This document shows, piece after piece, positions 1 through 64,000 of a stretch of 64,000 bases of DNA. A program made the translations under genes and the position numbers. The stretch is taken from the IMG/VR virus record IMGVR_UViG_3300020576_005098, positions 23,264 to 87,263 of that record. One strand, written 5' to 3'. Position 1 is the stretch's first letter, and the number at the start of each line of letters is the position of its first letter. Below the pieces are notes generated by a model, which did not search any database, had not been told where the DNA came from, and was given only the letters and a program-made list of their open reading frames with translations. The stretch is from a virus. Lineage: Duplodnaviria > Caudoviricetes.

Positions 1-768
1 TTTCTCGGTGAGAATTTTGTCGTTTGAAAACTCATGAAGACTTGCAGCCAGGGTTTTTGAAAACCTTGTTTTGACAGCAGAAAGACTTTCCAACAAAGCA
101 CGTCTGGAGTTTTCGTCTTCCTTCGCAAACACAAAGAGGTTGATAATGTTTTTCTGCTCTGGATTCAGGTGAGCATATTTCGCATTAACTTTTTCGGTCA
201 TGATGCTGATGACGAGTTTGTCTATGTCACCTTCAGTCATGTTTGTTGCGGCTTCTGTCAAAGAAACTGTCGGTTGTTTGTTAGACTCCAGCATCCACTC
301 AACCAAGCGGTTTTCCAATTCAACCGTTTCTGCAACCAAGGAAACCGATTCCGTTAGGGCTTGATCTCTCCAGGTGTTCAGAAGAACTTGAATTGTTGCA
401 AGCTTTTTATACTCGACAATGTTCTCATCGAAAAAGCTTGGGCAGTTGAGCTTGTTTGTCACTTCAAGAACAAGTGCTGCCTTTTCCAGATCAAGTCTCG
501 CTTGGCTTTGGTACTTGACAGAACCCCTAACCCTTTCAATCAAATGATAAGCTTGTTCCGGGGTTTTTACGTTGGCCTCTGACAGCGCCTTGATCAGCTT
601 CAATTCCTTGAAAATGTCTGTGGAAGGATTGAAACTTTTCTTCAAAAGCACTTTGGCTTTTTGGAGGTCGGAGTCTCTCCCATCCAGCACAGCTTTGCCA
701 ATGTATCGAACAAAGAACTCATACAGGAGTCCAGTGTTCCGCTTCTTATTGTGCTTGAGTTTTTGCAT
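1..768 (-). CDS. conserved phage hypothetical protein downstream of portal (partial, runs off window)
   Basis: Manually translated; open frame from ATG at 768 to base 1 (MQKLKHNKKRNTGLLYEFFVRY...). Absent from the ORF track because the stop lies outside the window. Confidence 0.7.
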   Translation of the reverse strand, partial: MQKLKHNKKRNTGLLYEFFVRYIGKAVLDGRDSDLQKAKVLLKKSFNPSTDIFKELKLIKALSEANVKTPEQAYHLIERVRGSVKYQSQARLDLEKAALVLEVTNKLNCPSFFDENIVEYKKLATIQVLLNTWRDQALTESVSLVAETVELENRLVEWMLESNKQPTVSLTEAATNMTEGDIDKLVISIMTEKVNAKYAHLNPEQKNIINLFVFAKEDENSRRALLESLSAVKTRFSKTLAASLHEFSNDKILTEK

Positions 769-791
769 GGTCTAAATGCGGATAACTAGAA

Positions 792-2876
792 CTATTCGCC
801 TGAATTCGTAGGATCTGGTTCACCAGCCAACCCGAGCAACTCGTTCATCATATCCTCTTCTTCTGTTCCAACTCCTTGGATCCCTTTCTGGTTATCCTCC
901 ACACCCTCAGACATAATCACTTCATTCCCAGGGTTTTTCACTCTCAGCGCCTCAGCCAACCCCCTCAAAGAAGATTGCAACTCTTTTGGAAGACGCTTTC
1001 CAATTCTCCTTGCCTTCTTCTCTTCTTCCTCCAACATAAACTTCCTGGTTCCAGCGATGTCATAGGGATCCTTGGAATATCTGTTGCCCGTAATGTCCAA
1101 CATGCTCTTGAAATCTGGAAGAGAGAGAGCACGGTTGCCGGTGAATTCTTTACTACCCCCTCTATCCCGCTTAAACGCCTTATCCAGGCTGGGTGTTGGG
1201 TTGAACTTAATCGGGGTGCTTCCACCCTTTTGAACGCCCTGGTTAATCCCCTGGGTGCCTTTACGGGCCTCCTCTCTTGCCTTGGCAATGGCAGCCTGAT
1301 GCTTCCGTTCCATTTCTTGGTTTTCAATTTCCAGACTTCTGACTTCTTTTTGATCAGGAGCAAATGGAGAAGATGGAACCTCGTAGTTTGCTTTGTCAAA
1401 GATATCGACACTACTCTCCATGCTTTTATCAAACACCGGGTTCTCCAAAATCATCTTCAACTCAGCAATTCTAAGTTGATCCTGCTTGGCTTCTTGCCAA
1501 ATGGTGTTCATTTCCTCTGGTCGGAGACCAAGAATCTCTCTCTGAATCCAAGGGAAAGAAAGAATACCCGTCTCTTTGCCTATCTCCAAAGCTTTGGAGG
1601 CTGTTTCGATTTTACTGGAAATCAGTGCGAGTTTTTGTTGGACTGCGACGGTGGAGGGGTTGGAGAATTTCAGTTCAAAGTTGAGAAGATCATCTCCACT
1701 GAATCCAAGTGAGTAAAGATGAATCATTGCGAGTTTTTCGAGTTCAGCAACAATGATTTTTTGAAGGTGGGCAATCGTTCTTGAAAACCGAATGTCTTCT
1801 TGGGCGAGTGTTGCTTTACTTGAGATTGCTTCGTCGTATGTCAAATAAGCTCTTGGAACCATCAAAGCAGCAATGAGTTTCTTGTGAATGAACTCAATGT
1901 CTTCGATGGCTGTTGCGTTTGTAGCACCAGCCAACGATTCAATTTTTGTTAGGCTGTTTGGTCTTGCTGGAAGGTAGTAATCTTCATCAATAGCAAGAGG
2001 GTTGTAGCGAAAATCTTGTCTGCCTTGTTGTTGTTCAATGACAGAAGTGCCCTTCATTGATTCTTTAACGGCTTCCATGTAGGAAGGAATATCATTCGGC
2101 TGAATTGCAGTGACATCAACATAAAAGACCCTCCGCTCTGGTGAACGAACAAGTCGGTAAACCAACATAGAATCTTCCATCATAATGAGTTGACGGAATG
2201 GCCTTCTGGCACTCTCCAGAAAACTTGTTCCATATGGCAAGAACAAATCATTCCCCAGAATCCTGAAGTGAAGCATTTGCCAGTTTTCCAAATACTTTCC
2301 ACCTCTTGAAACAAGTCTAAATCTCACCGCATAAGGATCGTTGCGATCAAACCCTTCTTCTCTTTCCACTTCATTAACAGGAAGAGGTTCACAGTTGATC
2401 ACTCCATAGTTCGGAACAACCTCAACATACATGAAGTAATCTCCATTCTTGACGAGGTTCCGGATCATCCTTCTGCCGTTGAACTCAATGTTCATTACAT
2501 CATAGAAGAGTTCTTCCAGAGCCTTTTGAACTTGTTGGTTGTCACTATAAATGTGGAAAGTGTTTCCGTTTTCGTCCGAGGCACAACTTTCATCAGCATA
2601 GATGTTTAGTGCGGTTGCAATGTCTGGAAAGTTCTCCATTTCGGCAAACTCGGCGTATCGACTCATGCGATCAAGAACGCCGTAGGCACCAAGAACAGAG
2701 AATGGCGAAGCTTCTTTCTTGAAGCCAGAGGCGCCATAATAACCAAGGTTGTTTTGGACGACTTGGTTGTCGTAATAGTTTTTGTAGTCTTGTCCCTTAA
2801 CCTTCCGTCTAATTGCTGGGCCTGATCGAAAGAGTCTTGTTAGACGTTGATAGAAGGTTTTTTCTTGCTTTGCCAT
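792..2876 (-). CDS. portal (vertex) protein, T4 gp20-like
   Basis: 694 aa; gp20 motifs HFR, RLVRSPERRVFYVDV, EDYYLP, AALMVP, LAQEDIRF. Confidence 0.92.
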   Translation of the reverse strand: MAKQEKTFYQRLTRLFRSGPAIRRKVKGQDYKNYYDNQVVQNNLGYYGASGFKKEASPFSVLGAYGVLDRMSRYAEFAEMENFPDIATALNIYADESCASDENGNTFHIYSDNQQVQKALEELFYDVMNIEFNGRRMIRNLVKNGDYFMYVEVVPNYGVINCEPLPVNEVEREEGFDRNDPYAVRFRLVSRGGKYLENWQMLHFRILGNDLFLPYGTSFLESARRPFRQLIMMEDSMLVYRLVRSPERRVFYVDVTAIQPNDIPSYMEAVKESMKGTSVIEQQQGRQDFRYNPLAIDEDYYLPARPNSLTKIESLAGATNATAIEDIEFIHKKLIAALMVPRAYLTYDEAISSKATLAQEDIRFSRTIAHLQKIIVAELEKLAMIHLYSLGFSGDDLLNFELKFSNPSTVAVQQKLALISSKIETASKALEIGKETGILSFPWIQREILGLRPEEMNTIWQEAKQDQLRIAELKMILENPVFDKSMESSVDIFDKANYEVPSSPFAPDQKEVRSLEIENQEMERKHQAAIAKAREEARKGTQGINQGVQKGGSTPIKFNPTPSLDKAFKRDRGGSKEFTGNRALSLPDFKSMLDITGNRYSKDPYDIAGTRKFMLEEEEKKARRIGKRLPKELQSSLRGLAEALRVKNPGNEVIMSEGVEDNQKGIQGVGTEEEDMMNELLGLAGEPDPTNSGE

Positions 2877-2893
2877 GTTGTTTACTTATCCAT

Positions 2894-3262
2894 ATGCCTT
2901 TGTCAGAACTAGCAAAAGACAGAATCGCATACGTTGCAGCGTATGTGCAGGATTCCATTACCGATTGGTTCGTCCTAAAGATCGAGATTATCAGGGCGTT
3001 TGGTAGAAATGACAGGAAGAAGTTGGGAATGAGCAAGAGACATCCCAGCACTGAGAAGATGTTTGTCAATGAAATAGACAGGGAAATCATGGAGTATTGG
3101 GAGCTACTTACGGGGGTAAAACCCTTTGTAGATGAGACAAAACTGCATGATCCAAATTGGGTTTACAGACCATCTGGATGGAGACTGCCGGAAATCAATG
3201 AAAAACGCAAAGCAGAACGACAAGCGGCCAAGTCTTCGAAAAATCATTCTGGAGCAGGATGA
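2894..3262 (+). CDS. hypothetical protein
   Basis: ORF re-started at ATG 2894 (MPLSELAKD) after TACTTA motif; divergent from portal. Confidence 0.55.
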   Translation: MPLSELAKDRIAYVAAYVQDSITDWFVLKIEIIRAFGRNDRKKLGMSKRHPSTEKMFVNEIDREIMEYWELLTGVKPFVDETKLHDPNWVYRPSGWRLPEINEKRKAERQAAKSSKNHSGAG

Positions 3263-4313
3263 TTACGATTTTGGGGATTACAGTGATTATGGGACTGGAT
3301 ATGGCGGGAGTTATTCCGATTCTTCCACTGAAGGGTCTGGAAAAGGACTTGCGAGGATAACAAGCCGTGAAGCTCTTCCCGGACTTCTCATGTCTCCAGT
3401 GGTTGACGTTGCCAACGCCTTCAAAAAGTTTGGTGCGAAAGTGGGAACGAAGGCGGCTGGAATCGTTGTCTCTACTCTCACACAAGCTATCGCTGCCGTT
3501 ATGCCGTTCAACAATCCCTTGTCAGTAGACTATGTGGATAGAAAGTTTCGTTTCTGGGACACCAAAGCTCTCGCTTTTATTGAGAAACAGTTCCAAAAAG
3601 AAACAGCATTGATGAGGCAAGGTTGGGAGACATTCAAAACGGATTTCTGGGGCTTGGGTTTTGTTGCTTCTCCGTATGATATGGTTGCTGCCGCCATTAC
3701 CGCAGAAAAGGGAATAGACGCCAGTTTGTCCGTTTTGAATGTTATCACTGGCGGATATGTTGATAAGCTGATTGCCAAAGTTTTGAGGGCGAAGGGTGAT
3801 CCTGGAACATTAAAGGGATATATTCAACGCCACAGTTGGGGGCAGCGAGCCCAAGAGTTTGCTGGCAACACATATCATCCAGATGACGAGGAGTACAACC
3901 CTTTCATCAGGGAGTCCACAGGCTCAAACGATTATGATTCCATGCCACTTCCGGAAAAAATCAACATTCTCAAGAAGGAGTTGGGGGAAGAAGAAGCCAA
4001 CAAGGTTCTTGGTGCTGTTGCCAATGATGTAATGAAGAGTCCAGAGGGCGAAGAAGCAGAAAAGAAATGGGTAGCAAAAAATCTTCCTCTGGTTGCTGGG
4101 GGGCTTTTTACGGCTCTTGATAAAGATTTGAGGGCTGGGGTAGTTCCTGGTGTTTCTCTGCCACAGATAAAGCTCTGGAAGCGATCTGCGGGGTCTTTGG
4201 CGCAGAAGGCAGTGATGGATACCATTGCCAAGTCAAAGGTGAAGGTTACTCCTCCCGATGGTGCTCTTGAAGCTGTAAAAACCTTTGTCGATAGAACTGT
4301 AACCAAAGCATAA
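3198..4313 (+). CDS. hypothetical protein, possibly virion-associated
   Basis: 372 codons from ATG 3198; N-terminal LRKIILEQ. Confidence 0.7.
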   Translation: MKNAKQNDKRPSLRKIILEQDDYDFGDYSDYGTGYGGSYSDSSTEGSGKGLARITSREALPGLLMSPVVDVANAFKKFGAKVGTKAAGIVVSTLTQAIAAVMPFNNPLSVDYVDRKFRFWDTKALAFIEKQFQKETALMRQGWETFKTDFWGLGFVASPYDMVAAAITAEKGIDASLSVLNVITGGYVDKLIAKVLRAKGDPGTLKGYIQRHSWGQRAQEFAGNTYHPDDEEYNPFIRESTGSNDYDSMPLPEKINILKKELGEEEANKVLGAVANDVMKSPEGEEAEKKWVAKNLPLVAGGLFTALDKDLRAGVVPGVSLPQIKLWKRSAGSLAQKAVMDTIAKSKVKVTPPDGALEAVKTFVDRTVTKA

Positions 4314-4386
4314 GCTATACAACGTTTTTTCTGTCTTGTTACCATAGGCATGAACATTCCCAACAAGTTTTGGGAAAAGAGGATTT

Positions 4387-4683
4387 ATGCCAAAACGAAG
4401 CAAGAAGCAGAATGAAGATGTAGCGAATGAAATGCCGGAGAACATTGGTGATCTGAAACCAATCGTGGATGAGTTTGTTTCCAGGATGAGAAATCTGGAG
4501 AATGAGGAGCAACTTCTCAGAGAATCAAAGAAGGAACTGATCGAAGAGTATTCATCCAAGTTGGATACCAAGACTTTGAAGATGGCACTGAGAGTTGTTG
4601 ATGTGAAGTCAAAGGTTCAGCACAAACACTATTTTGACTTGTTTCTCCGAGTTTTGGAAGGGGACGTGGACGAACAGTCATGA
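4387..4683 (+). CDS. small helical DNA-binding protein, DUF2312/GapR- or T4 DsbA-like
   Basis: Pattern IVDEFVSRMRNLENEEQLLRESKKELIEEY...LDTKTLKMAL resembles these families; by eye only. Confidence 0.5.
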   Translation: MPKRSKKQNEDVANEMPENIGDLKPIVDEFVSRMRNLENEEQLLRESKKELIEEYSSKLDTKTLKMALRVVDVKSKVQHKHYFDLFLRVLEGDVDEQS

Positions 4684-5171
4684 AAAAGCAACTTCGGAAA
4701 TTGAATTACATCCCAGAGATTTTGTATGAGGCTCCAAGCCGTCCTGGGGAAAAGGTTTCGCCTATTCCTTATGTGGTGATTCCAAAAGACAAGGATATGC
4801 CAGCGGGCATCTACATCATGCGTTATTCTCAAACAGGAGAGTATGAAGTTGGAGATGATGGCAAACCTGATGAGATCATGGATGGACCTTATCCCCACAT
4901 GTTTGTTGACTTCGCCATCCTGGAAGAAGTTATCCATGAAGAGTTCCCAGCGACAAGTTCGGTAGATTCAAGGAAACTGATTGATGCCATTCGTGTTGGT
5001 CTTGGCCTGCTTCCAGCAGCCAAAGCCAAAAAAGAAGGTGAGGCGATGTTGGATCGTGTTGTTCAGGCAGCGAACAAAATTGTTGAAGAGAAGATTGCCA
5101 CACAACAAGAGCGAAAAGAGTTGTACGAGAAGATTATTCTCAATGGCGATGGAGGCGAAAAGGACAAATGA
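4680..5171 (+). CDS. hypothetical protein
   Basis: 163 aa, translationally coupled to neighbours (ATGA overlaps). Confidence 0.65.
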   Translation: MKKQLRKLNYIPEILYEAPSRPGEKVSPIPYVVIPKDKDMPAGIYIMRYSQTGEYEVGDDGKPDEIMDGPYPHMFVDFAILEEVIHEEFPATSSVDSRKLIDAIRVGLGLLPAAKAKKEGEAMLDRVVQAANKIVEEKIATQQERKELYEKIILNGDGGEKDK

Positions 5172-5584
5172 GATTTCATCCGTCAGTTATTGAAAGTATC
5201 ATTCTTGCTTGCAGGAACTACGGAGGCCACGCATCAGAAAAAAAGCTTAGGGATGTGCTGTCTGCAAAGAGATACGCGGCATATTCTGGGGAGCGTTCGG
5301 ATGTTGTTCTCGTAGATGCTGGAGAATATATGAAGGCCGTGATTCAACAGGGACGTGCCGTAACTGGCATGGTTCCAATGGCCCTTCACGCCAATGCTTT
5401 TGAAAAGATCATGTATCTGTTTGATCTTTACTCAGGATATGACAACGAGCAAAAGCTTAGAAACGCTTTGGTTGCGTTGGATTTGACTCCGTATGAGAAA
5501 AAGACGGGTGTTAGCAGCGGCGAAACAATCCTTGTTTTGACAGAAGAATACAATCGAGTTCTTCAAGGGACACCAAAGCGATGA
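5168..5584 (+). CDS. hypothetical protein
   Basis: 138 aa, coupled ORF. Confidence 0.65.
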   Translation: MRFHPSVIESIILACRNYGGHASEKKLRDVLSAKRYAAYSGERSDVVLVDAGEYMKAVIQQGRAVTGMVPMALHANAFEKIMYLFDLYSGYDNEQKLRNALVALDLTPYEKKTGVSSGETILVLTEEYNRVLQGTPKR

Positions 5585-6129
5585 GTTACTCCATAGGCCA
5601 AATCATTTATGTCTTGTCTGAAAAGACACAGGTCGTTCTGCCTGGAATTGTTTGTGAAGAAATCAATCACAAAACGCTGGATGGGGTCAAAACGTCTTAC
5701 CGTGTTGCCATTGGTCCAGCAAACAAACAACGTGTTGTTGATCTTACAACGGTTGATGGTGAGGTCTATGGTGACTTGCAAGAAGTTAGAAACGTTCTCA
5801 TTAGTCGGCTAACAGCCTTCGTTGACAACCTCTGCAACACAACAAACGAGCGTGTTCAACAGTGGTATGGACAAAACAACGGACAAAAATCTCAACCAGC
5901 CACACCAAATGGAAAATTGGATCCAAGCGATCTTATCAACGAGGTTGACTCATCTCAACAGGTTCATCATCAACCAACTCAACAACCAACTCAACCAAGA
6001 ACAGCCCCAGCACACCACGCAAACGCAGCCGGGAGATTCGCTGATCCAGAACTTTTCTCAAGAGAATTTGTAGACAATGATGGTGTCGTGAAAAAAATTC
6101 AAATCAACGTTCCAGGATTCCAAGAATAA
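5581..6129 (+). CDS. hypothetical protein
   Basis: 182 aa, coupled ORF directly upstream of groEL. Confidence 0.7.
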   Translation: MSYSIGQIIYVLSEKTQVVLPGIVCEEINHKTLDGVKTSYRVAIGPANKQRVVDLTTVDGEVYGDLQEVRNVLISRLTAFVDNLCNTTNERVQQWYGQNNGQKSQPATPNGKLDPSDLINEVDSSQQVHHQPTQQPTQPRTAPAHHANAAGRFADPELFSREFVDNDGVVKKIQINVPGFQE

Positions 6130-7865
6130 TGTCAACACCCACAACAACACCGGAAACATTCCCAGTCATGGAAGTCACTTTTGGCCAAGAGGGTTTGAAA
6201 CAAATCCTTGAAGGAGCAGAAGTTCTTTACAAAGCTGTCAAGTCAACAATGGGACCGTCAGGCAACAACGTAATCATCGACAACGGTCAAACTGCTCCAT
6301 TTATCACAAAAGACGGTGTAACAGTAGCAAAAAGCATTCGACTCCGCTCCAAAATACCCAGCATCGGTGCTGAACTCATCAAAGAGATTGCTGGCAAAAC
6401 CAATGAAAATGTTGGGGATGGAACAACTACCAGTGTGGTCTTGGGTTACTCCCTGCTTTTTCAAGGCAACAAAGTAATTTCTGCTGGGCATTCCGCGGTT
6501 GAGGTGAAGCGGGGAATGGATTTGGCAACATCCAAGGTTATTGAATGGCTGAAGGAGCACGCAACCCAAGTCAATGACCCGGAACAAATTGTCAACGTTG
6601 GAACGATTTCTGCAAACGGTGATCGTTCCATCGGAGAACTATTGTCCGAGGCTATTTCCAAAGTCGGTCAGGATGGAATTATCACAATCGAACCTGCCAA
6701 ATCCGTAAAAACAACTCTGGATGTTGTCGAAGGTTTGCAGTTCGAATCTGGATTTGTTTCTCCCTACTTTGTTACAAACCAAGAAAAACTCACTGCTGAG
6801 TTGAATGATCCATTTGTGTTGATCACCAACAGAAAAATCTCCTCCCTTCAGGAAATTCTTCCGGTGTTGGAGTTGACAGCAAACACCAACAAGCCATTGT
6901 TGATTATTGCCGATGAGATCGAGGGTGAAGCTCTTCATACGCTTCTTGTGAACAAAATGAAGGGTGTTGTTTTCTCTTGCGCGGTTAAAGCCCCTTCTTA
7001 TGGAGAAAACCGAACAGATATTCTCTCAGACATTGCTTTGGTCACTGGGGGCAGAGTCTTTGACTCCTCTTCTGAAAAACAAATTCGCCAAGCCAACCTT
7101 CACGACCTTGGAAAGTGCAAGAAGATTATTGTTTCCAAGGGAACAACGACTCTTGTTGTTGACAACAAAGAAAAGAGGAAAGAGATTGACGAGCGAGCAG
7201 AACAACTGAGGGCTCTTCTGAACTCTCATGCTGGTCTCGATGAACTCAAGAGAGATAACACTAAGAAACGACTTGCTAAGCTTTCTGGTGGTATTGCTGT
7301 GATCAAAGTCGGTGGTTCAACAGAAGTCGAAATCTTCGAGAAAAAAGACCGGGTTGATGATGCTTTGAACGCAACCGTTGCTGCCGTTCAAGAAGGAATT
7401 CTTCCTGGTGGAGGAACAGCCTTGTTCTATGCAGCCGAATGGCTCCAAAAAGAAATGACCACAAACGAAGACTTTTTGAAGCTGACTGAGGATGAACTGG
7501 CTGGAGTAAGGGTGGTGATTGATGCTGCTCGACAACCTTTGAAAGTCATCGTCGAAAACACTGGAAAAAGCCCAGATGTTGTGATGAACGAACTTCGAAA
7601 CTACGATAATCGTAAAGCAACAAAGCTCCTTGAAGAAATCTCAGGAAAAACATCGAAGTCGATTGAAGTTGTTGATGTTTCGATCAAAGAGTCATTGGCT
7701 GGAAGATTGCGTCAAGGGTATGATGCTTACAATCATGTTTATGGAGACATGATTGAAAAAGGGATCATTGATCCTTTGAAGGTAGAGAGAAGTGCCTTGG
7801 AATATGCTTGTTCAGTTGTGGGACTTCTCCTGACAACGAACGCGATTGTTGTAACAGATCAATGA
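6129..7865 (+). CDS. groEL: GroEL-like chaperonin
   Basis: [53 protein letters not shown]. Confidence 0.97.
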
Positions 7866-7874
7866 GAAAAAGTC

Positions 7875-8228
7875 GTGGCTATTGGTGATATTGTAAAAAT
7901 CGGTTTTGGAAGTGCAATTCATGGGATTGCACCGGACAACGTTCCAGTCTACGACTTGGAAAAGGATGCAGGTGGCAATATTCGATTCGATCTAAATGAT
8001 TGTGCTTTTCCTCGTCCAGTTGGAGGAGTGAAGGGTGGAACGGATGGAAAGATCACTGGAATGCCTATCAAAGTGCAGCGTGCCTACGTTGAACGCATGT
8101 CGGGTAATGTAAAGCCCCTTGGCGGCGTGGACTACATCCTACTCTTTCCAGTTCACTTTCTCCAATATCAAAGAGATGCTTATGTCCAACAGGACCATGT
8201 TCATCTTTTTCAGGGAAGGCAGCAATAA
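7875..8228 (+). CDS. hypothetical protein
   Basis: 117 aa ORF in operon context. Confidence 0.6.
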   Translation: MAIGDIVKIGFGSAIHGIAPDNVPVYDLEKDAGGNIRFDLNDCAFPRPVGGVKGGTDGKITGMPIKVQRAYVERMSGNVKPLGGVDYILLFPVHFLQYQRDAYVQQDHVHLFQGRQQ

Positions 8229-8230
8229 AC

Positions 8231-8506
8231 ATGAAGAAATGCAGCTTCTGTAGGATTATCCCAACTTTATTTTACTTGGCTGCCGATGCCTTCCTTTGGT
8301 CTACACATGCACTGTCAGTCAGAACGAATATTGGACTTTCTGTGTTGCTCGCAACATACGGGTTTGCCTACTACACAAAAACCCAGGGAGAACAAGAAGA
8401 AACCGATTTGACAATCAAATTTGTTCGAGAATTGACTTTCGCTCTGGGATGCCTGACCGCCATTCGCATCATGCTCTTGATTGGCTCCCTCAACAACATC
8501 TCTTAG
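8231..8506 (+). CDS. small membrane protein
   Basis: 91 aa with three hydrophobic segments. Confidence 0.55.
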   Translation: MKKCSFCRIIPTLFYLAADAFLWSTHALSVRTNIGLSVLLATYGFAYYTKTQGEQEETDLTIKFVRELTFALGCLTAIRIMLLIGSLNNIS

Positions 8507-8580
8507 TTTCCTTACAATCCTTCCTTGGATCCCTCTTCTGGTTATCTTCCACAAGGCAAGGATCATGCCAACGAGAAAAC

Positions 8581-8850
8581 ATGTTAAAACCAATCACTGA
8601 GCAAGAACGTGCCGCCTTCACCCTCAAGTTCCAGTTTGAAAAAGCTGTTGAAGAACTTCTTTTGGAAGCAATTGATGCTGGATACCAGGGTTATCTCGAT
8701 GTTTGGCCTGAAATTTCCAAGTCCAAGTCCTCCGAAGTCCGTATGGAAGTCAAATCCAAAAAGGTTTCATTGCTAGTTGCCTCCAAGTCCCATCCGGATT
8801 GTGCTCGTTATCACGTTGTTCCCAGCAAGGGATACAAGCGAATCTCCTAA
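8581..8850 (+). CDS. hypothetical protein
   Basis: Re-started at ATG 8581 (MLKPITEQ). Confidence 0.55.
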   Translation: MLKPITEQERAAFTLKFQFEKAVEELLLEAIDAGYQGYLDVWPEISKSKSSEVRMEVKSKKVSLLVASKSHPDCARYHVVPSKGYKRIS

Positions 8851-8894
8851 CTGCTGGATTCCTAGTAAAACTGATGTTAGCTCCTGGCGTGAAC

Positions 8895-9908
8895 ATGCAC
8901 ACCCAAGGGCAAGCCATAGCATTCATTGAACGACTGTTTGGTCCAGCGAAGCTGACCAATGGTGGTCTCAATGCCAATGTTCATTGCCCCGTCTGTGCCG
9001 ACCCAGACCCAAACAAAAAGAAGTTGGCAATCAGGACGGATTGCTGGCTCACCAAATGTTGGGTTTGTGGTTTTAAGTCCAAGACAATCTATCCCCTCAT
9101 TCGGCGCTATAAGCCCGAATACGGCGAGGAATTTCTTGTAACGCTAAATGGTGCGTCCCTGGTATCGGAAGCCGAGGATAATGCCTCCAGGCTCGATTAC
9201 GGAGCATCTATTTCACTCCCCATTGGCTTCCAACTTCTTGCTGAATGGTTTGATCAAAAAACCAAAGGAGATGTTCCTCTTCACATTCGACAAGCACTGA
9301 GGTATCTCACAACGGAAAGAAAATTGTCAGAACGAGATCTTTGGTATTTCAAGCTGGGAGTTACCAGTGTTGACGAGGACTATAAAAACAGAATCATCAT
9401 TCCTTCTCATGACCAAGAAGGTAATTTGAATTTCTTCACGGCAAGGGGTTACAAACCTTTCGTCAAACCAAAATACTTCAATCCATTTTTTAGGAGGGAG
9501 ACAGCGGTGTTCAATGAAATCAACATTGACTGGGAAGACGAACTCACAATTGTTGAAGGTCCATTTGACATGTTCAAGGTTAATGACAATGCCACTTGTT
9601 TGCTGGGCAAGGAATTGACAATCCAGTGTGCCTTGTTTCAACAGATCGTTAAGCACAACACCAAAGTTCTTTTGTGCTTGGACAACGATGCAATCAAACA
9701 AACCCTGGAGATAGCTAAACTGCTTTATTCGTATGGTATTTCTGTCAGAGTGATGGAGTTACCAGAGGGTCTGAAAGATCCTGGGGATTTGAGTTCGAGA
9801 GAAGAGTTTCAATTGTTGGTTGAAACCAATACCGTTGAGTACAACGAGATGTACTCGCTAAGAAAGAAAGTAGACAACACAAATGCCAAGAATCGCCTTT
9901 TTGTCTGA
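8895..9908 (+). CDS. DNA primase (Zn finger + TOPRIM)
   Basis: CPVC...CWVC zinc finger, RIIIP, IVEGPFD, LDNDA, KDPGD; start moved to ATG 8895. Confidence 0.85.
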   Translation: MHTQGQAIAFIERLFGPAKLTNGGLNANVHCPVCADPDPNKKKLAIRTDCWLTKCWVCGFKSKTIYPLIRRYKPEYGEEFLVTLNGASLVSEAEDNASRLDYGASISLPIGFQLLAEWFDQKTKGDVPLHIRQALRYLTTERKLSERDLWYFKLGVTSVDEDYKNRIIIPSHDQEGNLNFFTARGYKPFVKPKYFNPFFRRETAVFNEINIDWEDELTIVEGPFDMFKVNDNATCLLGKELTIQCALFQQIVKHNTKVLLCLDNDAIKQTLEIAKLLYSYGISVRVMELPEGLKDPGDLSSREEFQLLVETNTVEYNEMYSLRKKVDNTNAKNRLFV

Positions 9909-12900
9909 TATCCATTGGCGTGGAGTGACAAGGCACGAAGAATACCATCAAGTGTTCTCTCGTGTTTTTCAAGCTCTCAAAGAAGAGATCAAGCCCGATT
10001 ACATCATGATTGGAGGAGATATCTTCCACACCAAAACACAATCAATCACACCAGAAGCGATTGATTGCATCACTTGGATGTTCAGAAACCTTGCTGAAAT
10101 TGCTCCTGTTTATTCCATCCTGGGAAATCATGATGGAAACCTCACCAATGAAAACAGGCAAGATACAATCAGCCCAATTGTTTCAGCCATGAACAATTCC
10201 AGAATCACACTCTTCAAGAAGAGTGGGAACCACATCATCCCTGGAACTAATATCAATCTGTGTGTATTTTCTCCGTTTGATGAGGCAGGTTGGAGTATTG
10301 TTTCACCAGATGAAGACCTGATCAATGTTGTGATGTTTCACGGCGCTGTAAAAGGCTGCAAGACCGACTCTGATTGGGTTATGACTTCGGGCGAAGTGGA
10401 ACTGTCAATGTTCCAGCCATATGATTTTGCCCTTCTTGGAGACATTCACAAACATCAGTATCTGGATTATCGGAATCACTCAGGACCAACGAGGAACATG
10501 AAGCCCTGGATTGGTTATCCTGGATCTCTCATCCAACAAAACTATGGCGAAGAACTCGTAAAGGGATTTCAGGTTTGGGATATTCGGTCAAAAACCGATT
10601 GGGATGTTTCGTTCCACCCGGTTCACAATGACTATCAATACATCACTGTTTCTTGGACGGGAGATGTTGATTCCACTTTGGCAGAAGCACTCATTCTGGT
10701 TGATGATAACCTGAAAAACAAAAGAGTGAGAGTCACTGGTGGTTCCTCAACCATTTTTCCCCTGCAAAAGAAACAACTTGCTGATCTTTTCAAGGAAAAG
10801 CACGGCGCTGCTGAAATCTTCTTTTCCCAAGACCCGAGGAAAGATGCCGAGCAGGATGAAAAAAGGATTCAAAGCAAGACAACAAGTTTGAGGAATGACC
10901 CAGAAGAACTTTGTAGACTTTATGACACTTTCATTGAAACAGACACAAAGTCCTCTTCTTTGAGAGAAGATCAAAAACAAACAGCCAAGAAATTCATTCG
11001 TTCAACTCTCACCAAGGTAAGGAACCAAGAAGAGTTGGAAGAGGGCGCTTCTAGGGATGTTGTCTGGAGCATTAAGAGTTTGGAATGGGAGAACTTGTAT
11101 CGGTATGGGGCCGATGACAACCAAATCAACTTCTCTCGGCTCAATGGAATCACGGGAATTTTTTCCCCAAACAAGACGGGAAAAAGTTCTGTTGTTGGAG
11201 CACTGATGTTTGCTCTTTACAACACAACTGATCGCGGCCCTGTGAAAAGTGCCTATCTTATCAACAAAAACAAGAACAGTGGTTCTGCCAAGGTCGTTTT
11301 CAATGTTGCTGGGGTGGATTATCACCTTGAAAGAACGGTCACAAAATCAATCAAACGAGGTGGTGTTGTTGACGAAGAAAAAGCAGCAACCAAACTCTCT
11401 CTGAGTCGTGTTGACAAAGAAGGCAACAAAGAAGAGTTGCTTTCTGAGAATGCCGACTCCAGAACAGACACAGATAAAGTTGTTCGTAAACTCATTGGAA
11501 CTTCACAAGACTTTTTGATGACTGCATTTGCTTCGCAAGGAGGAATGAACCGTTTCATCGAAGAAGGATCGACTCAAAGGAAAGCAATTCTGAACAGGTT
11601 TCTGGATCTTGATATCTTTGAGAAGCTTCACAAGCTTGCAAATGAGGAGTTGCAAACTTGCAATATCAAGGCAACCAGCTTTGCCGGTTCTCCGAAAGAT
11701 ATTGAGATTTTGGAAGATCGAATTCGGCAGTTGAATGATGAAATTGAGCACACTCAGAGCAAGCTGGATGATTGCAAACCCAGAAGAGACTCTGTGCGTC
11801 TTTGGCTGAAAGCGCACGGGTATGAAAAACGTCTTGAGTTGAAAAACAAGGTTAGGCAACTAAATTCTCTTGTTGCTTCTTTGGAAAAGGATTTGGAGGC
11901 TGGGAAGCTGGAGTGTCAACGGCTTATTTCTTCTCAAGACAAGATTGTGGCAGAAGCAAATTCCTTGGAAGGTTTTCTGTCGCTTGCGGAAGCTGAAACG
12001 GTTTTGGCTGAGAAGTTGAAGGCTCTTAGGCACGAAACGACCATTCTCTCACAGTGTCTTGGTGATTTGGCGGCTGCTCAAAAAGAGTTGTTGAGGAAAG
12101 AAGGAAACGTAAAGAAGTTGAGTGTTGTTCCATGTGGAACTTCTTTCCCTTCTTGCCACTACATCAAAGATGCCCACGAAGATCAAGCAACAATCCAAAA
12201 GCAAAAACAGATAGTCGATGAAGAATCAAAAGCCTATGAAACCCAAAAGACATTGGTTGAAAATCTGAAAAGAGAAAACGCTGAGAAGGCTTTGGAAGAA
12301 ATCAGACAGAAAAAAACAAGGCTTCATCAACTTGGAATGGAACAGGTTAGGATTGAGGGAGCAATCAACAAAATCAACTCAGAGATTTCTCTACAGGAAA
12401 CCAAGTTGAGTGGTCTCCAAGAAGAGTTGAAACAGGTCCAAAGTGTTCTCAGCAACCAAGAGGATTTGGATGAAAAAATCGTTGAAGAACAAGAATTGGA
12501 ACAAGAGTGCAAGGTTTGTGAAGACAAGCTCAAGGCTCTGTGGTTGCAACTGGGAGCGGCAACAAACAAACTTGAACAAGTAAAACATGACGCAACAAAA
12601 ATCGCAGAAATTCTGGAGCAGCAGCTTGTTTTCGACAGCATCGTCCGAGCCTTCTCAAAAACAGGCATCCCAGCCTTTGTACTGAAAAACAAACTTCCAG
12701 CAATCAACACGCAGTTGGATGGAATTTTGGGTGGAGTGGTTCCGTTCAGACTCCAATTGGAAACCGAGATCGGAAGCAACGCCTTGGATGTTTTCATCGA
12801 GGACAGAGACAGCAGGAGGGTTATTGAGCTTGCTTCCGGCATGGAAAAGATGGTTGCTTCTCTTGCTCTTCGGGTGGCGCTAATAAACCTCTCAAGCCTG

Positions 12901-13107
12901 CCAAGGCCCGATCTTTTTATCATCGACGAATCATTCGGCTCCCTGGACTCTGAAAACTGCGGAAGAGTGATTGAGTTGCTTCAATCTATCAAAAGCAGGT
13001 TCAAAACCGTGTTGATTATCACCCATGTTGATGAAATAAAAGAAGCGGCAACAACAATTTTGACTATCAATAACAGCGGGCCAACAAGCTCTATCTCCTT
13101 CCCCTGA
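9883..13107 (+). CDS. fused Mre11/SbcD nuclease - Rad50/SbcC ATPase
   Basis: N-term SDIH, GGDIFH, GNHD, GDIHK, YPGS; then Walker A PNKTGKSS, coiled coil with CxxxxxxC hook, ASGMEK signature, IIDESFGSLD, IITH. Confidence 0.92.
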   Translation: MPRIAFLSDIHWRGVTRHEEYHQVFSRVFQALKEEIKPDYIMIGGDIFHTKTQSITPEAIDCITWMFRNLAEIAPVYSILGNHDGNLTNENRQDTISPIVSAMNNSRITLFKKSGNHIIPGTNINLCVFSPFDEAGWSIVSPDEDLINVVMFHGAVKGCKTDSDWVMTSGEVELSMFQPYDFALLGDIHKHQYLDYRNHSGPTRNMKPWIGYPGSLIQQNYGEELVKGFQVWDIRSKTDWDVSFHPVHNDYQYITVSWTGDVDSTLAEALILVDDNLKNKRVRVTGGSSTIFPLQKKQLADLFKEKHGAAEIFFSQDPRKDAEQDEKRIQSKTTSLRNDPEELCRLYDTFIETDTKSSSLREDQKQTAKKFIRSTLTKVRNQEELEEGASRDVVWSIKSLEWENLYRYGADDNQINFSRLNGITGIFSPNKTGKSSVVGALMFALYNTTDRGPVKSAYLINKNKNSGSAKVVFNVAGVDYHLERTVTKSIKRGGVVDEEKAATKLSLSRVDKEGNKEELLSENADSRTDTDKVVRKLIGTSQDFLMTAFASQGGMNRFIEEGSTQRKAILNRFLDLDIFEKLHKLANEELQTCNIKATSFAGSPKDIEILEDRIRQLNDEIEHTQSKLDDCKPRRDSVRLWLKAHGYEKRLELKNKVRQLNSLVASLEKDLEAGKLECQRLISSQDKIVAEANSLEGFLSLAEAETVLAEKLKALRHETTILSQCLGDLAAAQKELLRKEGNVKKLSVVPCGTSFPSCHYIKDAHEDQATIQKQKQIVDEESKAYETQKTLVENLKRENAEKALEEIRQKKTRLHQLGMEQVRIEGAINKINSEISLQETKLSGLQEELKQVQSVLSNQEDLDEKIVEEQELEQECKVCEDKLKALWLQLGAATNKLEQVKHDATKIAEILEQQLVFDSIVRAFSKTGIPAFVLKNKLPAINTQLDGILGGVVPFRLQLETEIGSNALDVFIEDRDSRRVIELASGMEKMVASLALRVALINLSSLPRPDLFIIDESFGSLDSENCGRVIELLQSIKSRFKTVLIITHVDEIKEAATTILTINNSGPTSSISFP

Positions 13108-13116
13108 AGAAACCCC

Positions 13117-13145
13117 TTGACCGAGAATATTCCACCAGCTATAGT
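13117..13145 (+). promoter_or_regulatory. sigma70-type promoter
   Basis: TTGACC-N17-TATAGT in intergenic DNA. Confidence 0.7.
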
Positions 13146-13188
13146 TGGGATGTCTCGGTCACTTCAACTCCTTCAAAGGAACAAATAA

Positions 13189-13458
13189 ATGGCAGTGAAT
13201 AGTAAGCAGAATCTCGTAGAGCAGGTATATCGTTTTGTTGTCCGCGCTTCCCAGTCTCACTGGGATTCGAATGATCACTTCAATGATCTTGAAGCTGTAG
13301 GTCTTCTCAAGACCTTTGCCGATCAACTGACACCAAACGAGTATCAATCTCTCATGAACGGATGGTCCCAAATCCGAAATGATGAGGGAGACGCAACTAT
13401 GCGTGATGCTCTCGACGCAATCACGGAACGTCTGCAAAACAGCTACGTTACCCACTAA
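13189..13458 (+). CDS. hypothetical protein
   Basis: 89 aa downstream of promoter. Confidence 0.6.
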   Translation: MAVNSKQNLVEQVYRFVVRASQSHWDSNDHFNDLEAVGLLKTFADQLTPNEYQSLMNGWSQIRNDEGDATMRDALDAITERLQNSYVTH

Positions 13459-13558
13459 CCTTTTCCCGTCACCTAAACCCTAACCCAAAACACAAGGACA
13501 AGAATCCTCTTCTTGGTCCCGTTTTGGCATTTTCATCATCAACAAGAAAGAAGAATAA

Positions 13559-14038
13559 ATGCTCGAATTGGTACTGGCCTTGATTACTCTGTTTCCTCAC
13601 TCTCCCTCCAGAGATTGCTTGATTGCTCGACGCCATCAAATCGCTTCCGTTTTGGAAGCATCTCAGGAGAGATTCCCAGAAATACCACCGGAATTGGTTT
13701 TGGCTGTGGGATTCATGGAAACACACAATGGATGTGATCGCAATGAAGGAGGGAACTGGGGCGCCCCTATTTCCAATCAACAACGTCACACAGCAGGAAG
13801 ACCAATCCAAGCGGCAGCTTCTCTTTGGACTTCGTATGAACGCTGCAACCATTCCTGGGAAGCGGCAACCCGACGATTTCGCACTGGACTCTGCTCGCCA
13901 TCCGTGCTAGGAACTCCTTATTCCAGGACAGCAGCACGGCTTGTCAGTCGCATTCAAGCGGAAGTCATTCGCAACCAAGAAGATTCTTCTCGTGTTTGCC
14001 GAATTGATCCAACGCTTGAACGTTGTCATGCCTGCTAG
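13559..14038 (+). CDS. putative lysozyme-fold/lytic transglycosylase with N-terminal hydrophobic signal
   Basis: LVLAVGFMETH (catalytic-Glu-like helix) and W..A...F motif typical of SLT-like domains. Confidence 0.5.
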   Translation: MLELVLALITLFPHSPSRDCLIARRHQIASVLEASQERFPEIPPELVLAVGFMETHNGCDRNEGGNWGAPISNQQRHTAGRPIQAAASLWTSYERCNHSWEAATRRFRTGLCSPSVLGTPYSRTAARLVSRIQAEVIRNQEDSSRVCRIDPTLERCHAC

Positions 14039-14079
14039 CCTTCCGTACTAGCAACCCCTTCCCATCAAAGGACAAAGCC

Positions 14080-15009
14080 ATGACCCTTGGTCTTTGTTGT
14101 CACTTTCTCGAACAGCACGGTTCTTCCTACCAAAATTCCATCAACGAAAAGTCCATGCAGCTTGGTAGGTTCCGTGCTGGCGCCTACTCCCAATCCTATA
14201 TTCATAGTCTCTACATCAACAACCTCCAGGAAATCATTCGGCTGCTCCCCAAGCTCGTTTCTAACAACATCAAGTGTTTTAGAATCTCCAGCAGCACCTT
14301 TCCTCTGTTCGAGTTCAACAAACAGTTGATCGAAGACAGCAAGGATATTAGAGACCTTCTAAATCGAGCAGGAAGGGGTTATCTGGGCGCTGGAATTAGG
14401 GTGACTACCCATCCTGGTCAATTCACCGTTCTAAGCTCAGATAAGCCTTCTACGGTCACGGCAGCTATCACCGAGTTGGATTTTCACGGTTGGGTATTTG
14501 ATGCTATGGGTTTTCCTCAGACTCCTGAGTATGCCATCAATGTCCACGGTGGGAAATCTGATCGTCACCAACAACTCGTTGCCGGAATTTCCAGTCTGTC
14601 TGTTGGTGCAAGGAAGCGTTTGACTCTGGAAAACGATGAGAGTTCTTATAGTGTCCGACAACTGCTTGCTGTTTCTGAAGAAACTGGTGTGCCTGTTTGT
14701 TTTGACAGTCATCACCACACCTTCAATGAAGATGGCTTGAGCCTGGAGGATGCTTATGGTCTTTCTGTTTTGACTTGGAAACGTCGCGGCTGTAAACCAC
14801 TCCAGCACATTAGCAATTCCACACCCAACCTGCCGGATGATAGTTCGTTCCAAGACAAAAGGAAACACAGTGATTTTATCCACCATGTTCCAGAATGCCA
14901 GTTGATTGGGCTATTGAAGGATGAAGTTGATGTGGAAGTAGAAGCCAAGATGAAAAACTTGGCTCTGCTGAAGATGCGAGAGATGTTTCTAAAACATCCC
15001 GATGTTTAG
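14080..15009 (+). CDS. uvsE: UV damage endonuclease UvsE
   Basis: FRISS, HPGQF, NVHGG, LENDE, DSHHH, HISN, HSDF, VEAKMK; start at ATG 14080. Confidence 0.9.
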   Translation: MTLGLCCHFLEQHGSSYQNSINEKSMQLGRFRAGAYSQSYIHSLYINNLQEIIRLLPKLVSNNIKCFRISSSTFPLFEFNKQLIEDSKDIRDLLNRAGRGYLGAGIRVTTHPGQFTVLSSDKPSTVTAAITELDFHGWVFDAMGFPQTPEYAINVHGGKSDRHQQLVAGISSLSVGARKRLTLENDESSYSVRQLLAVSEETGVPVCFDSHHHTFNEDGLSLEDAYGLSVLTWKRRGCKPLQHISNSTPNLPDDSSFQDKRKHSDFIHHVPECQLIGLLKDEVDVEVEAKMKNLALLKMREMFLKHPDV

Positions 15010-16203
15010 TTGTTGAGACAAGATTCCACCTCTCGTATTCCTAACTTCAACAAGGAATTTGGAAGTGGTTGTTGTGATGTGAACGCTGAGTTGTTTGGAA
15101 GATTGTTTGTCGTTGGTGTAGTATGGATACAAAATCCTCACCGAAACAACATCACCAACCAACTCAAGTGTTTTGTCTGGAGATGATAAATCCACAACCT
15201 TGAGATCGTTTCCAGAGAGTTGTTTGACGTAATAAAATCCAAATCCAACTTGGGCGGCTAGGAAACTAGCAACAGCAAAAGAATCAAACTGAGGGCTTGG
15301 ATCCATCCTTTCCATCCCAGATGAAACCTTGTTCACATAGTCTGTAAGACCTTGTGCAACTTTTTCTTTGGAAACCCCCAGAGCAGAAATAAACTCATCT
15401 GTCATTGGAAAAAGCCTTGAAGGTTTCTCCTCTACTGTTCTTGTGGATGGGTTCCAGACGAAGGCGTCCGAATAGCCTGTGTTGGCAAAAGTGTTGCCCC
15501 TCAAACCTTTAACACTGAGATAAACCACATCCCCATCTCTCAACCAAATTCCAAAATCAGCAACCGCAGATCCAATGTTGGAAATGGTTTTTCTGAAAGG
15601 GTTGATTCCCTTGGGCATGGCCGGGGAGATTTTTTCAACACGTTCAATCTCATCTTGAGAGATTCCCAACTTTTCAATCAAGGAATCCCAGAGCTTTCCT
15701 GTTCTGGAAATGGTGGAAGTTGAGAGGTCATTCTCAAAATCGTGTCCTCTGTTTCCACCAGCACCAAACACAACTGGAATGATTTCTTTCTTGTTCGGGG
15801 AATGAATCAGGTAGGTGTTGTATTTTCCACTGGAAGATTTCGGGGCGCCTGGAGGGATAACCTCAGTGTCAAATCCTTCCAACGCTTGCTTCATAAGCCC
15901 TGAGATGCTCTCTTTGTTGTCTGGGGAGGTGAGAAGAAGACGATAGGCGCCTTTCCTTTTCTGTGGAGCAAGTCGAAAACTTCCATTGGTTTTGGAAATG
16001 ATTGATTGAAGAACAGAAGAACTGGAAGACGTGGATAGAACTTCCACATTCGAGTCTGTTCCTGTTTCTAAAGGTGTTGTTCCGTTGAGAGTAAGCATGA
16101 TTTTTTCCGCATCCGTCTCGATACTACGCTCCTCCATGAACAGTATTTTAAGCAGTTTCACTGAGGAATCAGTATTCATTGGTTTCCACCTCAAACATAT
16201 CAC
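14989..16203 (-). CDS. hypothetical protein, possible PD-(D/E)xK nuclease fold
   Basis: 404 aa; GHDFE...ADFGI...YLSVK spacing; N-terminal LLKILFMEE; start may be ATG 16179. Confidence 0.6.
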   Translation of the reverse strand: MICLRWKPMNTDSSVKLLKILFMEERSIETDAEKIMLTLNGTTPLETGTDSNVEVLSTSSSSSVLQSIISKTNGSFRLAPQKRKGAYRLLLTSPDNKESISGLMKQALEGFDTEVIPPGAPKSSSGKYNTYLIHSPNKKEIIPVVFGAGGNRGHDFENDLSTSTISRTGKLWDSLIEKLGISQDEIERVEKISPAMPKGINPFRKTISNIGSAVADFGIWLRDGDVVYLSVKGLRGNTFANTGYSDAFVWNPSTRTVEEKPSRLFPMTDEFISALGVSKEKVAQGLTDYVNKVSSGMERMDPSPQFDSFAVASFLAAQVGFGFYYVKQLSGNDLKVVDLSSPDKTLELVGDVVSVRILYPYYTNDKQSSKQLSVHITTTTSKFLVEVRNTRGGILSQQLNIGMF

Positions 16204-16208
16204 TAGGT

Positions 16209-16478
16209 ATGAAATCCGATAAACACATTGATGTGCTAGAGAATGGAAAGGTTGTTGTTATCAAACCAGCGGACCTGGACAAAATAATTGTTCCCTTCTT
16301 TTGCCCAGGTTGCGAGTATCCCATGAAAACGGCTGGGGATGCTTCGTCCTTTAGGAGAAGTGGGAAGTGCGAAATGTGTGAGTTGTGTCAACCTCCAAGA
16401 GATAAAACAGATCCAAGGTGGGCTGTTTACCTGGAGAAGCGTCACAGAGCTTTTCTACCCAACCTCACCATGAAATGA
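16209..16478 (+). CDS. small zinc-binding protein
   Basis: CPGC...CEMC. Confidence 0.55.
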   Translation: MKSDKHIDVLENGKVVVIKPADLDKIIVPFFCPGCEYPMKTAGDASSFRRSGKCEMCELCQPPRDKTDPRWAVYLEKRHRAFLPNLTMK

Positions 16479-16500
16479 TCCATAGTTACCCAGCAAAACT

Positions 16501-16962
16501 ATGCCGATTCAACAAAAAGCACGCTATCGAATCTTGGCTGGATTGCTGGATACTTCCTTCGGCAGAGCCTCAGAAAAACACCCTCAATCCAATCACTTTC
16601 TCAAAATGACAATGCCGCTCGAAAACACTATCGAGTGTAAAGCTCAAATCATTGTGAACATGGGGGATTCAACCAACATGTATGTCGCTCTCAGAAAGAA
16701 ATTTCGAGAAGAACTCCTTGACCTCATCAAGAAGCGGTTGGAAAAGATTTCAGAAGAATATGCAGAGGCAGTGAAGCAATCAAATAACAAAGATTTGCTG
16801 TCTTACCACAAACAGCCTCACGAAAAACCTGCTGAGAAATCTGTGACTTTGAAGGTGGATAACAGCACCATCCAAGAATGGCTGGAACATATCTCTATGA
16901 GTGCTTACAGAACTAACAAGACCTGCATCTATCACCTCAACTGCCTCGTAACAGTCTCATAA
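16501..16962 (+). CDS. hypothetical protein
   Basis: 153 aa upstream of terminase. Confidence 0.65.
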   Translation: MPIQQKARYRILAGLLDTSFGRASEKHPQSNHFLKMTMPLENTIECKAQIIVNMGDSTNMYVALRKKFREELLDLIKKRLEKISEEYAEAVKQSNNKDLLSYHKQPHEKPAEKSVTLKVDNSTIQEWLEHISMSAYRTNKTCIYHLNCLVTVS

Positions 16963-16984
16963 AGCCATTTGCCTATTTACAGGC

Positions 16985-19069
16985 ATGGCACTATCAAAAA
17001 AAGACCAAGTAGAAGAAATTCTGAAGTGTGGGAAAGATCCCATCTACTTCATTAAGAATTACCTTTACATTCAGCACCCGACCAAAGGAAGGCTTCCCTT
17101 CCGCCTCTATCCATTCCAAGAAGAGTGTATTGAATCCTTCCTGGATTACAAATACAACATCGTTCTAAAGTCCAGGCAGCTTGGTTTGTCAACCACAACA
17201 GCCGCTTATTGTCTATGGATGGCTTTGTTCCGGCAAGATGCCAACATCCTTCTCATGGCAACAAAACTGGAGGTTGGAAAGGGAATGATCGAGAAGATCA
17301 GAACCGCTTTCAAAATGCTTCCAGCTTGGATGTTGAACCTGCTGGAGTTGAAGGTTCCGGATGCTGAGTCTGTGAAGTATATCAAGTTCACAAACGGATC
17401 AAAGATCACTGCGATTCCAACATCAAAAGACGCTGCTCGTGGTGAAGCTGTAACTCTTCTTGTAATTGACGAATGTGTCGCTGGTGAAACCCTTATCACT
17501 ATCAGAAACAAAAAAACTGAATGGGTGAGAAAGGTACAAATAGAACGTCTTTTTGACGAAGAGTTTAATGGGCAGTTGGTTGGTGAGCATCAAAAACTGA
17601 TTGATGAATGGGAAGTCCTGACGCCAGATGGTTGGAGTTCGTTTTCTGGAATCAAGATGACAGAAAGAGATGAAGTCGTTGAGCTTCGATTCAACGACTC
17701 AGAAAAATCATTGGTTTGTTCCTTGAGCCATCAAATCCGACTGAGCGATGGAAACGGCTTCATTGAGGCTGAAGACGCAGTAGTCGGAGGGGAAATGTTT
17801 GGTGGTAAACACATAACAAACAAACGAAAGATAAAGCAAAAGACCAAACTCTACGACCTGCTGAATGTAGAAAAAGGTCATCAGTATTGGACGGATGATG
17901 TAGTCAGCCACAATTGTGCCCACATCGAAAACCTGGAAGAATTGTGGATGGGTCTCTGGTCTACAGTTTCGACAGGTGGACGCGCAATCGTGTTCTCAAC
18001 TCCCAAAGGAAGAAACTTCTTCCAACAAATGTGGATGGGAGCAGAAGTCCCAGAACTTGAACCAAACAAGGTTGGACAGATTTGTAAAGGTGTTGGAAAG
18101 AACGGATTCCACGGCATCAAACTTCCTTGGTTCGTCCACCCTGAAAGAGATGATGAATGGTTTGATGCTCAATCAAAAGCAATGGACCCACGAGGAATTG
18201 CACAAGAGCTTCTTTGTAGTTTTGAAGGGTCCAGCCTCACCTTCTTCTCGCAAGTTTCTATTGACTACGTTCGCAACCTTTCTTTTCCTCCCATCGCCTT
18301 CACCGGACCAGCAGGAAAGGGATTGGATTTGCAAATTTGGAAAGAACCCGTAGAAGGGCACCGATATGTTTTGTCAGCAGACGTGGCTAGAGGCGACGCA
18401 GAGGATTTTAGTGCCTTCCATGTGTTCGACATAAACAAGTCTGAGGTTGTTGCCGAATACCTTGGTAAAATTCCTCCTGATCGGTTTGGTGAGTGGTTGA
18501 TTGAGGTTGGCAAGAAATACAACATGGCTCTGATCGTTGCTGAAAAAAACACGGTTGGTATCGCCACTGCAATCAAGCTGCGAGACTCTGGATATCCGAA
18601 CCTTTATTACGATGAGGATTTGGCCAACAGGATGCTAACCATGACTCCAGACGAGAAGAAGGAATGTCTCCCTGGGTTCACTATTACTCCAAAAAACAGA
18701 GAGAAGATTCTGGAGAACCTGGAGCAGGTTATTCGAAACAATCACTTGAGACTTTATTCCACAAGGTTTGTTTCGGAAATGGAGTCGTTTATCTGGAATG
18801 GTAAGCGTGGGCAAGCACTCAAAAAGCGACACGATGACTTGATTATGGCAATGGCAATCGGTTTGCAAGTCTTCACCCCAAACGCCGAACAACAGAATTA
18901 TTTTGATATCCTGGCAGCAAATCAAGGATTGGCGAAAGCTATGCTGGCTGGAATGTCAAGAGGTGGTGGAAATGGCAAGGTGGGTGGGAAGAAGATTCCA
19001 AGTTTTGTGAACAAAGAGACTGTTCAATTGGAAATGCAGTTTAGGAAAGAGTTTGGCTGGTTATACTGA
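16985..19069 (+). CDS. terL: terminase large subunit (T4 gp17-like), intein-containing
   Basis: YQEE Q-motif region, KSRQLGLST Walker A, LLVIDE Walker B, STPKG, QELLCSF, ADVARG, HDDLIMA. Confidence 0.95.
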   Translation: MALSKKDQVEEILKCGKDPIYFIKNYLYIQHPTKGRLPFRLYPFQEECIESFLDYKYNIVLKSRQLGLSTTTAAYCLWMALFRQDANILLMATKLEVGKGMIEKIRTAFKMLPAWMLNLLELKVPDAESVKYIKFTNGSKITAIPTSKDAARGEAVTLLVIDECVAGETLITIRNKKTEWVRKVQIERLFDEEFNGQLVGEHQKLIDEWEVLTPDGWSSFSGIKMTERDEVVELRFNDSEKSLVCSLSHQIRLSDGNGFIEAEDAVVGGEMFGGKHITNKRKIKQKTKLYDLLNVEKGHQYWTDDVVSHNCAHIENLEELWMGLWSTVSTGGRAIVFSTPKGRNFFQQMWMGAEVPELEPNKVGQICKGVGKNGFHGIKLPWFVHPERDDEWFDAQSKAMDPRGIAQELLCSFEGSSLTFFSQVSIDYVRNLSFPPIAFTGPAGKGLDLQIWKEPVEGHRYVLSADVARGDAEDFSAFHVFDINKSEVVAEYLGKIPPDRFGEWLIEVGKKYNMALIVAEKNTVGIATAIKLRDSGYPNLYYDEDLANRMLTMTPDEKKECLPGFTITPKNREKILENLEQVIRNNHLRLYSTRFVSEMESFIWNGKRGQALKKRHDDLIMAMAIGLQVFTPNAEQQNYFDILAANQGLAKAMLAGMSRGGGNGKVGGKKIPSFVNKETVQLEMQFRKEFGWLY
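17474..17914 (+). mobile_element. mini-intein (147 aa, no homing endonuclease) in terL
   Basis: Starts CVAGETLITI right after Walker B DE; block B CSLSHQI; ends YDLLNV...VVSHN followed by Cys+1. Confidence 0.9.
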
Positions 19070-19075
19070 ACCATG

Positions 19076-20348
19076 TCACATTACACGGTGCATCTTTTTG
19101 GTGACAAGATCAAAACCCTTTGGCAACTTTGTCTTTGCATCAAATGTCGCTTGGCCTAGCCCCATTGCGTCTTCCAAATTGCTTCCGGTAAAATCAACTT
19201 CGTAAAACGCAGCGCCAAAAAAATCAACATCCTGCAAATAAGCATTCCTCAAGTAAACTTTGGAAAACGCAGAATGTTTCAAGCCGGTAGCAAACAAGTC
19301 AACAGAGTTAAGAACACACTGAACAAAACTGCAACTGTCCATTTTTGCTTCCCTAATTTTGGCACCGCCAAGTTGGCAGCGTGTGAACAAACCTTTGAAA
19401 AGCTGGATTTTTTGAAAGGTTCGCCTTTGCGAACCTGCAATTTACGAAGTTTATCCTCTGAATGTTGGCGCCCGTAAAATCAGATCCTGAGAAATCCACG
19501 TCTTCAATGATCATGCTCTTTTCACTGAGACCAATGGTTTTCAAGATTTGCTTGTTTTCCATATTGCGAAAATCTGTTCCCTGAAAGTCAGTGAGTTTTT
19601 TATCTTTCTCGAACAGAGAAACGATGCTGCCCTTTGGAGTATCAAGAATGCTTGGTTTATTCTTCTTCTCCACGACACTCACGACTTCGACTTGAGCTGT
19701 GTTGAAGAACACAGCTTGGTTTGGTTCAAGGTGATGAATAATTTGAAATCCATCATCAACAACTCCATCATATCCAAGGACTTTCCAGAGAATGTAAGAC
19801 CATTTCCCCGTTGGGCCACCCCCTCTATCCTTCTTCTGGGTAGGTTGAAAATCTGGGTCAACAGAATCTGCACCAGCCAACAGCCTTGTGATATTCCAGA
19901 TCATTGAACCAGAAAAATTCTGGTTATCCCTTGCTCCTCTTCTTGCATACTCAATCGCCTTTTGCGAAAACCCCGAAGCAACAAGTTTTTCTACGTCTTG
20001 CTGGAGATTCTCCGGGGAGTAAGTCGTGAAATCCAATAGTTTTGCCGTTGGTTTTGGTCTGATTACAACAGCGTAAGGTCTATTGGTTGCAAACCTCATG
20101 ATCTTTCTTCGATCAAGAAAGTAGGCGTAGAAGCCAATGGGAGTCTTGTACTGGTTTTTGAGGTACAAACCCATTCTGGGATAATCCGAGAAGTGAACAA
20201 ACAAGTTGTCATCTGTCTTGTTTTGTTGTTCTAGGGCAGCAAGTTCCTCTTGCCAAGAAATCGGTTTGGCCCCGAGTTCCTTTTTGTACCTGGAGATTTC
20301 AAGGAGAGTAAGAGGCTTGATAAGAGGAGAAAGGAGATGATTGCTCAT
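19076..20348 (-). pseudogene. ART-like domain + pentapeptide repeat protein with a 1-nt frameshift
   Basis: ORFs 19353-20348 and 19076-19390 join into an unbroken pentapeptide register if one A of the A6 run (T6 at 19408-19413) is removed. Confidence 0.7.
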
Positions 20349-20435
20349 GGAAGGTAAATAAAGGGAAGGAGCTATAAGAACACTCCTTCAATCCCTCTTC
20401 TGGTTATCTTCCACTAACCTTGAGTTACCAAGGAG

Positions 20436-22118
20436 TTACGCGATACCCGCTATTTTCCAACCCTCTACGACTTTGATAAAATTGGGAAGTTCGGCATTCA
20501 GTTTTCCCAAAGCTTTTCTGAGGTTTTCTACGCTGGCTCTCAAGTATTTGGCTTGTTCAGACTCACCAGGAGAAAGATTAGGACTAATGCTTAAAGATTG
20601 TGGTGCTTGTGCTGCCGCAGCCCTAGCTGCCTTTTGTTGTTGTGCGTATTGTTGTGCTATTCTTGCTGCGGGACGAACTCCCCCACGAGCAGCAATTTCT
20701 TGTGATGAGGGCATAGTATTTTGTGGGGCAGGAATAGAGAATGCGGCTTGTTCTACCTGTCGAGTGTTTTCCAAGAGTCTTGTTTGCACCGAAGCTGGAG
20801 CAGCCTGATTCAACGCCTGGAGAGCACTGACGAGGCCAACACTGCTGTCCTTTAGAGCAAGGAGTGCAGTTTTTTTGCTGTTCACGATACTTTTGAGACC
20901 GCCTTGTAGTTGACTGTTATTTTGCAGGAGCAGGTTTTGATTCGGCCCGTAAGCGACTTCGGTTGTCCTAGCAAGGACTTGCAAATTGTCGTTAATGGCT
21001 TGTGTGGTATACCTTGGCGCTCGACTTCCTGGGCCTTCCCAGTAGCTTCCACCTTCAGCAAATACAAACTTTTTTGCTGCCCAAGCAACCAAAGCAGCAA
21101 GCCCAGCCAAAATTGCTCCAATCAAGAACTGCTCATCCAGCCTTCCTGGAGGATTTGTTGCTTCTACGAGTTGTTTGTTGGTTCCTGCGATCCGCGTTGT
21201 GGTACTTTGGATCAATCCAACTGCTGTCACAAGGTTTTCACCAAAATTGTGGATGTCTTGGACGGCTGAGGCAACAGCAGCACGAGTTTGTTTAACCTTT
21301 TCCTTATCATCCGGGGCAGCGGCAGAAGAAAGAGTATTGTTGTTTCGAGGAAAGGGAGGGAGTGCTTGTGCTTCACCAATAAAACGCTGCTGATACCTTT
21401 CAAAGTCACCTTCGGTCAGAGTTCCGTTCTCAACCAAATTTTTCAAGCTTGAGAGAAGGTTCAACACTTCACCAAGTTGTGTTTGTTGTGCTGAGGCAGC
21501 GGGAGGAGGAGCAGCAGCAGCGGGAGTATTCCTATTTTGAGCAGGGAGTGCTGGAAGGGAGGGGATCGTTACCCTCCCTGCTGGCTCTGCTGTTGGTTGC
21601 GTGTTAACGAGTGATTCAGTGTCTTTGAGTGCTTTGGCAAGTATTTTTGCTGAATCAATAACCCCCGTGTTGCTTGAGTTAAAGAACAAAGGAAGAATCT
21701 TGGCACACGCAGCAGCAACAGAGGCAGCTTGCTCTTTTTGCTCTTGTCTCCATTTGTCAGCAGCGTTTTCGAGAGCCTTGAATTCTTTGGATTGGGCGAT
21801 ATTGTCAAAAATGACCTTGGCTTCTTTTGTTCTTTCACCTTCGAAAACATCAAGAAACCAAGCCAGGAACCAGACGGGAGTATTTTCGTTGATGCGTGCG
21901 GTGTTTTGCCTCAATTCTACCAAGGCAGTTTGAATTTGCTGTATCTTTTGGCCCTCGTCCGATGTTTGTTTTCCAACGGCAGACTTGAACTTGTCACCGA
22001 AAGAGAGTTTGATAAGCTTGGTAACGTTGTTGTCTGAGAACAGAACGTTAGCCATAGCACTGAATGCGCCTGCTGGGACGATGACATCAGGGCCGTTGAA
22101 GTTGATTTTGACTGCCAT
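20436..22118 (-). CDS. hypothetical Ala/Gln-rich protein
   Basis: 560 aa; ATACTTA motif upstream. Confidence 0.7.
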   Translation of the reverse strand: MAVKINFNGPDVIVPAGAFSAMANVLFSDNNVTKLIKLSFGDKFKSAVGKQTSDEGQKIQQIQTALVELRQNTARINENTPVWFLAWFLDVFEGERTKEAKVIFDNIAQSKEFKALENAADKWRQEQKEQAASVAAACAKILPLFFNSSNTGVIDSAKILAKALKDTESLVNTQPTAEPAGRVTIPSLPALPAQNRNTPAAAAPPPAASAQQTQLGEVLNLLSSLKNLVENGTLTEGDFERYQQRFIGEAQALPPFPRNNNTLSSAAAPDDKEKVKQTRAAVASAVQDIHNFGENLVTAVGLIQSTTTRIAGTNKQLVEATNPPGRLDEQFLIGAILAGLAALVAWAAKKFVFAEGGSYWEGPGSRAPRYTTQAINDNLQVLARTTEVAYGPNQNLLLQNNSQLQGGLKSIVNSKKTALLALKDSSVGLVSALQALNQAAPASVQTRLLENTRQVEQAAFSIPAPQNTMPSSQEIAARGGVRPAARIAQQYAQQQKAARAAAAQAPQSLSISPNLSPGESEQAKYLRASVENLRKALGKLNAELPNFIKVVEGWKIAGIA

Positions 22119-22129
22119 ATTGTTGCAGC

Positions 22130-22498
22130 CTAAGTATTGTCCTTCACTTCCCGCATGAAACGACAGATACCGGCTTTCTTTGCCTCGGGTGTCGCAGGGT
22201 TGATAATCCCAGTAAAAACCCAGCCAATCATTTGTGTTTCACAGACCAACACCTTCAAATAACTCCAAGATTTTTTTGGGACTTCAACAAGAACAAACAG
22301 TTGTTTTGGTTTGAGATAAACCGCCATTGTCCATCGCTGATGTGGGAGGCCAATGACTTTTGCCCCCCTTTTTGAACGCAGCAGTGGTCTTGCGGTATCG
22401 GAAACGTACTGATATAACCCACCAACCCGAACTTCTACTTCTGGTATTGTGAACGTACTTGAGCTGGGCTTCTTTGCTGTTGACATTTTCTCTCTCAA
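22130..22498 (-). CDS. hypothetical protein
   Basis: 122 aa. Confidence 0.55.
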   Translation of the reverse strand: MREKMSTAKKPSSSTFTIPEVEVRVGGLYQYVSDTARPLLRSKRGAKVIGLPHQRWTMAVYLKPKQLFVLVEVPKKSWSYLKVLVCETQMIGWVFTGIINPATPEAKKAGICRFMREVKDNT

Positions 22499-22551
22499 TA
22501 CATCTTGATGAAATGTTATTCAGTGCTTACAGTTGTCTCTGGAGTTAGAAA

Positions 22552-23352
22552 ATGACAACAAGAAGAGGGTTGATCAAATACCCAAAGACACCAAAGCCCA
22601 ACAACAAAGAAGATCACGAACTGTTTCTCACATATCAAGGAACCAAAGTTTTCAACGAAAGTGGCAAACTTATTTCTTCTGATTTGAAATTGCGGAATCA
22701 GTTAGCGGATAGGAATGCAAGGCTTGTCACTTTTATGGTGAACAAGTTTTACAGCAAGAAGAAGAGGCACTTGGAGTTGAGAGATGATCTTCTTCAAGAA
22801 GGTCACATTGGATTGGTCCACGCAGTTGAAGGCTTTAAGCCTGAAATGGGTATTATGTTTAGCACATACGCTGGAATCTGGATTCGCCAAGCCATTCAAA
22901 CCTACCTTTTGGAACATGATCCGATCATGCCAATTCCAGGGCATGTCAGAACTGCCAACAACAAACTCGCAAAGTTTTGTGCTGAATCCGGCAAAGGCAC
23001 CAAATTTTTCGAATTGACCGATGAAGACCTGGAGAAACTTGAAATCACACCAAACATGGTTTCTTGCGTTCAAGCTGCACGACAAATTGTCGGTGCAAAA
23101 TTCAACTACCTTGATTTTTTTCACGAGCCAAAGCAGGAAAACGAGATCTCAGAGGCCAACTTTCTACGAGGTTTTTCAGACAATCAGATGGATAGCCTTT
23201 CCAACTCTCGTTTGTTGGTTGCGGCGAAGAAGGCATTTTCTCAACTAACTCTCAGAGAACAGTGTGTTCTTCTGGAGAGATATGGAATTGATTCCAAACC
23301 ACATTGGAACGGTCAAACTTTTTTGAGCGAAGAAGGGAGTGAAGTGAAATGA
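22552..23352 (+). CDS. sigma70-family RNA polymerase sigma factor, region 4.2 missing
   Basis: Region 2 NARLV...DDLLQEGHIGLVHAVEGF.PEMGIMFSTYAGIWIRQAI; region 4.1 LTLREQCVLLERYG then ends. Confidence 0.88.
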   Translation: MTTRRGLIKYPKTPKPNNKEDHELFLTYQGTKVFNESGKLISSDLKLRNQLADRNARLVTFMVNKFYSKKKRHLELRDDLLQEGHIGLVHAVEGFKPEMGIMFSTYAGIWIRQAIQTYLLEHDPIMPIPGHVRTANNKLAKFCAESGKGTKFFELTDEDLEKLEITPNMVSCVQAARQIVGAKFNYLDFFHEPKQENEISEANFLRGFSDNQMDSLSNSRLLVAAKKAFSQLTLREQCVLLERYGIDSKPHWNGQTFLSEEGSEVK

Positions 23353-23633
23353 GTGCATCAACAGGAAAATATATCACGATTGAAGAGGGTGAAGATTTCA
23401 GATCCATCGCTGCCAAGATGCGAAGTCTTGGGTCAAAAATGAATCATGCAACCGCGAGGAACGTTACTTTGCTGGGAATGCAGAAATTTCTTGGCAATCT
23501 TGCTCGTGAGTTGAATCATCCTTTGGATGATGAGTCTTGCAAGAAGTTGACCCAGCAACAACATATTCATGAGTTGATCGGGGAAATTCTTCCCTTGATT
23601 TGTGATGACATGAAGGAAGTAAAGGTAAAATAA
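23349..23633 (+). CDS. small HTH-like protein coupled to sigma gene
   Basis: GEDFRSIAAKM...NHATARNVTLLGMQKF; ATGA overlap with sigma stop. Confidence 0.6.
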   Translation: MSASTGKYITIEEGEDFRSIAAKMRSLGSKMNHATARNVTLLGMQKFLGNLARELNHPLDDESCKKLTQQQHIHELIGEILPLICDDMKEVKVK

Positions 23634-23956
23634 TGCCCGGCGGAAATCTTATTCAGCAACAACAACAAACCGACCTCAGAGGATTCCTTGGCAGAAGAAG
23701 GGTTACTCTCCAAGAATGGATGCAGGCAAACAAAATCATCGACGCAGAGGGCCTTGGAAGGCTTATCGCTGACAGTAAATGGTATGTGGATACCGAACTA
23801 CTATCCGAAGCTCAAAGCCTCCTAAAAAGCCACACAGAAGCTCCCAGGAAAACCCCTGTTCCTGCTGAAGAAAAAGTGGTTGAAGCTCCTGTTGAAGAGA
23901 AGGTTGAAGTTGTGACTCCAACAACAAACCAAGTAAAAAGGAAAAAGGGTGTCTAG
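23633..23956 (+). CDS. hypothetical protein
   Basis: 107 aa coupled ORF. Confidence 0.6.
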   Translation: MPGGNLIQQQQQTDLRGFLGRRRVTLQEWMQANKIIDAEGLGRLIADSKWYVDTELLSEAQSLLKSHTEAPRKTPVPAEEKVVEAPVEEKVEVVTPTTNQVKRKKGV

Positions 23957-23972
23957 GTAGCTCTAGGAGACA

Positions 23973-24200
23973 ATGAGTTCCAGGTACCAAAAAGAAAAGC
24001 GTTTTCGTCCTCGCAATGATCCATACCGCAGACAACACTTCAACGCTGGGAAATATACCAGGGTCGAAAGAGTAGTTGTTCTTCCCCCAAAATCAACACA
24101 AGAACTTCACCAACAAGAGCCTGAAGAGAATGTAGAAACAACTCTCTCTGGTTCTTCTGTTGATGAGAGTTTTTCTGAGATTTCAACAGAGGCAAGCTGA
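23973..24200 (+). CDS. hypothetical protein
   Basis: 75 aa. Confidence 0.5.
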   Translation: MSSRYQKEKRFRPRNDPYRRQHFNAGKYTRVERVVVLPPKSTQELHQQEPEENVETTLSGSSVDESFSEISTEAS

Positions 24201-24220
24201 ATAGTTACCGCTCATAAACC

Positions 24221-24895
24221 ATGAGCATGAGTGAAAGAATCGGACTGGGAGATTTCGGCAAACTTGTAAGACCGAAAACTCTCACCGATGTTTTTCTGCT
24301 CAACCCCTCCGCCACACCAGATATTGAAGATTGGTGGATTGAAAACAGAAAACTTTCGCATTCCTCCACAACCTTCAACAAAGATATGTTGGCTGGGACA
24401 TATGGAATGAACCTTGACGTTTTGTTTTCTGATCTTTCCATCAATTCCTACCACTGCAAAATAACATCATTTCTTGTCCTGGTATCCAGTGAGTACAAAC
24501 TCCTGACAACACCCGAACAGGCTGAGTTCTACAAAATAAGGAAACCGAAAGCCAAGGTAAAAGCTGTCGGCGTTACCATCTTCAAAAACTCAAATGAGAT
24601 TTGGAAGCCAAATGACTCTGGGTTGGTTTGGTTGTTCAGACCAAGAAGCTTGGTCAGGATGGAAGATGTAAAACTGTTTGAAGTAATTGAGGTGGGAGAT
24701 ATCATCCAGTTCCAAAAAACGGCTGGAATGATTGTAAAGGTGCTAGAAGTTCGACGGAAAAGATTCTACTTGAGCACTTCTTGGACAAACCGTTCCATCA
24801 CCTTATTGACTGGATCAACAGGGAAACTTCTTCAGTTGAACCCAGACAGACCTTTCAAAATAATCAAAGCGAAACAATCTCAAATGTCGTCGTAG
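24221..24895 (+). CDS. hypothetical protein
   Basis: 224 aa; ATAGTTA upstream. Confidence 0.6.
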   Translation: MSMSERIGLGDFGKLVRPKTLTDVFLLNPSATPDIEDWWIENRKLSHSSTTFNKDMLAGTYGMNLDVLFSDLSINSYHCKITSFLVLVSSEYKLLTTPEQAEFYKIRKPKAKVKAVGVTIFKNSNEIWKPNDSGLVWLFRPRSLVRMEDVKLFEVIEVGDIIQFQKTAGMIVKVLEVRRKRFYLSTSWTNRSITLLTGSTGKLLQLNPDRPFKIIKAKQSQMSS

Positions 24896-25089
24896 TCGAA
24901 ATCTTGATCTTCGTCTTCGGTTTGAAGAGGAGGGTCTTCCTCCCTGTCACGCACATTCTGAACGACACAAATCGCATCCTCAATCGTTGCTATTTCGTCC
25001 ACATCAATATCGTGCTTGTTTTCCTCAAGAAATTCTTCCAAACGTTTTTCTAGTTGGTTTAAGGCTCTGGCTCTGCTGCTCGATGTCAT
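24880..25089 (-). CDS. small acidic hypothetical protein
   Basis: Start moved to ATG 25089 (MTSSSRAR). Confidence 0.55.
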   Translation of the reverse strand: MTSSSRARALNQLEKRLEEFLEENKHDIDVDEIATIEDAICVVQNVRDREEDPPLQTEDEDQDFDYDDI

Positions 25090-25436
25090 GTCGTTTGTTG
25101 TTCCGTTTCTTCTTCTATGGGAATTAGTTGAAAATTCTTGTCTTTGACAATCCAACCCATTCGAGTATCCCCATATAGACACTCATAATAGAAATGACCA
25201 TAAGGATCTACAACTTCCCGCAACAACACAAACATCTCAGAAAAACCCTTCAAACCCCAAGGCTTCACACCAGAAGTCGTTAATCGTCCCAAGTTTTCCG
25301 TCGTTGTTGAAACAATGGTTTCGTTTTTTTTCAAACGCGATTCGAGCAACAAATCCAAATCTGGGTAAACAGCAACAAATACTGGCTTTCTTGTGTTCCT
25401 TTTGCTTTTCAGGGTGCAAATGGATCCTGGTTTCAT
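25086..25436 (-). CDS. hypothetical protein
   Basis: 116 aa coupled ORF. Confidence 0.55.
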   Translation of the reverse strand: MKPGSICTLKSKRNTRKPVFVAVYPDLDLLLESRLKKNETIVSTTTENLGRLTTSGVKPWGLKGFSEMFVLLREVVDPYGHFYYECLYGDTRMGWIVKDKNFQLIPIEEETEQQTT

Positions 25437-25456
25437 ATTCCCTAGCTAGATTCATC

Positions 25457-25702
25457 ATGTTCGTTGCTGAATCTCAAAGATACTATGACCATGCTTTCCA
25501 AGAAAGCAAGACGATAGCAAGAGTCCAATATGATTCCCTTCTTTGCTCTCTTCTGGTTATCTTCCACACCGGCACCCAATACCTCTATTTTTCAGTGCCT
25601 CCGGAAGTTCATCAGTCCCTTCTCGATGCCCCAAGCCCAGGAAAATTCTTCCACTCCAACATCCGAGGAAAGTTCAGACACGAACGCCTGATCAATACCT
25701 AA
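25457..25702 (+). CDS. KTSC domain protein
   Basis: SKTIARVQYD...LLVIFHTGTQYLYFSVPPEVHQSLLDAPSPGKFFHSNIRG. Confidence 0.8.
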   Translation: MFVAESQRYYDHAFQESKTIARVQYDSLLCSLLVIFHTGTQYLYFSVPPEVHQSLLDAPSPGKFFHSNIRGKFRHERLINT

Positions 25703-25706
25703 ACCC

Positions 25707-26282
25707 ATGAAACTAAGCCAAATTCTATTCACCAACGAAAATTCTGGTGATTTTTCAGGGGCTGGGACTTTTCAGGGTGGACCATACGGCTTCGGAAACA
25801 AACACCAACTCGCTGCACCAGAACCCTGGGAAGGTCTCGAAGACAAAGAAAAACCAGAAGAAACCTTCCTCAAAGAACGAAGTCCGTCCGATATTCTCTA
25901 TCGAGATCTTCCAGGATTTCCAAGGATGAATACTCTTGCAAAACCAGTGGATCATATCCCGCACACACCCTCAGACGAAGAAAGATACAATGTTCCCGAT
26001 CTCATTCCTCCCGGAAGAGATGGAGAAGCAGGTGAACATTTTGGTTATGGTCCTCTCGAAGAAGACCCAGCCATTCTCGCCCACCACACCAACTGGATTG
26101 AAAAAGAAACCGAATCACAACACGCAGGATATTCCTCCAGTGAAATTACAACAAACTCAGTTCCAACTCATGGCGGAAGTGCTGGTGTTATCTCAAAACC
26201 TGTGAAACACGTTCCCGGACCCGTAGACATCTACAAAAAAGGTTCCGGTTCCGGCTACTCTCTCGGTGAATGCCTCTTCTAA
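25707..26282 (+). CDS. hypothetical protein with ILF-E N-terminal tag
   Basis: MKLSQILFTNE; ATACCTA upstream. Confidence 0.65.
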   Translation: MKLSQILFTNENSGDFSGAGTFQGGPYGFGNKHQLAAPEPWEGLEDKEKPEETFLKERSPSDILYRDLPGFPRMNTLAKPVDHIPHTPSDEERYNVPDLIPPGRDGEAGEHFGYGPLEEDPAILAHHTNWIEKETESQHAGYSSSEITTNSVPTHGGSAGVISKPVKHVPGPVDIYKKGSGSGYSLGECLF

Positions 26283-26519
26283 CTCCCACCACATAAACGC
26301 TACGGCACCTATACGCCTTATCTGTGCCACGAAATAACCCGGACGGGTGAGAGGGTGTCGAAACAATTCGGGAGCCTTAAAAAGCATCCTGGAGCGATTT
26401 GAAGTCCGAGGTTGTTTGTTCGTGCTGGAACAAGAAAAAACTTTAGAATGACGAATGTTGTTGACGGGTGAATTGGGACCGTGGTAGACATGGCTCATCC
26501 TCAAGAAAAGGAGACAGCG

Positions 26520-26825
26520 ATGACAACCGAAGCAAAGATGCGTGAAGTCCTTGTTCAAATGTGGGAAGAGAGTGAGAGAGGTTGGGGTTGCCGACCAGAT
26601 GGTTTTTCCCTCCATCTCAGTCAAGATGACTTGAACAAGTACGTCAAGGCTTATTGGGATCGAATGCCCACTGTGGCCCCCGATGAGTACAGTCGTCCCG
26701 ATGGAAAACCTTTCAAAGCTCTTGTCTCAGAGGAGTGTTACCAACAACTCGTTGAAGCTTCCCCCGTGAAGTTTGGACTGAGGTACTGGGACAGTGAGAA
26801 ACGTTTGTTTGCCAGGATTTCCTAA
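26520..26825 (+). CDS. hypothetical protein
   Basis: AAGGAG RBS before ATG 26520. Confidence 0.6.
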   Translation: MTTEAKMREVLVQMWEESERGWGCRPDGFSLHLSQDDLNKYVKAYWDRMPTVAPDEYSRPDGKPFKALVSEECYQQLVEASPVKFGLRYWDSEKRLFARIS

Positions 26826-26895
26826 CCTTTCAACAAAGAGATCGAAAGTGGTTGACTAGATAAAAGAGAGGTGTTACAAGTAGACATCTCTCGCT

Positions 26896-26980
26896 GGAAG
26901 AGTATCCTAATGGTAAGGAAACGGTTTGCTAAACCGTCGAGGGCTAACCCCTCTTGCGAGTTCGAGTCTCGTCTCTTCCT
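26896..26980 (+). tRNA. tRNA-Ser(GCT)
   Basis: GGAAGAG/CTCTTCC acceptor, ACGGT-TTGCTAA-ACCGT, long V arm, TTCGAGT loop. Confidence 0.92.
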
Positions 26981-27099
26981 CCGATGTTCTGTGTGTAGCT
27001 GTAAACTGGAACAGTTTCGCATTCCAACTGTAATGTGGAGTGTAGAAAATGTGGGCAGGAATAATAACTAAACCAACCCACCACACAAACCATCTCTTT

Positions 27100-27173
27100 C
27101 TCTTCGTAGCCTAATGGACCAGGCACCCGGCTTCTATCCGGTATTTATGGGGGTTCGAATCCCTCCGAAGAGG
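27100..27173 (+). tRNA. tRNA-Arg(TCT)
   Basis: CTCTTCG/CGAAGAG, loop CTTCTAT. Confidence 0.88.
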
Positions 27174-27317
27174 CTAGTAACAAAGTCCTTGACAAGGAAA
27201 AGGTGATAGAGTAAAAGAGAAAGTGTCCTGAATGGAAAGGGAGCAGCCTGCAAAGCTGAAGGGATAAAATCCCAACAAGAGTTTGATTCTCTTCTTTCTC
27301 TCTGGATTGTGATAGAC

Positions 27318-27391
27318 AGTAGTATAGCTTATGGGTAAAGCCTCCCACCGATAATGGGAAGAAGAAGTTTCAAGCACTTCTACTACTACCA
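27318..27391 (+). tRNA. tRNA-Ile(GAT), atypical (C33)
   Basis: AGTAGTA/TACTACT, TCCCA-CCGATAA-TGGGA, encoded CCA. Confidence 0.8.
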
Positions 27392-27393
27392 AC

Positions 27394-27464
27394 AACACCA
27401 TAACTCAATGGTAGAGTTTCTGCTCGACGCGCAGAATATATCAGTTCAATTCTGATTGGTGTTA
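27394..27464 (+). tRNA. tRNA-Val(GAC), C33
   Basis: AACACCA/TGGTGTT, TCTGC-TCGACGC-GCAGA. Confidence 0.82.
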
Positions 27465-27496
27465 TTCAAACTTGCTTGCTACATAAACCTTACAAC

Positions 27497-27580
27497 GCCA
27501 CTGTGGTGGAATGGCAGACACCGCTGTCTCAAAAGCAGCTACCCGATTCGGGTGTGGGAGTTCGAGTCTCCCCAGTGGCA
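27497..27580 (+). tRNA. tRNA-Leu(CAA)
   Basis: GCCACTG/CAGTGGC, loop CTCAAAA, V arm. Confidence 0.92.
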
Positions 27581-27641
27581 CTCAACAACAATAAAAGTGT
27601 TGACAGACAGAAGAAAGTAAGTTAGAAGAAAAAGAACAGAC

Positions 27642-27729
27642 GGGATCGTGGTGGAACGGCAGACACGGCTGATTTAAGGTCAGAAGCATCATAACGATGC
27701 ACTTGGGGGTTCGAGTCCCTCCGGTCCTA
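27642..27729 (+). tRNA. tRNA-Leu(TAA)
   Basis: GGGATCG/CGGTCCT, loop TTTAAGG, V arm. Confidence 0.88.
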
Positions 27730-27774
27730 CAAAAAAAGTTCTTGACAGACAAAACAGGATGAGTTAGAAAGAAT

Positions 27775-27847
27775 GGCACAGTAGCCCAACGGCAGAGGCA
27801 ACGGTCTCAGGTACCGTCAAGTAAGAGTTCAAATCTCTTCTGTGTCA
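27775..27847 (+). tRNA. tRNA-Leu(CAG) with short variable loop
   Basis: GGCACAG/CTGTGTC, ACGGT-CTCAGGT-ACCGT, 5-nt V loop, A73. Confidence 0.8.
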
Positions 27848-27850
27848 CTC

Positions 27851-27923
27851 GGTTCAGTAGCCCAACGGCAGAGGTAATGGTTCGAGAAGCCATCTAGTGA
27901 GAGTTCGAATCTCTCCTGAACCA
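27851..27923 (+). tRNA. tRNA-Leu(GAG) with short variable loop
   Basis: GGTTCAG/CTGAACC, ATGGT-TCGAGAA-GCCAT, 5-nt V loop, A73. Confidence 0.8.
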
Positions 27924-27949
27924 CTGGATAGGAAAGTAGTTAACAACAT

Positions 27950-28026
27950 CGGGAATCGGACTCAAGGTGGGTCGCCTGTTTTGGAAACAGGACATCAGGC
28001 AAGTTCAATTCTTGCATTCCCGACCA
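27950..28026 (+). tRNA. tRNA-Pro(TGG)
   Basis: CGGGAAT/ATTCCCG, CCTGT-TTTGGAA-ACAGG, CCA. Confidence 0.9.
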
Positions 28027-28081
28027 AACTTCTCACAGCACTTTAGTTGTGAATTGTTCTTTGAAAACTTGTGTTGAATTA

Positions 28082-28168
28082 GGAAGGGCAAGCCGATGGG
28101 CGACGGCGCCGGTCTTGAAAACCGTGTGACCAGAAATGGTCTTAGGAGTTCGACTCTCCTCCCTTCCG
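28082..28168 (+). tRNA. tRNA-Ser(TGA)
   Basis: GGAAGGG/CCCTTCC, loop CTTGAAA, V arm, G73. Confidence 0.92.
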
Positions 28169-28169
28169 C

Positions 28170-28242
28170 CGCGGGATCGTCTAATGGCTTAGGACACAGG
28201 GCTCATACCCCTGAAATCTTGGTTCGATTCCTTGTCCCGCTT
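28170..28242 (+). tRNA. tRNA-Met(CAT), initiator-like
   Basis: CAGGG-CTCATAC-CCCTG (three G-C pairs), C1:U72 mismatch; weak T stem. Confidence 0.7.
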
Positions 28243-28245
28243 TCC

Positions 28246-28334
28246 TGGATCGTGTGTTCTATGGTAGAACAGTTGACTGTAAATCAACCAGCCCAACAGG
28301 TGACAATAGGTTCGATTCCTATACGATCCAACCA
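28246..28334 (+). tRNA. tRNA-Tyr(GTA)
   Basis: GTTGA-CTGTAAA-TCAAC, V arm; acceptor can pair 8 bp before A-CCA. Confidence 0.88.
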
Positions 28335-28486
28335 GAGTGTCTTTTGATAATCCAACAGGAGGAGTTGTAACTTGCCCAATTCGCAAATAGGGCTGGCTTT
28401 ACAATGGAGAGGAGTAGCTAACCTCAATCCTCTAGGAAACCATCCTCGTACCAGGACGCTGGATTAAGGAATAGTTTCCGATTTTT

Positions 28487-28562
28487 GCCCACTTAGCTCA
28501 ATTGGCAGAGCACCTGACCTGTAATCAGGCGGTTGTCCGTTCAACTCGGATAGTGGGCTCCA
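28487..28562 (+). tRNA. tRNA-Thr(TGT), C33
   Basis: GCCCACT/AGTGGGC, CCTGA-CCTGTAA-TCAGG, CCA. Confidence 0.88.
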
Positions 28563-28564
28563 TT

Positions 28565-28635
28565 AGGACGGTAGTGCAAAGGCAGCACCCTGGTTTCCAA
28601 CTCCAGAAATAAAGGTTCGAGTCCTTTCCGTCCTG
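28565..28635 (+). tRNA. tRNA-Trp(CCA)
   Basis: AGGACGG/CCGTCCT, loop TTCCAAC, G73. Confidence 0.8.
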
Positions 28636-28847
28636 CTGTCTCTCAACGAACACGACGAGGTAAAACTTGTTGGTGAGTGGAGGTTGCAAACTCCTAAAAG
28701 TTCGTGAAAACACACATTCCTCAAGGTTACTCTAGTGAGTTTAAGGCGCCAAAATCAGTCTGCGATGGCTGAACCTTGTGAGGATACTCTGGCCGAGTCG
28801 GTCAGGTTCGATCCCTGCCCTATCCTGACAAAAGAGTGTGTGCATTC

Positions 28848-28919
28848 GGTCCCATCGTCCAGTGGTTAGGACACTTGATTTTCAATCAAGGAATATGAGT
28901 TCAATTCTCATTGGGATCA
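28848..28919 (+). tRNA. tRNA-Glu(TTC)
   Basis: GGTCCCA/TGGGATC, CTTGA-TTTTCAA-TCAAG. Confidence 0.9.
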
Positions 28920-28933
28920 TGGTTAGTTGAAAC

Positions 28934-29322
28934 GGGCCAATAAAGGTTTCGACAGGGAACAAAGTTGGTTGCGGGTATGACCGTTGGTTGATAACAACGT
29001 AAACACTATCAAAAAAACACAAACGCGAACGACAATGCCGTTCCAGCCTTTGCCCTCGCTGCCTGAAAAACAGTGAGAAGCAGGTCATCTCACAAGGTAC
29101 CGACCCATCTGATGGTTGGGTGAGATGCGATAAAGTCAGAAAAACCTCACAGTTGCTTTCGTGTCGGCTGTGTTGTAGAAAATCACACGGATTTTGATTC
29201 TGACCGATGACACTTGCTCATGAGTGCCGATAGAATCAAAAAAACCCAAACACATGAGAAACGTCATAAACACCGTTACTGATAGAGTTTTCTGGACATG
29301 GGTTCGACTCCCATTTGGTCCA
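28934..29322 (+). ncRNA. ssrA: tmRNA
   Basis: GGGCCAA/TTGGTCC acceptor with G3.U70, GGTTTCGAC D-analog, T arm ATGGG-TTCGACT-CCCAT, tag ORF 29025-29066 ANDNAVPAFALAA*. Confidence 0.93.
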
Positions 29323-29325
29323 ACT

Positions 29326-29398
29326 GTCTGTTGAGGCTGTCGGATAAAACCGCTGGGCTACGAACCCGGAATGCGTGGTTCAACTCCACGAACAGACG
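29326..29398 (+). tRNA. tRNA-Arg(ACG)
   Basis: GTCTGTT/AACAGAC, CTGGG-CTACGAA-CCCGG. Confidence 0.85.
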
Positions 29399-29408
29399 TT
29401 AGTGTTTT

Positions 29409-29479
29409 GCCCTCATCGTTCAATGGTAGGACAGCAGATTGTCGATCTGCATACAGGAGTTCAATTCTCCTTGGGGGCG
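29409..29479 (+). tRNA. tRNA-Asp(GTC)
   Basis: GCCCTCA/TGGGGGC, GCAGA-TTGTCGA-TCTGC. Confidence 0.9.
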
Positions 29480-29484
29480 CTAAG

Positions 29485-29819
29485 TTTTCTGGTCAGTGAT
29501 AGTCGTAGGGTAATTCTCAAGTAATCGACTCCAAACCAAGCAATTGTTAATCTTGTAAGGGGTTTGTGAAAGAGAGTCTGGGTAGCCCCCCCGATGTTTA
29601 TTCGGGATGAGTCTGAATGGCGAAATCCTATCGAGAGAAGAGGGAAGGAGTGAGATGAAATTTCTCACCTTGAACAAAATCCGTTCTTCGGATCGGGTTG
29701 AGAAACATGCAAATGTTTCTTGCAAGCAGTGTAGAGGATATGGCTGAAAGCCATTAAAAAACCTGAGCACATCCCTCAAGTGCAGGTTCGAATCCTGCCG
29801 ACGCTCTCTGACCAGAAAA
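29485..29819 (+). ncRNA. candidate large structured ncRNA (unassigned, possibly GOLLD-related)
   Basis: 12-bp perfect terminal pairing, several internal hairpins, T-arm-like hairpin near 3' end. Confidence 0.6.
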
Positions 29820-29823
29820 CTTC

Positions 29824-29852
29824 TTGACTTGGTTGTCTCGGTGTGGTAGGTT
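29824..29852 (+). promoter_or_regulatory. sigma70-type promoter within tRNA array
   Basis: TTGACT-N17-TAGGTT; similar TTGACN-N17 boxes precede several other tRNA groups. Confidence 0.6.
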
Positions 29853-29870
29853 AGATCTTGTAAGAGTGAC

Positions 29871-29944
29871 TCGGGATTAGCTCAATGGTAGAGCGATCGG
29901 CTTTGACCCGGTTGACGTAGGTTCGATTCCTTCATCCCGAACCA
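29871..29944 (+). tRNA. tRNA-Gln(TTG)
   Basis: TCGGGAT/ATCCCGA, loop CTTTGAC, CCA. Confidence 0.88.
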
Positions 29945-29945
29945 T

Positions 29946-30018
29946 GAATCCATAGCTCAATTGGCAGAGCATGACTCTCTTAAAGTCGAGGTTTCGAGTT
30001 CGACTCTCGATGGATTCA
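29946..30018 (+). tRNA. tRNA-Lys(CTT)
   Basis: GAATCCA/TGGATTC, TGACT-CTCTTAA-AGTCG. Confidence 0.9.
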
Positions 30019-30040
30019 CTTGACAGTTGTTTGTATGAAT

Positions 30041-30114
30041 GGAACCATAGCTCAGTTGGTAGAGCGGCCTGCTGTTTGGCGGGTGCGTCGATGCTTCGAA
30101 AACATCCAACTCCA
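30041..30114 (+). pseudogene. degenerate tRNA (Asn(GTT)-like)
   Basis: Perfect D arm TAGCTCAGTTGGTAGAGC but mismatched acceptor, anticodon and T stems. Confidence 0.55.
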
Positions 30115-30126
30115 TCTTGTTTGTTT

Positions 30127-30198
30127 GCAGCAATAACTCAATGGTAGAGTTCCTGGTTTCCACCCAGGATGTTGTGGGTTCGAGTCCCATTTGCTGCT
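30127..30198 (+). tRNA. tRNA-Gly(TCC)
   Basis: GCAGCAA/TTGCTGC, CCTGG-TTTCCAC-CCAGG. Confidence 0.9.
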
Positions 30199-30204
30199 CT
30201 GTGA

Positions 30205-30278
30205 TAAACCATAGCTCAATCGGTAGAGTTCCACAGCGAAAGCTGAGGAGGATGCGGGTTCAAATCCCGCTGGTTTGT
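30205..30278 (+). ncRNA. tRNA-like RNA, anticodon arm capped by GAAA tetraloop
   Basis: Intact acceptor, D and T arms; arm TCC-A-CAGC-GAAA-GCTG-A-GGA. Confidence 0.65.
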
Positions 30279-30293
30279 CATTTGTTTGTTTCC

Positions 30294-30365
30294 GGGGTCA
30301 TAACTCAGCGTTGGCAGAGTGCGGCTTAAAAGCCGTGGTTGCGGGTTCGAATCCCGTTGGCTCCA
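30294..30365 (+). ncRNA. tRNA-Ala-like RNA lacking a 7-nt anticodon loop
   Basis: GGGGTCA/TGGCTCC with G3.U70 and A73; arm CGGCT-TAAA-AGCCG. Confidence 0.7.
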
Positions 30366-30392
30366 TTGTTTGGTTTGTTTGTGTGAAGAAAA

Positions 30393-30463
30393 GGGCTCAT
30401 AGTTAAACGGGATAACTTCTGCTTTGCAAGCAGAAATTGACAGTTCGATTCTGTCTGGGTCCA
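30393..30463 (+). tRNA. tRNA-Ala(TGC)
   Basis: G3.U70, TCTGC-TTTGCAA-GCAGA. Confidence 0.9.
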
Positions 30464-30466
30464 CTC

Positions 30467-30542
30467 CGCAGGTAGTTTAACTCAAAACATTCGGCAGCAT
30501 AAGCCGGAAGAAGTGGGTGCTTGAATTCCCACCCTGCAACCA
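30467..30542 (+). tRNA. atypical tRNA-Met(CAT)-like gene
   Basis: CGCAGG...CCTGCA-A-CCA initiator-like end, loop AGCATAA, aberrant T loop. Confidence 0.5.
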
Positions 30543-30575
30543 AATTTAGTAATGGGTTAGTTATCATTCAGCAAC

Positions 30576-31211
30576 ATGGTCAACAGTCTTTTCGAGTTCT
30601 TGTTTTTTGAGGCAGCCGTTCCATTTTCCGAGATTGGAAAAAGTGAAATGGCGTTGAAGGTTTTGAAACAAGGGCCGGAGCAGCTTGTTTTTATTTTGTA
30701 TCGACCTTCGGTCCTCACGAGATATTTCCAGGATTGGGAATCAACAGATGGCCTGACTGCTGGAATGATGAACATTGTTGTTTCAGATGAAAACCCAAAG
30801 ATTTTTGAGGTGAAAAACGCAGCGGCAGAAAAGGGTTTTGGTCCTGCGATGTATGACATTGTGATGAGTTACATTTCACCCAAGTTTCTCATGTCTGACA
30901 GGAAAGATGTGTCCGATTCTGCACAAAAAGTTTGGAGGTTCATGTTTGATCACAGATTGGCAGAGTACGACACTCTTTCACTTCCAACTGTTTGGAATGG
31001 TACTCGACTGAAAACCGACAATGAAGATTTGGAGTTTTTGAACTTGGCTTATCGTTTGAAAAAGAAGTTGGCTATCCATACAACGCTGGTGATGAGAGAC
31101 CGTCAGTTTTTTGGGAATGAGTTTGATAGGAATAAACGAGAAGAGATGTTGACCGTTCTGGAAGAAGATGCTTGGAATTATTTTCGGGATCGGATGAATG
31201 TTGTTGAGTAG
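30576..31211 (+). CDS. GNAT-like protein (homolog of 37.7-42.6 kb family)
   Basis: KGFGPAMY...LMSDR..VSDSAQKVW; N-term LFEFLFFE. Confidence 0.7.
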   Translation: MVNSLFEFLFFEAAVPFSEIGKSEMALKVLKQGPEQLVFILYRPSVLTRYFQDWESTDGLTAGMMNIVVSDENPKIFEVKNAAAEKGFGPAMYDIVMSYISPKFLMSDRKDVSDSAQKVWRFMFDHRLAEYDTLSLPTVWNGTRLKTDNEDLEFLNLAYRLKKKLAIHTTLVMRDRQFFGNEFDRNKREEMLTVLEEDAWNYFRDRMNVVE

Positions 31212-31216
31212 TTGAT

Positions 31217-31287
31217 GCGGGTATGGTATATTGGTTGTGCTCCACGTTGCCAGCGTGGTAAGATCAGTTCGATTCTGGTTATCCGCA
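31217..31287 (+). tRNA. tRNA-Gly(GCC)
   Basis: GCGGGTA/TATCCGC, CCACG-TTGCCAG-CGTGG. Confidence 0.88.
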
Positions 31288-31309
31288 CTTGTTGGAATGT
31301 CTGGTGTTT

Positions 31310-31394
31310 GGAAGCGTGTTCCGAATGGTAAGGAAACAGCTTGGAAAGCTGTCGTGGGGCAACCCACATGCAAGTTCGACTCTTGCCGCTTCCG
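31310..31394 (+). tRNA. tRNA-Ser(GGA)
   Basis: GGAAGCG/CGCTTCC, ACAGC-TTGGAAA-GCTGT, V arm. Confidence 0.92.
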
Positions 31395-31424
31395 CTATCT
31401 TTCTTAGAATAATATCACAATGTT

Positions 31425-31712
31425 GGGCCGATAGGTAAACGGTTATACCGGGCGACTTAGACAAAATATGAGCCTTGTTTGGGAAAAGAAACCAAACAAG
31501 TGGACGCGATAATATCGGTGAAACTCCTTTGCTAGATTGGAAGGACAATACCGAGGGAATCAGACAAAAAGTCTGAGCCCGTAGAGAGCAGATGATCGCG
31601 CACCTGAAATGGTGAAGATGTGCTCCAGACCACAAACACCCCCGTGTGCCAGAGTAATTTGGTGTGGTAAGATAATCGCTTATTCCCAGTTCAACTCTGG
31701 GTCGGCCTACCA
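31425..31712 (+). tRNA. tRNA-Ile(TAT) interrupted by group I intron (exons 31425-31458, 31672-31712)
   Basis: GGGCCGA/TCGGCCT-A-CCA; anticodon stem GGCGA/TCGCT; spliced loop CTT|ATAA. Confidence 0.85.
31459..31671 (+). mobile_element. group I intron (IC3-like, 213 nt, no ORF)
   Basis: IGS TGAGCC, P3 CGCGAT/ATCGCG, P4 TCGGT/ACCGA, P7 GAGCA/TGCTC, R GTAGAGAGCA, S AAGATGTGCTCC, terminal G. Confidence 0.88.
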
Positions 31713-31749
31713 ACAAACAAATTCTATCAACCCCAACAAAGGAACTGTT

Positions 31750-32046
31750 ATGTCTTGGAAGTGTTTTGAGTGTGGTGCCGAAGTGACATCATGTATCATT
31801 GATGGATACCAAATCGGAGATAGATTGCTGGAAAATGTGCCCATTTTGGTGACAGAACGTAGCGAAGGAAACCTGGATTTTCGATTTGATCCAGAATTTG
31901 ACGGTTACACCATCAAGCTCAACAATGAATATTGGATGCAAAAGGCGAAAAAAGAATTTCGCAGTATTGATCTTGTAGCAATTCATTGTCCAACACCAGG
32001 ATGCGACGGTGACGAAGCAGAGAACACTTACATGCCTGACGAGTAG
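31750..32046 (+). CDS. small Cys-containing hypothetical protein
   Basis: Start moved to ATG 31750 (MSWKCFECG); upstream part of track ORF is intron/tRNA. Confidence 0.6.
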   Translation: MSWKCFECGAEVTSCIIDGYQIGDRLLENVPILVTERSEGNLDFRFDPEFDGYTIKLNNEYWMQKAKKEFRSIDLVAIHCPTPGCDGDEAENTYMPDE

Positions 32047-32067
32047 GAACAATCATACCTAAGACGC

Positions 32068-32994
32068 ATGAAATCCATCTCTTTGGAACGTTTGTTGTTT
32101 GAGCGTGTTGATCTTGAAAAAATCAATGCGATCCGACAAATGTTCCAAGAAATCAAAACAAACGTCCTCACCATCCCAGCAACCCCAGCGGCTTTCAAAA
32201 GAAATGGCTGGGAAGCAGAGGAAGGATTGTTGAAAACCCTTGTTGTTTCGGAAGTTTATGCGGAATCTGTTTTTGATAATCTCTTCATAAGCTTCGAACC
32301 TAAGATGTCTCAGTTGGCATGGGCAAACACAAATGAAGATGGAGACCTTCTCCTCGCATTTCGTATTTCACCAACTCCATCAAACATCAAAACAAAAAGC
32401 CAATTCAACTCCTGGTTTGTGAATGAAATAAAGACGTGGTTCCAGCAACCAAGTTCTGAATCTCTTTTCGTTCATGAATTTATTCATCTTCTGGACATTG
32501 CCAGAATTGGTGATGTGTTTTTCGACATTGTTGAGAAAACAACAGCCTTGGATAAACCTCTTGCCGACCTTAAAAAGGAAGCTGAGAAGTTGAAAGCGGT
32601 GTTGGACGGAACCATAAAGGGAACACCAGAGAGAAAGCAAGCCCTTGCAAACTTCAGAAGGGTGGCTGCAAAATGGAAGGAAACAAAGGAAAGGCGTTGG
32701 AAGGATTATCAAGGCTCGCCTGTTGAGACCAACGCCTTCTTTAACCAAACCATTGCTGCTGTCAAAGAAAAAGCTTCTAGGGCCCTTAGAGAGCGTGGTA
32801 AATTGGCTGCCTTGGGTGTGTTGGGAAACAGCCCGCAAGAATTCGTTTCAGTGTTCGAAAAAGAACTCGCAAAAAATATTCGACTTGATTTACTGGATTC
32901 GAAAACTCTGAAAAATTTTCAAAAGAGGGCATCGGTTTTGTATGATCAGTTGGTAGATGAGATTGAGACGGGGAAAGAGCGCAGCCTTGTATAA
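32068..32994 (+). CDS. HExxH (zincin-like) domain protein
   Basis: LFVHEFIHLLD...ETNAF; N-term LERLLFE; ATACCTA upstream. Confidence 0.7.
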   Translation: MKSISLERLLFERVDLEKINAIRQMFQEIKTNVLTIPATPAAFKRNGWEAEEGLLKTLVVSEVYAESVFDNLFISFEPKMSQLAWANTNEDGDLLLAFRISPTPSNIKTKSQFNSWFVNEIKTWFQQPSSESLFVHEFIHLLDIARIGDVFFDIVEKTTALDKPLADLKKEAEKLKAVLDGTIKGTPERKQALANFRRVAAKWKETKERRWKDYQGSPVETNAFFNQTIAAVKEKASRALRERGKLAALGVLGNSPQEFVSVFEKELAKNIRLDLLDSKTLKNFQKRASVLYDQLVDEIETGKERSLV

Positions 32995-33052
32995 AGTTCT
33001 TGACCTGAAAAATGAGTGGTGGTAAGGTTGGTTCATCGGTGAGAGAGAAAGA

Positions 33053-33126
33053 GTCTCCATAGCTCAACTGGATAGAGCAGACGATTCCTATTCGTCAGGT
33101 TGTAGGTTCGATTCCTACTGGGGATG
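33053..33126 (+). tRNA. tRNA-Arg(CCT)
   Basis: GTCTCCA/TGGGGAT, GACGA-TTCCTAT-TCGTC. Confidence 0.9.
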
Positions 33127-33130
33127 CTAA

Positions 33131-33205
33131 GGGTTGCAAGCTTAGATGGCGAAGCAGGGGACTTTTAATCCTCAGAACAGGGTTCGATTCCCTGGCGACC
33201 CACCA
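33131..33205 (+). tRNA. tRNA-Lys(TTT)
   Basis: GGGTTGC/GCGACCC, GGGGA-CTTTTAA-TCCTC, CCA. Confidence 0.9.
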
Positions 33206-33284
33206 GTAACACACATATCCTGTGTTGCTTTGTTAGAAGAAAGTTAAGTCGTGGGAACGGGCGTGTTCCTCGTTCCCACACCAC

Positions 33285-33358
33285 GAATTCGTAGCTCAAC
33301 CCGGCAGAGCAGCAGGCCGTTAACCTGCGTGTTGTAGGTTCAATTCCTACCGAATTCG
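33285..33358 (+). tRNA. tRNA-Asn(GTT), C33
   Basis: GAATTCG/CGAATTC, GCAGG-CCGTTAA-CCTGC. Confidence 0.88.
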
Positions 33359-33391
33359 CTACTCAAATAATCCAAATCAGAGAAAACCAAA

Positions 33392-33733
33392 ATGAGCAGG
33401 CGAAATCAAAAAGAGGAAAAGGATCCGGAGTGGAAGAAACTTTTGAAGGGAATGCCTGGATTTGCCAGATCCGATTATTCTGATTTGGAAATTGAATTGA
33501 TGAAGACCGAGATTTCTCCTCAGTTGTATGAATACAGAATCAAGTTCAGTCAGATGTACGAATACGTCAACCTGTCGTTTGAAACACTTCTGGCTTTGTC
33601 GGAAATCTTTCAAACCAAGAAGATTGACATTGGGGAAAGAGAGAATTGGGGCGGCTGTGAAACGTGTGACTACGGCTCCAAATACCAAGTGTCTGTGAGG
33701 GTTGGCAACTCCCCAGTTTGTTTTGAGGATTGA
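33392..33733 (+). CDS. hypothetical protein
   Basis: 113 aa with GCETCDYGS. Confidence 0.65.
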   Translation: MSRRNQKEEKDPEWKKLLKGMPGFARSDYSDLEIELMKTEISPQLYEYRIKFSQMYEYVNLSFETLLALSEIFQTKKIDIGERENWGGCETCDYGSKYQVSVRVGNSPVCFED

Positions 33734-33745
33734 TCGGTTTTGGTT

Positions 33746-33820
33746 ATCACACAAGCTCTGATGGTGGAGTAGCTTACCCTTATCGTAAGCACGGACAAGG
33801 TTCGAATCCTTGGTGTGATA
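33746..33820 (+). ncRNA. tRNA-like RNA with 6-bp anticodon stem and CCTTATC loop
   Basis: ATCACAC/GTGTGAT, CAAGG-TTCGAAT-CCTTG, GCTTAC/GTAAGC. Confidence 0.65.
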
Positions 33821-33831
33821 TGTTTGTTTGT

Positions 33832-33904
33832 GTTGACCGTAGCTCAATGGTTAGAGCGGCTGGTTGTGACCCAGCAGGCGGGAGTTCAATTCTCCTCGGA
33901 CAAC
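33832..33904 (+). tRNA. tRNA-His(GTG)
   Basis: G-1:C73, GCTGG-TTGTGAC-CCAGC. Confidence 0.88.
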
Positions 33905-33910
33905 CTTGTT

Positions 33911-33981
33911 GGGACCATAGTTCAATGGTAGAACACCAGCTTTACACGCTGGCTACGATGGTTCAATTCCGTCTGGTCCTA
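33911..33981 (+). tRNA. tRNA-Val(TAC)
   Basis: GGGACCA/TGGTCCT, CCAGC-TTTACAC-GCTGG. Confidence 0.9.
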
Positions 33982-33984
33982 TTC

Positions 33985-34058
33985 GCCAGCATAACTCAGT
34001 TGGTTAGAGTGGGAGAATCATAATCTCCAAGTCGTTGGTTCGATTCCATCTGCTGGCA
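33985..34058 (+). tRNA. tRNA-Met or Ile2 (CAT)
   Basis: GCCAGCA/TGCTGGC, GGAGA-ATCATAA-TCTCC. Confidence 0.85.
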
Positions 34059-34111
34059 TTTTTCATTTCATTCAACACAAGTTTCATTTCAAAGAAAGGT
34101 TCACAGATAAG

Positions 34112-34327
34112 ATGATGGAAGTTACACACACGGGATCTTCAGTTGTTTCTCGGGTGAGCTACAACCGCAAACAAATGTTGCTGGAAGTTACTCTGAAAGG
34201 TGGAGAAGTTTACACCTACAAAAACGTTCCTCTGCATGTGTTCAACGAGTTTTCCGTTGCTCCTTCCCTTGGTTCATTCTTTTCTAAGAACATTCGAACC
34301 AACTACGAAGTTGTGGAGAAGACATGA
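34112..34327 (+). CDS. KTSC domain protein
   Basis: SSVVSRVSYN..MLLEVTLKGGEVYTYKNVP..VFNEFSVAPSLGSFFSKNIR. Confidence 0.85.
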   Translation: MMEVTHTGSSVVSRVSYNRKQMLLEVTLKGGEVYTYKNVPLHVFNEFSVAPSLGSFFSKNIRTNYEVVEKT

Positions 34328-34512
34328 TTCAGAGAAAACCTTGGATCTTGATTGACACTGATCGAGTTACCTTGTGTCGAGAGCCAGAAAGCCCAACATG
34401 GTGGATTGCTTATGATGATTGGGTACATGAAGCTGATAGTCTTCTCCAACTAACTTGGTCGGTTTTGACTGAATTCAAATCCGAAAAGCATTCCGCGAGG
34501 AAGTTTCGATGA
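34324..34512 (+). CDS. hypothetical protein
   Basis: 62 aa coupled ORF. Confidence 0.5.
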   Translation: MIQRKPWILIDTDRVTLCREPESPTWWIAYDDWVHEADSLLQLTWSVLTEFKSEKHSARKFR

Positions 34513-34582
34513 TTCTCTCAACAGTAGACTGTAACGAGAAGCTCATTCCACAGCCTTGACATTTTCCTACCTATTCACTGCG

Positions 34583-35134
34583 ATGTCCTCCTCAAGCAGT
34601 GAATCCATCCTCAAAACAATAATCCTTGAAATCTTGGTAGAAGCCAAGAAAGAATACGAACAAAATCCAATGAGGTTGTTTGGTCTGTTGTTTCCAAAAA
34701 CCAGACCAACTCAATCTAAGCATGGGATGGATGTTCGAGGATTAACCTTTTATCACGCATCTCCAAAGAGGTTTAGGCACGGGGATGTTCTTCGTGGGAA
34801 TATGTCTGGTGGCTATGGATCAGAGCATGAAAATGTTTGCATGACAACAACACCCAAACCCCACGGAACCATTCAATCAGCTATTCAAGACGATTGGTTT
34901 GTTTATGAAGTAGAACCTGTTGGTCCTGTTTGGTTTGTTGAAACCAACGACGAATATCAAGCTAAGCAAGCTGTTGTGAAATCCTTGGTTGGTAAAGCGG
35001 GCGCGATGAACAGAAACTACCCCAGCCCATCTTTCAAAAATGCCAAATCTCCTACCGTTGAAAAACAACGTCAAAAGAAACGACAAGAACGCTTGGAAAA
35101 ACGTTTGAATCGAGGAGAAAGCAATGAGTCCTGA
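34583..35134 (+). CDS. ADP-ribosyltransferase-like protein (Arr-like)
   Basis: FYHASPKRFRHGDVL...VCMT...VYEVEPVGPV...EYQ resembles Arr/ART core; start ATG 34583. Confidence 0.6.
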   Translation: MSSSSSESILKTIILEILVEAKKEYEQNPMRLFGLLFPKTRPTQSKHGMDVRGLTFYHASPKRFRHGDVLRGNMSGGYGSEHENVCMTTTPKPHGTIQSAIQDDWFVYEVEPVGPVWFVETNDEYQAKQAVVKSLVGKAGAMNRNYPSPSFKNAKSPTVEKQRQKKRQERLEKRLNRGESNES

Positions 35135-35498
35135 TCCTGTCCAAAGCTTTGTTGTAGAGATCGAAAAACAGTTTCCTGGTGTTTCTTTGGATTTGGGATT
35201 GAGCCGTTCTGGGGATGTTTTGATTTTATCGAAGATTGTTGTTGGGAAAGAAAGCAGGGGGAAGGGAATTGGGTCTGAGGTTATGAGGCGTCTGGTGGCT
35301 TTTGCAGACCGTCACGGGTTGAGGATAGGTCTCACTCCGTCTGGGGATTTTGGTGGCTCTGTTGGGCGTCTCAAGAGGTTCTACAGGGGCTTTGGGTTCA
35401 AACCTTACAAGGGATTTGATCACAGAGAGACAATGGAAAGAGAACCCCTAACCTCCCCAATGAGTTTGTCAGAGATTTTGTTTAGACCCGAAATTTGA
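35124..35498 (+). CDS. GNAT family acetyltransferase
   Basis: IVVGKESRGKGIGSEVMRRLVAFAD...RLKRFYRGFGF. Confidence 0.88.
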   Translation: MSPDPVQSFVVEIEKQFPGVSLDLGLSRSGDVLILSKIVVGKESRGKGIGSEVMRRLVAFADRHGLRIGLTPSGDFGGSVGRLKRFYRGFGFKPYKGFDHRETMEREPLTSPMSLSEILFRPEI

Positions 35499-35517
35499 TG
35501 AACACTCTTGGAAAACC

Positions 35518-35546
35518 TTGACTTGCCTGTGTGGTTGTGGTAGAGT
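35518..35546 (+). promoter_or_regulatory. sigma70-type promoter
   Basis: TTGACT-N17-TAGAGT with TG extension. Confidence 0.7.
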
Positions 35547-35552
35547 TGCCTC

Positions 35553-35828
35553 ATGAGTGATGAGACAAGCAAAATCGGTGCGGGAAAACTGTACCGAATC
35601 GTAGACACACAAATGAAGTTCCCTCTTTATCTCATGGCACAAGATTCATCAGGAGGCAACAAGATCCCGTTTCTTGCCAATGGTGATCTTTTCATGGTTT
35701 TAGAGGTATTGAAGGAAGAAAAACTTGGAGATGACCTGTGGTGTTTGGTCAAAACTTTGACCACCTCTGGGGATCGGTGCCTTGTGTGCTTCTTACCGAA
35801 AAACATTGAAGAAGTTAAGGATGTGTAA
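35553..35828 (+). CDS. hypothetical protein
   Basis: 91 aa. Confidence 0.6.
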   Translation: MSDETSKIGAGKLYRIVDTQMKFPLYLMAQDSSGGNKIPFLANGDLFMVLEVLKEEKLGDDLWCLVKTLTTSGDRCLVCFLPKNIEEVKDV

Positions 35829-35829
35829 A

Positions 35830-36111
35830 ATGGCAAATTCCAACATTGTTTTCATTCTTTTGAAGTTGGGTCAGACACAGGATCCTCTTGAGGCTGTTCA
35901 ATACCTTGAAGAAATTATGGGTACGAACAAGGATGTGACCATGCCGAGTGGTATTACAATCACAGCCGTTGCTCACATCCTGAAAATTCTGTATTCAACG
36001 AGGGAGCATCCAAATCACGCCGTTGCAATCACAAAGTTCATTCTTCTGTGCCAAAACTGGTTGAATACCTTCAAGGCAAACATGAAACCAAACACAGGAT
36101 ATCGCGGATGA
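35830..36111 (+). CDS. hypothetical protein
   Basis: Start ATG 35830 (MANSNIV). Confidence 0.55.
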   Translation: MANSNIVFILLKLGQTQDPLEAVQYLEEIMGTNKDVTMPSGITITAVAHILKILYSTREHPNHAVAITKFILLCQNWLNTFKANMKPNTGYRG

Positions 36112-36235
36112 ATCTAAATCGCCCCAGGATGCTTTTTAGAGCCCTGGAATGTTTCTGTTGCACGAGAGTGGCTTGAAATGATTTGGAAGCCTGGAAGGGG
36201 CCTTCCTGTGTCAAGAAAAGGTAACGGTGATTATC

Positions 36236-36388
36236 ATGAGTGGTAAAGAAAAGAAGGGTGGTTGGGTGAAGCAGGTTGAGGTTGAGGAGGTTTACGTTTT
36301 TCTGATGACTGTTCTTTTGGGAATGTTTGTTGGGATGTTCGTAACCAACTTCATTGTCTCACTCGTTCAGTTTCTGATTAGGAACTAG
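36236..36388 (+). CDS. small single-pass membrane peptide (50 aa)
   Basis: Manually translated MSGKEKKGG...VYVFLMTVLLGMFVGMFVTNFIVSLVQFLIRN. Confidence 0.5.
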   Translation: MSGKEKKGGWVKQVEVEEVYVFLMTVLLGMFVGMFVTNFIVSLVQFLIRN

Positions 36389-36400
36389 GAAGGAAGTAAC

Positions 36401-36526
36401 ATGAAGAGAATGTGGAATAAGGCGTGGCGGTGGTTGGTCACAAGCCCGATTGTGTATCACTTGATTCCTTACGGAATGGTGATCCTTGGTTTGGCCTTGA
36501 TCGTGTTGGGAATTTTTGACAAGTGA
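36401..36526 (+). CDS. small membrane peptide (41 aa)
   Basis: GGAAGGAAG RBS; MKRMWNKAWRWLVTSPIVYHLIPYGMVILGLALIVLGIFDK. Confidence 0.5.
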   Translation: MKRMWNKAWRWLVTSPIVYHLIPYGMVILGLALIVLGIFDK

Positions 36527-36546
36527 TTCTGAAGAAAGGAAAAGAG

Positions 36547-36684
36547 ATGAAATTCTGGAAGATGTATGAGGGTATGGGTGTTGGTTGGCAAGCGGCGATC
36601 CTAACACTTCTTCACTGGGGTGTTGCCGTTGGACTTCTCGGTGGTTTTCTTGTTATTTTGAGCAGAAACAATGTCTCTTATTGA
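36547..36684 (+). CDS. small membrane peptide (45 aa)
   Basis: MKFWKMYEGMGVGWQAAILTLLHWGVAVGLLGGFLVILSRNNVSY. Confidence 0.5.
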   Translation: MKFWKMYEGMGVGWQAAILTLLHWGVAVGLLGGFLVILSRNNVSY

Positions 36685-36874
36685 TCAATATGAGGCATTT
36701 CTACAAAAGGAGCAGAAGAAGATAAATTTGTTCGTTGAACAAACAATGCACTACGGGACTGGGTTTGTACCAAACAGTCCCCCCCACATTTTCTTCAAGA
36801 AAGTTTCGCTCAACATTCTATTTTGGCTTCTCTGGTTTCTCTTCCTTTTCTTTGTGGCATTTCTCGACAAATGA
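36671..36874 (+). CDS. small membrane protein (67 aa)
   Basis: C-terminal hydrophobic helix; coupled ORF. Confidence 0.55.
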   Translation: MSLIDQYEAFLQKEQKKINLFVEQTMHYGTGFVPNSPPHIFFKKVSLNILFWLLWFLFLFFVAFLDK

Positions 36875-37005
36875 AAAAAAACCATTCAGCACAGCAGAAA
36901 CCATTTCGGGATTTTGTTGATATGCTTGTGATTGCCGCCTTGGTTTTCACAATGCTCAAAGCAGCCCAAGTCCTGTTCCAGCTAACACACAACAGTCATC
37001 TATAA
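36871..37005 (+). CDS. small membrane peptide (44 aa)
   Basis: ATGA overlap; MLVIAALVFTMLKAAQVLF. Confidence 0.45.
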   Translation: MKKNHSAQQKPFRDFVDMLVIAALVFTMLKAAQVLFQLTHNSHL

Positions 37006-37739
37006 AACGTGTCAATGATCTCGTTGGACGCACCATAATCCAACAAAACAATCTTCCCCAGCGAAGTTTTTCCCCACTGGCGGATCCCACCAAAATCAAC
37101 AGGATCCAACCCAAAAGCAGAAACAGCTTGTTGTAAACCTCTGAAAACACGTTTGGCTGTTTTGTTTTTTTTGATTGCTGCCTCTACCCTTTTGCGCGAT
37201 TCAATCTTGCTGGTTGAACTTGTTCCATAGTCTTCCTCGGAAGAGGTGCTGGAATAACTTGAAAGAACACTTGAAAGCGACGTTGGATGCAAGCCGCCAG
37301 AAAGCTCAAAGAATTCTTCTACGTTTTTCAAAGGTCTGACGAGATCAGCAATCAACCAAAGGCCATTCGGTTCCAGTTTATACGATTCCGGAATAACTGC
37401 TTTCACCGCTGGGGGGGCGTCTCTCCAAGTGTTGAATTCCTGTTGATTTTGTGCCGCACCGGCTTCCGTGTACTTCTCAACATACTGACTCTTGAAACTC
37501 CCAGCCAGTTTCAGTGCGAATCTCGATGAAAGAACGTAAGCAGTCCTGGAAGAACCTTCTCCCACCTTCTGCAATCCCTTTGACTCAACATAATCTCTAA
37601 GAATTTTTGCTTTCTCAACTGTTGGGAGATTATCTTTCCCATTCAGGAGGGATTCAAATTCTCTTATGTTGAAACCTGTTCCCCTAATGGCTTCACCAAA
37701 CAAGAATTCCGAAAGGATTCCGAGTTTGTTGGTTTTCAT
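36996..37739 (-). CDS. protein kinase-like fold protein
   Basis: VGEGSSRTAY (Gly loop), ALKLA, QNQQE, PVDFG...QWG, LLDYG; start ATG 37739. Confidence 0.72.
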   Translation of the reverse strand: MKTNKLGILSEFLFGEAIRGTGFNIREFESLLNGKDNLPTVEKAKILRDYVESKGLQKVGEGSSRTAYVLSSRFALKLAGSFKSQYVEKYTEAGAAQNQQEFNTWRDAPPAVKAVIPESYKLEPNGLWLIADLVRPLKNVEEFFELSGGLHPTSLSSVLSSYSSTSSEEDYGTSSTSKIESRKRVEAAIKKNKTAKRVFRGLQQAVSAFGLDPVDFGGIRQWGKTSLGKIVLLDYGASNEIIDTFYR

Positions 37740-37740
37740 G

Positions 37741-38526
37741 TTAGTATTTCCTCCCGAAAAGTGCTTCACCCGCTTTGGCTATTGCAATCTGTTGTTCTTG
37801 TTTGCTGATATCTCCGTCCACTTCCATTTCTTCCAACAGGATACTTCCTTGACGCCTGAGAGAAGCAAGGTTGATGCTTGTTCCGATATATCTCCAAGCG
37901 TCAGCGGTTCCCAGCTTTGAATTGTCTCTCAAAGGAAGAGGGCAATCGTCAGAAGTGTCGGAAGGGGTTAGTGGTGTTGGACTTTCTTTTCTTCTGCGTC
38001 TTGGATAGCGGCCACTGAATCTGTACCACTTGGTATCAGCAGCCCTGGAATTCAATGGATCCTTTTCGCTGGAGAAGTTGTCGAGTGGTGCTTTTTCCCA
38101 TTCTGGACTCTGTTCGATCCCAGCCCATGTTTTTTGTGCCGCTGGAGACGTGGAAACAAATCTGTCACTTGTCAAGAAGCTGTTTCCATAAAGGCTGAGA
38201 AGTGCGTAACAAGCAGACCCGGCGCCGGGATAATTCGGATTTGCAACGATCCAGTTGACCACATGAGCATCAGAGCACATTGGTTCTTTTAGTTTCATGA
38301 TCTGTCCTGCTCCACACAACCAGGAGAAGTCGTTTTCATTTTCCAAAGCTCTGGGTGTGTATTTCTCAGAGTTGATAAGAAAAACAGTCGTGACCTGCCC
38401 TGATCTTCCAAACACAGCACCATAGGTTGGTGCTTTGAATTGTGAAACTTTGGCCCCAAACTCCATCCCTTCCCCAAACAAAAACATTTCCAGCAGCCAC
38501 CGTTGTTGTTTCACTGATTCATCCAT
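37741..38526 (-). CDS. GNAT-like paralog 1
   Basis: ANPNYPGAG..CY...LTSDR..STSPAAQKTW. Confidence 0.75.
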   Translation of the reverse strand: MDESVKQQRWLLEMFLFGEGMEFGAKVSQFKAPTYGAVFGRSGQVTTVFLINSEKYTPRALENENDFSWLCGAGQIMKLKEPMCSDAHVVNWIVANPNYPGAGSACYALLSLYGNSFLTSDRFVSTSPAAQKTWAGIEQSPEWEKAPLDNFSSEKDPLNSRAADTKWYRFSGRYPRRRRKESPTPLTPSDTSDDCPLPLRDNSKLGTADAWRYIGTSINLASLRRQGSILLEEMEVDGDISKQEQQIAIAKAGEALFGRKY

Positions 38527-39331
38527 ACCTTTCCGAGAAAAGGCGAATTGCAGCCTTTCTCAACAAAACTTCCAAGCGAGGTTTTCCATCAACCACATCA
38601 TCTGGGAATTCAAATGTGATAGGGCTCATAACTTCCGAAGCGAACTCATCCCCAGATTGAATAAGGGACTCAAGTTTTGCTGGGCCTGCATAAACCCAAG
38701 CATCGACAGAACCCAAAACCTTGTTGATTCCATCTTCGGGGTTTTTGTCGCCATAAGTTCTGTTTTGTGGTAATTGACAATCATCTTGTGTGAATCCTGG
38801 GGTTAGTGGGTTTCCACCAAAGTAGATCAACCTTCTACTGGGCCATGTTCCTTGATGGCGATAATAGTCTCCCCAGATGTCGTGATTATCCAACGGAGCC
38901 CTTCTCCACTTGGACGAATCCGTTTCAATCTTAGCCCAAGTCTTTTTTGCAGAATCAGAGGTGCTGACATCTCTATCACTCACAATAGGTCCGCCAATCA
39001 TCTCCCCAAACAATTCGTAACAAACAAGTCCAGCACCCGGAAACTTCTTAGAAGAAGCAACAGAGGCAACTTCAACTGCTCCAAGGCAGTCTCCCTGATG
39101 TGATTTTCCTTTGCGAATCATTCCACATAACCAATCCTCATATTTTCCAACAACCGAGAAGAAGTTCTTTTCTCTTGCGAGTGTTTCTCTCAGGGATTGT
39201 TTGTGGAAGAGGGTGATGGCTTTCCCATTACCTGTAACAGAAATGATTACAACCCCATATTCTGCCGGGGTCGTGTAGTCTCTTTTTGTTTCTGTTGTAT
39301 TCTCACCAAAGAGAATATGAGTGAGTTTCAT
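38519..39331 (-). CDS. GNAT-like paralog 2
   Basis: KFPGAG..CY...IVSDR..STSDSAKKTW. Confidence 0.75.
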   Translation of the reverse strand: MKLTHILFGENTTETKRDYTTPAEYGVVIISVTGNGKAITLFHKQSLRETLAREKNFFSVVGKYEDWLCGMIRKGKSHQGDCLGAVEVASVASSKKFPGAGLVCYELFGEMIGGPIVSDRDVSTSDSAKKTWAKIETDSSKWRRAPLDNHDIWGDYYRHQGTWPSRRLIYFGGNPLTPGFTQDDCQLPQNRTYGDKNPEDGINKVLGSVDAWVYAGPAKLESLIQSGDEFASEVMSPITFEFPDDVVDGKPRLEVLLRKAAIRLFSERYG

Positions 39332-39360
39332 GGTTGATGATGTAAATACCTGATCTCAAC

Positions 39361-40020
39361 TCACTCACCAAACCAAGAATCATAGAAGGTTTCTAGGAAC
39401 TCAACAGTTCCACCAACGTCCAAGAAAACAATGTCGCCTTCACGGTTCTTTCCAAGTTGATGAATGCCAACCATGTCTTTGGGTGAGAGACCAGCACGGA
39501 CGAGCGCCTGAGCCCCAGCAAACCACCCCAGAAGCTTTTCTGGGGCGCCCATTTGTCTCAGACGGGTCGGAGGCAGGGAAGGAAATTCGGGCGCCAGGAT
39601 AATGCCTTCAAACGTCTCCTTGGTCATGCCCTCCATCGCCTGCTCAAAATCATTCCAGTTCCTCAAGGGTCGAACCAACTCAGAGATCATCCAGAAACCC
39701 CTGGCACGATCAAAGGCTTTGATGGTTGGAACAACAAGTTGTGCTTCTGGAGGAGCATTCCCGACCATCTTGAATTCCTCTTTATTTTGGTAAACACCTT
39801 CATCCGTTTCGGCAAGTTTCAGAACCGTTTTTGCTGAAATGATATAAACAACTCTTCCAGAACCCGCACCAACCATTGGCAGCTTGTCTTTGGCATAAGA
39901 CAACATCTCTTGGAGGGTATCAAGCCGGGCAAAGTCTTTGAGAATGAAAGGAGATTTCCGATTTAGAGAACGATTGCTTTCGGGAAGAAATAGAATGGAA
40001 GAAAGATCAGGTGTTGGCAT
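39361..40020 (-). CDS. protein kinase-like fold protein (paralog of 36996-37739)
   Basis: VGAGSGRVVY, VLKLA, QNKEE, ELVRPL, PKDMVG..QLG, FLDVG; start ATG 40020. Confidence 0.72.
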   Translation of the reverse strand: MPTPDLSSILFLPESNRSLNRKSPFILKDFARLDTLQEMLSYAKDKLPMVGAGSGRVVYIISAKTVLKLAETDEGVYQNKEEFKMVGNAPPEAQLVVPTIKAFDRARGFWMISELVRPLRNWNDFEQAMEGMTKETFEGIILAPEFPSLPPTRLRQMGAPEKLLGWFAGAQALVRAGLSPKDMVGIHQLGKNREGDIVFLDVGGTVEFLETFYDSWFGE

Positions 40021-40052
40021 TGGTTGTTTGAAGCGTAAATACTGGAGAAGTA

Positions 40053-40889
40053 TCAGCGTGAGAACCAACCGTTTTCTTGTGCCTGTTCAAACAAAACCCC
40101 AGCGCAAACTTCAAGAAATGAATTCAGTTCCATTCCAGGCATGAGGTTTTTCATTCCGTTTTCAACATAAGCTCCAAGTTTTTTACCATAAGCGATCATT
40201 CCTTTGGCATCTACTGGACCCTTGTACTTGTATGCGTTAGCAGAACCAAGAAGATCTGCTACTTTTGGAACATCCCACTTGCTGATGTTTGTTTTCTTTT
40301 TTGTTGGAATGGGGCAGTCATCAACAGAGCTATCAGGGGTTTTGGCTCCACTTGGTCCAAGATCTTTCACACTTCTTGCTGGAAAGTGACCTTGATAATC
40401 AACAAATGATTTATAGGCGCCGTTTTGATCGGTCACTTTGACATAGTTGTCCAGTTCAGCTCCAATCATTGTCCATTCCGGACTTTGTTCTATCTTCGCC
40501 CAGGCTTTTTTTGCTGCTGGGCTGGAGCTGTGTGCTCGATCACTTGTCAGAGGTGCGTCGAACACTTTGGAAGCTAGAGCATACATGGTTGAGCCCGCTC
40601 CTGGGTACAAAGGATTTCCAGCAACAAAAGCAACTTGCATCGCGCCAAAACATTCATCAGTCTCTGTTTCTCTCAACTGAATCATTCCAGCAGCAATCTT
40701 CTCATAAGGAACTTCTGATTCGTTTCCTTGAGAATACTTCATCAACTCTGCGAAGTTTACAAGAAGAAGTGTGTTTCCTTGAAGTTGAAACAGGGAATAT
40801 GTTGGAGCAGAAAAAACGTTCAGTTGTTTGGGTGCTGAAAGTTCTGACTTCTCAAAAAGGATGGAAGAGAGCGAAGTTTTGAGTTTCAT
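40053..40889 (-). CDS. GNAT-like paralog 3
   Basis: GNPLYPGAG..MY...LTSDR..SSSPAAKKAW; start ATG 40889. Confidence 0.75.
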   Translation of the reverse strand: MKLKTSLSSILFEKSELSAPKQLNVFSAPTYSLFQLQGNTLLLVNFAELMKYSQGNESEVPYEKIAAGMIQLRETETDECFGAMQVAFVAGNPLYPGAGSTMYALASKVFDAPLTSDRAHSSSPAAKKAWAKIEQSPEWTMIGAELDNYVKVTDQNGAYKSFVDYQGHFPARSVKDLGPSGAKTPDSSVDDCPIPTKKKTNISKWDVPKVADLLGSANAYKYKGPVDAKGMIAYGKKLGAYVENGMKNLMPGMELNSFLEVCAGVLFEQAQENGWFSR

Positions 40890-41827
40890 TACCCAGTAAT
40901 TCCTTTGTAGAGGTCTTGAAAAAACGGCCAAGATTGATGAGCGAGGTCATTCATCAATCTTTTTGGGTTGAGGGCATGTTCTTCTGAGGCTGAGGCAATA
41001 ACTTCTTTTCCTTTGGCGAGCAAGGGGGCGGGATCCAAACTGGAACCTGTATACCTCCAAGCATCAGCGGTGCCGAGGACATTATCAATTCCGTACTTGT
41101 CTTCTGCTGGGAGTTTGCAGTCATCTTTTGTATCAGGAGTTGCAGGTCTTGCTCGACCTTTGATTTTTCTGTTCGGCCAAGAATCTCTGATCTCATACCA
41201 TTCAAGGTCTGTATCTTCTTCCCCAAAAGATGAGTAAGTTCCAATGAAGTTATCCAGAGGAATCTTTTCCCACTCAGGATCTTGCTCAATCCTTGCCCAA
41301 GTCTTTTTTGCGGCATTGCTTGTGTGATGTTCTCTGTCACTGGTCAACGCCCCATACTTCTTTGAAAGAAATGCGTAACAAGCATAACCAGCACCGGGAT
41401 AACGGGGATTGCCAGTTGAAAAACCAACAGAGAAAGCTCCTCCACACTTCCCAACTGCTACACCACCAAGTCTCTGACCAGAAGCATATCCAGCCGCATA
41501 TTCATAAGGCTTTGATGGAAGAATTGCTCCGTTGTTTGCAGACAAGACATTGAGAAAATCTTTGGTGTTGATAAGGAACAGCCCTTCGCCCTCTTCATCA
41601 TCCGTTTCAATCAAGAAGAAATTGTCTGCTGTGAATCTTTTTGGATCTGATGCGGTAGGTGGAAGATGTTTGAATGCTCCTCTGGGTGGAAGCATCTTTT
41701 TAGGATCAAACAGTTGTCGCTGCGTTCCTTTGGGAACACTTCCATAACCCGGAACGTAGTCATCATATTCACCGGCTTCTTTGAGATAGATCCATTCAAG
41801 AAGTGTTTTTGGGGTTGTTGATTTCAT
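40889..41827 (-). CDS. GNAT-like paralog 4
   Basis: GNPRYPGAG..CY...LTSDR..HTSNAAKKTW. Confidence 0.75.
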   Translation of the reverse strand: MKSTTPKTLLEWIYLKEAGEYDDYVPGYGSVPKGTQRQLFDPKKMLPPRGAFKHLPPTASDPKRFTADNFFLIETDDEEGEGLFLINTKDFLNVLSANNGAILPSKPYEYAAGYASGQRLGGVAVGKCGGAFSVGFSTGNPRYPGAGYACYAFLSKKYGALTSDREHHTSNAAKKTWARIEQDPEWEKIPLDNFIGTYSSFGEEDTDLEWYEIRDSWPNRKIKGRARPATPDTKDDCKLPAEDKYGIDNVLGTADAWRYTGSSLDPAPLLAKGKEVIASASEEHALNPKRLMNDLAHQSWPFFQDLYKGITG

Positions 41828-41842
41828 GTCGTTGGTGATCTT

Positions 41843-42637
41843 TCAGAGGTAAACAGCGTCAAAAAGTTTTCTTGTGTGCTGTGCTATTGTCATCTTCCCC
41901 TCTTGTTCCTTCCCATTGAAAATTCTTCGAAGAGCTTCCTCCCCGTTGTTTTTCAAAGAGACAGCATCAACGGAAGAACCAACATAGAGCCAAGCGTCTG
42001 CTGAGCCGAGGTAATAATCTACCCCTTTCACACCAAATCCTGGAACCTTGCAATCATCGTTCTCTGTTTTGGTTCTTGGTTTGTTTGTCATCTGGACTTT
42101 TCTGTTGGGCCAGTTGCCAGAAACCCTTACCCAAGAGTTCAGGTTGTTTGTTCCACCCGAAGGATGTGATCCTGTAAAGCTATCCAGAGGAACTTTCTTC
42201 CACTCGGGACTTTGTTCGATCCTCGCCCAAGCCTTTTTTGCTGCTTCGCTGGTTGATCTCTTCCTGTCACTTGTTATTGGTTTTTTCAACAGAGAAGATG
42301 TTGCGGCGTAACAGACATAACCAGCGCCTGGAAATTTGGGATTGGCAGCAACGTATTCAATATCAAAAGCACCACTGCAATTTCCATCTTCGGGAAAAAG
42401 ACCAAGCTTCCCCGCTTTGGCGAAGGAGCAGAGATAGTCTTCCCAAACTCCTTGTTCAAACTTCCCAGTGCCAACTGCTTCTTCCAGCTTGCCAACATGA
42501 AACAAAACAAACATGCTTATGCCTTCAAAAGCAAAAAAGGAGCAGCCGTATTCTGGAGCCTTGAATCTTCCAGGATCTTTTGCTTGGTCGATGACTTGTT
42601 CGAGGAAAAGCCATCTGGATAGGTTGAATTTGGTCAT
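41843..42637 (-). CDS. GNAT-like paralog 5
   Basis: ANPKFPGAG..CY...ITSDR..STSEAAKKAW. Confidence 0.75.
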   Translation of the reverse strand: MTKFNLSRWLFLEQVIDQAKDPGRFKAPEYGCSFFAFEGISMFVLFHVGKLEEAVGTGKFEQGVWEDYLCSFAKAGKLGLFPEDGNCSGAFDIEYVAANPKFPGAGYVCYAATSSLLKKPITSDRKRSTSEAAKKAWARIEQSPEWKKVPLDSFTGSHPSGGTNNLNSWVRVSGNWPNRKVQMTNKPRTKTENDDCKVPGFGVKGVDYYLGSADAWLYVGSSVDAVSLKNNGEEALRRIFNGKEQEGKMTIAQHTRKLFDAVYL

Positions 42638-42675
42638 GATTTACTTGGTCTAACTATCCCAAGGAGATAGATGAA

Positions 42676-43341
42676 ATGAAACTTGATAAGACATGGAAGA
42701 AGGTGGTTGCGTTCGCTTTAGGGTTTATTGCACTGGTTGCCAGCAGCTTTTTCATTGGCCATGCCATTCACCAAGCAACGCGACCAGATAATCACAATGA
42801 AGACTTCTATGGAGTAATCAGGGTGCGATTGGCTGGAGAAGGTTGGACGGCAGAAAGAAGAGAGGCAGCAACAAAAGCAATGGAAGAACTTGAAAGGCTT
42901 GGTCCTTCCTTCCTCTTTGTTGCAGACAATGCACCAGCCGAAATTAGAGGCATCCCCGTTTGGATTGATTCACAAATTCCAGAAGGTGAAGTTGGAGGGC
43001 ATTGCCCAGCAGGAGTTTACCAAACCTTTCCACATGACAACAACAGCGTAAGAATCACACTGTTCCCGTCTTGTATTCACTCAAATCTTGAATTCCAAGG
43101 AGCATTCATGCACGAGCTTGGTCATGCAATTGGGATGGATCACGTTTGTAGAACTGTTGGGGAGGATGGTGTTTGTAGCTCTGTTGGTTATGGTGTTTCA
43201 TTTATGAACCCCAACCTTGTTTACGACGAAGCTCTGCCAACAACCACTCAATTCTCCATTCCAATGTTGGAAGTCACCGAGTTGGATGTTAGAGAATATA
43301 GAATGGCTCGCGGCAGAGCTTCAATTCGCCCTGTTGAATGA
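42676..43341 (+). CDS. membrane-anchored metzincin (matrixin-like) zinc metalloprotease
   Basis: N-terminal TM helix; HELGHAIGMDH; downstream Met-turn (SFMNP). Confidence 0.8.
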   Translation: MKLDKTWKKVVAFALGFIALVASSFFIGHAIHQATRPDNHNEDFYGVIRVRLAGEGWTAERREAATKAMEELERLGPSFLFVADNAPAEIRGIPVWIDSQIPEGEVGGHCPAGVYQTFPHDNNSVRITLFPSCIHSNLEFQGAFMHELGHAIGMDHVCRTVGEDGVCSSVGYGVSFMNPNLVYDEALPTTTQFSIPMLEVTELDVREYRMARGRASIRPVE

Positions 43342-43343
43342 TC

Positions 43344-46300
43344 TCAGTCAGTCAGAACAAAAATCTTGTTCTGAAAACAAGAAAATCCAAACTCACTTTT
43401 ATCGAGAAGAGCAACGACAATATCGTTCGGTTTCAATCCAACCTCACCCTTCCAACCCCAAATAAAACAAGTGTGTTCCTTGTTCATCTCAGCAAACAGC
43501 TTCAGTTTCAAATAAAGCTTGCCGGTTTTGGTTGTTGCCAGTTCCGCAGATGAAACAACAGCCCAATAATTTCCCTTCTCTTCCCAATCGTCAATACTGG
43601 AAAAGCCAAGCTCATCCAGTTTGGCTTTAACGTTGGCAGAAACAATCAAGTCAAAATCAACACTTCCGGCAAGCTCCTTTGAAAACTCAAGCTTTTCGGC
43701 CAGAGTCCAATCAGGAACATCCTTGGTTGCTTCAATAGCGTCAAGCAAGGCTTTACCAACGTCGTTGTTTTTCTTCCGCGCCGAAGTTCTTTTCAGCATG
43801 TCGTACTGACCAATCAAAACATCATGAACTTGGCGATAGTTCTGGAAGAGTTTCCCCGGCCCAACACAATCCAATGAACCAAGAGCTTCGAGTTTTATGA
43901 GAGCACTCAGGGCACTCTTGTTAAACTTGCTGTGTCGCCAAGTTCCATCAGGGTTAACAAGAAGTTCCAGTGGATTGTTGTAAGGTCTAAACCGCAGAAT
44001 CTCTTGCGTTGCAGCTTTTCCAACATGAGCAATCCCACTAAATCCCGGAACCAGTGTTTTTGAAAGAGAAGGATGAGGGTTGATATCAAACCCAGAGTTG
44101 TTGATGTCTGGTTTTGCCAGTTTGTATCCAAGTCCTTTGGCTTCTTTCAATGCAATGGCCTTGGGATCTTCTTTTCCAGTTACCTTTCCTTTGCTAGTAG
44201 AACAGTAGTCGATATAAGTCGCAACCCACTCATCGGGGTAATATGTCAAGAACCAAGCGCACTGCCACGAAGTAATTGCATAACAAACTGCATGGGATTT
44301 GTTGAAGGAGTACGAAACGAGCTTTTCCATTTCATCAAAAACCTCGCCGGTAATCTCCTTGGAAATTCCATTCGTTGTGAAACACAACTCAGTAAACTTG
44401 TCACGAAGAGCATCACGATCAGCTTGTGCTTTTGCCTTGTTGCTAATGTCTTTCTTGGTAAACGCCTTTCTAATTCCGTCTGTTTCTTCCAGGGGAACAC
44501 CTGCGAGTTTGTGGTAAATCATCTGAAGCTGTTCTTGGAAGACCAAGAGTCCAGAAGTTTCAGCAAACACTTCTTTCAACAATGGATGTTTGTAACCAAC
44601 ACTCTTTGGGTCTGTCCTGTTCTTCAAGAACTTCTGATCAACCTTTGCTCCAAGAGGACCAGGACGGAAAATCGAGGTTGCAACCGCAATGTCAAGAATG
44701 CTTCGCGGCTTCATCTTCCGCATAAACTCTTGAGTGTTCGGTTGAACAAACTGGAATACTCCTGTGTACCTAGAATCCCAGAACACATTCTTGTAAACCT
44801 TCTCATCCGTCATTGGATTGTTGTCCGGATGAAGATTGTTGTCAAACCACGCTTTAATCTGAGCAAACGAAGGGTTTGGGTTTCCTTGTTTGATCAAGAT
44901 ACGACGAATACAGTTTTCAAACATGCGAAGAGTTCCAAGACCAAGGATGTCGAATTTCAGCAGCCCGAATTCTTCCAAGTGACGATAGTTTAATCCTTCT
45001 GGCCAAGGTGTCTGCAAATCACCGCCAGACTTGATCAAAGGCATTCCCTCACGAGAGTTTTCTGTGATGATCACACCTCCAGCATGACGGCTCAATCCTC
45101 TCATCTGCTTGAACAAAACCTTGATCGTTGTCTGGAATTCAGGAAACTCTTCCATCAAATTCCTAAACGTCTCTGAATTCTTCAGTGCTTCTTCGTAAGT
45201 CAGCACCCAAACCTGTCTATCAAACCCAGGTTCTTGCTTCGCAACAGCCAACGCTTCCGCTTCGATCTTCCCCGTTGCTGCATTGATCTTTTCAAATGGA
45301 AGACCATAAAGCCTTGCAACGTCCTTGATCAAACTCCTCAATTGGAGTTGAGCGAAGTTGGAAACAGGAATAACGTTCTCTTCTCCAAAGAACTGAATGA
45401 GAAGCTGGACTGCTCTGTCTCTATCCGAAAAGTCTGAGTCAATATCAGGAAAGGAGTTTTTCTTAAACTTTGTGAGGAACCGCTCGAATACCAATCCAAA
45501 CCTGATTGGATCGGTTTGTGTGAGGTTGAGAGTGTAAGACAATAGAGATCCAGCAGCCGAACCTCTTCCGTTTCCAATCAACATCTCATCGCCAACAACC
45601 TTCATGATCTTGTGATAAGTCAAGAAGTATTTCGAGAACTTCAGTTCCTTGATTGTTTCAAGTTCATGACGAAGCCTGGAAATATATTCCTGCTCCTTGG
45701 ACTTTCCAACACGGCGCAATCCTTCAATGGCAAGCCGCACCAATTCCTTGAAAGCAAGGTCATCCTCAGACATGCCCTCAGATCGCTCCAGGAGCTTTTC
45801 TAGCGGCTCCCGATCCACGATCCTGGCCAGGGATGGCAACTTGATTTTGCTGTCAATAGAAACGCTCCCAATTTGATTGTGGGCGATGTCATGAGTCAAC
45901 TCAATCGCATCACAAATCGTTTGATCATCATAAACCCCAGGATACAGCTTTTTGAGATCCAAGTAAGTGTCCCAAAGTTGCTCCGCGTTCTTTGGATAAA
46001 GTTGACACTTCAACTGAGAAACATCTTCTGGAAGAGTGCTCGGATTAACACTTCCCTTTGTCTTGGAAGCCCAAGCCATCGCCTTGTAAATCTCACGTTC
46101 ACGCCAGTGCTCTGGGCGAGAGTAGTGCGAGTCAACAGTAACAACCATCTTCAAGCCAGTACGCTTCGCCAACTCCATCAAGTGATAATTCACAAGATGT
46201 TGCGCGCCAAGTTTGTTGAACTGAAGCTCCAGATAAAAATTCTCTGGACCACCAAGAACCTCAACAAACTTATCAGAAACCTCTTTCAACTCTTTCTGAA

Positions 46301-46979
46301 TAACCTCCAGGTTGTTGCTGTTTACAGTCCAATCTTCCCAAGGAACGGTTTGGTCTTGGTGGTTGAAAACAATCCGAGACAATCTGCCACCAAGACATGC
46401 ACTGGAAGCAATGACGTTGCCTTTGGCATGACGACGAAGAATGTCAAAGTCCATGCGTGGATAACGATACAAACCACTGATGTAACTCTCTGAAACCATC
46501 TGGAACAGAGACTTCAAACCGTCATTGTTTTTTGGAAGCAAAACCAAGTGACTTCGCTGAGTGATGGGATCAGAAAACTTTGAAGTTCCCTTCGATTCAC
46601 TCTCAACCTCCACAACCGTTCCACCATCTTCCGATTCTTCTGGGGCAACCTCCTCGGCCTTCCCAGAAGCCAAAGCTTTTTCAAGCCGCTTGGTTTCTTT
46701 CTGCTCTTGAAGAAGAACCTTCCAATCTAAAAGAGAATCAATGAAATAAGCCTCGACACCAGGAATGGCCTTGAAGTTCACACCCTTTCCAACCAGTTTT
46801 TTGGCGTGAAGTTGTTGGTGCGAAATACCATTCATAGAGCCGTGGTCTGTCAGAGCAATACCATCCATGCCATTGCTCAAAGCAAATTCAATGTGCTCTT
46901 GTGGGAGACCAATAGCATCCCCAATCGAAAAGCAGGAATGAGCATGAAGCCCAACAAAGTGTCTGGGTTTGATCGTCAT
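43344..46979 (-). CDS. dnaE: DNA polymerase III alpha subunit
   Basis: PHP HAHS..S..D, LTDHG; GRGSAAGS; FERFL; PDIDSDF; SRHAGG; KFDILGL; RPGP; FQEQ; YSFNKSHA. Confidence 0.97.
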   Translation of the reverse strand: MTIKPRHFVGLHAHSCFSIGDAIGLPQEHIEFALSNGMDGIALTDHGSMNGISHQQLHAKKLVGKGVNFKAIPGVEAYFIDSLLDWKVLLQEQKETKRLEKALASGKAEEVAPEESEDGGTVVEVESESKGTSKFSDPITQRSHLVLLPKNNDGLKSLFQMVSESYISGLYRYPRMDFDILRRHAKGNVIASSACLGGRLSRIVFNHQDQTVPWEDWTVNSNNLEVIQKELKEVSDKFVEVLGGPENFYLELQFNKLGAQHLVNYHLMELAKRTGLKMVVTVDSHYSRPEHWREREIYKAMAWASKTKGSVNPSTLPEDVSQLKCQLYPKNAEQLWDTYLDLKKLYPGVYDDQTICDAIELTHDIAHNQIGSVSIDSKIKLPSLARIVDREPLEKLLERSEGMSEDDLAFKELVRLAIEGLRRVGKSKEQEYISRLRHELETIKELKFSKYFLTYHKIMKVVGDEMLIGNGRGSAAGSLLSYTLNLTQTDPIRFGLVFERFLTKFKKNSFPDIDSDFSDRDRAVQLLIQFFGEENVIPVSNFAQLQLRSLIKDVARLYGLPFEKINAATGKIEAEALAVAKQEPGFDRQVWVLTYEEALKNSETFRNLMEEFPEFQTTIKVLFKQMRGLSRHAGGVIITENSREGMPLIKSGGDLQTPWPEGLNYRHLEEFGLLKFDILGLGTLRMFENCIRRILIKQGNPNPSFAQIKAWFDNNLHPDNNPMTDEKVYKNVFWDSRYTGVFQFVQPNTQEFMRKMKPRSILDIAVATSIFRPGPLGAKVDQKFLKNRTDPKSVGYKHPLLKEVFAETSGLLVFQEQLQMIYHKLAGVPLEETDGIRKAFTKKDISNKAKAQADRDALRDKFTELCFTTNGISKEITGEVFDEMEKLVSYSFNKSHAVCYAITSWQCAWFLTYYPDEWVATYIDYCSTSKGKVTGKEDPKAIALKEAKGLGYKLAKPDINNSGFDINPHPSLSKTLVPGFSGIAHVGKAATQEILRFRPYNNPLELLVNPDGTWRHSKFNKSALSALIKLEALGSLDCVGPGKLFQNYRQVHDVLIGQYDMLKRTSARKKNNDVGKALLDAIEATKDVPDWTLAEKLEFSKELAGSVDFDLIVSANVKAKLDELGFSSIDDWEEKGNYWAVVSSAELATTKTGKLYLKLKLFAEMNKEHTCFIWGWKGEVGLKPNDIVVALLDKSEFGFSCFQNKIFVLTD

Positions 46980-47179
46980 TTGATAGGTTCAATCCTGTGT
47001 TGATGAAGAGAGTGAACTTCCTTCCTCAGAAGCTCAACATCTTTGCGGAGTTGTGCAACATCTTTAATCAGGCTTTTAACCTCAGAGATGCAATCTTTGA
47101 TTTGTGCCAAGTTTTCCTTGGCATAGCTCAGGAGAGCTTGAACACCTTGAAAAACTTGTGTTTCATGCTTTGTAGACAT
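46976..47179 (-). CDS. small coiled-coil protein
   Basis: Start ATG 47179 (MSTKHETQ), coupled to dnaE. Confidence 0.55.
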   Translation of the reverse strand: MSTKHETQVFQGVQALLSYAKENLAQIKDCISEVKSLIKDVAQLRKDVELLRKEVHSLHQHRIEPIK

Positions 47180-47738
47180 TAATGTAATACTTCTTCCTCT
47201 CTCGTGTGAGATTCTTTTTTGCTGCGTGCTGGCTGCTACCATCATCCCATTTTACTCGGATGGTAGGCAACTCTACATCGTCAGAATAAACCGTTCCAGT
47301 GTAAAGAATTCCATCATAAGTTGCCTGAACCCTGGCTCCAGGAAGAAACACAGGCCAAGGAGGAATCCAATTCGGATCACGAACACTCGCAGCAGGAAGA
47401 TCGTGACGCAAAGTCAAAATCCCGTCAATGTCATCTTCAATCGGGGCAGAAATGTTTTGATTGCTTAGCGCAACCTTTTCCGCCTGCTCCTGGCGTTGCA
47501 GCAAAGCCTTGCGAACCTCCAAGTCGGCAGCACGCTTTTCAGCAGCACGCTGCCGAAGCTCCTCATTGCTGGGACGACCCTTCTTCTTCATAGGCTTCTC
47601 TTCAACCTTCCCCTTCTTTCCCTTCAGCTTCTTTCCCTTTGACGGTTTAGAAACAGGTGTCACCGCACCCCGCTTCGCCATCATCACCGTCGAGGTTGGA
47701 ACGCCATCATTCCTGAAAATGTTCGTGTACGTCTTCAT
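47163..47738 (-). CDS. basic protein with C-terminal SH3/Tudor-like domain
   Basis: KKKGRPS basic region; GARVQATY...GTV...RVKWDDG. Confidence 0.55.
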   Translation of the reverse strand: MKTYTNIFRNDGVPTSTVMMAKRGAVTPVSKPSKGKKLKGKKGKVEEKPMKKKGRPSNEELRQRAAEKRAADLEVRKALLQRQEQAEKVALSNQNISAPIEDDIDGILTLRHDLPAASVRDPNWIPPWPVFLPGARVQATYDGILYTGTVYSDDVELPTIRVKWDDGSSQHAAKKNLTRERKKYYINVYKA

Positions 47739-47769
47739 GCCCAATCCATACCATGCCCACAATCAAACG

Positions 47770-48096
47770 TCAAGGCATTATCCAGGCCGCCAAACCTTTT
47801 CTACCACCACTCACCCATCCCAAACCACACAGCCCCGTAATAAGGCGTATAAGTGCCGTAGCGTCGATCCACAACTCTCCTCGTGTCCGACCAACAACAA
47901 TCCCCCGATACTTTCCTCTCGGTCCCTGTGCTTTTCTAAGTTGTTTGTCAAAGAGCCTTGAGTTTAAGTTGTTCTGGGTGTGGTTGTGGAGGATAACCAG
48001 AAGAGGGATCCAAGAGAGATATTCTAGGAATATAGGAAGGTCATGGTTGCCGAGGGTGATAACAGACCCAGACAAGACAAAGCCCATTTCCAACAT
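47770..48096 (-). CDS. hypothetical protein
   Basis: 108 aa, hydrophobic segments. Confidence 0.4.
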   Translation of the reverse strand: MLEMGFVLSGSVITLGNHDLPIFLEYLSWIPLLVILHNHTQNNLNSRLFDKQLRKAQGPRGKYRGIVVGRTRGELWIDATALIRLITGLCGLGWVSGGRKGLAAWIMP

Positions 48097-48144
48097 GAAA
48101 GTCAGAGATGGGCTCGAAAACTGAAACCTGCGTTTTGGGAAATC

Positions 48145-49005
48145 TTAGTATCGGCCTTCAATCACACTGCTTGGGCGAATAAACAACGAATGAGTCCTTG
48201 CATGTGCTGGAAACAAAACGAACTGACCGTCAGCATTTGTGTATCCAATCATTTCCTTGGTGATGTGCGTGTGAGGAACATCACAATCAGCTTCACATTG
48301 CTCTTCCATGCACGCCTTCAACTCCAAAACAGGTTCTTGACCTTCTACCGAATGCCAGCGAACATAATCATCGTATGATACAGACACTGTGCAAAGTTTG
48401 TAATGTTTGGGATTCATTGGGTCTTTCAAATCGACCACGAAATTATCCCTCCAGCCACCTGATCCATCAATCATTCCATAGCCCCACCGCCCACACGGAG
48501 ACAACCCATCAACATAAACCCTCCCAGAAATTTGTTTTTCTCCCATCTCAACATCCGTCAAATTGATAGGAAGAAACCCATCACACAAATAAGCGTAGTC
48601 CTTGCCTGTCTCTGGATGATTCTCAATCAACAAGGAGATGATCCTGCTACTATAAGCGGTTGTGTTGAACAACACTTCGCCACGTTTCTTGTCGTAGCAG
48701 CGAATCTCGTGAACCCAACTAAAATTGAAATCTTCGGGGTGTTGCAAGATACGGTTCTCGTATTTCAGTGAAACAAATCCATAGCGATCAGAACCAGAAT
48801 AGGAAGTCCAAGGGTTAATCGGCTCATAACTCTTTGGTGCAATGACTCGCGCAATAAACTCACGATATTCCTCGTGTTTTGGGCGAATGAATTCTTTCAT
48901 TGTAAGTTTGATTCCGTTGGCTGGGGTTAAATTGATTGGTGAAGAAGAGGAAGAGAAGGATCGCCGCCGCAAGAACATTGCAGCCAATCCTCCCACCACA
49001 AACAT
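48145..49005 (-). CDS. hypothetical protein
   Basis: 286 aa. Confidence 0.65.
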   Translation of the reverse strand: MFVVGGLAAMFLRRRSFSSSSSPINLTPANGIKLTMKEFIRPKHEEYREFIARVIAPKSYEPINPWTSYSGSDRYGFVSLKYENRILQHPEDFNFSWVHEIRCYDKKRGEVLFNTTAYSSRIISLLIENHPETGKDYAYLCDGFLPINLTDVEMGEKQISGRVYVDGLSPCGRWGYGMIDGSGGWRDNFVVDLKDPMNPKHYKLCTVSVSYDDYVRWHSVEGQEPVLELKACMEEQCEADCDVPHTHITKEMIGYTNADGQFVLFPAHARTHSLFIRPSSVIEGRY

Positions 49006-49176
49006 TCATCGGTGTGAAGCTCTGCTTGTTGATCCCATGAGTCCATCATATCAGCAACCTGTCGCTCCAACAACCCAACATCAACAAAACGGTATTCAAC
49101 CGCTTGATACGGACCAACCATCACAGTCGTCCAAGGAACAACCCTGATGTCTTTCTTTGTTTCATCGCTGCTCATA

Positions 49177-49749
49177 TCAAAGAACAAACCTTCCCCAAGA
49201 CATCGCTCGGATTTCATAACTCCCATGAAAACGAAAAATGTGTGACGACTCTTCAACAACAACACCAGACTCTCGTGCTTCTTGCCAAGCTTTTCCTGGA
49301 CCTCCCATATGAGTGTCATCCATCACAACAATCGTCTTGGCTCCAGCAAACCTCTTGCAGTTTTGAAGATCGCGTTTTGCTGCTTCATATGAATGATCTC
49401 CGTCAATGAAAATCAAATCAAATGAATCGTGCTTGCCATATCCAGGAACAGTCTGAGCACTGTCACCCAAAACCAACTCATGCCGCCCTGGAAACTGACG
49501 ATCAACTTCCTTCTTGCACATGTCGATATAACGATGTGCTCCCAAATCAAAACTCACAACCTCAACCTCTGGACGCATAGCCAACCAACGCTCAGCACTG
49601 TGCCCAGCATTAAAACCAATCTCCATCACTCGCTTCACCCAAGGAAGCAAAACAAATGAGGCCAATGACAAACTCTGCCCAAGAGATTGCCCACTGTGCC
49701 CCTCCATCTCAAAAATCCCGTTCTCAACCAAAACATCATTCACACTCAT
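49177..49749 (-). CDS. class I SAM-dependent methyltransferase (Methyltransf_24-like)
   Basis: MEIGFNAGHSA, SFDLG, LGDS, FDLIFIDGDHSYEAAKRDL, VMDD. Confidence 0.85.
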   Translation of the reverse strand: MSVNDVLVENGIFEMEGHSGQSLGQSLSLASFVLLPWVKRVMEIGFNAGHSAERWLAMRPEVEVVSFDLGAHRYIDMCKKEVDRQFPGRHELVLGDSAQTVPGYGKHDSFDLIFIDGDHSYEAAKRDLQNCKRFAGAKTIVVMDDTHMGGPGKAWQEARESGVVVEESSHIFRFHGSYEIRAMSWGRFVL

Positions 49750-50135
49750 TTTTTCTTCACACTCCTTTTCTTATTCTTTTTTTGTTGTTGCTGTTCTGAA
49801 CCCGAATCATAATCATTGCTGTTTGCCGGTTGAATCACCACAAAGTCTAAGACATGAACTTTTTCCAACAGTATACCATTTCCCAATAAAACACTCGTAA
49901 GAAAGTTGCTCACCACAATAGAATATTTCTTGGTAATCACACCAACTTCACCAATGTGGGGCCTCGATTCCCATTCCATTGAATACTCATTCCCAGGACC
50001 ATTCAACTGAATCCTAACAAGAGAACCAATCTCGGCAAGACACCACAACCTGTTAATCTCTCGTATGTGCGAATCACTGTTGTAAGCAGCAGACTCACGA
50101 TAAAGATACGGATTCTCTTCCGTTACCATTGTCAT
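49746..50135 (-). CDS. hypothetical protein (paralog A1)
   Basis: EENPY...GEVGVI...LLGNG..LEKVH.LDFVVIQPA shared with next ORF. Confidence 0.7.
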   Translation of the reverse strand: MTMVTEENPYLYRESAAYNSDSHIREINRLWCLAEIGSLVRIQLNGPGNEYSMEWESRPHIGEVGVITKKYSIVVSNFLTSVLLGNGILLEKVHVLDFVVIQPANSNDYDSGSEQQQQKKNKKRSVKKK

Positions 50136-50464
50136 TTCCTCACCGCCGGTTGAATCACAACAAAATCCAGAAGATGAACTTTTTCGAGAATAGTGCCATT
50201 CCCAAGTAAAATCTTGTAGAGGTTCGTGCTTTCCTCGTAATAACCCTTTCCAACAATCACACCAACCTCACCGATATAAATTCTATGCCAACTCGGAATC
50301 GCCCCCTTGTCTTTCATACCATTCGCTTCAATCCGAATAAGATCGCCAACGGAAATAAGATTTCTCAATCTCTCTTCCTCATTAGCAGATTCTGCGATAC
50401 GAAATGAACGATTCCGAAAAACATAGGGATTCTCCTCGGTTTTCACTCTTTCCATTTCATCCAC
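50132..50464 (-). CDS. hypothetical protein (paralog A2)
   Basis: Same motifs as 49746-50135. Confidence 0.7.
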   Translation of the reverse strand: MDEMERVKTEENPYVFRNRSFRIAESANEEERLRNLISVGDLIRIEANGMKDKGAIPSWHRIYIGEVGVIVGKGYYEESTNLYKILLGNGTILEKVHLLDFVVIQPAVRK

Positions 50465-50958
50465 TCTCTCCTGTCAACATCCGTTTTTCTTACAATCCGC
50501 TCACAAGCAAAACTGCTGGAATATTCCACTTCCACAACAAACCCATTTCCGTCATCCTCAAACTCCCGAACCCGCAAACACCCAACACACCTCAAATCAG
50601 GAAAAGAAGATTTCTCCCAACTTCTTCCAAACCTCAACACCCAATCCCGAACAAAACCCTCCACCAACACCCTCACAGCAGGATTGGAAACGTAAACATA
50701 CAACAAGTGTGTGCTGGAAACAACCAATGGCTTCTCCCAATCACCATCAAAACACACATCTGCAAACTCATGTTCAAGCTCTGCCCTCACTGGACCAATG
50801 GTGATATGTGAAGAAACTTCACATTCCCTGAACAGGTTGTTGTTATCAATGAATGGCCGGTATCCCAACAAAAACAACCTCTGCTCTGGATCGTTTGTGA
50901 CAGTAGACCAACCACCATCCATCATTTCATTCACCAACAAAACTTTACGTCTCATCAT
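50443..50958 (-). CDS. hypothetical protein (paralog B1)
   Basis: EQR.FLL.Y.PFID...LVEGF.RDWVLRFG..WE.S shared with next ORF. Confidence 0.7.
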   Translation of the reverse strand: MMRRKVLLVNEMMDGGWSTVTNDPEQRLFLLGYRPFIDNNNLFRECEVSSHITIGPVRAELEHEFADVCFDGDWEKPLVVSSTHLLYVYVSNPAVRVLVEGFVRDWVLRFGRSWEKSSFPDLRCVGCLRVREFEDDGNGFVVEVEYSSSFACERIVRKTDVDRREWMKWKE

Positions 50959-51475
50959 TTCTTCTCAGCGGTTCAACAACTCGAACCTCTTCCTTCCAAA
51001 TGGTTGAATAATCGGTTTTTTCCTGAATCACAGGAAAAGCTTGAACCTCCAAACCCATGTCGTCAATTTCACAAACCTCCAACAAGTGAAAGATGTCCAA
51101 GGAGGGGAAATGATAACAACTCGTTTCCCACGTTTTCCCAAACCTCAAAACCCAGTCACGAATAAAACCTTCAACCAATGACTTGGTTTCCACCCTGTAA
51201 CAATCAATCACAAGCACACCATCACTCAAAACCAACAAGTTCGGTGCTGTCAAGTCAATGATCTCAAGATCCCAGTAAGTGTCAAGCCGACAAAGTATTT
51301 TGGGTTTGTTGAGAATAAAGTCAATGAATGGCTTGTACTCCAAAAGAAATCGTCGTTGCTCATCTGAGAAGAAATTTGAATCATCAGAACTCCAACCACG
51401 ACAACGCCAATTCGCCCTGCTCCCACTCAAAAGCATCTTGGTCCCACTCAAAAACAAAACTCTTCGGATTGCCAT
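50945..51475 (-). CDS. hypothetical protein (paralog B2)
   Basis: Same motifs as 50443-50958. Confidence 0.7.
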   Translation of the reverse strand: MAIRRVLFLSGTKMLLSGSRANWRCRGWSSDDSNFFSDEQRRFLLEYKPFIDFILNKPKILCRLDTYWDLEIIDLTAPNLLVLSDGVLVIDCYRVETKSLVEGFIRDWVLRFGKTWETSCYHFPSLDIFHLLEVCEIDDMGLEVQAFPVIQEKTDYSTIWKEEVRVVEPLRRNDET

Positions 51476-51478
51476 TGT

Positions 51479-52018
51479 TCAATACTCAACACAAGTCTTG
51501 GCCAAGCCATCAAATGCCTTCACCAACTCCATACCATCCTTAACGCTCATACCCTTGCCATCAGGACAAACAATCCTGCCCTTCAAAAACCTCGGAACCC
51601 CAACAAACCCAGGAGTATACAACAAACCATTCGGCTGCTTCTTCAACCCATAATGCCAATCACCATCATCCAAAATCGCATACCGCTTGCACCCAACTCC
51701 CTCAACATATGTCTTGAACCTGTCACAACGAAAATCCCACCCGGTTCTCTTGTTCTGCCTACCACCAACAACACCAACCACTGGAGCACTAACCAAACCC
51801 CCAGCAACCAAAACATCCCGCAACTCCTCAAACGAATAATCAAACCGCCAAGCAGAAATCACAACAACACCAACACTCCCAGACACCTTCCGCAAAAACA
51901 TGTCCAGCCTCCGAACCAATGTCGAATCCAAAACATGATTCTCTGCTTCCGTATCCCCATCATTCAAAACACCATCAAAATCCAATCCCAACAAACAATC
52001 AACCGCTGCATCAGACAT
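51479..52018 (-). CDS. HAD phosphatase, Swiss-Army-Knife RNA repair-type
   Basis: LDFDGVLN, VVISAWR, YAILDD; start ATG 52018. Confidence 0.8.
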   Translation of the reverse strand: MSDAAVDCLLGLDFDGVLNDGDTEAENHVLDSTLVRRLDMFLRKVSGSVGVVVISAWRFDYSFEELRDVLVAGGLVSAPVVGVVGGRQNKRTGWDFRCDRFKTYVEGVGCKRYAILDDGDWHYGLKKQPNGLLYTPGFVGVPRFLKGRIVCPDGKGMSVKDGMELVKAFDGLAKTCVEY

Positions 52019-52358
52019 CCTCAACCTCCTCCACATCACAATCAATCAAACAAACCTGACCAACAATACCTTCCTTGGTCAAAACCTCAACACGATAATT
52101 CAAAACATCAACCGCTGGAAACCCAGGATCATACTCAGTCTCAGATACAACACGAACAATCGTGAAAATCTCATCACGAACAATCTCAACAGACTCCTTT
52201 GTGCCACCAGAAACCGACACAACCAAACACGTCAAAAAACCTTTCGGGTTCAAACGATACATCCCACCAGGATGAATCTCAGCACGACTCAAAACAATCG
52301 TGTCATCACCCAAACTCTTAACGTTTGGCTTACCACTCTTCTTTGCTACAACAGCCAT
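52011..52358 (-). CDS. hypothetical protein
   Basis: 115 aa. Confidence 0.6.
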   Translation of the reverse strand: MAVVAKKSGKPNVKSLGDDTIVLSRAEIHPGGMYRLNPKGFLTCLVVSVSGGTKESVEIVRDEIFTIVRVVSETEYDPGFPAVDVLNYRVEVLTKEGIVGQVCLIDCDVEEVEDV

Positions 52359-52359
52359 G

Positions 52360-52662
52360 TCAGTTCAACACCGTCTTCGTGAAAATACCAAGCTTCGCCA
52401 ACGTCGAAACAAATGAACTGGGACTGTGCCAAGGAATCTGATGCTCCTTCAACCCATGTGCAGCAACCTCCATAAACTCCTTGATCGACATGTTCCGAGT
52501 CTGAGGATCCATCTCAGCCAACTCCATCACCAACTGCTCATCAGTCGAATAACTCACAACCTTCCGGTTGCTCTCACCTAACTGAATCGCAACCGCCTCC
52601 CCCTCCACACCAAATCCCATCCTCCGACCCTTGCTCACATTCTTCTTCATTGTCATCTTCAT
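52360..52662 (-). CDS. hypothetical protein
   Basis: 100 aa. Confidence 0.6.
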   Translation of the reverse strand: MKMTMKKNVSKGRRMGFGVEGEAVAIQLGESNRKVVSYSTDEQLVMELAEMDPQTRNMSIKEFMEVAAHGLKEHQIPWHSPSSFVSTLAKLGIFTKTVLN

Positions 52663-53206
52663 CCTCCTTTTCTTGTTGCTCTACACACTCAAATAACCAA
52701 TCGGTTGGTTCCTTACTTCTCTTGTCCCGCCGATCCCCCATCGGACCAGCAGAACCCCTAAACTTAGCCGCAACAGCAGCCCAATTCCGTATCTTCATAC
52801 ACCCTTCCCCTTAACCATACCACATAACCATGCCACACACAAGAAAAATCCCCCGGAAAAATTTCCGCCCCGGAAAAATTTCAAAAGAGAAGAAGAAGTT
52901 CCAGAGAAAATATCTTTTGCGAGATTCGTGGGTCTAGCACCTTCTGTACCAGCAGGCCCCCGCATATCATTACCCAGGGCCCCCCCACCCCCTTTTTGAG
53001 AGGCCCCCCACCATTCCAAAACAACCGGGTAATACCCCCCATATTCATCAAACACCAACACCCCTTCTCTTATCCCAAGACATTATCATTCTTGGTTCGA
53101 GAAGGGGTCATCCGTGCCACAAAACATATCAGATGATTTGGGATGTGTTGGCTGGGAGAAGTGGATCATAAAAGATCCTGGAGGGATTGGAAGGGAGTTG
53201 AGTTGG

Positions 53207-53590
53207 TTATCGAATGGAGAGGTTCACTCGCTCATGAATCATCTCACCTCGCTCAAGCACCGCGGTGGGATTCTGACGAAGCAGCCGGATGGAAGTTCGG
53301 AGAGCGTGTCGGGCCTCACTCATGGTCTTGTAGTCCCGAAGAGCATTCTGGTAATCCAGCCGAAGCTGATAAAGCTCATTCTCGCAAGTCATGTTGAAGT
53401 GCTTCTGAAAAACACGAAGTCCCTTGCTCTTCGGGGGAATGCCGGAAGCAATGTCGGCACGGTTGAGATAGAACCTCTGGAGAGCATCCTTGGTAAGGAG
53501 CACCCGAAGATGTGCCGCACGAAGCATTCCGCGCATCGCAGGCATTCGGGGAGAAACGTTGAGTCGGAGAGCCTTGTTCTGAGTATCCAT
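53207..53590 (-). CDS. hypothetical protein
   Basis: 127 aa, AAGGAA RBS-like. Confidence 0.55.
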   Translation of the reverse strand: MDTQNKALRLNVSPRMPAMRGMLRAAHLRVLLTKDALQRFYLNRADIASGIPPKSKGLRVFQKHFNMTCENELYQLRLDYQNALRDYKTMSEARHALRTSIRLLRQNPTAVLERGEMIHERVNLSIR

Positions 53591-53644
53591 GATGTTTTCT
53601 TTATTCCTTTTCTTGTTTGCAGACGTTGTTGTTGTTGTTGTGAG

Positions 53645-53884
53645 TTAGTTGAGCTTGATTTCCTGGAAGCGGGTCTGAATCATCGAGGGAGACATCCGAA
53701 GAGCTTCGATGGTTCCGGGTCGCATTCCGGTTGTATCTCGGAGGAGGGGCCGAGTCAAGTACATTCGGAGGTCGCTGTCGTATCCGATCACCCGAATCTT
53801 TATTCGTTTCAGATCGAATCCCTTCATCTGAAACTCTTTGCCAATGAAACCGTTTGGATCCGTAACCTTCGTGCTGTTGCTCAT
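53645..53884 (-). CDS. hypothetical protein
   Basis: 79 aa. Confidence 0.55.
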   Translation of the reverse strand: MSNSTKVTDPNGFIGKEFQMKGFDLKRIKIRVIGYDSDLRMYLTRPLLRDTTGMRPGTIEALRMSPSMIQTRFQEIKLN

Positions 53885-53917
53885 TTGTTTTGTTCCTTTT
53901 TTGAGTTTGAGAATCAG

Positions 53918-54211
53918 TCAGAGGTTGTAAGAGGAATGAACAGCGTTGACAACCTTGATCATTTCTTCCGCACAGTTGTAGTAGTTGTCAATGGCAATCA
54001 ACATCGGCATAGTTCGACCGCTCATCTCGGCACGATGGGCCTGCCCTTCGGCAAGGTCACGGATAAACTTTCTTGCTTCCCCTGGAATGCTGGGATCATT
54101 CATTCCCATCACCTCCGCTGCTTCATCCAAGAGAGCATCGAGATCATTGGGGTAATGAAAAACACCATTGGCAACACGGCTGTGAAGTTCGTCGGCGGTG
54201 GTTTTGGTCAT
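53918..54211 (-). CDS. hypothetical protein
   Basis: 97 aa, first gene after composite promoter at 54262. Confidence 0.6.
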   Translation of the reverse strand: MTKTTADELHSRVANGVFHYPNDLDALLDEAAEVMGMNDPSIPGEARKFIRDLAEGQAHRAEMSGRTMPMLIAIDNYYNCAEEMIKVVNAVHSSYNL

Positions 54212-54261
54212 TGTTTTGTTCCTTCACTTTCGGAGGAGGCCGTCCGTCAGCCTATGTTCTG

Positions 54262-54325
54262 ACTCTACCAGATCGACCTCTTCCCATCAAGAACTTCTTT
54301 CGAGCCTCCTTGGCATGATCCTTGC
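54262..54325. promoter_or_regulatory. composite element 1: minus-strand sigma70-type promoter + plus-strand sigma54-like box
   Basis: TTGATG-N17-TAGAGT (minus); TGGCATGATCCTTGC (plus). Confidence 0.75.
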
Positions 54326-54396
54326 TGGGAGAATCAGAGGTCGATGCCTGGATTGATATAGTTGAAAGGTTGTGCAAGCGTTGAGAGGGATCTAGC

Positions 54397-54456
54397 CACC
54401 CCTATCAAAGACCAATCACCCCTATCAAAGACCAATCACCCCTATCAAAGACCAAT
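54397..54456. repeat. 3 x 20-bp perfect tandem repeat
   Basis: CACCCCTATCAAAGACCAAT x3 in noncoding DNA. Confidence 0.95.
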
Positions 54457-54720
54457 CTCCCCCCTGTTTCCCCTTGTTTGAATAACTTTCTTTGTTCAAG
54501 ACTATCAATCCGATTATCTCAATCACTTCACGCAGTTTTCATCTTTTCCTTGTTTCACAGTGTTTATTGAAACTAAGGTAAAAAACCGTGTTCCAGAGCA
54601 CCTGAGAGCGGTTTTGATTTTCGTGAAAGATGAAAACCGTGTTCTGGGGGCTCTGGGAGCGGTTTTTGTTTGATGTGTGGGAATATAGGCGACCTGAGTG
54701 TTTTTTGCAAAACTGGCGTT

Positions 54721-55068
54721 CTAGGGCATCTGGAGGGCCTTTTTGGCTGAGTGGATGAGGGAGGAGATGTTGTTGGTTCCGACAGGGTTTTGGGAATGGA
54801 TGCTGAAGTTTGGGATGGGGAGGTTATTGTCGATGCAGTGGTAGAGGAAGGGGTGGAGGAACTCGATTACGGTTGTTGTTTTACCATTGATATCTCGTCC
54901 GAGGTCATGGTCGAAGGAGATGAATGTTGGGTGAGTTTTGTAAGCGATGTCAATGCACTCTTGGACGGATCGAGCGATGACGGGTTGTCCGTGTTTGGCG
55001 ATGATGGATTGGAGGTAGTCTTGTGGGATGTAGGAGGGATCACGCTCATCGTCGATGAAGAGGAACAT
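54721..55068 (-). CDS. cyclic-phosphate processing receiver domain protein
   Basis: LFIDDERDP, ISFDHDLG, HSQNPVG. Confidence 0.8.
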   Translation of the reverse strand: MFLFIDDERDPSYIPQDYLQSIIAKHGQPVIARSVQECIDIAYKTHPTFISFDHDLGRDINGKTTTVIEFLHPFLYHCIDNNLPIPNFSIHSQNPVGTNNISSLIHSAKKALQMP

Positions 55069-55178
55069 TGTGTTAGTTTCCTTGTTGGTTGTTTTTGTGT
55101 TTCAGCGGCCCTGTTTTGCTGCTGCTTGTCGTTTGGCTTCTATATCTTGGTTTGTTGAGGGTGTCAAGAAAACGATCT

Positions 55179-55496
55179 TCACCCTTCGAGGTTGATGTAA
55201 GCGCCGGGGTGCTTCTGTTCCAAATCAACGAGAAGGTTCAGCAGAGCAAACTCAGCGCCCCTCCACGCGCCAATGCGTTCGATCACATCGTTCACTTCGA
55301 CAAGAGAGAAGCTGTTGTCACCCCAGGTGAAGCTGTTGTAAAAGAAGTTGTAAATGCTATCCGAGTCTTCGGTGTCTACACCGTCTTTACGGAACTGGTC
55401 GATGATGGTGGAGAGGGGGAGAACCTTGACAGAGAGGTCGAAGAGATTGCTGAGTTCGGTCACGTTCTTGCGAGCGGCGGTGGTGTTCGTCTTCAT
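55179..55496 (-). CDS. hypothetical protein (FTWGD family)
   Basis: SFTWGDNSFSLV...YINLE. Confidence 0.65.
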   Translation of the reverse strand: MKTNTTAARKNVTELSNLFDLSVKVLPLSTIIDQFRKDGVDTEDSDSIYNFFYNSFTWGDNSFSLVEVNDVIERIGAWRGAEFALLNLLVDLEQKHPGAYINLEG

Positions 55497-55502
55497 ATTT
55501 AG

Positions 55503-55566
55503 ACCTTACCAGACCTTGCTAGATCAATCAAGGACTAAATCTGAGTCCTCTTGGCATGAGTCTTGC
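55503..55566. promoter_or_regulatory. composite element 2
   Basis: TTGATT-N17-TAAGGT (minus); TGGCATGAGTCTTGC (plus). Confidence 0.7.
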
Positions 55567-55797
55567 AAGGTTGGCCGCCTTGGATTTCTCTTGGCCGGGA
55601 ATCGCCCCAGGATGCTTTTTAACGGCCTGGGAGGTTTGGGATGTGTCGGAGGTCGTTGGGAGGATTCAAGGGCCTGGAAGGTGCCTTGCTGAGTCAGGAA
55701 ATGGCGTATGTGATTTGGAGAGCGAGCATGAGGATGAGGGAAGAGATTGTGATGAGGAGAAGGAGGGATGTTACACGCATTAGAGTTTTTTTTGGAT

Positions 55798-56136
55798 TTA
55801 CTGACGCTGGAACAGGAAGAGTTGGCAGCCGAGGTTGTTTGTGCCTGAAACTGGACCCTTCAGTGTGTAACCTTCGCGGAGAAGGCGCTCGGTTCGTTGG
55901 GTGATGAAACTGTTTTGGTAGTTACAGTAGTATTCAACACGAACGTTTCCCATCACACAAGAAGTCTGATCATCCGAACACCTGGGAGAAGGAGTAGCAA
56001 CAACAGCAGAAGCAGTGTTTGTGGAAGTATGTCGAGGATTCGGTTCGGGCTTGGCGGAACCGACAAGGATTCCAGCGCAAAAACAACCCATTGCAGTAAG
56101 CATTGCGATCAAAAAGTTTGCTTGAGCGTTGTTCAT
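55798..56136 (-). CDS. putative secreted/membrane protein
   Basis: N-terminal hydrophobic helix, Cys pairs. Confidence 0.55.
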   Translation of the reverse strand: MNNAQANFLIAMLTAMGCFCAGILVGSAKPEPNPRHTSTNTASAVVATPSPRCSDDQTSCVMGNVRVEYYCNYQNSFITQRTERLLREGYTLKGPVSGTNNLGCQLFLFQRQ

Positions 56137-56142
56137 TGTTGT

Positions 56143-56454
56143 TTATCTGTTGGTGTTCTTGAAGAGATGAAAACAGGGAAGAGGACCTTCCAAGTCCAAA
56201 ATGTTCAACCTCTGGAGAAGTTCTGCAAACTTTGTTCCTTTCCAGTTTTTAATCACGAATCCAGCTTTCGGATCCAAGAAACTTTTGTCTTCAACATCCA
56301 GAAGAAGGCAAAGTCGAGTTTTGGTATCGTTGCGAATGAGAGACAGTGGAGTCAGGTTGTTTGTCAGAACAATCTCAACCTTGCCACCCTTCACTTCCTT
56401 TGTGAAAGTGTTGTCTTGTTGGGAAAAGCCTTCAGAAAGCAGTTGGTTTCGCAT
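56143..56454 (-). CDS. hypothetical protein
   Basis: Start ATG 56454 (MRNQLL) with GAGGAG RBS. Confidence 0.55.
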   Translation of the reverse strand: MRNQLLSEGFSQQDNTFTKEVKGGKVEIVLTNNLTPLSLIRNDTKTRLCLLLDVEDKSFLDPKAGFVIKNWKGTKFAELLQRLNILDLEGPLPCFHLFKNTNR

Positions 56455-56462
56455 GGTTTGTT

Positions 56463-56645
56463 TTACTCCTCCGATGAATCGGGTTCCTCGTCCAAAGGCT
56501 TGCGGGACTGTTCCATTCCGCAGCACTCGCAACGTCCGTGCTCACGGTTGCCGAGGCAACCCCAGGACATTACCATTCCATCGCACACAAGGCAACCCCA
56601 AAACTCGTTGTCCACGTCGTAATCACGAATGCTGTGTCGGTGCAT
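56463..56645 (-). CDS. small zinc-finger protein
   Basis: CLVC...CECCG. Confidence 0.5.
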   Translation of the reverse strand: MHRHSIRDYDVDNEFWGCLVCDGMVMSWGCLGNREHGRCECCGMEQSRKPLDEEPDSSEE

Positions 56646-56689
56646 GGCTTTACCTGTTTTGGAAGAGATTGGAAGAAGGGGAGAAAAGA

Positions 56690-56884
56690 TCAGTCGAGGA
56701 GGTCGTTGAGGAAGGCCATCTTGGGGTTGAAGCGATCCTTGTTTCGCTTGCTGCGCTTGTCCTTCATGGGACCAGCGGAGTTCCGCATGTGAGCTGCCAT
56801 GGCGAGGTGGTTTCGGGTGTGGTAATCGCTCATGGTCTTGGGGTTGGTGTCGTCGTGCCCGTTGTGCTTCTTGCTCTTGCTCAT
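56690..56884 (-). CDS. small basic hypothetical protein
   Basis: Start ATG 56884 (MSKSKKH). Confidence 0.5.
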   Translation of the reverse strand: MSKSKKHNGHDDTNPKTMSDYHTRNHLAMAAHMRNSAGPMKDKRSKRNKDRFNPKMAFLNDLLD

Positions 56885-56918
56885 GATGTTTTTGATCCTG
56901 TCGATTTGTGATGCGTTA

Positions 56919-57143
56919 TTATCGGGGGAAAACCACGTCGAGATTGTGAACAAATGACAGAAGCTGTTCAAGCTTCCTGGGAGTGATGTTGCCGTTGGTG
57001 CAGGTAATGTGCTCAAAAACAACGGAGCCATCAAGATCAAAACGAACAGCGGCGTCTGAGCCGAAAGGCCCCCTTTCACACACTTCCCAATCGCCACACT
57101 CAGACAAACGGAAAAAAACTACAACGCTGTTCTTCTTGCCCAT
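56919..57143 (-). CDS. hypothetical protein
   Basis: Start ATG 57143 with GGAAGGAAG RBS after promoter. Confidence 0.55.
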   Translation of the reverse strand: MGKKNSVVVFFRLSECGDWEVCERGPFGSDAAVRFDLDGSVVFEHITCTNGNITPRKLEQLLSFVHNLDVVFPR

Positions 57144-57171
57144 GATGTTTCTTCCTTCCGGGGATGATCTG

Positions 57172-57235
57172 ACTCTATCAGGTTTGGTCGCTGGAGTCAA
57201 CGAGTTTCTCTCGTTGGTCTTGGTACAAGGCTTGC
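57172..57235. promoter_or_regulatory. composite element 3
   Basis: TTGACT-N17-TAGAGT (minus); TGGTACAAGGCTTGC (plus). Confidence 0.75.
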
Positions 57236-57248
57236 AGGGACGTGGTTT

Positions 57249-57521
57249 TTACTCCTCTGGGAGTTCCCACTGGTCATGGTCGCAGTAATCACACGGGCGA
57301 CGCTGCCCTGCGCCGTTGACAACAACGTAAGTGTCACCACACATTGAGCACTCTGCCTCTTCTTCCTCTTCCTGCTCCTCAACAACCATTTCCAGAAAGG
57401 TTTGGAGTTTGTTATCAAGACCCTGGTCGCTGATGAACTCCAACAATAGACCAAGTTGGGTGGTTTCATTCCACCCTTGGCTGTCCACGAACTTCCGCAA
57501 AACATCCTTGGCGTTTTCCAT
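57249..57521 (-). CDS. hypothetical protein with C-terminal Zn ribbon
   Basis: Start ATG 57521; CSMC...CDYC. Confidence 0.6.
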   Translation of the reverse strand: MENAKDVLRKFVDSQGWNETTQLGLLLEFISDQGLDNKLQTFLEMVVEEQEEEEEAECSMCGDTYVVVNGAGQRRPCDYCDHDQWELPEE

Positions 57522-57558
57522 GTTGTTTGATTCCTTGATGAGAAGTGTTGTTTGTGAT

Positions 57559-57777
57559 TCAGTAGAGGACGATGCCCAATCCCATACTGTCCCAGCGGGT
57601 TTCAGCCAGCTTGGGACACGCCTTTCGCGCATCGTTCAGGTCATAACGGCTGTCGAGAACGATTGCATGAGTCGTTGCGCCGAACATTCCACGACCGGAG
57701 TAATCTTCCCGGAGCGAAACCTCAAAACCCTTCTCGATGAGAATGTCGAAACAATCCTTGGCGTCGGTTGAGTTCAT
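57559..57777 (-). CDS. hypothetical protein
   Basis: REDYSGRGMFG...TRWDSMGLGIVLY. Confidence 0.65.
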   Translation of the reverse strand: MNSTDAKDCFDILIEKGFEVSLREDYSGRGMFGATTHAIVLDSRYDLNDARKACPKLAETRWDSMGLGIVLY

Positions 57778-57809
57778 TTTGTTTCTCTTTCTGTCTCGGT
57801 GATGATCTG

Positions 57810-57873
57810 ACTCTACCAGACCGAGCCGGGAGAATCAACGAGTTTCTCTGAGGCTGCTTGGCACGAAGCTTGC
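57810..57873. promoter_or_regulatory. composite element 4
   Basis: TTGATT-N17-TAGAGT (minus); TGGCACGAAGCTTGC (plus, perfect sigma54 consensus). Confidence 0.8.
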
Positions 57874-58113
57874 TCAGAAGGTGTAGGGCTTTGCCCGAAG
57901 AAACTGCTTCTCCCTGTCCCAAGGGCTTCCGACAGTCAGCCACCTGCCAAACTCCACACGCAACCACTTATCGAACACAAGGGTTTCGCTTCGGGTTCCG
58001 ATGCGAATGTGAACCTCGGAAGGAGTGATCTTGACGATCACACCCTGATAATGGTCACAGTCATTCGGAACAACATCGAAATCAACCACGTCGCCAACCT
58101 GGATCTCGTTCAT
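57874..58113 (-). CDS. hypothetical protein
   Basis: Start ATG 58113 (MNEIQVGDVV). Confidence 0.55.
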   Translation of the reverse strand: MNEIQVGDVVDFDVVPNDCDHYQGVIVKITPSEVHIRIGTRSETLVFDKWLRVEFGRWLTVGSPWDREKQFLRAKPYTF

Positions 58114-58146
58114 TTTGTTTGTTCCTGGTTTGTAGATTTGTTTGTG

Positions 58147-58217
58147 GCCCAACTGCAAGGATTCGAACCTTGACTTACTTGCGCGCTGTGTCGTGCTTCC
58201 GTTACACCACAGTTGGG
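58147..58217 (-). ncRNA. tRNA-like RNA without anticodon helix
   Basis: CCCAACTG/CAGTTGGG acceptor, GTG-TAACGGAAG-CAC D arm, CAAGG-TTCGAAT-CCTTG T arm. Confidence 0.6.
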
Positions 58218-58268
58218 GATGATTGCCGGGAGTTTTTATCAGAAGATTCCCGGCAATCTTGTTAGAAG

Positions 58269-58712
58269 TCAGTCGAGGACGACGGTTTCGCCTTCGGTGA
58301 TGATCACCTCATCCGTCACCGCAGCAGGCGCCGTCTCGGTCGTTTCCTCGACGGCGGGGCCGGAAGTGCTCGTGCCGGGCTTGCGACCACGCTTCCGAGG
58401 CACGAGGCAACCGTGCTTCTCAGCGAGGGTGCGAATCATCGCACCAGTGCAGTTGTAAAGCTCCCCAATGTCGTTGTAAGACAGGCTCGGGTCCGAGCAC
58501 AGCGCCCGGAAATCCGCAAGATCATCCTCCACCACGCTGCTGATGGTCTTGCGCCGCGGCTTGGCGTTGATCGCCCCCTCGACACGAGCCCAGACCTCAT
58601 CGGTCATCTGACCAAAAATGCCCTCCAGGGCGATACGAACAGGGTTCATCACAACAGTCTCCTCGGTGGTGGTGGTGGCAACGACGGTGGAATCGGTGGT
58701 GTTCGTGGTCAT
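58269..58712 (-). CDS. putative DNA-binding protein (HTH-like + AT-hook-like)
   Basis: LSYNDIGELYNCTGAMIRTLA; PRKRGRKPG. Confidence 0.6.
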   Translation of the reverse strand: MTTNTTDSTVVATTTTEETVVMNPVRIALEGIFGQMTDEVWARVEGAINAKPRRKTISSVVEDDLADFRALCSDPSLSYNDIGELYNCTGAMIRTLAEKHGCLVPRKRGRKPGTSTSGPAVEETTETAPAAVTDEVIITEGETVVLD

Positions 58713-58759
58713 TTTGCAGTCTCCTTTGTTTGTGTGTGGTTCGTTCCTGGGATGTTTTT

Positions 58760-58823
58760 ACTCTATCAGACCTTCTCTAACCGGTCAAGGAGTTCTTTTG
58801 AGTCTCCTTGGCATGAATCTTGC
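58760..58823. promoter_or_regulatory. composite element 5
   Basis: TTGACC-N17-TAGAGT (minus); TGGCATGAATCTTGC (plus). Confidence 0.78.
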
Positions 58824-58928
58824 TAGAAGTTCTCCAGATCGAGGCAACCGCTGGTGCAAACGAAAAGACACAGAGCCGTGAAGAGCGTCTCGATCATGTT
58901 GTCCTCCTTGCCGTCTTCCGATGATCTG

Positions 58929-58992
58929 ACTCTATCAGACCTTCTCAAACCGATCAAGGAGTTCTTTTGAGGCTCCTTGGCACAACCTTTGC
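58929..58992. promoter_or_regulatory. composite element 6
   Basis: TTGATC-N17-TAGAGT (minus); TGGCACAACCTTTGC (plus). Confidence 0.75.
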
Positions 58993-59096
58993 AGGCTGCA
59001 TCTTTCGGCATGGGCCTTACAACGGGCAACCAGGATTTTGAGAATCGCTCCAGGAGCCTTTTCTGTGACAGGGAGCAGTGGTCTTGGGTGTGAGGT

Positions 59097-59139
59097 CGTC
59101 AGAAATGCCGAAGGCCCCGGAAGGGGCCTTCTCGTGTCA
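59097..59139. terminator. hairpin repeat copy 1, possible terminator
   Basis: GAAGGCCCC-GGAA-GGGGCCTTC within a 43-bp unit repeated at 63057. Confidence 0.55.
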
Positions 59140-59374
59140 GGAACGAAGTGCTGGGAGGTTGGGTCACTTGACGCTGGGATATTGCTGCTGGAAGTTATCG
59201 AGCATTTCCTGAAGATTCTTTTGAACTTCATCATAATGCTCGGGGGCACTTTCTCGAAGACGTTCCAAGCCTTCACCGAAAACACGTTTCATGTCATCAA
59301 ACATGGCCTGGAGTTCTTCGGGAGAATGTTTGTGTTCGTTCATGGCTTAACCTTTCCAGCAAACTTCATTCGTT

Positions 59375-59686
59375 TTACCCTCTGTTTACGATCTTGTCAT
59401 CACGAATGTCAAAGCCGTTTGCACTTGCCCAAAGGTCGCGGGTTGGAATGCGGGCACCGCCAGTGTAATCGCCCTTGGGAATAGTGGTTTCATTACCACA
59501 CTCACAACAACGAAAAATCGTCTTGACTTCGTTATACGGTTCGCCCCTCATGTCGAACTGCAAGGATTGCGTTTGATAAAGGTCACACCATTCAATCAAC
59601 AGCGTGGCACCACAACCATCCTCCCCAGCGCACTTGTATTCTTTCGACCAACTCTTTCGGCCTGGACCCTTTTGAATGACCTTCAT
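59375..59686 (-). CDS. Zn-binding hypothetical protein
   Basis: C...CG...CCECG. Confidence 0.6.
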   Translation of the reverse strand: MKVIQKGPGRKSWSKEYKCAGEDGCGATLLIEWCDLYQTQSLQFDMRGEPYNEVKTIFRCCECGNETTIPKGDYTGGARIPTRDLWASANGFDIRDDKIVNRG

Positions 59687-59694
59687 GATTTTGT

Positions 59695-59916
59695 TTACTC
59701 CTCCACTTCCATTTCGACAACGCTATACCCGTCGTATCCAGCAAACTGCTTGTGCTCGCACGGAGCATCGTTGCAGTGTTCGTAACGAGGATGCTCACGA
59801 AGAAGGTCGCACAAAGCCTTGGCCTTCTTTTCGGAGCGAAAAGCCTTGAGGTTCCTGTCCGACTCGTAATCAATGTGACCCATCACGATCCAAACCTTGT
59901 CGGCGTTGTTGCTCAT
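59695..59916 (-). CDS. hypothetical protein
   Basis: 73 aa. Confidence 0.6.
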   Translation of the reverse strand: MSNNADKVWIVMGHIDYESDRNLKAFRSEKKAKALCDLLREHPRYEHCNDAPCEHKQFAGYDGYSVVEMEVEE

Positions 59917-59944
59917 GGTGTTTTCTTTCGTTGAAAGTTGATTT

Positions 59945-60020
59945 TGGTGGAACCCTCGGGAGTCGAACCCGAAACCACCCGGTTAAAAGCCGGATGCTCT
60001 GCCAATTGAGCTAGGGTTCC
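59945..60020 (-). tRNA. tRNA-Lys(TTT)
   Basis: Reverse complement GGAACCC...TCCGG-CTTTTAA-CCGGG...GGGTTCC-A-CCA. Confidence 0.93.
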
Positions 60021-60244
60021 AATGAACTTGAGAAACCATTTATTTCTCAAGTTCAAACTAACCAAGTATACGTTTGCATCCATCAGGTTTGCATTATTCA
60101 AGGCGTCGGTGGTTTACATGACCCCACCCTCTTTTCTACATTGTTTCTCTTGTTAGAATCAACCACACAACCACAGGTTTTTAGTTTTGCGTCTTGAAGG
60201 TTTGCTTTTGTTTACACTACATCATTGGAACTTCACTTTCTGTT

Positions 60245-60514
60245 TCAAGGAGTTTTGGTAAACGCCCAGGGAGAAGGAAGCGGCTTCGGAAGGTGTGGAT
60301 TGTGTTCTGCAATACGCTCACGCCGAAGCCAAACAGCCTTGGTTGGAATGTCGCTCGGCTCGGCGTGTCGAGCGCACTTCTCACAGATTGCAACCTGCTG
60401 GCCAGGAGTACGATCCTCCAACATGGTCCAAAACGGAGTTTGCTTGCGGCAGATGCAACACTTCTCAGAACCACACACGGAAAGGGACTCCGGCTCACGC
60501 TCAATCTCAATCAT
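60245..60514 (-). CDS. small zinc-binding protein
   Basis: CCICR...CEKCA. Confidence 0.55.
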   Translation of the reverse strand: MIEIEREPESLSVCGSEKCCICRKQTPFWTMLEDRTPGQQVAICEKCARHAEPSDIPTKAVWLRRERIAEHNPHLPKPLPSPWAFTKTP

Positions 60515-60543
60515 TTTCTTACCTCTCGTCTTGGGATGGTCTG

Positions 60544-60608
60544 ACTCTACCAGATCAGGCTGCTGGAGTCAAGGAGTTTCTCGGAGGTGCTCTTGGCATG
60601 GTCTTTGC
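60544..60608. promoter_or_regulatory. composite element 7
   Basis: TTGACT-N17-TAGAGT (minus); TGGCATGGTCTTTGC (plus). Confidence 0.75.
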
Positions 60609-60618
60609 AGGATCCTTG

Positions 60619-61194
60619 TCAGCCGATAAAGTTGATGTTCAGAGTCACATTCTTTCCAAGAGTCAATCCGTGCTTCGCAAGCACAGCGGAAACTTCTTCT
60701 TCTTCCCCCAAAATCATTCCATGAGCAACAGGATCAAAACCTTCAGGAAACTTCGTTTCTTTGTCGAAGGTTGCATACCTCAGGTCTGCACCCTCCAGGT
60801 CTGCATCCGTCAGGTCTACACTCCTCAGGTCTGCACCCTCCAGGATTGCATTCGTCAGGTTTGCATCCTTCAGGCTTGCACCCGAAAGGGTTGCATACCC
60901 CAGGTCTGCACCCTCCAGGTCTGCACCCTCCAGGTCTGCACCCTCCAGGATTGCATACCTCAGGATTGCATTCCTCAGGATTGCATTCCTCAGGATTGCA
61001 TTCCTCAGGATTGCATTCCTCAGGTCTGCACCCGAAAGGTTCGCGTTCCACAGGTCTGCATTCACCAGGATTGCATTCCTCAGGATTGCATACCTCAGGT
61101 CTGCACCCGTCAGGATTGCCCTTTGACCCTTCGGGTCATTTTCAAGCCAGAGCTTGTGAAGACGGAGAACCTGCTTGATTTCGTTCTGATTCAT
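60619..61194 (-). CDS. pentapeptide repeat protein
   Basis: HKLWLE...G.RA then A(D/I/N)L(R/E)(N/G/Y) repeats. Confidence 0.92.
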   Translation of the reverse strand: MNQNEIKQVLRLHKLWLENDPKGQRAILTGADLRYAILRNAILVNADLWNANLSGADLRNAILRNAILRNAILRNAILRYAILEGADLEGADLEGADLGYATLSGASLKDANLTNAILEGADLRSVDLTDADLEGADLRYATFDKETKFPEGFDPVAHGMILGEEEEVSAVLAKHGLTLGKNVTLNINFIG

Positions 61195-61227
61195 GATGGG
61201 TCTTCCTTGGCTCTTGAAGTTGATCTG

Positions 61228-61291
61228 ATCTTATCAGAGGTTGCCGGGGGAGTCAAGAACTAAATCTGAGTCAGGTTGGCATGGAGATTGC
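61228..61291. promoter_or_regulatory. composite element 8
   Basis: TTGACT-N17-TAAGAT (minus); TGGCATGGAGATTGC (plus). Confidence 0.75.
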
Positions 61292-61697
61292 AAGAAGGTC
61301 GGTTGGAGGGCTCGCTGGTGATGGTGCAGGAAGTGTGAGTGCAAGACATCTCAATCTTGTTTGCAACACCAGAAGCGGGAGAAGGACTTCCAGCATAACA
61401 TTCCAATGGCAAACGATTGTTGCGATGTTCACATCGAACAGAAACCCGAGAAGAACGAAAGTGGTTTGCCGCTGTCTGAACAACAAGAGACCTTGCTTGT
61501 TCTCCCAACGTTTCTGACTTTACTTCGTCGGCGCAAATGCCCACCATGATGAATGTGAAAACGACGAAGACAATCACAATGATGTGAACAGCATCGCTCG
61601 CATGATTATCTTTCACCACAGGGAAAAGAGCAATGCGTTTCCAGAGAGGATCGCGCTTTGGAGTCGGAGGAACCCATGCTTCTCGAAAAGGAGTCAT
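61260..61697 (-). CDS. single-pass membrane protein with Cys-rich C-terminus
   Basis: Start ATG 61697 (MTPFREAW); TM IIVIVFVVFTFIMVGI. Confidence 0.55.
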   Translation of the reverse strand: MTPFREAWVPPTPKRDPLWKRIALFPVVKDNHASDAVHIIVIVFVVFTFIMVGICADEVKSETLGEQARSLVVQTAANHFRSSRVSVRCEHRNNRLPLECYAGSPSPASGVANKIEMSCTHTSCTITSEPSNRPSCNLHANLTQI

Positions 61698-61716
61698 TTT
61701 GGTTTTCCTGTTTGAA

Positions 61717-62046
61717 TCAAGTGTTGTTGGAGAGATTGATGAAAAAATCACCCCACTCCCCTGCTTCCTCCAGTGCATCCACCAAAAGGTTGAGAGGAGA
61801 GTCGGGGTTGGTGTCGTTGGTGTTTTCAACGATCTGACAAACAAGAGAAGTGAAAGAATCACCCTCTACCAGACATAGAGGAACCTTGATGTGGGTGAGC
61901 ACTCCGTATTCATCTTCCATCGCATCCACCAAAAGATCTCGAAAGAGATTGGAGTAATCCCCGACATCTTTGAGAAACTGGAGAATGCCGGAAAACTCCA
62001 CAACTCTGTATTCGGATGTGAGAGTGTGAATGGTGAGTGTCTTCAT
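61717..62046 (-). CDS. hypothetical protein (FTWGD-family-like)
   Basis: Start ATG 62046; EGDSFTSLV...FFINLS. Confidence 0.55.
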   Translation of the reverse strand: MKTLTIHTLTSEYRVVEFSGILQFLKDVGDYSNLFRDLLVDAMEDEYGVLTHIKVPLCLVEGDSFTSLVCQIVENTNDTNPDSPLNLLVDALEEAGEWGDFFINLSNNT

Positions 62047-62047
62047 G

Positions 62048-62344
62048 TTACCGCTCCAGGTCGATGAAAATGGGATCGCCGTGGTTGTTGCTGATGAGAT
62101 CATTCAAGGCGAGGAGTAGCCCATTACAGGGATCGCCAGGAAACGTGCTGGGCGGAAAGTATTCCAAAAAGGAACCGATGTGAACGAGAGTGTGATCGGT
62201 GTCACCCCAAGTGAAACCTTCACCAATGGCTTCGGTCAAGAGGTTGTAAACCTCACCATCACGATCTCCGTTTGCCGTCAGGAAGGCCGCGATGGTGCTC
62301 AGGTTGAGAATGTGGAAGCTCTTGGTCTGGGTGGGGAGGTTCAT
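62048..62344 (-). CDS. hypothetical protein (FTWGD family)
   Basis: GFTWGDTDHTLV...IFIDLE. Confidence 0.65.
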   Translation of the reverse strand: MNLPTQTKSFHILNLSTIAAFLTANGDRDGEVYNLLTEAIGEGFTWGDTDHTLVHIGSFLEYFPPSTFPGDPCNGLLLALNDLISNNHGDPIFIDLER

Positions 62345-62377
62345 GGTTTTGTTTCCTGTCCGTCTTGGGATGATCTG

Positions 62378-62441
62378 ACTCTATCAGATCATCCTGCTGT
62401 AGTCAACGAGTTGTTTTTGTGGGAGTTGGCACGGGGCTTGC
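62378..62441. promoter_or_regulatory. composite element 9
   Basis: TTGACT-N17-TAGAGT (minus); TGGCACGGGGCTTGC (plus). Confidence 0.8.
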
Positions 62442-62482
62442 AGCCCCGCACTTTTCCAAAGATGTACTGAAAGAGAGATTTA

Positions 62483-62854
62483 TCAAGAAGGGAATGCGCG
62501 AAGAGCGTTTCGGAGATAACGGATCCGGATTTCCTGCTTGCAAATCCTTTCCCTGCATTCCTTCGCATACGCTTCAGCCTTCGTGGCTTGAGCGTAAAGT
62601 TCATCGGCAGAGTTGCCGAGAATGTTCTCGTGCTCCTCGTAACGCTTCTTTCGAGCAGCGGACACGACTTCGGGAAGATTCTCACCAGCGTTCTCCAACA
62701 GGCAAAGCTCTACAAACCCCGGAGGGGTTGGGGCGTTTACGATGCGCTGAGCAGCCTTTTGGATGAAAGCGCGATCAAGTGTGCTGATGCCCTCCAGCAC
62801 ACACCCCAGACACAAATCAACAAACAAAGAAATCGCTTCGTTGGAGAGGTTCAT
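62483..62854 (-). CDS. hypothetical protein
   Basis: Start ATG 62854 (MNLSNEA). Confidence 0.6.
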   Translation of the reverse strand: MNLSNEAISLFVDLCLGCVLEGISTLDRAFIQKAAQRIVNAPTPPGFVELCLLENAGENLPEVVSAARKKRYEEHENILGNSADELYAQATKAEAYAKECRERICKQEIRIRYLRNALRAFPS

Positions 62855-62915
62855 GGTTTTGCTTCCTTTTCTTGTCTGAGAAGATGCCGAGTTGTTGCCC
62901 TCTCTTGATGATCTG

Positions 62916-62979
62916 ACTCTATCAGAGGTTGCTGGAGGAGTCAACGACTAAATCTGAGTCGGGTTGGCATGAAGGTTGC
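62916..62979. promoter_or_regulatory. composite element 10
   Basis: TTGACT-N17-TAGAGT (minus); TGGCATGAAGGTTGC (plus). Confidence 0.78.
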
Positions 62980-63056
62980 ATGACAGCAGCCACATCTTGA
63001 GAATGGTTCGAGGATGGTTTTTAAGGGTCGGGGAAAACCCGGAACGGGTCAGAGAT

Positions 63057-63099
63057 CGTCAGAAATGCCGAAGGCCCCAGAAGGGGCCTTCTCGTGTCA
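63057..63099. terminator. hairpin repeat copy 2, possible terminator
   Basis: One mismatch to 59097-59139. Confidence 0.55.
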
Positions 63100-63108
63100 A
63101 GGATCGTG

Positions 63109-63603
63109 TCATGGCAGCTCGTCGGGTTCGAGGCCGTTGATTTTGACGAAAACGGCACCTCGCGCACCATCACCAACAGCAGCATCAAACCCAGCCTTTT
63201 CTAAAACAACCTGAACCTCTGCGGCAAGGGCGGGTGAACAAAACGAGGCGTAATATTTTCCGTCAAGCCGCTGAGCAAACTCACAGCAATAATCCCGTTC
63301 AACACGCTGAATAACGGAACGGTTATCATTACTGAGTCGTCCGAGCGTGGTTTTGATTACGCCATTGGGAGCGAATTCGTTACCACGTTCAAGAGTTTTT
63401 TTGAACACCGTTGCAATGGCTTTGCTGGAGAAGCTGCCTTCGGCGCGGACCATGCCGCCCTTTTCGGAAAGGACGACAAAGATTTGGGAGTTGTCGTTAT
63501 CGTGAATGTCCACAGCCAACCTGCCCACAGCTTGAACAGAAACGCTTGGTCTTGATTGGAGTGCAATCCGAAACGGGAACACTCCAAACCCTGTCATCAC
63601 CAA
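63109..63603 (-). CDS. hypothetical protein (start uncertain)
   Basis: Open frame; 5' part overlaps next ORF, alternative ATG 63453. Confidence 0.45.
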   Translation of the reverse strand: MVMTGFGVFPFRIALQSRPSVSVQAVGRLAVDIHDNDNSQIFVVLSEKGGMVRAEGSFSSKAIATVFKKTLERGNEFAPNGVIKTTLGRLSNDNRSVIQRVERDYCCEFAQRLDGKYYASFCSPALAAEVQVVLEKAGFDAAVGDGARGAVFVKINGLEPDELP

Positions 63604-63703
63604 TCATCACGACCTTTGCGGTTTCCTTGCGCTTCACAATCACATGAAACGCAATGCCATTCCAGCCAGAAACAGTGACGTTCATTCCACCACGAATAGT
63701 CAT
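63497..63703 (-). CDS. hypothetical protein
   Basis: 68 aa, AAGGAAAA RBS-like. Confidence 0.55.
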   Translation of the reverse strand: MTIRGGMNVTVSGWNGIAFHVIVKRKETAKVVMIGDDRVWSVPVSDCTPIKTKRFCSSCGQVGCGHSR

Positions 63704-63727
63704 GTGTTATTTTCCTTTTGGTTTTAT

Positions 63728-63940
63728 TCAGAGGTTTTCGAAATCGACTTCTTCTACGTTGAAGGATCGGTGTTGTGGCTGTTCACTCACCCATTTTTGA
63801 GCAGATTCTGCCGTGCGAAAAGATTTCCGCAAAACAACAACCTCTTCTTCGTGAGAGTAATAGCGATTTGTAACTTCTTCGTGAGAGTAATAGCGATTTG
63901 TAACCTGCTCAGTAACAACCCAAACCGTTTGCTGTTCCAC
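63728..63940 (-). CDS. hypothetical protein with internal 10-aa duplication
   Basis: 30-bp perfect tandem duplication 63845-63904. Confidence 0.55.
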   Translation of the reverse strand: MEQQTVWVVTEQVTNRYYSHEEVTNRYYSHEEEVVVLRKSFRTAESAQKWVSEQPQHRSFNVEEVDFENL

Positions 63941-64000
63941 TTGATCTCTCCTGCCTTAATGCCCTTGCTCAGACCTTCGTCTTGCAAAAGGAACCGTCAT

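Follow-up and report, generated by a model that had tools for sequence, protein, structure and literature searches.

A 2014 review placed all phage introns described to that date in protein-coding genes, despite the many tRNA genes that phages carry (PMC3984707), and Devoto et al. (2019; PMC6784885) were aware of no prior report of introns in phage tRNA genes. Bacterial tRNA introns are a family listed as subgroup IC3 in Williams (2020; bioRxiv 10.1101/2020.01.27.920355), which cites the group I intron database for this assignment. A literature search made outside most subscription journals returned no published report of a group I intron in a phage tRNA gene. The locus described here is very probably such a case: a large phage carries an intact tRNA gene into which a 213-nt IC3-like group I intron is inserted between U34 and A35, the intron being without an open reading frame and a member of the bacterial tRNA-intron family. 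It speaks against the generalization that phage group I introns reside only in protein-coding genes and tRNA introns only on bacterial chromosomes (PMC3984707). What is new is the host gene, tRNA-Ile(UAU), for a familiar kind of bacterial tRNA intron; the mechanism is not new.

The phage tRNA array and its split gene

The source is an 87-kb IMG/VR virus record with a completeness of ∼34% (CheckV), of which a stretch of 64,000 nt, termed the window, was analysed. The gene content of the record includes a T4-type portal, a large terminase, a DnaE-type polymerase, a GroEL-like chaperonin and an SbcCD-like fusion. By portal protein, the closest cultured relative is Microcystis phage Mel-JY01, with 39% identity. 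An array of 32 tRNA genes and one tmRNA gene is found at 26.9-34.1 kb of the window. Default ARAGORN and Rfam leave positions 31396-33052 of the window blank, and the split tRNA-Ile(UAU) gene is missed both by default ARAGORN and by the Rfam tRNA model. When introns are allowed (ARAGORN -i), the interval 31425-31712 is called as tRNA-Ile(tat), split at position 34/35 by a 213-nt intron ('gactt-Intron-ataat'); the preliminary description of the locus, read from the letters without database searches, had the coordinates and the intron length right. The 3′ exon ends with the discriminator A31709 and an encoded CCA at 31710-12. Positions of all features are collected in Table 1.

Table 1. Exons, intron and intron helices of the split tRNA-Ile(UAU) gene; positions are those of the window, and percentages are cells paired in the alignment of 19 phage introns
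Feature	Position	Strand	Composition and evidence
tRNA-Ile(UAU) 5′ exon	31425..31458	+	acceptor 5′ strand, D arm, anticodon stem 5′ strand GGCGA, C32 U33 U34; ARAGORN -i; same in L059
Group I intron, 213 nt, without ORF	31459..31671	+	omega-G 31671; ARAGORN -i, R1 model 204.5 bits, MFE fold
tRNA-Ile(UAU) 3′ exon	31672..31712	+	A35 U36 A37 A38, stem TCGCT, variable loop, T arm, acceptor 3′ strand; ARAGORN -i; same in L059
P1	31456..31472	+	exon CUU 31456-58 with internal guide GAG 31470-72; U34.G31470 wobble at 5′ splice site
P10 guide UAU	31467..31469	+	pairs with AUA 31672-74, the first three 3′ exon bases
P2 hairpin CTTGTTTGG / CCAAACAAG, 9 bp	31474..31500	+	8/9 pairs change on both sides; 97.7% paired
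P3 CGCGAT/ATCGCG	31505-10 with 31595-600	+	6/6 pairs change on both sides; 98.1% paired; encloses P4, P5, P6, P6a
P4 TCGGTG/TACCGA	31515-20/31549-54	+	invariant across the family
P5	31525-29/31541-45	+	paired in the window and in the MFE fold; aligns poorly across the family
P6 GGG/CCC	31555-57/31578-80	+	hand-read fold; in the MFE fold
P6a	31561-65/31571-75	+	paired in the window and in the MFE fold; aligns poorly across the family
P7	31584..31626	+	G31584, bulged A31585, GAGCA 31586-90 with TGCTCC 31621-26; 99.1% paired, 2 covarying pairs
P8 CACC/GGTG	31601-04/31611-14	+	96.1% paired; 3/4 pairs covary
P9	31629-33/31664-68	+	97.9% paired; 2 covarying pairs; in the MFE fold
P9a hairpin inside P9	31637-39/31644-46	+	in the MFE fold
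P9b hairpin inside P9, GUAA loop	31648-53/31658-63	+	5/6 pairs covary; in the MFE fold

Other members of the array also display unusual features. The tRNA genes of the array enclose a phage-encoded tmRNA (window 28934-29325; Rfam 113 bits; tag peptide ANDNAVPAFALAA). Two tRNA genes, at 30205-30279 and 30294-30365, are given the two-base anticodon 'aa' by ARAGORN; the sequences between the stems, C-GAAA-G and TTAAAA, respectively, are apparently 6-nt anticodon loops, and the gene at 30205-30279 may be the tRNA-Phe(GAA) of the array. A 'tRNA-Stop (tta)' reported by ARAGORN at 33745-33821 has the loop CCUUAUC, with neither U33 nor a purine at position 37, and may act as an ochre suppressor or else be a tRNA-like RNA that does not decode. 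Stop codons in 40 long open reading frames are ordinary (TGA 21, TAA 11, TAG 8). At 27217-27301, a tRNA is detected by Rfam (42.5 bits) and none is called by ARAGORN; the loop is CUGCAAA, with anticodon GCA (Cys), and the variable arm is seemingly long, which would be unusual for tRNA-Cys.

Intron fold and splice junction

Covariation was assessed on 19 non-identical related phage introns (alignment A1), with helices P1-P10 drawn by hand and with P7 and P10 entered as pseudoknots. In this alignment 89.3% of cells pair, as against 38-43% when the partners are slid by 1-3 columns. Pairs that change on both sides number 37 of 64, and none of 500 shuffles reached the observed covariation score. 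Both the U.G pair and a C-G pair of P1 are present in 19 of 19 introns, and all 19 have the omega-G as last intron base. The intron folded alone has a minimum free energy (MFE) of -66.7 kcal/mol (z = -4.75; 0/200 shuffles fold as well), and the MFE structure gives the hand-read P2, P3, P4, P5, P6/P6a, P8 and P9/P9a/P9b.

The P1 helix is lengthened by an A31459-U31469 pair. P7, presumably the guanosine-binding helix, makes a pseudoknot with P3 and encloses P8, and its bulged-A layout agrees with the SS_cons line of the Williams (2020) seed alignment. Only GAUG (31591-94) separates P7 from the 3′ strand of P3, with no P7.1/P7.2. This compact architecture, which also includes P2 and a GNRA-capped P9 hairpin, fits that of the bacterial tRNA introns in the Williams (2020) seed alignment. 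Every helix proposed in the preliminary description (P1, P3, P4, P6, P7, P8 and P10), together with the terminal G, was recovered in the 213-nt intron. On comparative grounds the element is identified as a group I intron in a tRNA gene, an assignment backed by covariation across the 19 phage introns.

The Rfam model RF00028 (Intron_gpI) gives no match at E ≤ 10 in 31380-31760. None of its 12 seeds is bacterial, and seeds taken only from bacterial tRNA/tmRNA introns raised the yield by 20%, according to Williams (2020). Because the seeds are without any bacterial member, the miss is read as a limit of the model and not of the intron. Other Rfam matches in the same interval, sau-53 (21.9 bits; gathering threshold 100) and a snoRNA, are weak and were treated as chance. 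Since default tRNA finders and the Rfam group I model miss such genes, phage tRNA inventories are undercounted, AUA readers and UGA-reading suppressors included.

Within ±4 nt of the ARAGORN call, a single placement has U at -1 with G at omega. The resulting loop, C-U-U|A-U-A-A, is 7 nt long and carries the anticodon UAU, with the intron between U34 and A35. Junctions giving GAU or UAG are ruled out, as no other placement combines U(-1)/G(omega) with a 7-nt loop. The P10 guide consists of the three intron bases directly 5′ of the GAG guide, which pair with the first three bases of the 3′ exon. Guide and 3′ exon read TAT/ATA in all four UAU introns, TTT/AAA in the UAA intron, TTG/CAA in five of the eight UCA introns and TAG/CTA in one UCU intron. 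This variation with the anticodon lends independent support to the 3′ splice site and to UAU. The junction CUU|AUAA and anticodon UAU, proposed at the outset with the 3′ side fixed by P10, are thus borne out by the unique placement and by P10 covariation. A guide that tracks the anticodon also offers a simple natural series on the re-targeting of a ribozyme between related substrates.

In the pre-tRNA, exon CUU can pair in P1 with the guide GAG, with the U34.G wobble at the cut site, next to a full P2-P9 core with its P3/P7 pseudoknot, and the 3-bp P10 aligns the 3′ exon. Free guanosine would attack after U34, and the freed U34 3′-OH would in turn attack after G31671. Joining of the exons would yield the 75-nt tRNA with loop CUUAUAA, anticodon UAU and encoded CCA. 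Charged by the host IleRS, this tRNA would read the rare AUA codons of the phage without lysidine (TilS).

Identity of the spliced tRNA

The spliced RNA is drawn by ARAGORN as a 75-nt class I cloverleaf with the loop CUUAUAA, and its acceptor stem opens with a G1.U72 wobble. It contains A73, C4-G69, U12-A23, C29-G41, A37 and A38, which Nureki and colleagues reportedly identified in 1994 as identity elements of the Escherichia coli IleRS. An annotated E. coli tRNA-Ile shares the whole anticodon arm, GGCGA-CUUAUAA-UCGCU, in a blastn match that is statistically weak (E = 7); two matches were found in 28 Gb, each annotated as tRNA-Ile. This equality upholds the earlier assignment of GGCGA/TCGCT to a tRNA-Ile2-type arm. 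The two matches come from 2 of 5,426 genomes. In one of these, an annotated chromosomal tRNA-Ile at E. coli NZ_CP098183.1 3550561-3550636 (L481:1485-1560) has the anticodon TAT; E. coli tRNA-Ile2 genes normally have CAT at the anticodon. On viral contigs, 32 of the 36 matches to GGCGACTTATAATCGC are uninterrupted tRNA-Ile(tat) genes. UAU tRNA-Ile, initially called rare, is so in bacteria but, by these uninterrupted matches, common in phages.

AUA makes up 43 of 707 isoleucine codons (6%) in the 40 long open reading frames of the phage. One of the two CAU tRNAs of the array is initiator-like, with a C1xU72 mismatch and a GGG/CCC anticodon stem, and the other is elongator-like. As these look like an initiator and one elongator, the UAU tRNA is the only evident AUA reader in the array. 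Independence from TilS would follow from U34. A UAU tRNA-Ile is a poor substrate of the E. coli IleRS and, on E. coli ribosomes, also misreads AUG (PMC3575796), so the function of the phage tRNA would depend on the host; recognition of UAU by IleRS differs between species (PMC3575796). In Bacillus subtilis, a UAU tRNA-Ile reads AUA with little misreading of AUG (PMC3919564). Neither TilS (PF01171) nor a class I synthetase (PF00133) was detected in the 87-kb record, which says little because the record is only ∼34% complete.

Relatives of the intron and its persistence in phages

A covariance model built from phage introns only, termed R1, has a single match in the window (Table 1). In a cyanobacterial genome, that of Floridaenema evergladense, R1 finds the classical introns of tRNA-fMet (93.2 bits), tRNA-Leu(UAA) (L363; 60.3 bits, E 6.7e-15) and tRNA-Arg(CCU) (54.3 bits), and from these matches the window intron is placed in the bacterial tRNA-intron family. 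To collect phage relatives, viral contigs were scanned twice for conserved core motifs and the matches passed to ARAGORN -i, which gave at least 28 tRNA genes split by an intron of this kind. The phage family splits tRNAs with the anticodons UAU, UAA, UCA and UCU, always after U34. In a viral scan with the bare 14-mer CAATACCGAGGGAA, the matches listed were mostly chance and of use only after filtering; in one with TATGAGCC..ATATCGGT, at least 116 new contexts among the matches listed (L059 left out) held no split tRNA and were all chance.

In the viral contig L059, the exons are identical to those of the window, and each of the six intron differences falls in a loop or keeps pairing (A-U to G.U, G.U to A-U). 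In the flanks, identity is 88% over the 600 bases upstream and 52% over the 600 bases downstream. Intron and exons thereby appear to be under purifying selection. Further split tRNA-Ile(UAU) genes, with different stems and the same arrangement, are found in L001 (LR745208, 485 kb) and L163; LR745208 is also the one partial blastn match of the locus among cultured and GenBank phages, and the spliced tRNA has no blastn match in the phage collection. An intron-less ortholog ('empty site') was not found among the viral-contig arm matches, the best candidate sharing 53 of 72 bases. No homing endonuclease was detected, as the intron has no open reading frame and the four neighbouring ones have no meaningful Pfam or PHROG match; a single borderline PHROG match (E 0.0087) is of unknown function.

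A tree of 31 introns (206 columns) places the window intron beside that of the near-identical L059. Next nearest by path are a phage tRNA-Leu(UAA) intron (L177, path 0.62) and then the phage Ile(UAU) introns of L163 and L001, in a tree whose backbone is not resolved. For the most part, introns from the same kind of host tRNA fall together. The cyanobacterial trnL intron groups with the fMet and Arg introns of cyanobacterial origin, in a clade other than that of the window. The preliminary description had pointed out a match to the trnL(UAA) intron in insertion position and 5′ sequence, which is confirmed with the cyanobacterial intron of L363 (AGA..AAA..TGAGCCTTG at the 5′ side), and had proposed that a trnL-type intron moved into a tRNA-Ile. 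With the trnL intron in another clade and the backbone not resolved, such a transfer is possible. The list of four known bacterial tRNA settings in that description is outdated, as 21 are given in Williams (2020), with Arg, Lys, Thr and Ser tRNAs split at 34/35 among them.

Several relatives are worth recording in their own right. Trp-like phage tRNAs are split at CUU|CAA by the same family (L124:725-1004, L130:608-885, L165:650-924, L196:8908-9186, L197:685-963 and L203:1860-2135). These have an AGGGG... acceptor stem and several have an encoded CCA; splicing would yield a UCA anticodon reading UGA. Their P1 departs from that of other family members in a U-U mismatch and in an additional hairpin within its loop. 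Two phage tRNAs that ARAGORN labels tRNA-SeC (L025:6521-6823 and L113:67-370) have a long variable arm and are split at CUU|CAAA to give UCA; they may be selenocysteine-like or class II suppressor tRNAs. The same 34/35 intron family is found in tRNA-Arg(UCU) of L131, L137, L141, L142, L178 and L202 and in the tRNA-Leu(UAA) at L177:1619-1909; some of the split Arg and Leu genes are labelled Ser(gct) or Cys(gca) by ARAGORN because the intron is placed one base off. A second group I intron is present ∼4 kb from the split tRNA-Arg at L142:4374-4593 and L202:10176-10395 (99-104 bits to R1), and the tree groups these second introns with cyanobacterial tRNA introns and not with the phage clade.

The core motif ATCGGT..ATACCGAGGGAA..CCGTAGAGA abounds in metagenome-assembled genomes (MAGs) of CPR/Patescibacteria and is found also in some DPANN-labelled MAGs (L240-L359). 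Among the matches listed, 19 of 122 contexts fall within tRNA genes, for the most part tRNA-Asp at position 37, and the rest are presumably in rRNA or other genes. For CPR/Patescibacteria, the matches listed (at least 120 loci) include split tRNA-Asp, Met, Thr and Leu, and no tRNA-Ile(UAU).

Most likely the intron is a passenger, selfish yet harmless, from a family that lives in phage tRNAs having U34. A benefit to the phage would add to this reading rather than replace it, and is improbable. The intron could gate the AUA-reading tRNA, with output controlled via guanosine, Mg2+ and correct folding, or it could shield the anticodon loop, so that host anticodon nucleases or wobble-modifying enzymes could not act on it before splicing. 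Such a role is consistent with the strict conservation of the intron while the flanks diverge (L059), with occupation of the same site in several phage tRNAs, all of them U34, and with a report that phage tRNAs evade anticodon-loop nucleases (PMC10264068). However, a selfish ribozyme that must splice to be tolerated would be equally conserved, and the locus gives no direct sign of regulation. The P1 U.G pair requires U34, which is sufficient alone to explain the U34 bias of the host tRNAs, and most phage tRNA-Ile(UAU) genes are intron-less. A broader form of the idea, to which we likewise give little credence, is that 34/35 introns are kept in U34 tRNAs (Ile-UAU, opal-reading UCA, Arg-UCU, Leu-UAA) because the anticodon forms only on splicing, which would time the supply of the decoder or hide the loop from nucleases and modifying enzymes; the family would move between tRNAs with little changed beyond the 3-nt P10 guide.

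It is very unlikely that the intron fails to splice, or splices too poorly, and that the locus is a disabled tRNA gene. The blindness of the Rfam group I model to the intron would fit this, and loss of a reader of the rare AUA codon is perhaps tolerated, but the core helices, the U.G pair, the omega-G and the bulged A of P7 are all intact; in addition, the L059 changes keep pairing with identical exons, and three divergent phage lineages retain the design. Both the identity pairs named above and the anticodon arm fit tRNA-Ile, phages commonly carry uninterrupted tRNA-Ile(tat) genes with this arm, and the B. subtilis tRNA provides a precedent for AUA reading with little misreading of AUG (PMC3919564). 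A spliced RNA that carries another amino acid, reads AUG together with AUA, or is a decoy or other non-decoding RNA is accordingly the least probable outcome, even with the species-dependent recognition of UAU by IleRS, the reading of AUG by unmodified UAU on E. coli ribosomes (PMC3575796) and the several odd tRNA-like genes in the same array.

Comparison with known phage and tRNA introns

The T4 td, nrdB and sunY introns and those of Twort and SPO1 are phage self-splicing group I introns like that of the window, but they are in protein-coding genes (PMC3984707); unlike them, the window intron resides in a tRNA gene and has no endonuclease open reading frame. The Azoarcus tRNA intron is also a small IC3 element without an open reading frame and is found in an AUA-reading isoleucine tRNA with the same type of anticodon arm. 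It is inserted at 36/37, after the anticodon of a CAU tRNA that needs lysidine, whereas the window intron lies inside a UAU anticodon.

The cyanobacterial and plastid tRNA-Leu(UAA) intron, 'Leu.3Ug' in Williams (2020), occupies the same site, CUU|A between U34 and A35. In the trnL intron of L363, the P1 U.G pair with the guide ..TGAGCC.. and the P2-P9 layout without P7.1/P7.2 are as in the window, and the 5′ ends are alike, AGAAAACTGAGCCTTGG in trnL (CUU|AGAAAACTGAGCCTTGG...G|AAAA) and AGACAAAATATGAGCCTTG in the window. The host tRNAs differ, a class I Ile(UAU) of a phage as against the class II Leu(UAA), and so does the core: P4 is UCGGUG/UACCGA and P6 is GGG/CCC in the window, whereas trnL has UCAGGG/UCCUGA and GCC/GGU. 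In the tree, the trnL intron is not a sister of the window intron.

Other introns in the seed alignment of Williams (2020), Arg.3Ug, Lys.3Ug, Thr.3Ug and Ser.3Ug, share with the window the 34/35 site, the U(-1)/G(omega) rule and a U34 host tRNA. The core motifs ..AAU.CCGA-G.., GUAGAGACUA and AAG.UAGUCC are common to the window intron and to the 3Ug introns in that alignment. An Ile(UAU) setting is not among the seed names of this survey, which covers bacterial and archaeal genomes and not phages; the present locus adds Ile(UAU) to the tRNAs known to host a 34/35 intron. The 'enigmatic' tRNA introns of Lak megaphages (Devoto et al., 2019; PMC6784885) are likewise tRNA introns of huge phages, and that of the window is, by its predicted fold, a complete group I ribozyme.

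Follow-up and report, generated by a model that had tools for sequence, protein, structure and literature searches.

Seven closely spaced genes on the minus strand of an uncultivated giant phage (36996-42637) raise the question of what their products are and how they would reach their targets. The preliminary description of the window, that is, of the whole 64,000-nucleotide stretch analysed here, had read five of these genes as motif-sharing GNAT-like paralogs interleaved with two kinase-like ones.

Layout and folds of the seven-gene array

All seven ORFs are present, five as paralogs of one family (G1-G5) and two as paralogs of a second (K1 and K2), with overlaps of 1-8 nt or gaps of 1-32 nt between them, which is an operon-like spacing (Table 1). 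The start codon of G3 is probably the ATG at 40889, the listed TTG at 40931 being wrong.

Table 1. Genes of the array, leader-bearing ORFs and head genes
Feature	Position	Strand	Length (aa)	N-terminal leader	Remarks
K1, kinase-fold paralog 1	36996-37739	-	247	residues 1-16 (37692-37739), ending F-L-F-G-E	from ATG 37739; matches the 247-aa database form
G1, GNAT-fold paralog 1	37741-38526	-	261	F-L-F-G-E, ending at residue 19
G2, GNAT-fold paralog 2	38519-39331	-	270	M-K-L-T-H-I-L-F-G-E
K2, kinase-fold paralog 2	39361-40020	-	219	I-L-F-L-P-E, ending at residue 14	from ATG 40020
G3, GNAT-fold paralog 3	40053-40889	-	278	M-K-L-K-T-S-L-S-S-I-L-F-E	from ATG 40889; PSSM 18.0, best in the window
G4, GNAT-fold paralog 4	40889-41827	-	312	T-L-L-E-W-I-Y-L-K-E, residues 8-17	followed by a linker of ~30 aa; leader exactly conserved in ortholog
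G5, GNAT-fold paralog 5	41843-42637	-	264	W-L-F-L-E, ending at residue 13	copy chosen for modelling
Distant relative of G1-G5	30576-31211	+	211	L-F-E-F-L-F-F-E, at start
Unrelated ORF	25707-26282	+		M-K-L-S-Q-I-L-F-T-N-E	PSSM 10.7 at residue 2; no match in Pfam or PHROG
Unrelated ORF, HExxH motif	32068-32994	+		M-K-S-I-S-L-E-R-L-L-F-E, at start	leader read from translation; no match in Pfam or PHROG
Unrelated ORF	14989-16179	-	396	K-L-L-K-I-L-F-M-E-E, near start	PSSM 13.1; phrog_8438, function unknown
T4-type portal (gp20)	792-2876	-			Pfam Portal_T4, E 8e-65
T4-type S77 prohead protease	G000:C1:22518-23138, just beyond window				E 2e-27 and 7e-26
gp23-type major capsid protein	just beyond window
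Ala/Glu/Pro-rich, likely scaffold protein	just beyond window				contains L-F-Q-E, L-I-E, L-F-E

Pairwise BLASTP comparisons of G1-G5 gave 32-49% identity over the aligned parts with E values of 1e-26 to 4e-48 (1e-27 to 4e-40 for G1 against the other four copies), which excludes chance similarity. When aligned end to end, the copies are 33-37% identical to G1 and share 36 invariant columns; the motifs by which they had been grouped are found among these, including NP-x-(Y/F)-PGAG, TSDR, AAKK-x-WA-x-IE, PLDN, DDC-x-(L/I/V)P and LG-x-ADAW-x-Y-x-G. The reported divergence of the N-terminal halves is also borne out, the mean pairwise identity being 23% N-terminal of the conserved Cys and 38% C-terminal of it. 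A sixth copy had been placed at 30576. The ORF found there shares with the family only the GxG...DR...S..A.K.W cofactor core (hhalign probability 70%, E 4e-5, 36 columns; 15 bits against the five-copy profile), the rest not being shared; it has orthologs 70-83% identical in two related records, L008 and L009.

None of G1-G5 matches any Pfam GNAT model. Distant members of the family were gathered with the five-copy profile at E values of about 1e-10 to 1e-6, and those that carry Q-G-K-G-L-G aligned to PGAG exceed the cut-off of Pfam PF00583. This alignment supports the earlier reading of PGAG as the acetyl-CoA pyrophosphate loop; relative to Q-x-x-G-x-G in the Pfam-positive relatives, the loop of the window copies aligns two residues short. 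Near-invariant in the family are GxG, D-R, S-x-S and a D-D-C loop; among 77 family sequences G104, G106, D124, R125 and W137 are 91-99% conserved, motif A of G5 being K-F-P-G-A-G (residues 101-106).

K1 and K2 are 31% identical to each other (E 7e-25), match phrog_4301, whose function is unknown (K2 at E 7e-6), and match no Pfam kinase model. In an alignment of 42 kinase-like sequences K77, E101, D215 and D234 are invariant, Gln or His stands in place of the catalytic-loop Asn, and the protein ends ~13 residues past a D-Y-G motif.

Structure prediction and structural search, which had been proposed as a check, recovered both folds. The AF2 model of G5 (pLDDT 94, pTM 0.89) matched phage NAT_SF/GNAT proteins in BFVD, and all top Foldseek matches of the K1 model (pLDDT 82) are kinases, MEK1 and PRPK/Bud32 included (E from 2e-3, probability 0.99-1.0). 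In VIA searches the 50 best matches of G5 were without exception GNAT-superfamily folds (Z 5.0-6.4) and nearly all top matches of K1 were protein-kinase-like (Z up to 7.7, with APH(2''), Rio and Bud32), all these scores lying below 8, in the range where, as the tool warns, a match may reflect no more than a common arrangement. We conclude that G1-G5 are a divergent, uncatalogued GNAT-fold family and that K1 and K2 have a protein-kinase-like fold that retains the phosphotransfer residues and is devoid of the C-lobe.

The common N-terminal leader

The two families have a leader in common, which reads MKL(Y/S/F)x(I/L)LFE in relatives and hydrophobic-LF-x-E in this phage. Its sequence is similar to that of the T4 capsid targeting sequence (CTS) MKTYQEFIAE and ends in a hydrophobic-x-Glu motif like those that the T4 prohead protease cleaves. 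A leader PSSM, trained on GNAT-like homologs from outside the window only, also detects the kinase-like family (P0005, start MKLSEILFEG, score 19.3), as well as about 17 more ORFs from the window and from records L007, L008, L010 and L011 whose bodies have no BLAST similarity. Seventeen of the 27 matches outside the families lie within the first 40 residues, 14% being expected (binomial p = 6e-9). A search of three related records with a strict leader pattern at the DNA level gave 8, 5 and 5 matches, against none for the reversed control; since codons differ between the matches, the constraint acts on the protein. Between orthologs the hydrophobic-LF-x-E core is identical and the preceding residues are variable. 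Of the eight window leaders, five have Phe three residues before the Glu, where the T4 motif has Leu/Ile, and we therefore assume that the specificity of the protease differs from that of T4.

Genes for a T4-type head lie in and just beyond the window (Table 1), and the S77 protease is present in three of five related, fragmentary records. With a closest portal match of 39% identity, the phage is only distantly T4-like. The array adjoins 33 tRNA genes, and tagged genes flank this tRNA cluster. A promoter scan stayed at background level and identified no late promoter.

Proposed packaging, its alternatives and the age of the array

With somewhat better than even confidence, we infer that the seven proteins are host-modifying enzymes that are packaged in the head, trimmed by the protease and injected; the inference extends to packaging, cleavage, injection, activity and targets alike. 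The cargo of a T4-type head would comprise five GNAT-fold acyl-CoA transferases and two minimal, C-lobe-less kinase-like phosphotransferases. The leader would dock each protein onto the prohead scaffolding core, as the T4 CTS does, a gp21-type S77 protease would remove it by a cut after the Glu, and the mature enzyme would remain within the DNA-filled head and go into the host together with the DNA. Ahead of all phage gene expression, the injected enzymes would then modify host or defence targets by acetylation (or acylation) and phosphorylation; T4 Alt modifies the host at the same stage by ADP-ribosylation. The paralogs have preserved the cofactor half of their fold and differ in the N-terminal, acceptor-binding half; as every paralog is conserved individually, a separate target for each is probable. 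A role directed at the host or its defences, as suggested in the preliminary description, is plausible, and the CTS-like leader would provide it with a concrete delivery route.

One can also imagine ordinary cytoplasmic enzymes of host takeover or metabolism, made after infection and never packaged, in which the shared helix serves for oligomerisation, regulation, chaperonin docking, or as a degradation or timing signal. We consider this rather unlikely, though worth serious attention: the folds and catalytic residues make sense without packaging, the T7 kinase acts though it is not packaged, and the genome encodes a GroEL-type chaperonin. In addition, kinase-like proteins of this family conserve an E-x-I-R signature in many phages and, because this signature spans the proposed cut site, the N-terminal helix of these proteins could belong to the mature protein, which counts against cleavage. 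Enzymes of this kind would, however, leave unexplained why unrelated folds carry at their extreme N-terminus a 9-residue leader that ends in a prohead-protease-type motif, why it co-occurs with T4-type head-maturation genes, and why the clusters flank the tRNA array as T4 ip genes do. The leader is, moreover, the detached and least confident part of both AF2 models (in G5, a helix of residues 6-19).

The array had originally been described as an accordion of transferases whose substrate specificity diversifies as in an arms race with host defence proteins, a reading that amounts to recent tandem amplification with fast diversification. The tandem arrangement, the more divergent N-terminal halves, the clustering of G1, G4 and G5 in the tree (SH-aLRT 93) and the varying copy number in distant relatives (1-3 GNAT-like and 1-3 kinase-like) would agree with such a history. 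Yet the low identity of the copies speaks against it, and they do not form one clade but belong to three or more old subfamilies that other phages share, G2 in a subfamily apart from G1, G4 and G5, and G3 in a separate clade with copies from L007, L008 and L011 (SH-aLRT 95). All seven genes are retained one-to-one, with the same content and order, in one relative at 85-94% protein identity (91% for P0013, the ortholog of G1), and orthologs of K2 in L014-L016 are 94% identical. The dN/dS ratio is 0.04-0.10 per gene (K1 0.05, G1 0.04, G2 0.10, K2 0.05, G3 0.04, G4 0.08) in both N- and C-terminal halves, indicating strong purifying selection. Recent amplification and ongoing arms-race diversification are thus not supported, and we regard an accordion as highly improbable.

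Packaged proteins could in principle be non-catalytic. They would then derive from enzymes but serve as internal proteins with a structural or DNA-organising role, or as decoys for host defence proteins, in the way that T4 IPI* binds GmrSD. T4 internal proteins act mostly by binding (PMC3012670), the GNAT loop is two residues short, and the kinase is devoid of its catalytic-loop Asn and C-lobe. We nevertheless give this very little credence, as the near-invariant residues are those expected of working enzymes and purifying selection is strong across the full length of each gene.

Small molecules or RNA (aminoacyl-tRNA, antibiotics or defence signalling nucleotides) are least probable as substrates in place of proteins. 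In their favour, TacT and AtaT toxins acetylate aminoacyl-tRNA, bifunctional AAC(6')-APH(2'') pairs a GNAT with a kinase-like enzyme, the tRNA array is adjacent, and the structural matches include TacT3, AtaT, aminoglycoside acetyltransferases and APH(2''), whose Z-scores are tied with those of protein acetyltransferases and kinases. A Z of 5-7 cannot, however, resolve subfamilies, no sequence-level link to these families was found, and the T4 packaged-protein genes also flank a tRNA cluster without a functional link. Packaging as a delivery route would fit both types of target.

Relation to known systems

In T4, gp21 cleaves after L/I-x-E, the first 10 residues of IPIII are enough for packaging, and the internal proteins are diverse except for the conserved CTS (PMC9026906, PMC3012670). 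IPI, IPII, IPIII and Alt thus resemble the proteins described here in having a short N-terminal leader common to otherwise unrelated proteins, with diverse cargo and only the tag conserved (PMC3012670). The T4 CTS, read directly from AF158101, and MKLYxILFE of this lineage have in common the M-K-x-Y start, a hydrophobic pair and the final Glu; both phages have a gp21-type S77 protease, a gp20 portal and a gp23 capsid protein, and tagged genes flank the tRNA cluster in both (the ip genes in AF158101). Unlike in T4, the cargo consists of multi-copy enzyme families (GNAT and kinase) that are predicted to be packaged and whose bodies have no relation to those of IPI-III and Alt; relatives have a leader shorter by one residue, and in this phage it is degenerate and often has Phe three before Glu; and replication relies on a DnaE-type polymerase, the portal being as distant as noted above.

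ART, C-lobe-less kinase, GNAT and zincin domains occur together in phage polyvalent proteins, for which delivery by the capsid was predicted (Iyer et al. 2017, PMC5512222). The protein-modifying toolkit is the same (including PF18762, PF18760 and GNAT domains), delivery with DNA is a prediction in both cases, the polyvalent kinase is likewise without the whole C-terminal subdomain and keeps its active-site residues (PMC5512222), and P0170, a relative of K1 and K2, is fused to ART-PolyVal (PF18760). Here, in contrast, the proteins are small and separate, each with a leader, instead of one giant polypeptide. The Kinase-PolyVal model (PF18762) misses K1, K2 and their relatives, a language-model lead being the sole link, and polyvalent GNATs are RimI-like, whereas the family described here is far from any catalogued GNAT. 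Compared with the GNAT superfamily (clan Acetyltrans, e.g., PF00583), this family has the beta4-alpha3-beta5-alpha4 cofactor core with a G-x-G loop but differs in the shortened loop, a second near-invariant Cys, a long insert after alpha4 with an invariant D-D-C motif and two extra C-terminal helices.

The ejection and inner-body families of phiKZ, 201phi2-1 and SPN3US also consist of several diverged paralogs, there packaged in the head, and can have a common propeptide with divergent bodies; a gp21-related protease removes N-terminal propeptides after the Glu of a three-residue motif (PMC5694885). Their proteases, however, belong to family S80 and cut S/A-x-E, and their paralogs are without a recognised enzyme fold and have no sequence relationship to the proteins described here. 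T7 gp0.7, a kinase that phosphorylates host proteins, is a functional precedent (PMC5512222), although it is not packaged and has no detectable sequence similarity. If packaging and injection are indeed the fate of these seven proteins, they would be a stand-alone counterpart both of the T4 internal proteins and Alt and of the polyvalent proteins.

The seven-gene array and its genomic setting

The span 36996-42637 is filled by seven minus-strand ORFs, which overlap by 1-8 nt or are separated by gaps of 1-32 nt. The preliminary description of this array, five GNAT-like paralogs (G1-G5) interleaved with a second, kinase-like pair (K1 and K2), was borne out. G1-G5 align over their full length (pairwise BLASTP E 1e-26 to 4e-48), the shared motifs first listed for them all lie among the 36 invariant columns of that alignment, and K1 and K2 are 31% identical (E 7e-25). 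The listed starts of K1, K2 and G3 are probably too far upstream: ATGs at 37739, 40020 and 40889 place a conserved leader exactly at the N-terminus of the respective proteins, and K1 read from 37739 has 247 aa, the same as its database form. A sixth, distant copy had been proposed at 30576; a common 36-column core is found there (hhalign probability 70%, E 4e-5), and nothing is shared beyond it.

The window comprises bases 23264-87263 of an 87-kb IMG/VR virus record. CheckV puts the completeness of this record at 34%, so it covers one part of a phage genome of roughly 250 kb. In addition to the features collected in the table, a chaperonin, a fused Mre11/Rad50 and a T4-type terminase are encoded in the window. 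The standard bacterial code leaves all seven genes open. Near-identical DNA is held by freshwater, river, wastewater and bioreactor-sludge metagenomes from several studies.

Three further genes can be mentioned here. The ORF that diverges from the array, 38 bp apart from it, encodes a protein of 221 aa whose N-terminus includes a hydrophobic segment; its zincin motif reads H-E-L-G-H...D-H. A canonical small GNAT of 124 aa, unrelated in sequence to G1-G5, is encoded 1.5 kb from the array. Since the record also contains a gene of the histone-deacetylase family, one genome carries a deacetylase together with at least six GNAT-like genes.

When the 36.5-43.5 kb region was scanned for sigma-70 promoters and terminators, the scores did not rise above those of shuffled sequence. 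Parts of six array genes (K1, G1, K2, G3, G4 and G5) are matched at 90-100% identity by short contigs of 150-340 nt, which come from four RNA-seq libraries in three studies of wastewater or sludge; as RNA libraries can contain carried-over DNA, these matches are not evidence of transcription.

Coordinates of the array, its neighbours and other features discussed in the text
Feature	Position	Strand	Match or remark
Histone-deacetylase-family protein	G000:C1:1999-2868 (L012:1999-2868), in the record, outside the window	-	Hist_deacetyl E 1e-28
gp21-type S77 prohead protease	just upstream of window		Peptidase_S77 E 2e-27; G000:C1:22518-23138, minus strand
gp23-type capsid protein	just upstream of window		Gp23 E 3e-30
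Scaffold-like protein	just upstream of window		Ala/Glu/Pro-rich
T4-type portal	in window		Portal_T4 E 8e-65
33 tRNA genes and tmRNA	26.9-34 kb		
Suppressor-type tRNA	33745-33821	+	anticodon TTA (reads UAA); ARAGORN; inside the 33-gene tRNA array
ORF with weak leader match	34556-35134	+	internal ATG at 34670
Canonical small GNAT	35124-35498	+	Acetyltransf_7 E 4e-7, Acetyltransf_1 E 6e-6
K1	36996-37739	-	kinase-like
G1	37741-38526	-	GNAT-like
G2	38519-39331	-	GNAT-like
K2	39361-40020	-	kinase-like
G3	40053-40889	-	GNAT-like
G4	40889-41827	-	GNAT-like
G5	41843-42637	-	GNAT-like
Zincin-motif ORF	42676-43341	+	weak Pfam metallopeptidase matches, Reprolysin_5 E 3e-4
DnaE-type polymerase	43344-46979		
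ParB-like protein with leader	L010:7992-8612 (related contig IMGVR_UViG_3300027754_000067)	-	phrog_2579 'ParB C-terminal domain', E 5e-33

Predicted folds of the two protein families

Scans of G1-G5 against Pfam (down to E <= 1) and PHROG gave no direct match, and neither a profile search of PDB sequences with the GNAT-like family nor a tblastn search of 50,697 phage records with G5 retrieved any. When 1.84 billion proteins were searched with a profile built from the five copies, 134 representative clusters were recovered (E <= 1e-3). Pfam GNAT models match seven of the 77 aligned family members, and for four distant ones (P0084, P0088, P0101 and P0103) the score is high enough to pass PF00583 gathering. 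In each Pfam match, the Q-G-K-G-L-G stretch of the loop is aligned with P-G-A-G of the window copies. Since the window copies have no Pfam match of their own, this profile link to GNAT proteins is indirect and runs via the family profile. The alignment with motif A of Pfam-positive relatives supports the initial assignment of PGAG to the acetyl-CoA loop; the loop reads (K/N/L/R)-(F/Y)-P-G-A-G, the GNAT reference motif being Q/R-x-x-G-x-G/A, and its glycines G104 and G106 (G5 numbering) are conserved in 91% and 99% of the 77 sequences.

The AF2 model of G5 (pLDDT 94, pTM 0.89) contains the beta4-alpha3-beta5-alpha4 acyl-CoA-binding core of the GNAT fold. Foldseek searches with this model returned weak matches, nearly all of them to GNAT/MYST/HAT1 folds, and comparison with viral models led to phage "NAT_SF" proteins. 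In an independent structural comparison (VIA) with 48,161 chains, the best 50 matches were all GNAT-superfamily folds, with moderate Z-scores of 5.0-6.4 (below 8), rmsd of about 3-5 A and 83-136 aligned residues, covering model residues 24-223. Structure prediction, both structural searches and the profile alignment thus support the predicted GNAT fold of the five paralogs. Across the 77 sequences, conservation is highest in the G-x-G loop, in D-R where beta5 ends, in S-x-S...A-K where alpha4 opens and at one Trp. In addition, a D-D-C loop (D194, D195 and C196) is invariant in an insert after alpha4, and a second Cys (C87) is conserved before beta4; no counterpart was identified for the insert and the Cys pair. 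Our conclusion is that G1-G5 represent an uncatalogued and divergent lineage within the GNAT superfamily, with the cofactor site kept and acyl transfer as the predicted activity.

K1 and K2 matched no Pfam kinase profile, their sole PHROG result being phrog_4301 of unknown function, and a profile search of PDB sequences with the kinase-like family gave one chance-level match (E 1.1). Among 11 relatives, Pfam returned AceK_kinase alone, weakly (E 0.002) and in two proteins. The AF2 model of the kinase-like protein (pLDDT 82) retrieved kinases in all top Foldseek rows (MEK1, PRPK/Bud32, Pho85, PknB and WbdD; probability 0.99-1.0, E from 2e-3). VIA gave Z-scores of 5.3-7.7 with APH(2''), Rio1/2, Bud32 and pseudokinases, with SAICAR synthetase at the top. 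The kinase fold proposed for the two interleaved ORFs therefore finds support in the model and in both comparisons.

In 42 family sequences, K77 (beta3 Lys), E101 (alphaC Glu), D215 (catalytic) and D234 (of D-Y-G; K1 numbering) are invariant, and a Gly-rich loop, G-x-G-S-S-R, is nearly so. The catalytic-loop Asn of the D-x-x-x-x-N motif is absent after D215, with Gln or His found six residues on; we therefore class K1 and K2 as atypical kinase-fold proteins and not as canonical protein kinases. The chain stops about 13 residues past D-Y-G, which means that the entire C-lobe is missing. The same architecture is known from the kinase domains of polyvalent proteins, which have wholly lost the C-terminal subdomain and kept the active site (Iyer et al., PMC5512222). 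Since the Kinase-PolyVal profile PF18762 matched neither K1 and K2 nor nine relatives at E <= 1, the sole link being a language-model lead (0.94), we do not class K1 and K2 as Kinase-PolyVal members. One metagenomic relative of K1 and K2, P0170 (463 aa), carries, behind its kinase-like domain, the ADP-ribosyltransferase domain ART-PolyVal (PF18760; residues 271-407, E 5e-9). Another relative, P0172, carries DUF5661.

Ancestry and selection of the paralogs

The array had been interpreted as a gene accordion diversifying in an arms race with host defence proteins. The N-terminal divergence invoked for this reading is real: about 80 N-terminal residues of the GNAT-like copies have 23% mean identity vs 38% for the rest. 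The age of the copies speaks against recent amplification. They are 33-37% identical, and one relative, represented by three metagenome contigs, has the same seven genes one-to-one, in unchanged order and with 85-94% identity of the proteins. Nor are the paralogs monophyletic. In the family tree, G3 groups with good support with copies of other phages and G2 lies elsewhere; G1, G4 and G5 are the only window copies that group together, and they do so on long branches. Other relatives have one to three GNAT-like and zero to three kinase-like copies, and genes of the two families are neighbours in two of five related loci, as they are in the window.

Ongoing arms-race diversification likewise lacks support, as dN/dS (Nei-Gojobori) is 0.04-0.10 in every gene, with similar values in the N- and C-terminal halves and no sign of positive selection over whole genes or halves. 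Orthologs and not paralogs were compared for these values, since paralogs of 33-37% identity are saturated at synonymous sites; ortholog dS is itself high (0.65-1.5), so the ratios are approximate, with a clear direction. The one-to-one array, the low dN/dS and the tree together indicate old paralogs, each separately conserved.

The N-terminal leader and proposed capsid targeting

The N-termini of homologs are strongly conserved and read M-K-L-(Y/S/F)-x-(I/L)-L-F-E. A scoring matrix (PSSM) of this leader, trained on GNAT-like homologs from outside the window, gave a score of 19.3 with a kinase-like homolog that starts M-K-L-S-E-I-L-F-E-G and recognised the leader, in weaker form, on K1 and K2. 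It also found the leader at the starts of many ORFs outside both families when applied to the window and five related loci: 17 of 27 such hits are within the first 40 residues vs 14% expected (p = 6e-9). With the first 16 residues removed, leader-bearing proteins fall into 22 BLAST-unrelated groups; the carriers comprise two distinct folds and at least 15 BLAST-unrelated bodies, most of them without a match in Pfam or PHROG. In three related records, a strict degenerate DNA pattern of the leader has eight, five and five hits, as against none with a reversed control, and codons vary between the hits, which places the constraint on the protein level.

Leader cores in the window are looser (F-L-F-G-E, I-L-F-G-E, I-L-F-L-P-E, I-L-F-E, W-I-Y-L-K-E and W-L-F-L-E). 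The ortholog has every core unchanged, with variation in the preceding residues. Both AF2 models show the leader helix as detached and with lower confidence than any other part. Microcystis phage Mel-JY01, the closest cultured phage as judged by the portal protein, contains no strict leader pattern and so is not an obvious experimental stand-in.

Two more proteins were noted during these searches. A ParB-like protein of a related phage starts M-K-L-S-N-I-L-F-E; ParB-like domains are a usual component of polyvalent proteins, and also of DdrB of phage P1 (PMC5512222). The ORF at 34556-35134, when read from its internal ATG, encodes 154 aa starting M-R-L-F-G-L-L-F-P-K (PSSM 7.4), and its longer reading has I-L-E-I-L-V-E near the start; a Pfam scan of this ORF returned no match.

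One tag on many unrelated proteins is most economically explained by packaging. The phage encodes a T4-type prohead set (Peptidase_S77, Portal_T4, Gp23 and the scaffold-like protein), and the gp21-type protease is also present in three of five related records, all five of which are fragmentary. In T4, gp21 cleaves after L/I-x-E (PMC9026906, PMC3012670). The scaffold-like protein here has L-F-Q-E, L-I-E and L-F-E, and the capsid protein has four L-x-E motifs in its N-terminal 70 residues. We lean slightly towards reading the seven genes as a set of capsid-targeted, injected enzymes, in which both packaging and activity are inferred. Tagged enzymes would bind the prohead core, the protease would remove the tag after Glu (residue 13 in G5 and 16 in K1), and the mature GNAT-fold and kinase-fold enzymes would be ejected into the host with the DNA, where acylation and phosphorylation of host or defence targets would follow at once. 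Each paralog may owe a target of its own to its divergent N-terminal (acceptor) half.

The cleavage step is a weak point of this proposal. Leaders of relatives end in L-F-E and those of window copies in L-F-E, L-K-E, L-P-E, F-G-E (three times), F-L-E and F-F-E; most window leaders thus have Phe three positions before Glu, and its acceptance by the protease of this phage is assumed. In T4, exchange of the Glu for Asp blocks the cut. In many phages, the proposed cut site of kinase-like family members falls within a conserved E-x-I-R signature, and their N-terminal helix may hence belong to the mature protein. Structural Z-scores are moderate for both folds.

A broader version of the capsid-targeting proposal is tentative, and we consider it somewhat improbable: that, in T4-headed uncultured giant phages, a conserved nine-residue leader brings at least a dozen individual enzymes into the head, with the cargo modifying different host or defence targets within seconds of DNA entry. 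Besides C-lobe-less kinases and several GNAT acyltransferases, such cargo may include proteins of zincin-like, ParB-like and other types, and as a whole it would amount to polyvalent proteins in "unbundled" form. If the capsid-targeting reading of the leader is right, the T4 capsid-targeting principle would reach well beyond T-even phages, and the leader would be a simple sequence rule for spotting injected effectors in metagenomic giant-phage genomes, whose genes are mostly unannotated; it could also be used to package proteins for delivery by such phages. Two uncharacterised enzyme families, the GNAT-like one (about 134 clusters at 50% identity) and the minimal kinase, would be defined as candidate host-modifying enzymes that act ahead of any phage transcription. 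Even if packaging were wrong, a vague "arms-race accordion" gives way to a tested picture of old, singly conserved paralogs.

Among the closest known systems is that of T4, whose IPII and IPIII start M-K-T-Y-Q-E-F-I-A-E (record AF158101). The first 10 residues of IPIII, the capsid targeting sequence, are enough for packaging, and T-even internal proteins have diverse bodies, the tag being the exception (PMC9026906, PMC3012670). The leader described here is built alike, with M-K-x-Y, a hydrophobic pair and x-Glu. In T4 (AF158101, 65.4-73.9 kb; L017), the tRNA cluster is located between ipI and the pair ipII and ipIII; likewise, tagged genes here flank the tRNA array. A precedent for a packaged host-modifying enzyme is Alt, which is trimmed at I-T-E-6 (PMC5694885). 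On balance, the array would seem to combine the theme of T4 internal proteins and Alt with that of polyvalent proteins, in a form made of two undescribed enzyme families.

Follow-up and report, generated by a model that had tools for sequence, protein, structure and literature searches.

In T4-type phages, small ORFan genes are shuffled by way of promoter-early stem-loop (PeSL) cassettes (PMC2839356, PMC4122927). Each is a repeated composite motif of up to ~100 bp around a consensus sigma70 early promoter (PMC2839356, PMC4122927), reaching from the upstream gene's stop codon as far as the Shine-Dalgarno sequence and ATG of the next gene. The early cassettes described here are built in the same way and, like PeSLs, lie between small ORFan genes where the genome is plastic, in a phage whose portal and terminase are T4-like. 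However, a PeSL combines its promoter with an AT-rich stretch upstream and a stem-loop that is stable and acts as terminator, whereas here only about every second copy has a stem-loop, a weak one; what is conserved upstream instead is a sigma54-type box of 17 bp, whose distance is fixed and helically phased. Divergent sigma70/sigma54 promoter pairs also exist in bacteria (pspF-pspA, norR-norVW, and prpR-prpBCDE), where ~150-250 bp of intergenic space carries activator sites and the sigma70 gene encodes the activator. Here, the two promoter types likewise point apart, but the 10-42 bp between their sites could not accommodate an enhancer, and the pair recurs ten times. A literature search found no paper describing such sigma54-type boxes behind phage early promoters, and the new aspect is their fixed back-to-back, helically phased layout. 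The reading that we favor, with a probability of about 0.4, is that of PeSL-like early promoter cassettes with a predicted built-in, backward-facing docking site for the host sigma54 polymerase.

The window analyzed is a 64,000-nucleotide stretch of an uncultured freshwater jumbo phage, known as a fragment in IMG/VR (completeness, 34%), and encodes T4-like portal and terminase, DnaE, GroEL, 33 tRNAs, and a tmRNA. Among 24 ORFs of its early region, two have a Pfam match, none of them to a DNA-binding domain, and for four a homologue exists in the two distant relatives described below. The tmRNA tag begins ANDNA, resembling the Polyangiaceae tag and the AND- tag of Burkholderiales and differing from that of Flavobacteriales, which may give a weak hint to the host. 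The cultured relative closest to the phage infects Microcystis (portal identity, 39%); this, and rpoN being only a candidate in the host, count against a sigma54 reading. The original prediction also took the boxes to indicate that an RpoN regulon matters to the host, for which the present data give no support. The anatomy that it described, sigma70 promoters back-to-back with sigma54-type boxes in fixed geometry, stands, and the box is conserved in relatives.

All ten back-to-back elements are present between 54262 and 62979, with their promoters on the minus strand (Table 1). Each cassette, of ~64 bp, joins a strong minus-strand sigma70 promoter (TTGAY, 17 nt, TGnTAGAGT across the ten copies, with the extended TG before the -10 in all of them) to an upstream box that reads TTGGYAYR-N4-TTGCW on the plus strand. 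As had been proposed, the gap between box and -35 is fixed (20 nt in nine copies, 21 nt in the one at 60544), GG and (T)GC lie exactly 10 nt apart in every cassette, as in the RpoN consensus, and the boxes are constant where the spacers are not: the ten-copy alignment shows invariant GCAA, T-CCAA, TTGA, and CTG-N-TA...T at a mean column identity of 65%, with the box interior and both spacers variable. The full box, YTGGYAYR-N4-TTGCW, is found with zero mismatches in all ten cassettes and has no match in a reversed-sequence control; it includes sigma54-consensus positions that the prediction had not used (the T preceding TGG, the R following TGGYAY, and the A/T following TTGC). The composite pattern GCAA-N5-RTRCCA-N18..24-TTGAY-N16..18-TARRRT has ten minus-strand matches versus 0.00 expected (100 shuffles), and the box alone (TGGYAY-N5-TTGC) has 11 matches in the window versus 0.43 expected, counts that overstate independence because copies inside one phage are related by descent. 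Six of the ten promoters were also recovered by an independent consensus scan, and a minus-strand ORF starts 7-62 nt downstream of every one. The box is centered near -63 of the sigma70 promoter, and the predicted sigma70 and sigma54-type start sites are ~82 bp apart. All 12 boxes of the complete 87-kb record are oriented against the local genes, and every copy is directed into the 3' end of a coding gene, with no evident product there.

Table 1. Early cassettes and associated features (positions in the window; ORFs listed are those driven by the cassette promoter)
Feature	Position	Strand	Remarks
Early cassette 1	54262..54325	-	-10 at 54262-54267, -35 at 54285-54290; box 54311-54325 (+); ORF 53918-54211
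Early cassette 2	55503..55566	-	box 55552-55566 (+); ORFs 55179-55496 and 54721-55068 (cREC_REC domain); -10 is TAAGGT, 6 nt ahead of ATG at 55496; transcript looks leaderless
Early cassette 3	57172..57235	-	box 57221-57235 (+), sole TGGTA variant among the ten; ORFs 56919-57143 through 55798-56136; 7-bp hairpin between box and -35
Early cassette 4	57810..57873	-	box 57859-57873 (+), adjoining stop codon of upstream ORF 57874-58113; ORFs 57559-57777 and 57249-57521
Early cassette 5	58760..58823	-	box 58809-58823 (+), overlapping stop codon of 24-aa ORF; ORF 58269-58712
Early cassette 6	58929..58992	-	box 58978-58992 (+); 24-aa hydrophobic ORF 58823-58897; downstream of terminator hairpin 59110-59131
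Early cassette 7	60544..60608	-	box 60594-60608 (+); ORF 60245-60514, tRNA-Lys (59945-60020), three small ORFs
Early cassette 8	61228..61291	-	box 61277-61291 (+), within 3' end of upstream ORF (ORF end 61260); pentapeptide-repeat protein 60619-61194
Early cassette 9	62378..62441	-	box 62427-62441 (+), TTGC in loop of GGGGCT/AGCCCC hairpin; ORFs 62048-62344, 61717-62049, and 61260-61700
Early cassette 10	62916..62979	-	box 62965-62979 (+); ORF 62483-62854; downstream of terminator hairpin 63070-63091
Solitary eleventh box	8556..8570	-	15-mer identical to that of cassette 1; no sigma70 promoter; 10 nt before in-frame ATG of a plus-strand ORF; opposes local gene
Terminator hairpin	59110..59131	-	9-bp GC stem, ~-23 kcal/mol, z = -3.5; ends unit upstream of cassette 6; part of ~45-nt block repeated at 63056-63100
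Terminator hairpin, second copy	63070..63091	-	upstream of cassette 10

The box overlaps, abuts, or sits at most 41 nt from the upstream stop codon in seven of the ten cassettes; of the other three, two follow a terminator and one follows a noncoding repeat region. Spacers form subfamilies, such as the three copies with GACTCAGATTTAGTC, and some boxes of the relative G005 belong to long palindromes. Together with the likeness to PeSLs as shufflers of small ORFan genes in T4-type phages (PMC2839356, PMC4122927), these features would suit a box that no protein reads, being either the boundary of a mobile promoter cassette, i.e., a PeSL-like recombination target, or an RNA element at the 3' end of the gene upstream. 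We regard this as very unlikely. A recombination target would stay alike throughout, but here only the sigma54-informative positions are fixed and the interior is free, and the same short motif persists between phages with almost no common early genes. Moreover, an adjacent hairpin of 5-7 bp between box and -35 is found in only about five of ten cassettes, with weak z scores of -0.9 to -2.8 (5-bp stems near the weak end) and none in the others, and two boxes would rarely be transcribed because they lie downstream of strong terminators, the only two within the 9-kb early region.

Two distant relatives, G005 and G011:C147, both with early promoter clusters, contain 45 and 31 boxes, compared to 2 and 3 in controls, and these are concentrated in their early regions. 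Their DnaE proteins are 53% and 59% identical to that of the present phage, with which they have few genes and almost no early genes in common. Since the box is conserved and enriched in both, it is a selected element and not a product of chance. No close relative possessing the early region was found, those with 71% DnaE identity being fragments without early promoter clusters. The flanks of the G005 boxes follow the same pattern (Y before TGG in 19/20, R after TGGYAY in 18/20, and W after TTGC in 14/20), and one-mismatch variants in the relatives never alter GG, the T before GG, or the TG of TTGC. TGGTA, found in half of the G005 boxes, is as common there as TGGCA, and seven G005 variants lack the C of GC.

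The distance between box and -35 in the relatives is 10, 20, 31, or 42 nt. Across the three phages, gaps of 10, 19-21, 30-32, and 41-42 nt place the box centers at about -53, -63, -74, and -85, which keeps them in phase with the -35 along the helix (best period, 10.3 bp; Rayleigh R = 0.75, p ~6e-6); on unique gap values only, p is 5e-4. These one-turn steps suggest a protein held on one DNA face relative to RNA polymerase. Class I sites, such as that of CRP at lac, keep helical register with the promoter, and the position near -62 and the one-turn steps are alike in both. This phasing is the classic signature of class I activators, which contact the alpha-CTD, and it speaks against a sigma54 reading and for the main rival to sigma54 docking, namely, that the box is the operator of another phage or host DNA-binding protein, e.g., a tandem winged-helix protein on the TGCAA/TGCCA repeat, which, from class I-type positions, would switch the early sigma70 promoters on or, later, off, its sigma54 likeness being mimicry or coincidence. 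The box consensus is itself a direct repeat of these half-sites, 11 bp apart, readable by a tandem-binding regulator; the frequency of TGGTA in G005 and the constant tie between box orientation and promoter in the present phage also fit an operator, as does an early protein of 147 aa with an HTH-like stretch and an RKRGRKPG stretch (58269-58712).

We judge the operator possible but doubtful. Neither G005 nor G011:C147 has a homologue of the 147-aa protein, which lacks any Pfam DNA-binding domain, and no DNA-binding protein common to the early regions of the three phages was found, which leaves the operator without a conserved candidate and favors a conserved host reader. An activator of the very first promoters would need injection or host supply, and an unrelated motif would hardly match all informative sigma54 positions at the exact spacing. 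Unlike the CRP site, the box is a direct repeat and no palindrome, and no cognate activator was found. In G011:C147, moreover, boxes also stand alone, form convergent pairs, or face genes as likely promoters, suggesting that they act as autonomous units and not only as sigma70-promoter appendages.

Base-specific contacts of sigma54 are made at GG, the T opposite A, and TGC (PMC3844500); the freely varying C/T of the box is not among them. In Salmonella, many sigma54 sites lie inside genes or in antisense orientation and have been proposed to act by repression, by interference, or through antisense RNA, and the phage boxes share their GG and TGC elements, exact spacing, and flanking consensus (PMC3844500). 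However, Salmonella has ~70 such sites per whole genome versus ten in 9 kb here, and each phage box, a putative sigma54 site, is locked back-to-back to a sigma70 promoter. Unlike bacterial sigma54 promoters, the boxes of the present phage have neither an activator gene in the sequenced fragment nor a gene downstream, and an enhancer is missing at 80-150 bp upstream; that space is occupied by the sigma70 promoter and the early-gene start, and no enhancer-like shared palindrome was found near the boxes. The original prediction had called for a search for rpoN or enhancer-binding homologs, and neither gene was found in the phage fragments: Sigma54_DBD had no match in those searched, nor did Sigma54_activat, the enhancer-binding AAA+ domain, in G000, G001, G004, G005, and G006 (11-44% complete).

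From the motif, its geometry, conservation, and phasing, we infer that the host sigma54 holoenzyme docks at the box as a closed complex and, because no enhancer is near, would remain parked there, back-to-back with the sigma70 polymerase on the same helix face. So placed, it would delimit the cassette, stand head-on against read-through arriving from the cassette upstream, and occupy the alpha-CTD region of the early promoter, thus tuning it. As phage copies multiply, sigma54 may be drawn off host genes, and antisense firing from the box would occur only with an activator acting from solution. Among the roles offered by the original prediction (host-state sensor, sigma54 sponge, antisense shut-off, or site for a mimicking activator), the analysis favors no single one. 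The ten perfect boxes, the fit of flanks that had not been searched for, the spared GG and TG in variants, the sense boxes in G011:C147, the placement of boxes near upstream stop codons or behind terminators, and the precedent of the Salmonella sites all argue for sigma54. A cyanophage relative, Mel-JY01, has no boxes, which also speaks for sigma54; its host phylum, to our knowledge, has no rpoN, and a Synechococcus control gave no match to the sigma54 DNA-binding domain. Against sigma54 stand the TGGTA boxes and the seven C-less variants of G005, the lack of any sigma54, activator, or enhancer found, the direction of 12/12 boxes into coding 3' ends, and the existence, at 33000 and 35518 in the window, of like promoters that work with no box. 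These box-free promoters, the helical phasing across relatives, and the likeness to PeSLs go beyond the original prediction.

A further possibility is that the boxes are working sigma54 promoters fired together by a solution-acting activator, supplied by the host or encoded in the two thirds of the phage genome that lie outside the known sequence. Upstream early genes would then be silenced by antisense transcription and head-on collisions, and the next gene class would be turned on from the sense boxes of relatives. As a -24/-12 site the box is perfect, it is always antisense to genes in the present phage, and four boxes in G011:C147 are sense-oriented 58-98 nt before ORF starts, at least one of them (near 33669) with just a poor sigma70-type match in between. 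Activators without a DNA-binding domain can fire any closed complex (PMC3844500), and only 34% of the genome is in hand. Nevertheless, we consider working promoters unlikely: the AAA+ activator gene is absent from the five related fragments, no conserved plus-strand product or terminator pattern was seen behind the boxes, plus-strand terminator-like sites are not enriched (12 versus 13.5 expected), a hairpin covers the predicted plus-strand start in two copies, and such promoters need no phasing with the -35.

Early transcription in phages is thought to use the housekeeping sigma70 polymerase of the host, later redirected by phage proteins. Alone among bacterial sigma factors, sigma54 waits at its DNA site until an ATPase signals, and we know of almost no role for it in phage development. 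More tentatively still, a clade of freshwater jumbo phages may use the host sigma54 polymerase as a parked, DNA-bound cassette part that serves as insulator, host-state tuner, and sigma54 sink and, once an activator appears, in antisense shut-off. If true, this would be a mode of exploiting a host sigma factor without phage precedent in the literature searched. If another protein reads the boxes, they would be operators of an early regulator that mimics a sigma54 site, and in both cases the 64-bp cassette offers a module, compact and portable, for tests in Escherichia coli with ordinary reporters. If sigma54 reads them, they would offer a natural case of two holoenzymes back-to-back in helical register, and an abundant group of lake phages would have a host signaling route wired into every early cassette, linking host physiology to the onset of infection in a way that can be tested.

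In this phage, we found ten copies of a cassette combining a minus-strand sigma70 promoter with a backward-facing sigma54-type −24/−12-like box, all on the minus strand and each where the original prediction had placed a back-to-back promoter, although none is expected. The box is also enriched on its own, with 11 matches in the window versus 0.43 expected. Read along the minus strand, the order is CTGCAAG, 5-6 variable bases, TGCCAAG, an A-rich spacer, TTGAC, 17 nt and CTG-N-TAGAGT-CAGATCATC, with 20 nt (21 in one copy) separating the CCA of the box from the −35 and a minus-strand ORF start 7-62 nt beyond each promoter. The promoter is a near-consensus sigma70 type with an extended −10, and the box lies at about −71 to −55, taking the −35 at its usual position. 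All ten cassette boxes read YTGGYAYR-N4-TTGCW on the plus strand with zero mismatches, and the reversed-sequence control has no site with one mismatch or fewer to this consensus. Two plus-strand promoters of the same type lack a box; the box is therefore a feature of the early cassette cluster and not something that such a promoter needs in itself.

Coordinates of features in the window and of features that stand beside the cassettes
Feature	Window position	Remarks
T4-like portal, T4-like large terminase, GroEL-type chaperonin, SbcCD-like nuclease, primase, DnaE-type polymerase		Encoded in the window
sigma70-family factor	22552-23352 and 23349-23633	Two overlapping ORFs
KTSC-domain small proteins	25304-25702, 34112-34327	Two proteins
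tRNA block	26896-34058	33 tRNA genes and a tmRNA (ARAGORN); two tRNAs with an anticodon unreadable by ARAGORN
tmRNA	28934-29325	Tag ANDNAVPAFALAA
tRNA with anticodon TTA	33745-33821	Possible ochre suppressor
Promoters without box	33000, 35518	Plus strand
Cassettes (starts)	54262, 55503, 57172, 57810, 58760, 58929, 60544, 61228, 62378, 62916	Minus strand
Tandem repeat	54397-54456	Three perfect copies of a 20-bp unit (CACCCCTATCAAAGACCAAT)
Direct repeats	54581-54745	Two of ~45 nt; each forms a hairpin, AAAACCG...CGGTTTT, flanked on either side by runs of A and T; fold of 54570-54680, z = -5.8
Leaderless layout in cassette 55503	55494-55508	−10 TAAGGT six bases ahead of ATG; once in this phage
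tRNA-like sequence	58150-58225	Minus strand, inside early unit 5; good acceptor stem, T-arm (GGTTCGAATCC), CCA; odd anticodon region; called by neither ARAGORN nor Rfam
Conserved blocks round both strong terminator hairpins	59096-59140, 63056-63100	~45 nt, exceeding the need of the hairpin alone

The genes driven by the cassettes are small and mostly without known domains, except for a pentapeptide-repeat protein and a receiver-like cREC_REC domain (Pfam). Seven of the ten boxes overlap the stop codon of the preceding gene, directly adjoin it or stand no more than 41 nt away; a strong terminator hairpin precedes two others, and cassette 54262 follows a 400-bp non-coding stretch with repeats. 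The tandem units and neighboring hairpins of this stretch could be iterons beside bidirectional terminators. This arrangement resembles the promoter-early stem-loop (PeSL) cassettes of T4-type phages, in which an early sigma70 promoter and a stem-loop recur as a module between ORFan genes (PMC2839356, PMC4122927), and it shares their layout in a plastic early region. In contrast to PeSLs, the stem-loop is not the conserved partner here: a weak hairpin of 5-7 bp between box and −35 forms in only about half of the copies, so a covarying hairpin was rejected as the true conserved feature. That no protein reads the box, which would then be a boundary or an RNA element, is highly improbable.

The window is the right-hand 64 kb of an 87,263-bp IMG/VR record with a CheckV completeness of 34%, so the genome is probably ~250 kb in size. 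One further tRNA lies in the early region, outside the 33-tRNA block. A single 357-aa ORF (64033-65106) in the relative G011:C147 matches both pieces of the sigma70-family factor; the two pieces could result from a split of the gene, from a frameshift or from an error in sequencing. This contig also carries a tmRNA (81503-81857). Across the whole record, GTAC (68 sites, where base composition predicts 336) and CTAG (61 versus 336) are strongly avoided and GATC is not, which may reflect a host restriction system.

There is no close cultured phage, the best portal match being Microcystis phage Mel-JY01 (39%). A related DnaE is encoded by ten IMG/VR contigs, one of which, with 71% identity, stems from a freshwater virome of Lake Soyang (PMC7553992); most of these contigs are fragments that contain no early promoter cluster, which makes their lack of boxes uninformative. 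Two distant relatives carry boxes. G005, of 86.5 kb (DnaE 53%), has 26 exact boxes versus 0 in the control and 45 versus 2 with up to one mismatch, clustered at 35-45 kb, mostly on one strand and facing against the genes. G011:C147 (158 kb; portal 48%, DnaE 59%), a contig from the bin of a Flavobacteriales MAG, carries 20 of the 37 exact boxes of that MAG and 31 with up to one mismatch, versus 3 in the control, mostly in its first 37 kb. The three phages have few proteins in common and almost no early genes, yet the box is kept; the only families common to all three are KTSC, DnaE and a pentapeptide-repeat protein. Two G005 boxes (11456-11530 and 13089-13160 of L041, the G005 stretch 28000-47000) form the outer arm of long palindromes, whose partner arm covaries with the box (ATGCC/GGCAT versus ATACCA/TGGTAT). 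Leaderless-looking early genes recur in G005 (e.g., L041 9691-9790), with an extra conserved motif (GCGGCAAACA) between box and −35. Beyond these relatives, no box enrichment is seen in the distant phages examined, namely the cyanophage Mel-JY01, Flavobacterium phage immuto, RsoM2USA, RM378, S-CAM1, LR756508 and LR756511; a collection-wide scan with the strict composite pattern found no further viral contig, and the relaxed pattern gave single hits only among the matches listed, consistent with chance.

In both relatives, too, the box stands behind sigma70 promoters and faces away, at other distances from the −35: 10, 19, 20, 30 and 31 nt in G011:C147, and 31, 32 (four times), 41, 42, 60, 65 and 70 nt in G005. 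With a single entry for this phage, the 18 distances from the three phages are strongly periodic (Rayleigh R 0.75, p ~6e-6 at 10.5 bp; best period 10.3 bp), also on unique distance values (p ~5e-4), although these p-values are generous because copies within one phage are not independent. The box is held on a single helix face relative to the promoter, with centers near −53, −63, −74 and −85. A class I activator would be expected to produce such phasing, and the box consensus is at the same time a direct repeat, TGCAA/TGCCA with a spacing of one turn, that could be recognized by a regulator binding in tandem. Both points count against sigma54 and suit a different protein as reader of the repeat, a reading somewhat less probable than sigma54. 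No DNA-binding protein common to the three early regions was found, which counts for sigma54. The phage's own sigma70-family factor was ruled out as the reader, since the 5-6-nt gap between half-sites misfits −35/−10 recognition.

For sigma54, the box matches every informative position and the exact spacing. Consensus positions outside the predicted pattern agree as well: TGG follows a T, TGGYAY is followed by a purine, and TTGC by A or T. In the relatives, no site with one mismatch departs from the consensus at GG, at the T just before it or at the TG of TTGC. The base-specific contacts described for sigma54 are with GG, with TGC and with the T that pairs with the A of TGGCA, and they do not include the freely varying C/T of the box (PMC3844500). 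Moreover, some boxes of G011:C147 converge in pairs, and others stand in sense orientation 58-98 nt ahead of an ORF start, where they look like promoters in their own right. Bacterial genomes contain many intragenic or antisense sigma54 sites, with interference roles proposed (PMC3844500). Against sigma54, there is no space for an enhancer, all 12 boxes in this phage point into gene 3' ends, and half of the boxes in G005 have TGGTA. The search for an rpoN or enhancer-binding ATPase homolog, proposed with the original prediction, came out negative in every fragment. That the boxes are antisense sigma54 promoters, actively fired, is improbable.

Clues to the host are weak. A degenerate full tmRNA-tag pattern, which demanded a TAA stop where the phage has TGA, matched none of 185,579 species genomes, and BLAST of the tmRNA with five genomes yielded no more than matches of 17-21 nt. 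Many Pseudomonadota have a GroEL 41-45% identical to that of the phage, which is not discriminating, and HIP1 is not enriched. Portal and DnaE searches retrieve only one MAG-binned phage contig, G011:C147, whose Flavobacteriales label is doubtful as a host call because its promoters follow the classical TTGATA-N17-TAGTAT pattern and the MAG itself has another tmRNA tag (DNTSYALAA). Unlike the latter, the phage tag starts with ANDNA and so resembles ANDNAMILAA from Polyangiaceae and an AND- tag from a Burkholderiales genome, a likeness that would be a weak pointer to the host. Tags beginning with AND are typical of the Pseudomonadota, most of which encode rpoN.

The literature searched describes both PeSLs and sigma54 sites of bacteria, but we found in it no description of sigma54-type sites in phage early cassettes. 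We conclude that selection acts on the element in a clade of uncultured jumbo phages from freshwater. Tentatively, with a probability of about 0.4, it is a PeSL-like early cassette that carries, as its upstream partner, a putative backward-facing site where host sigma54 polymerase would dock and would act mainly while parked there.
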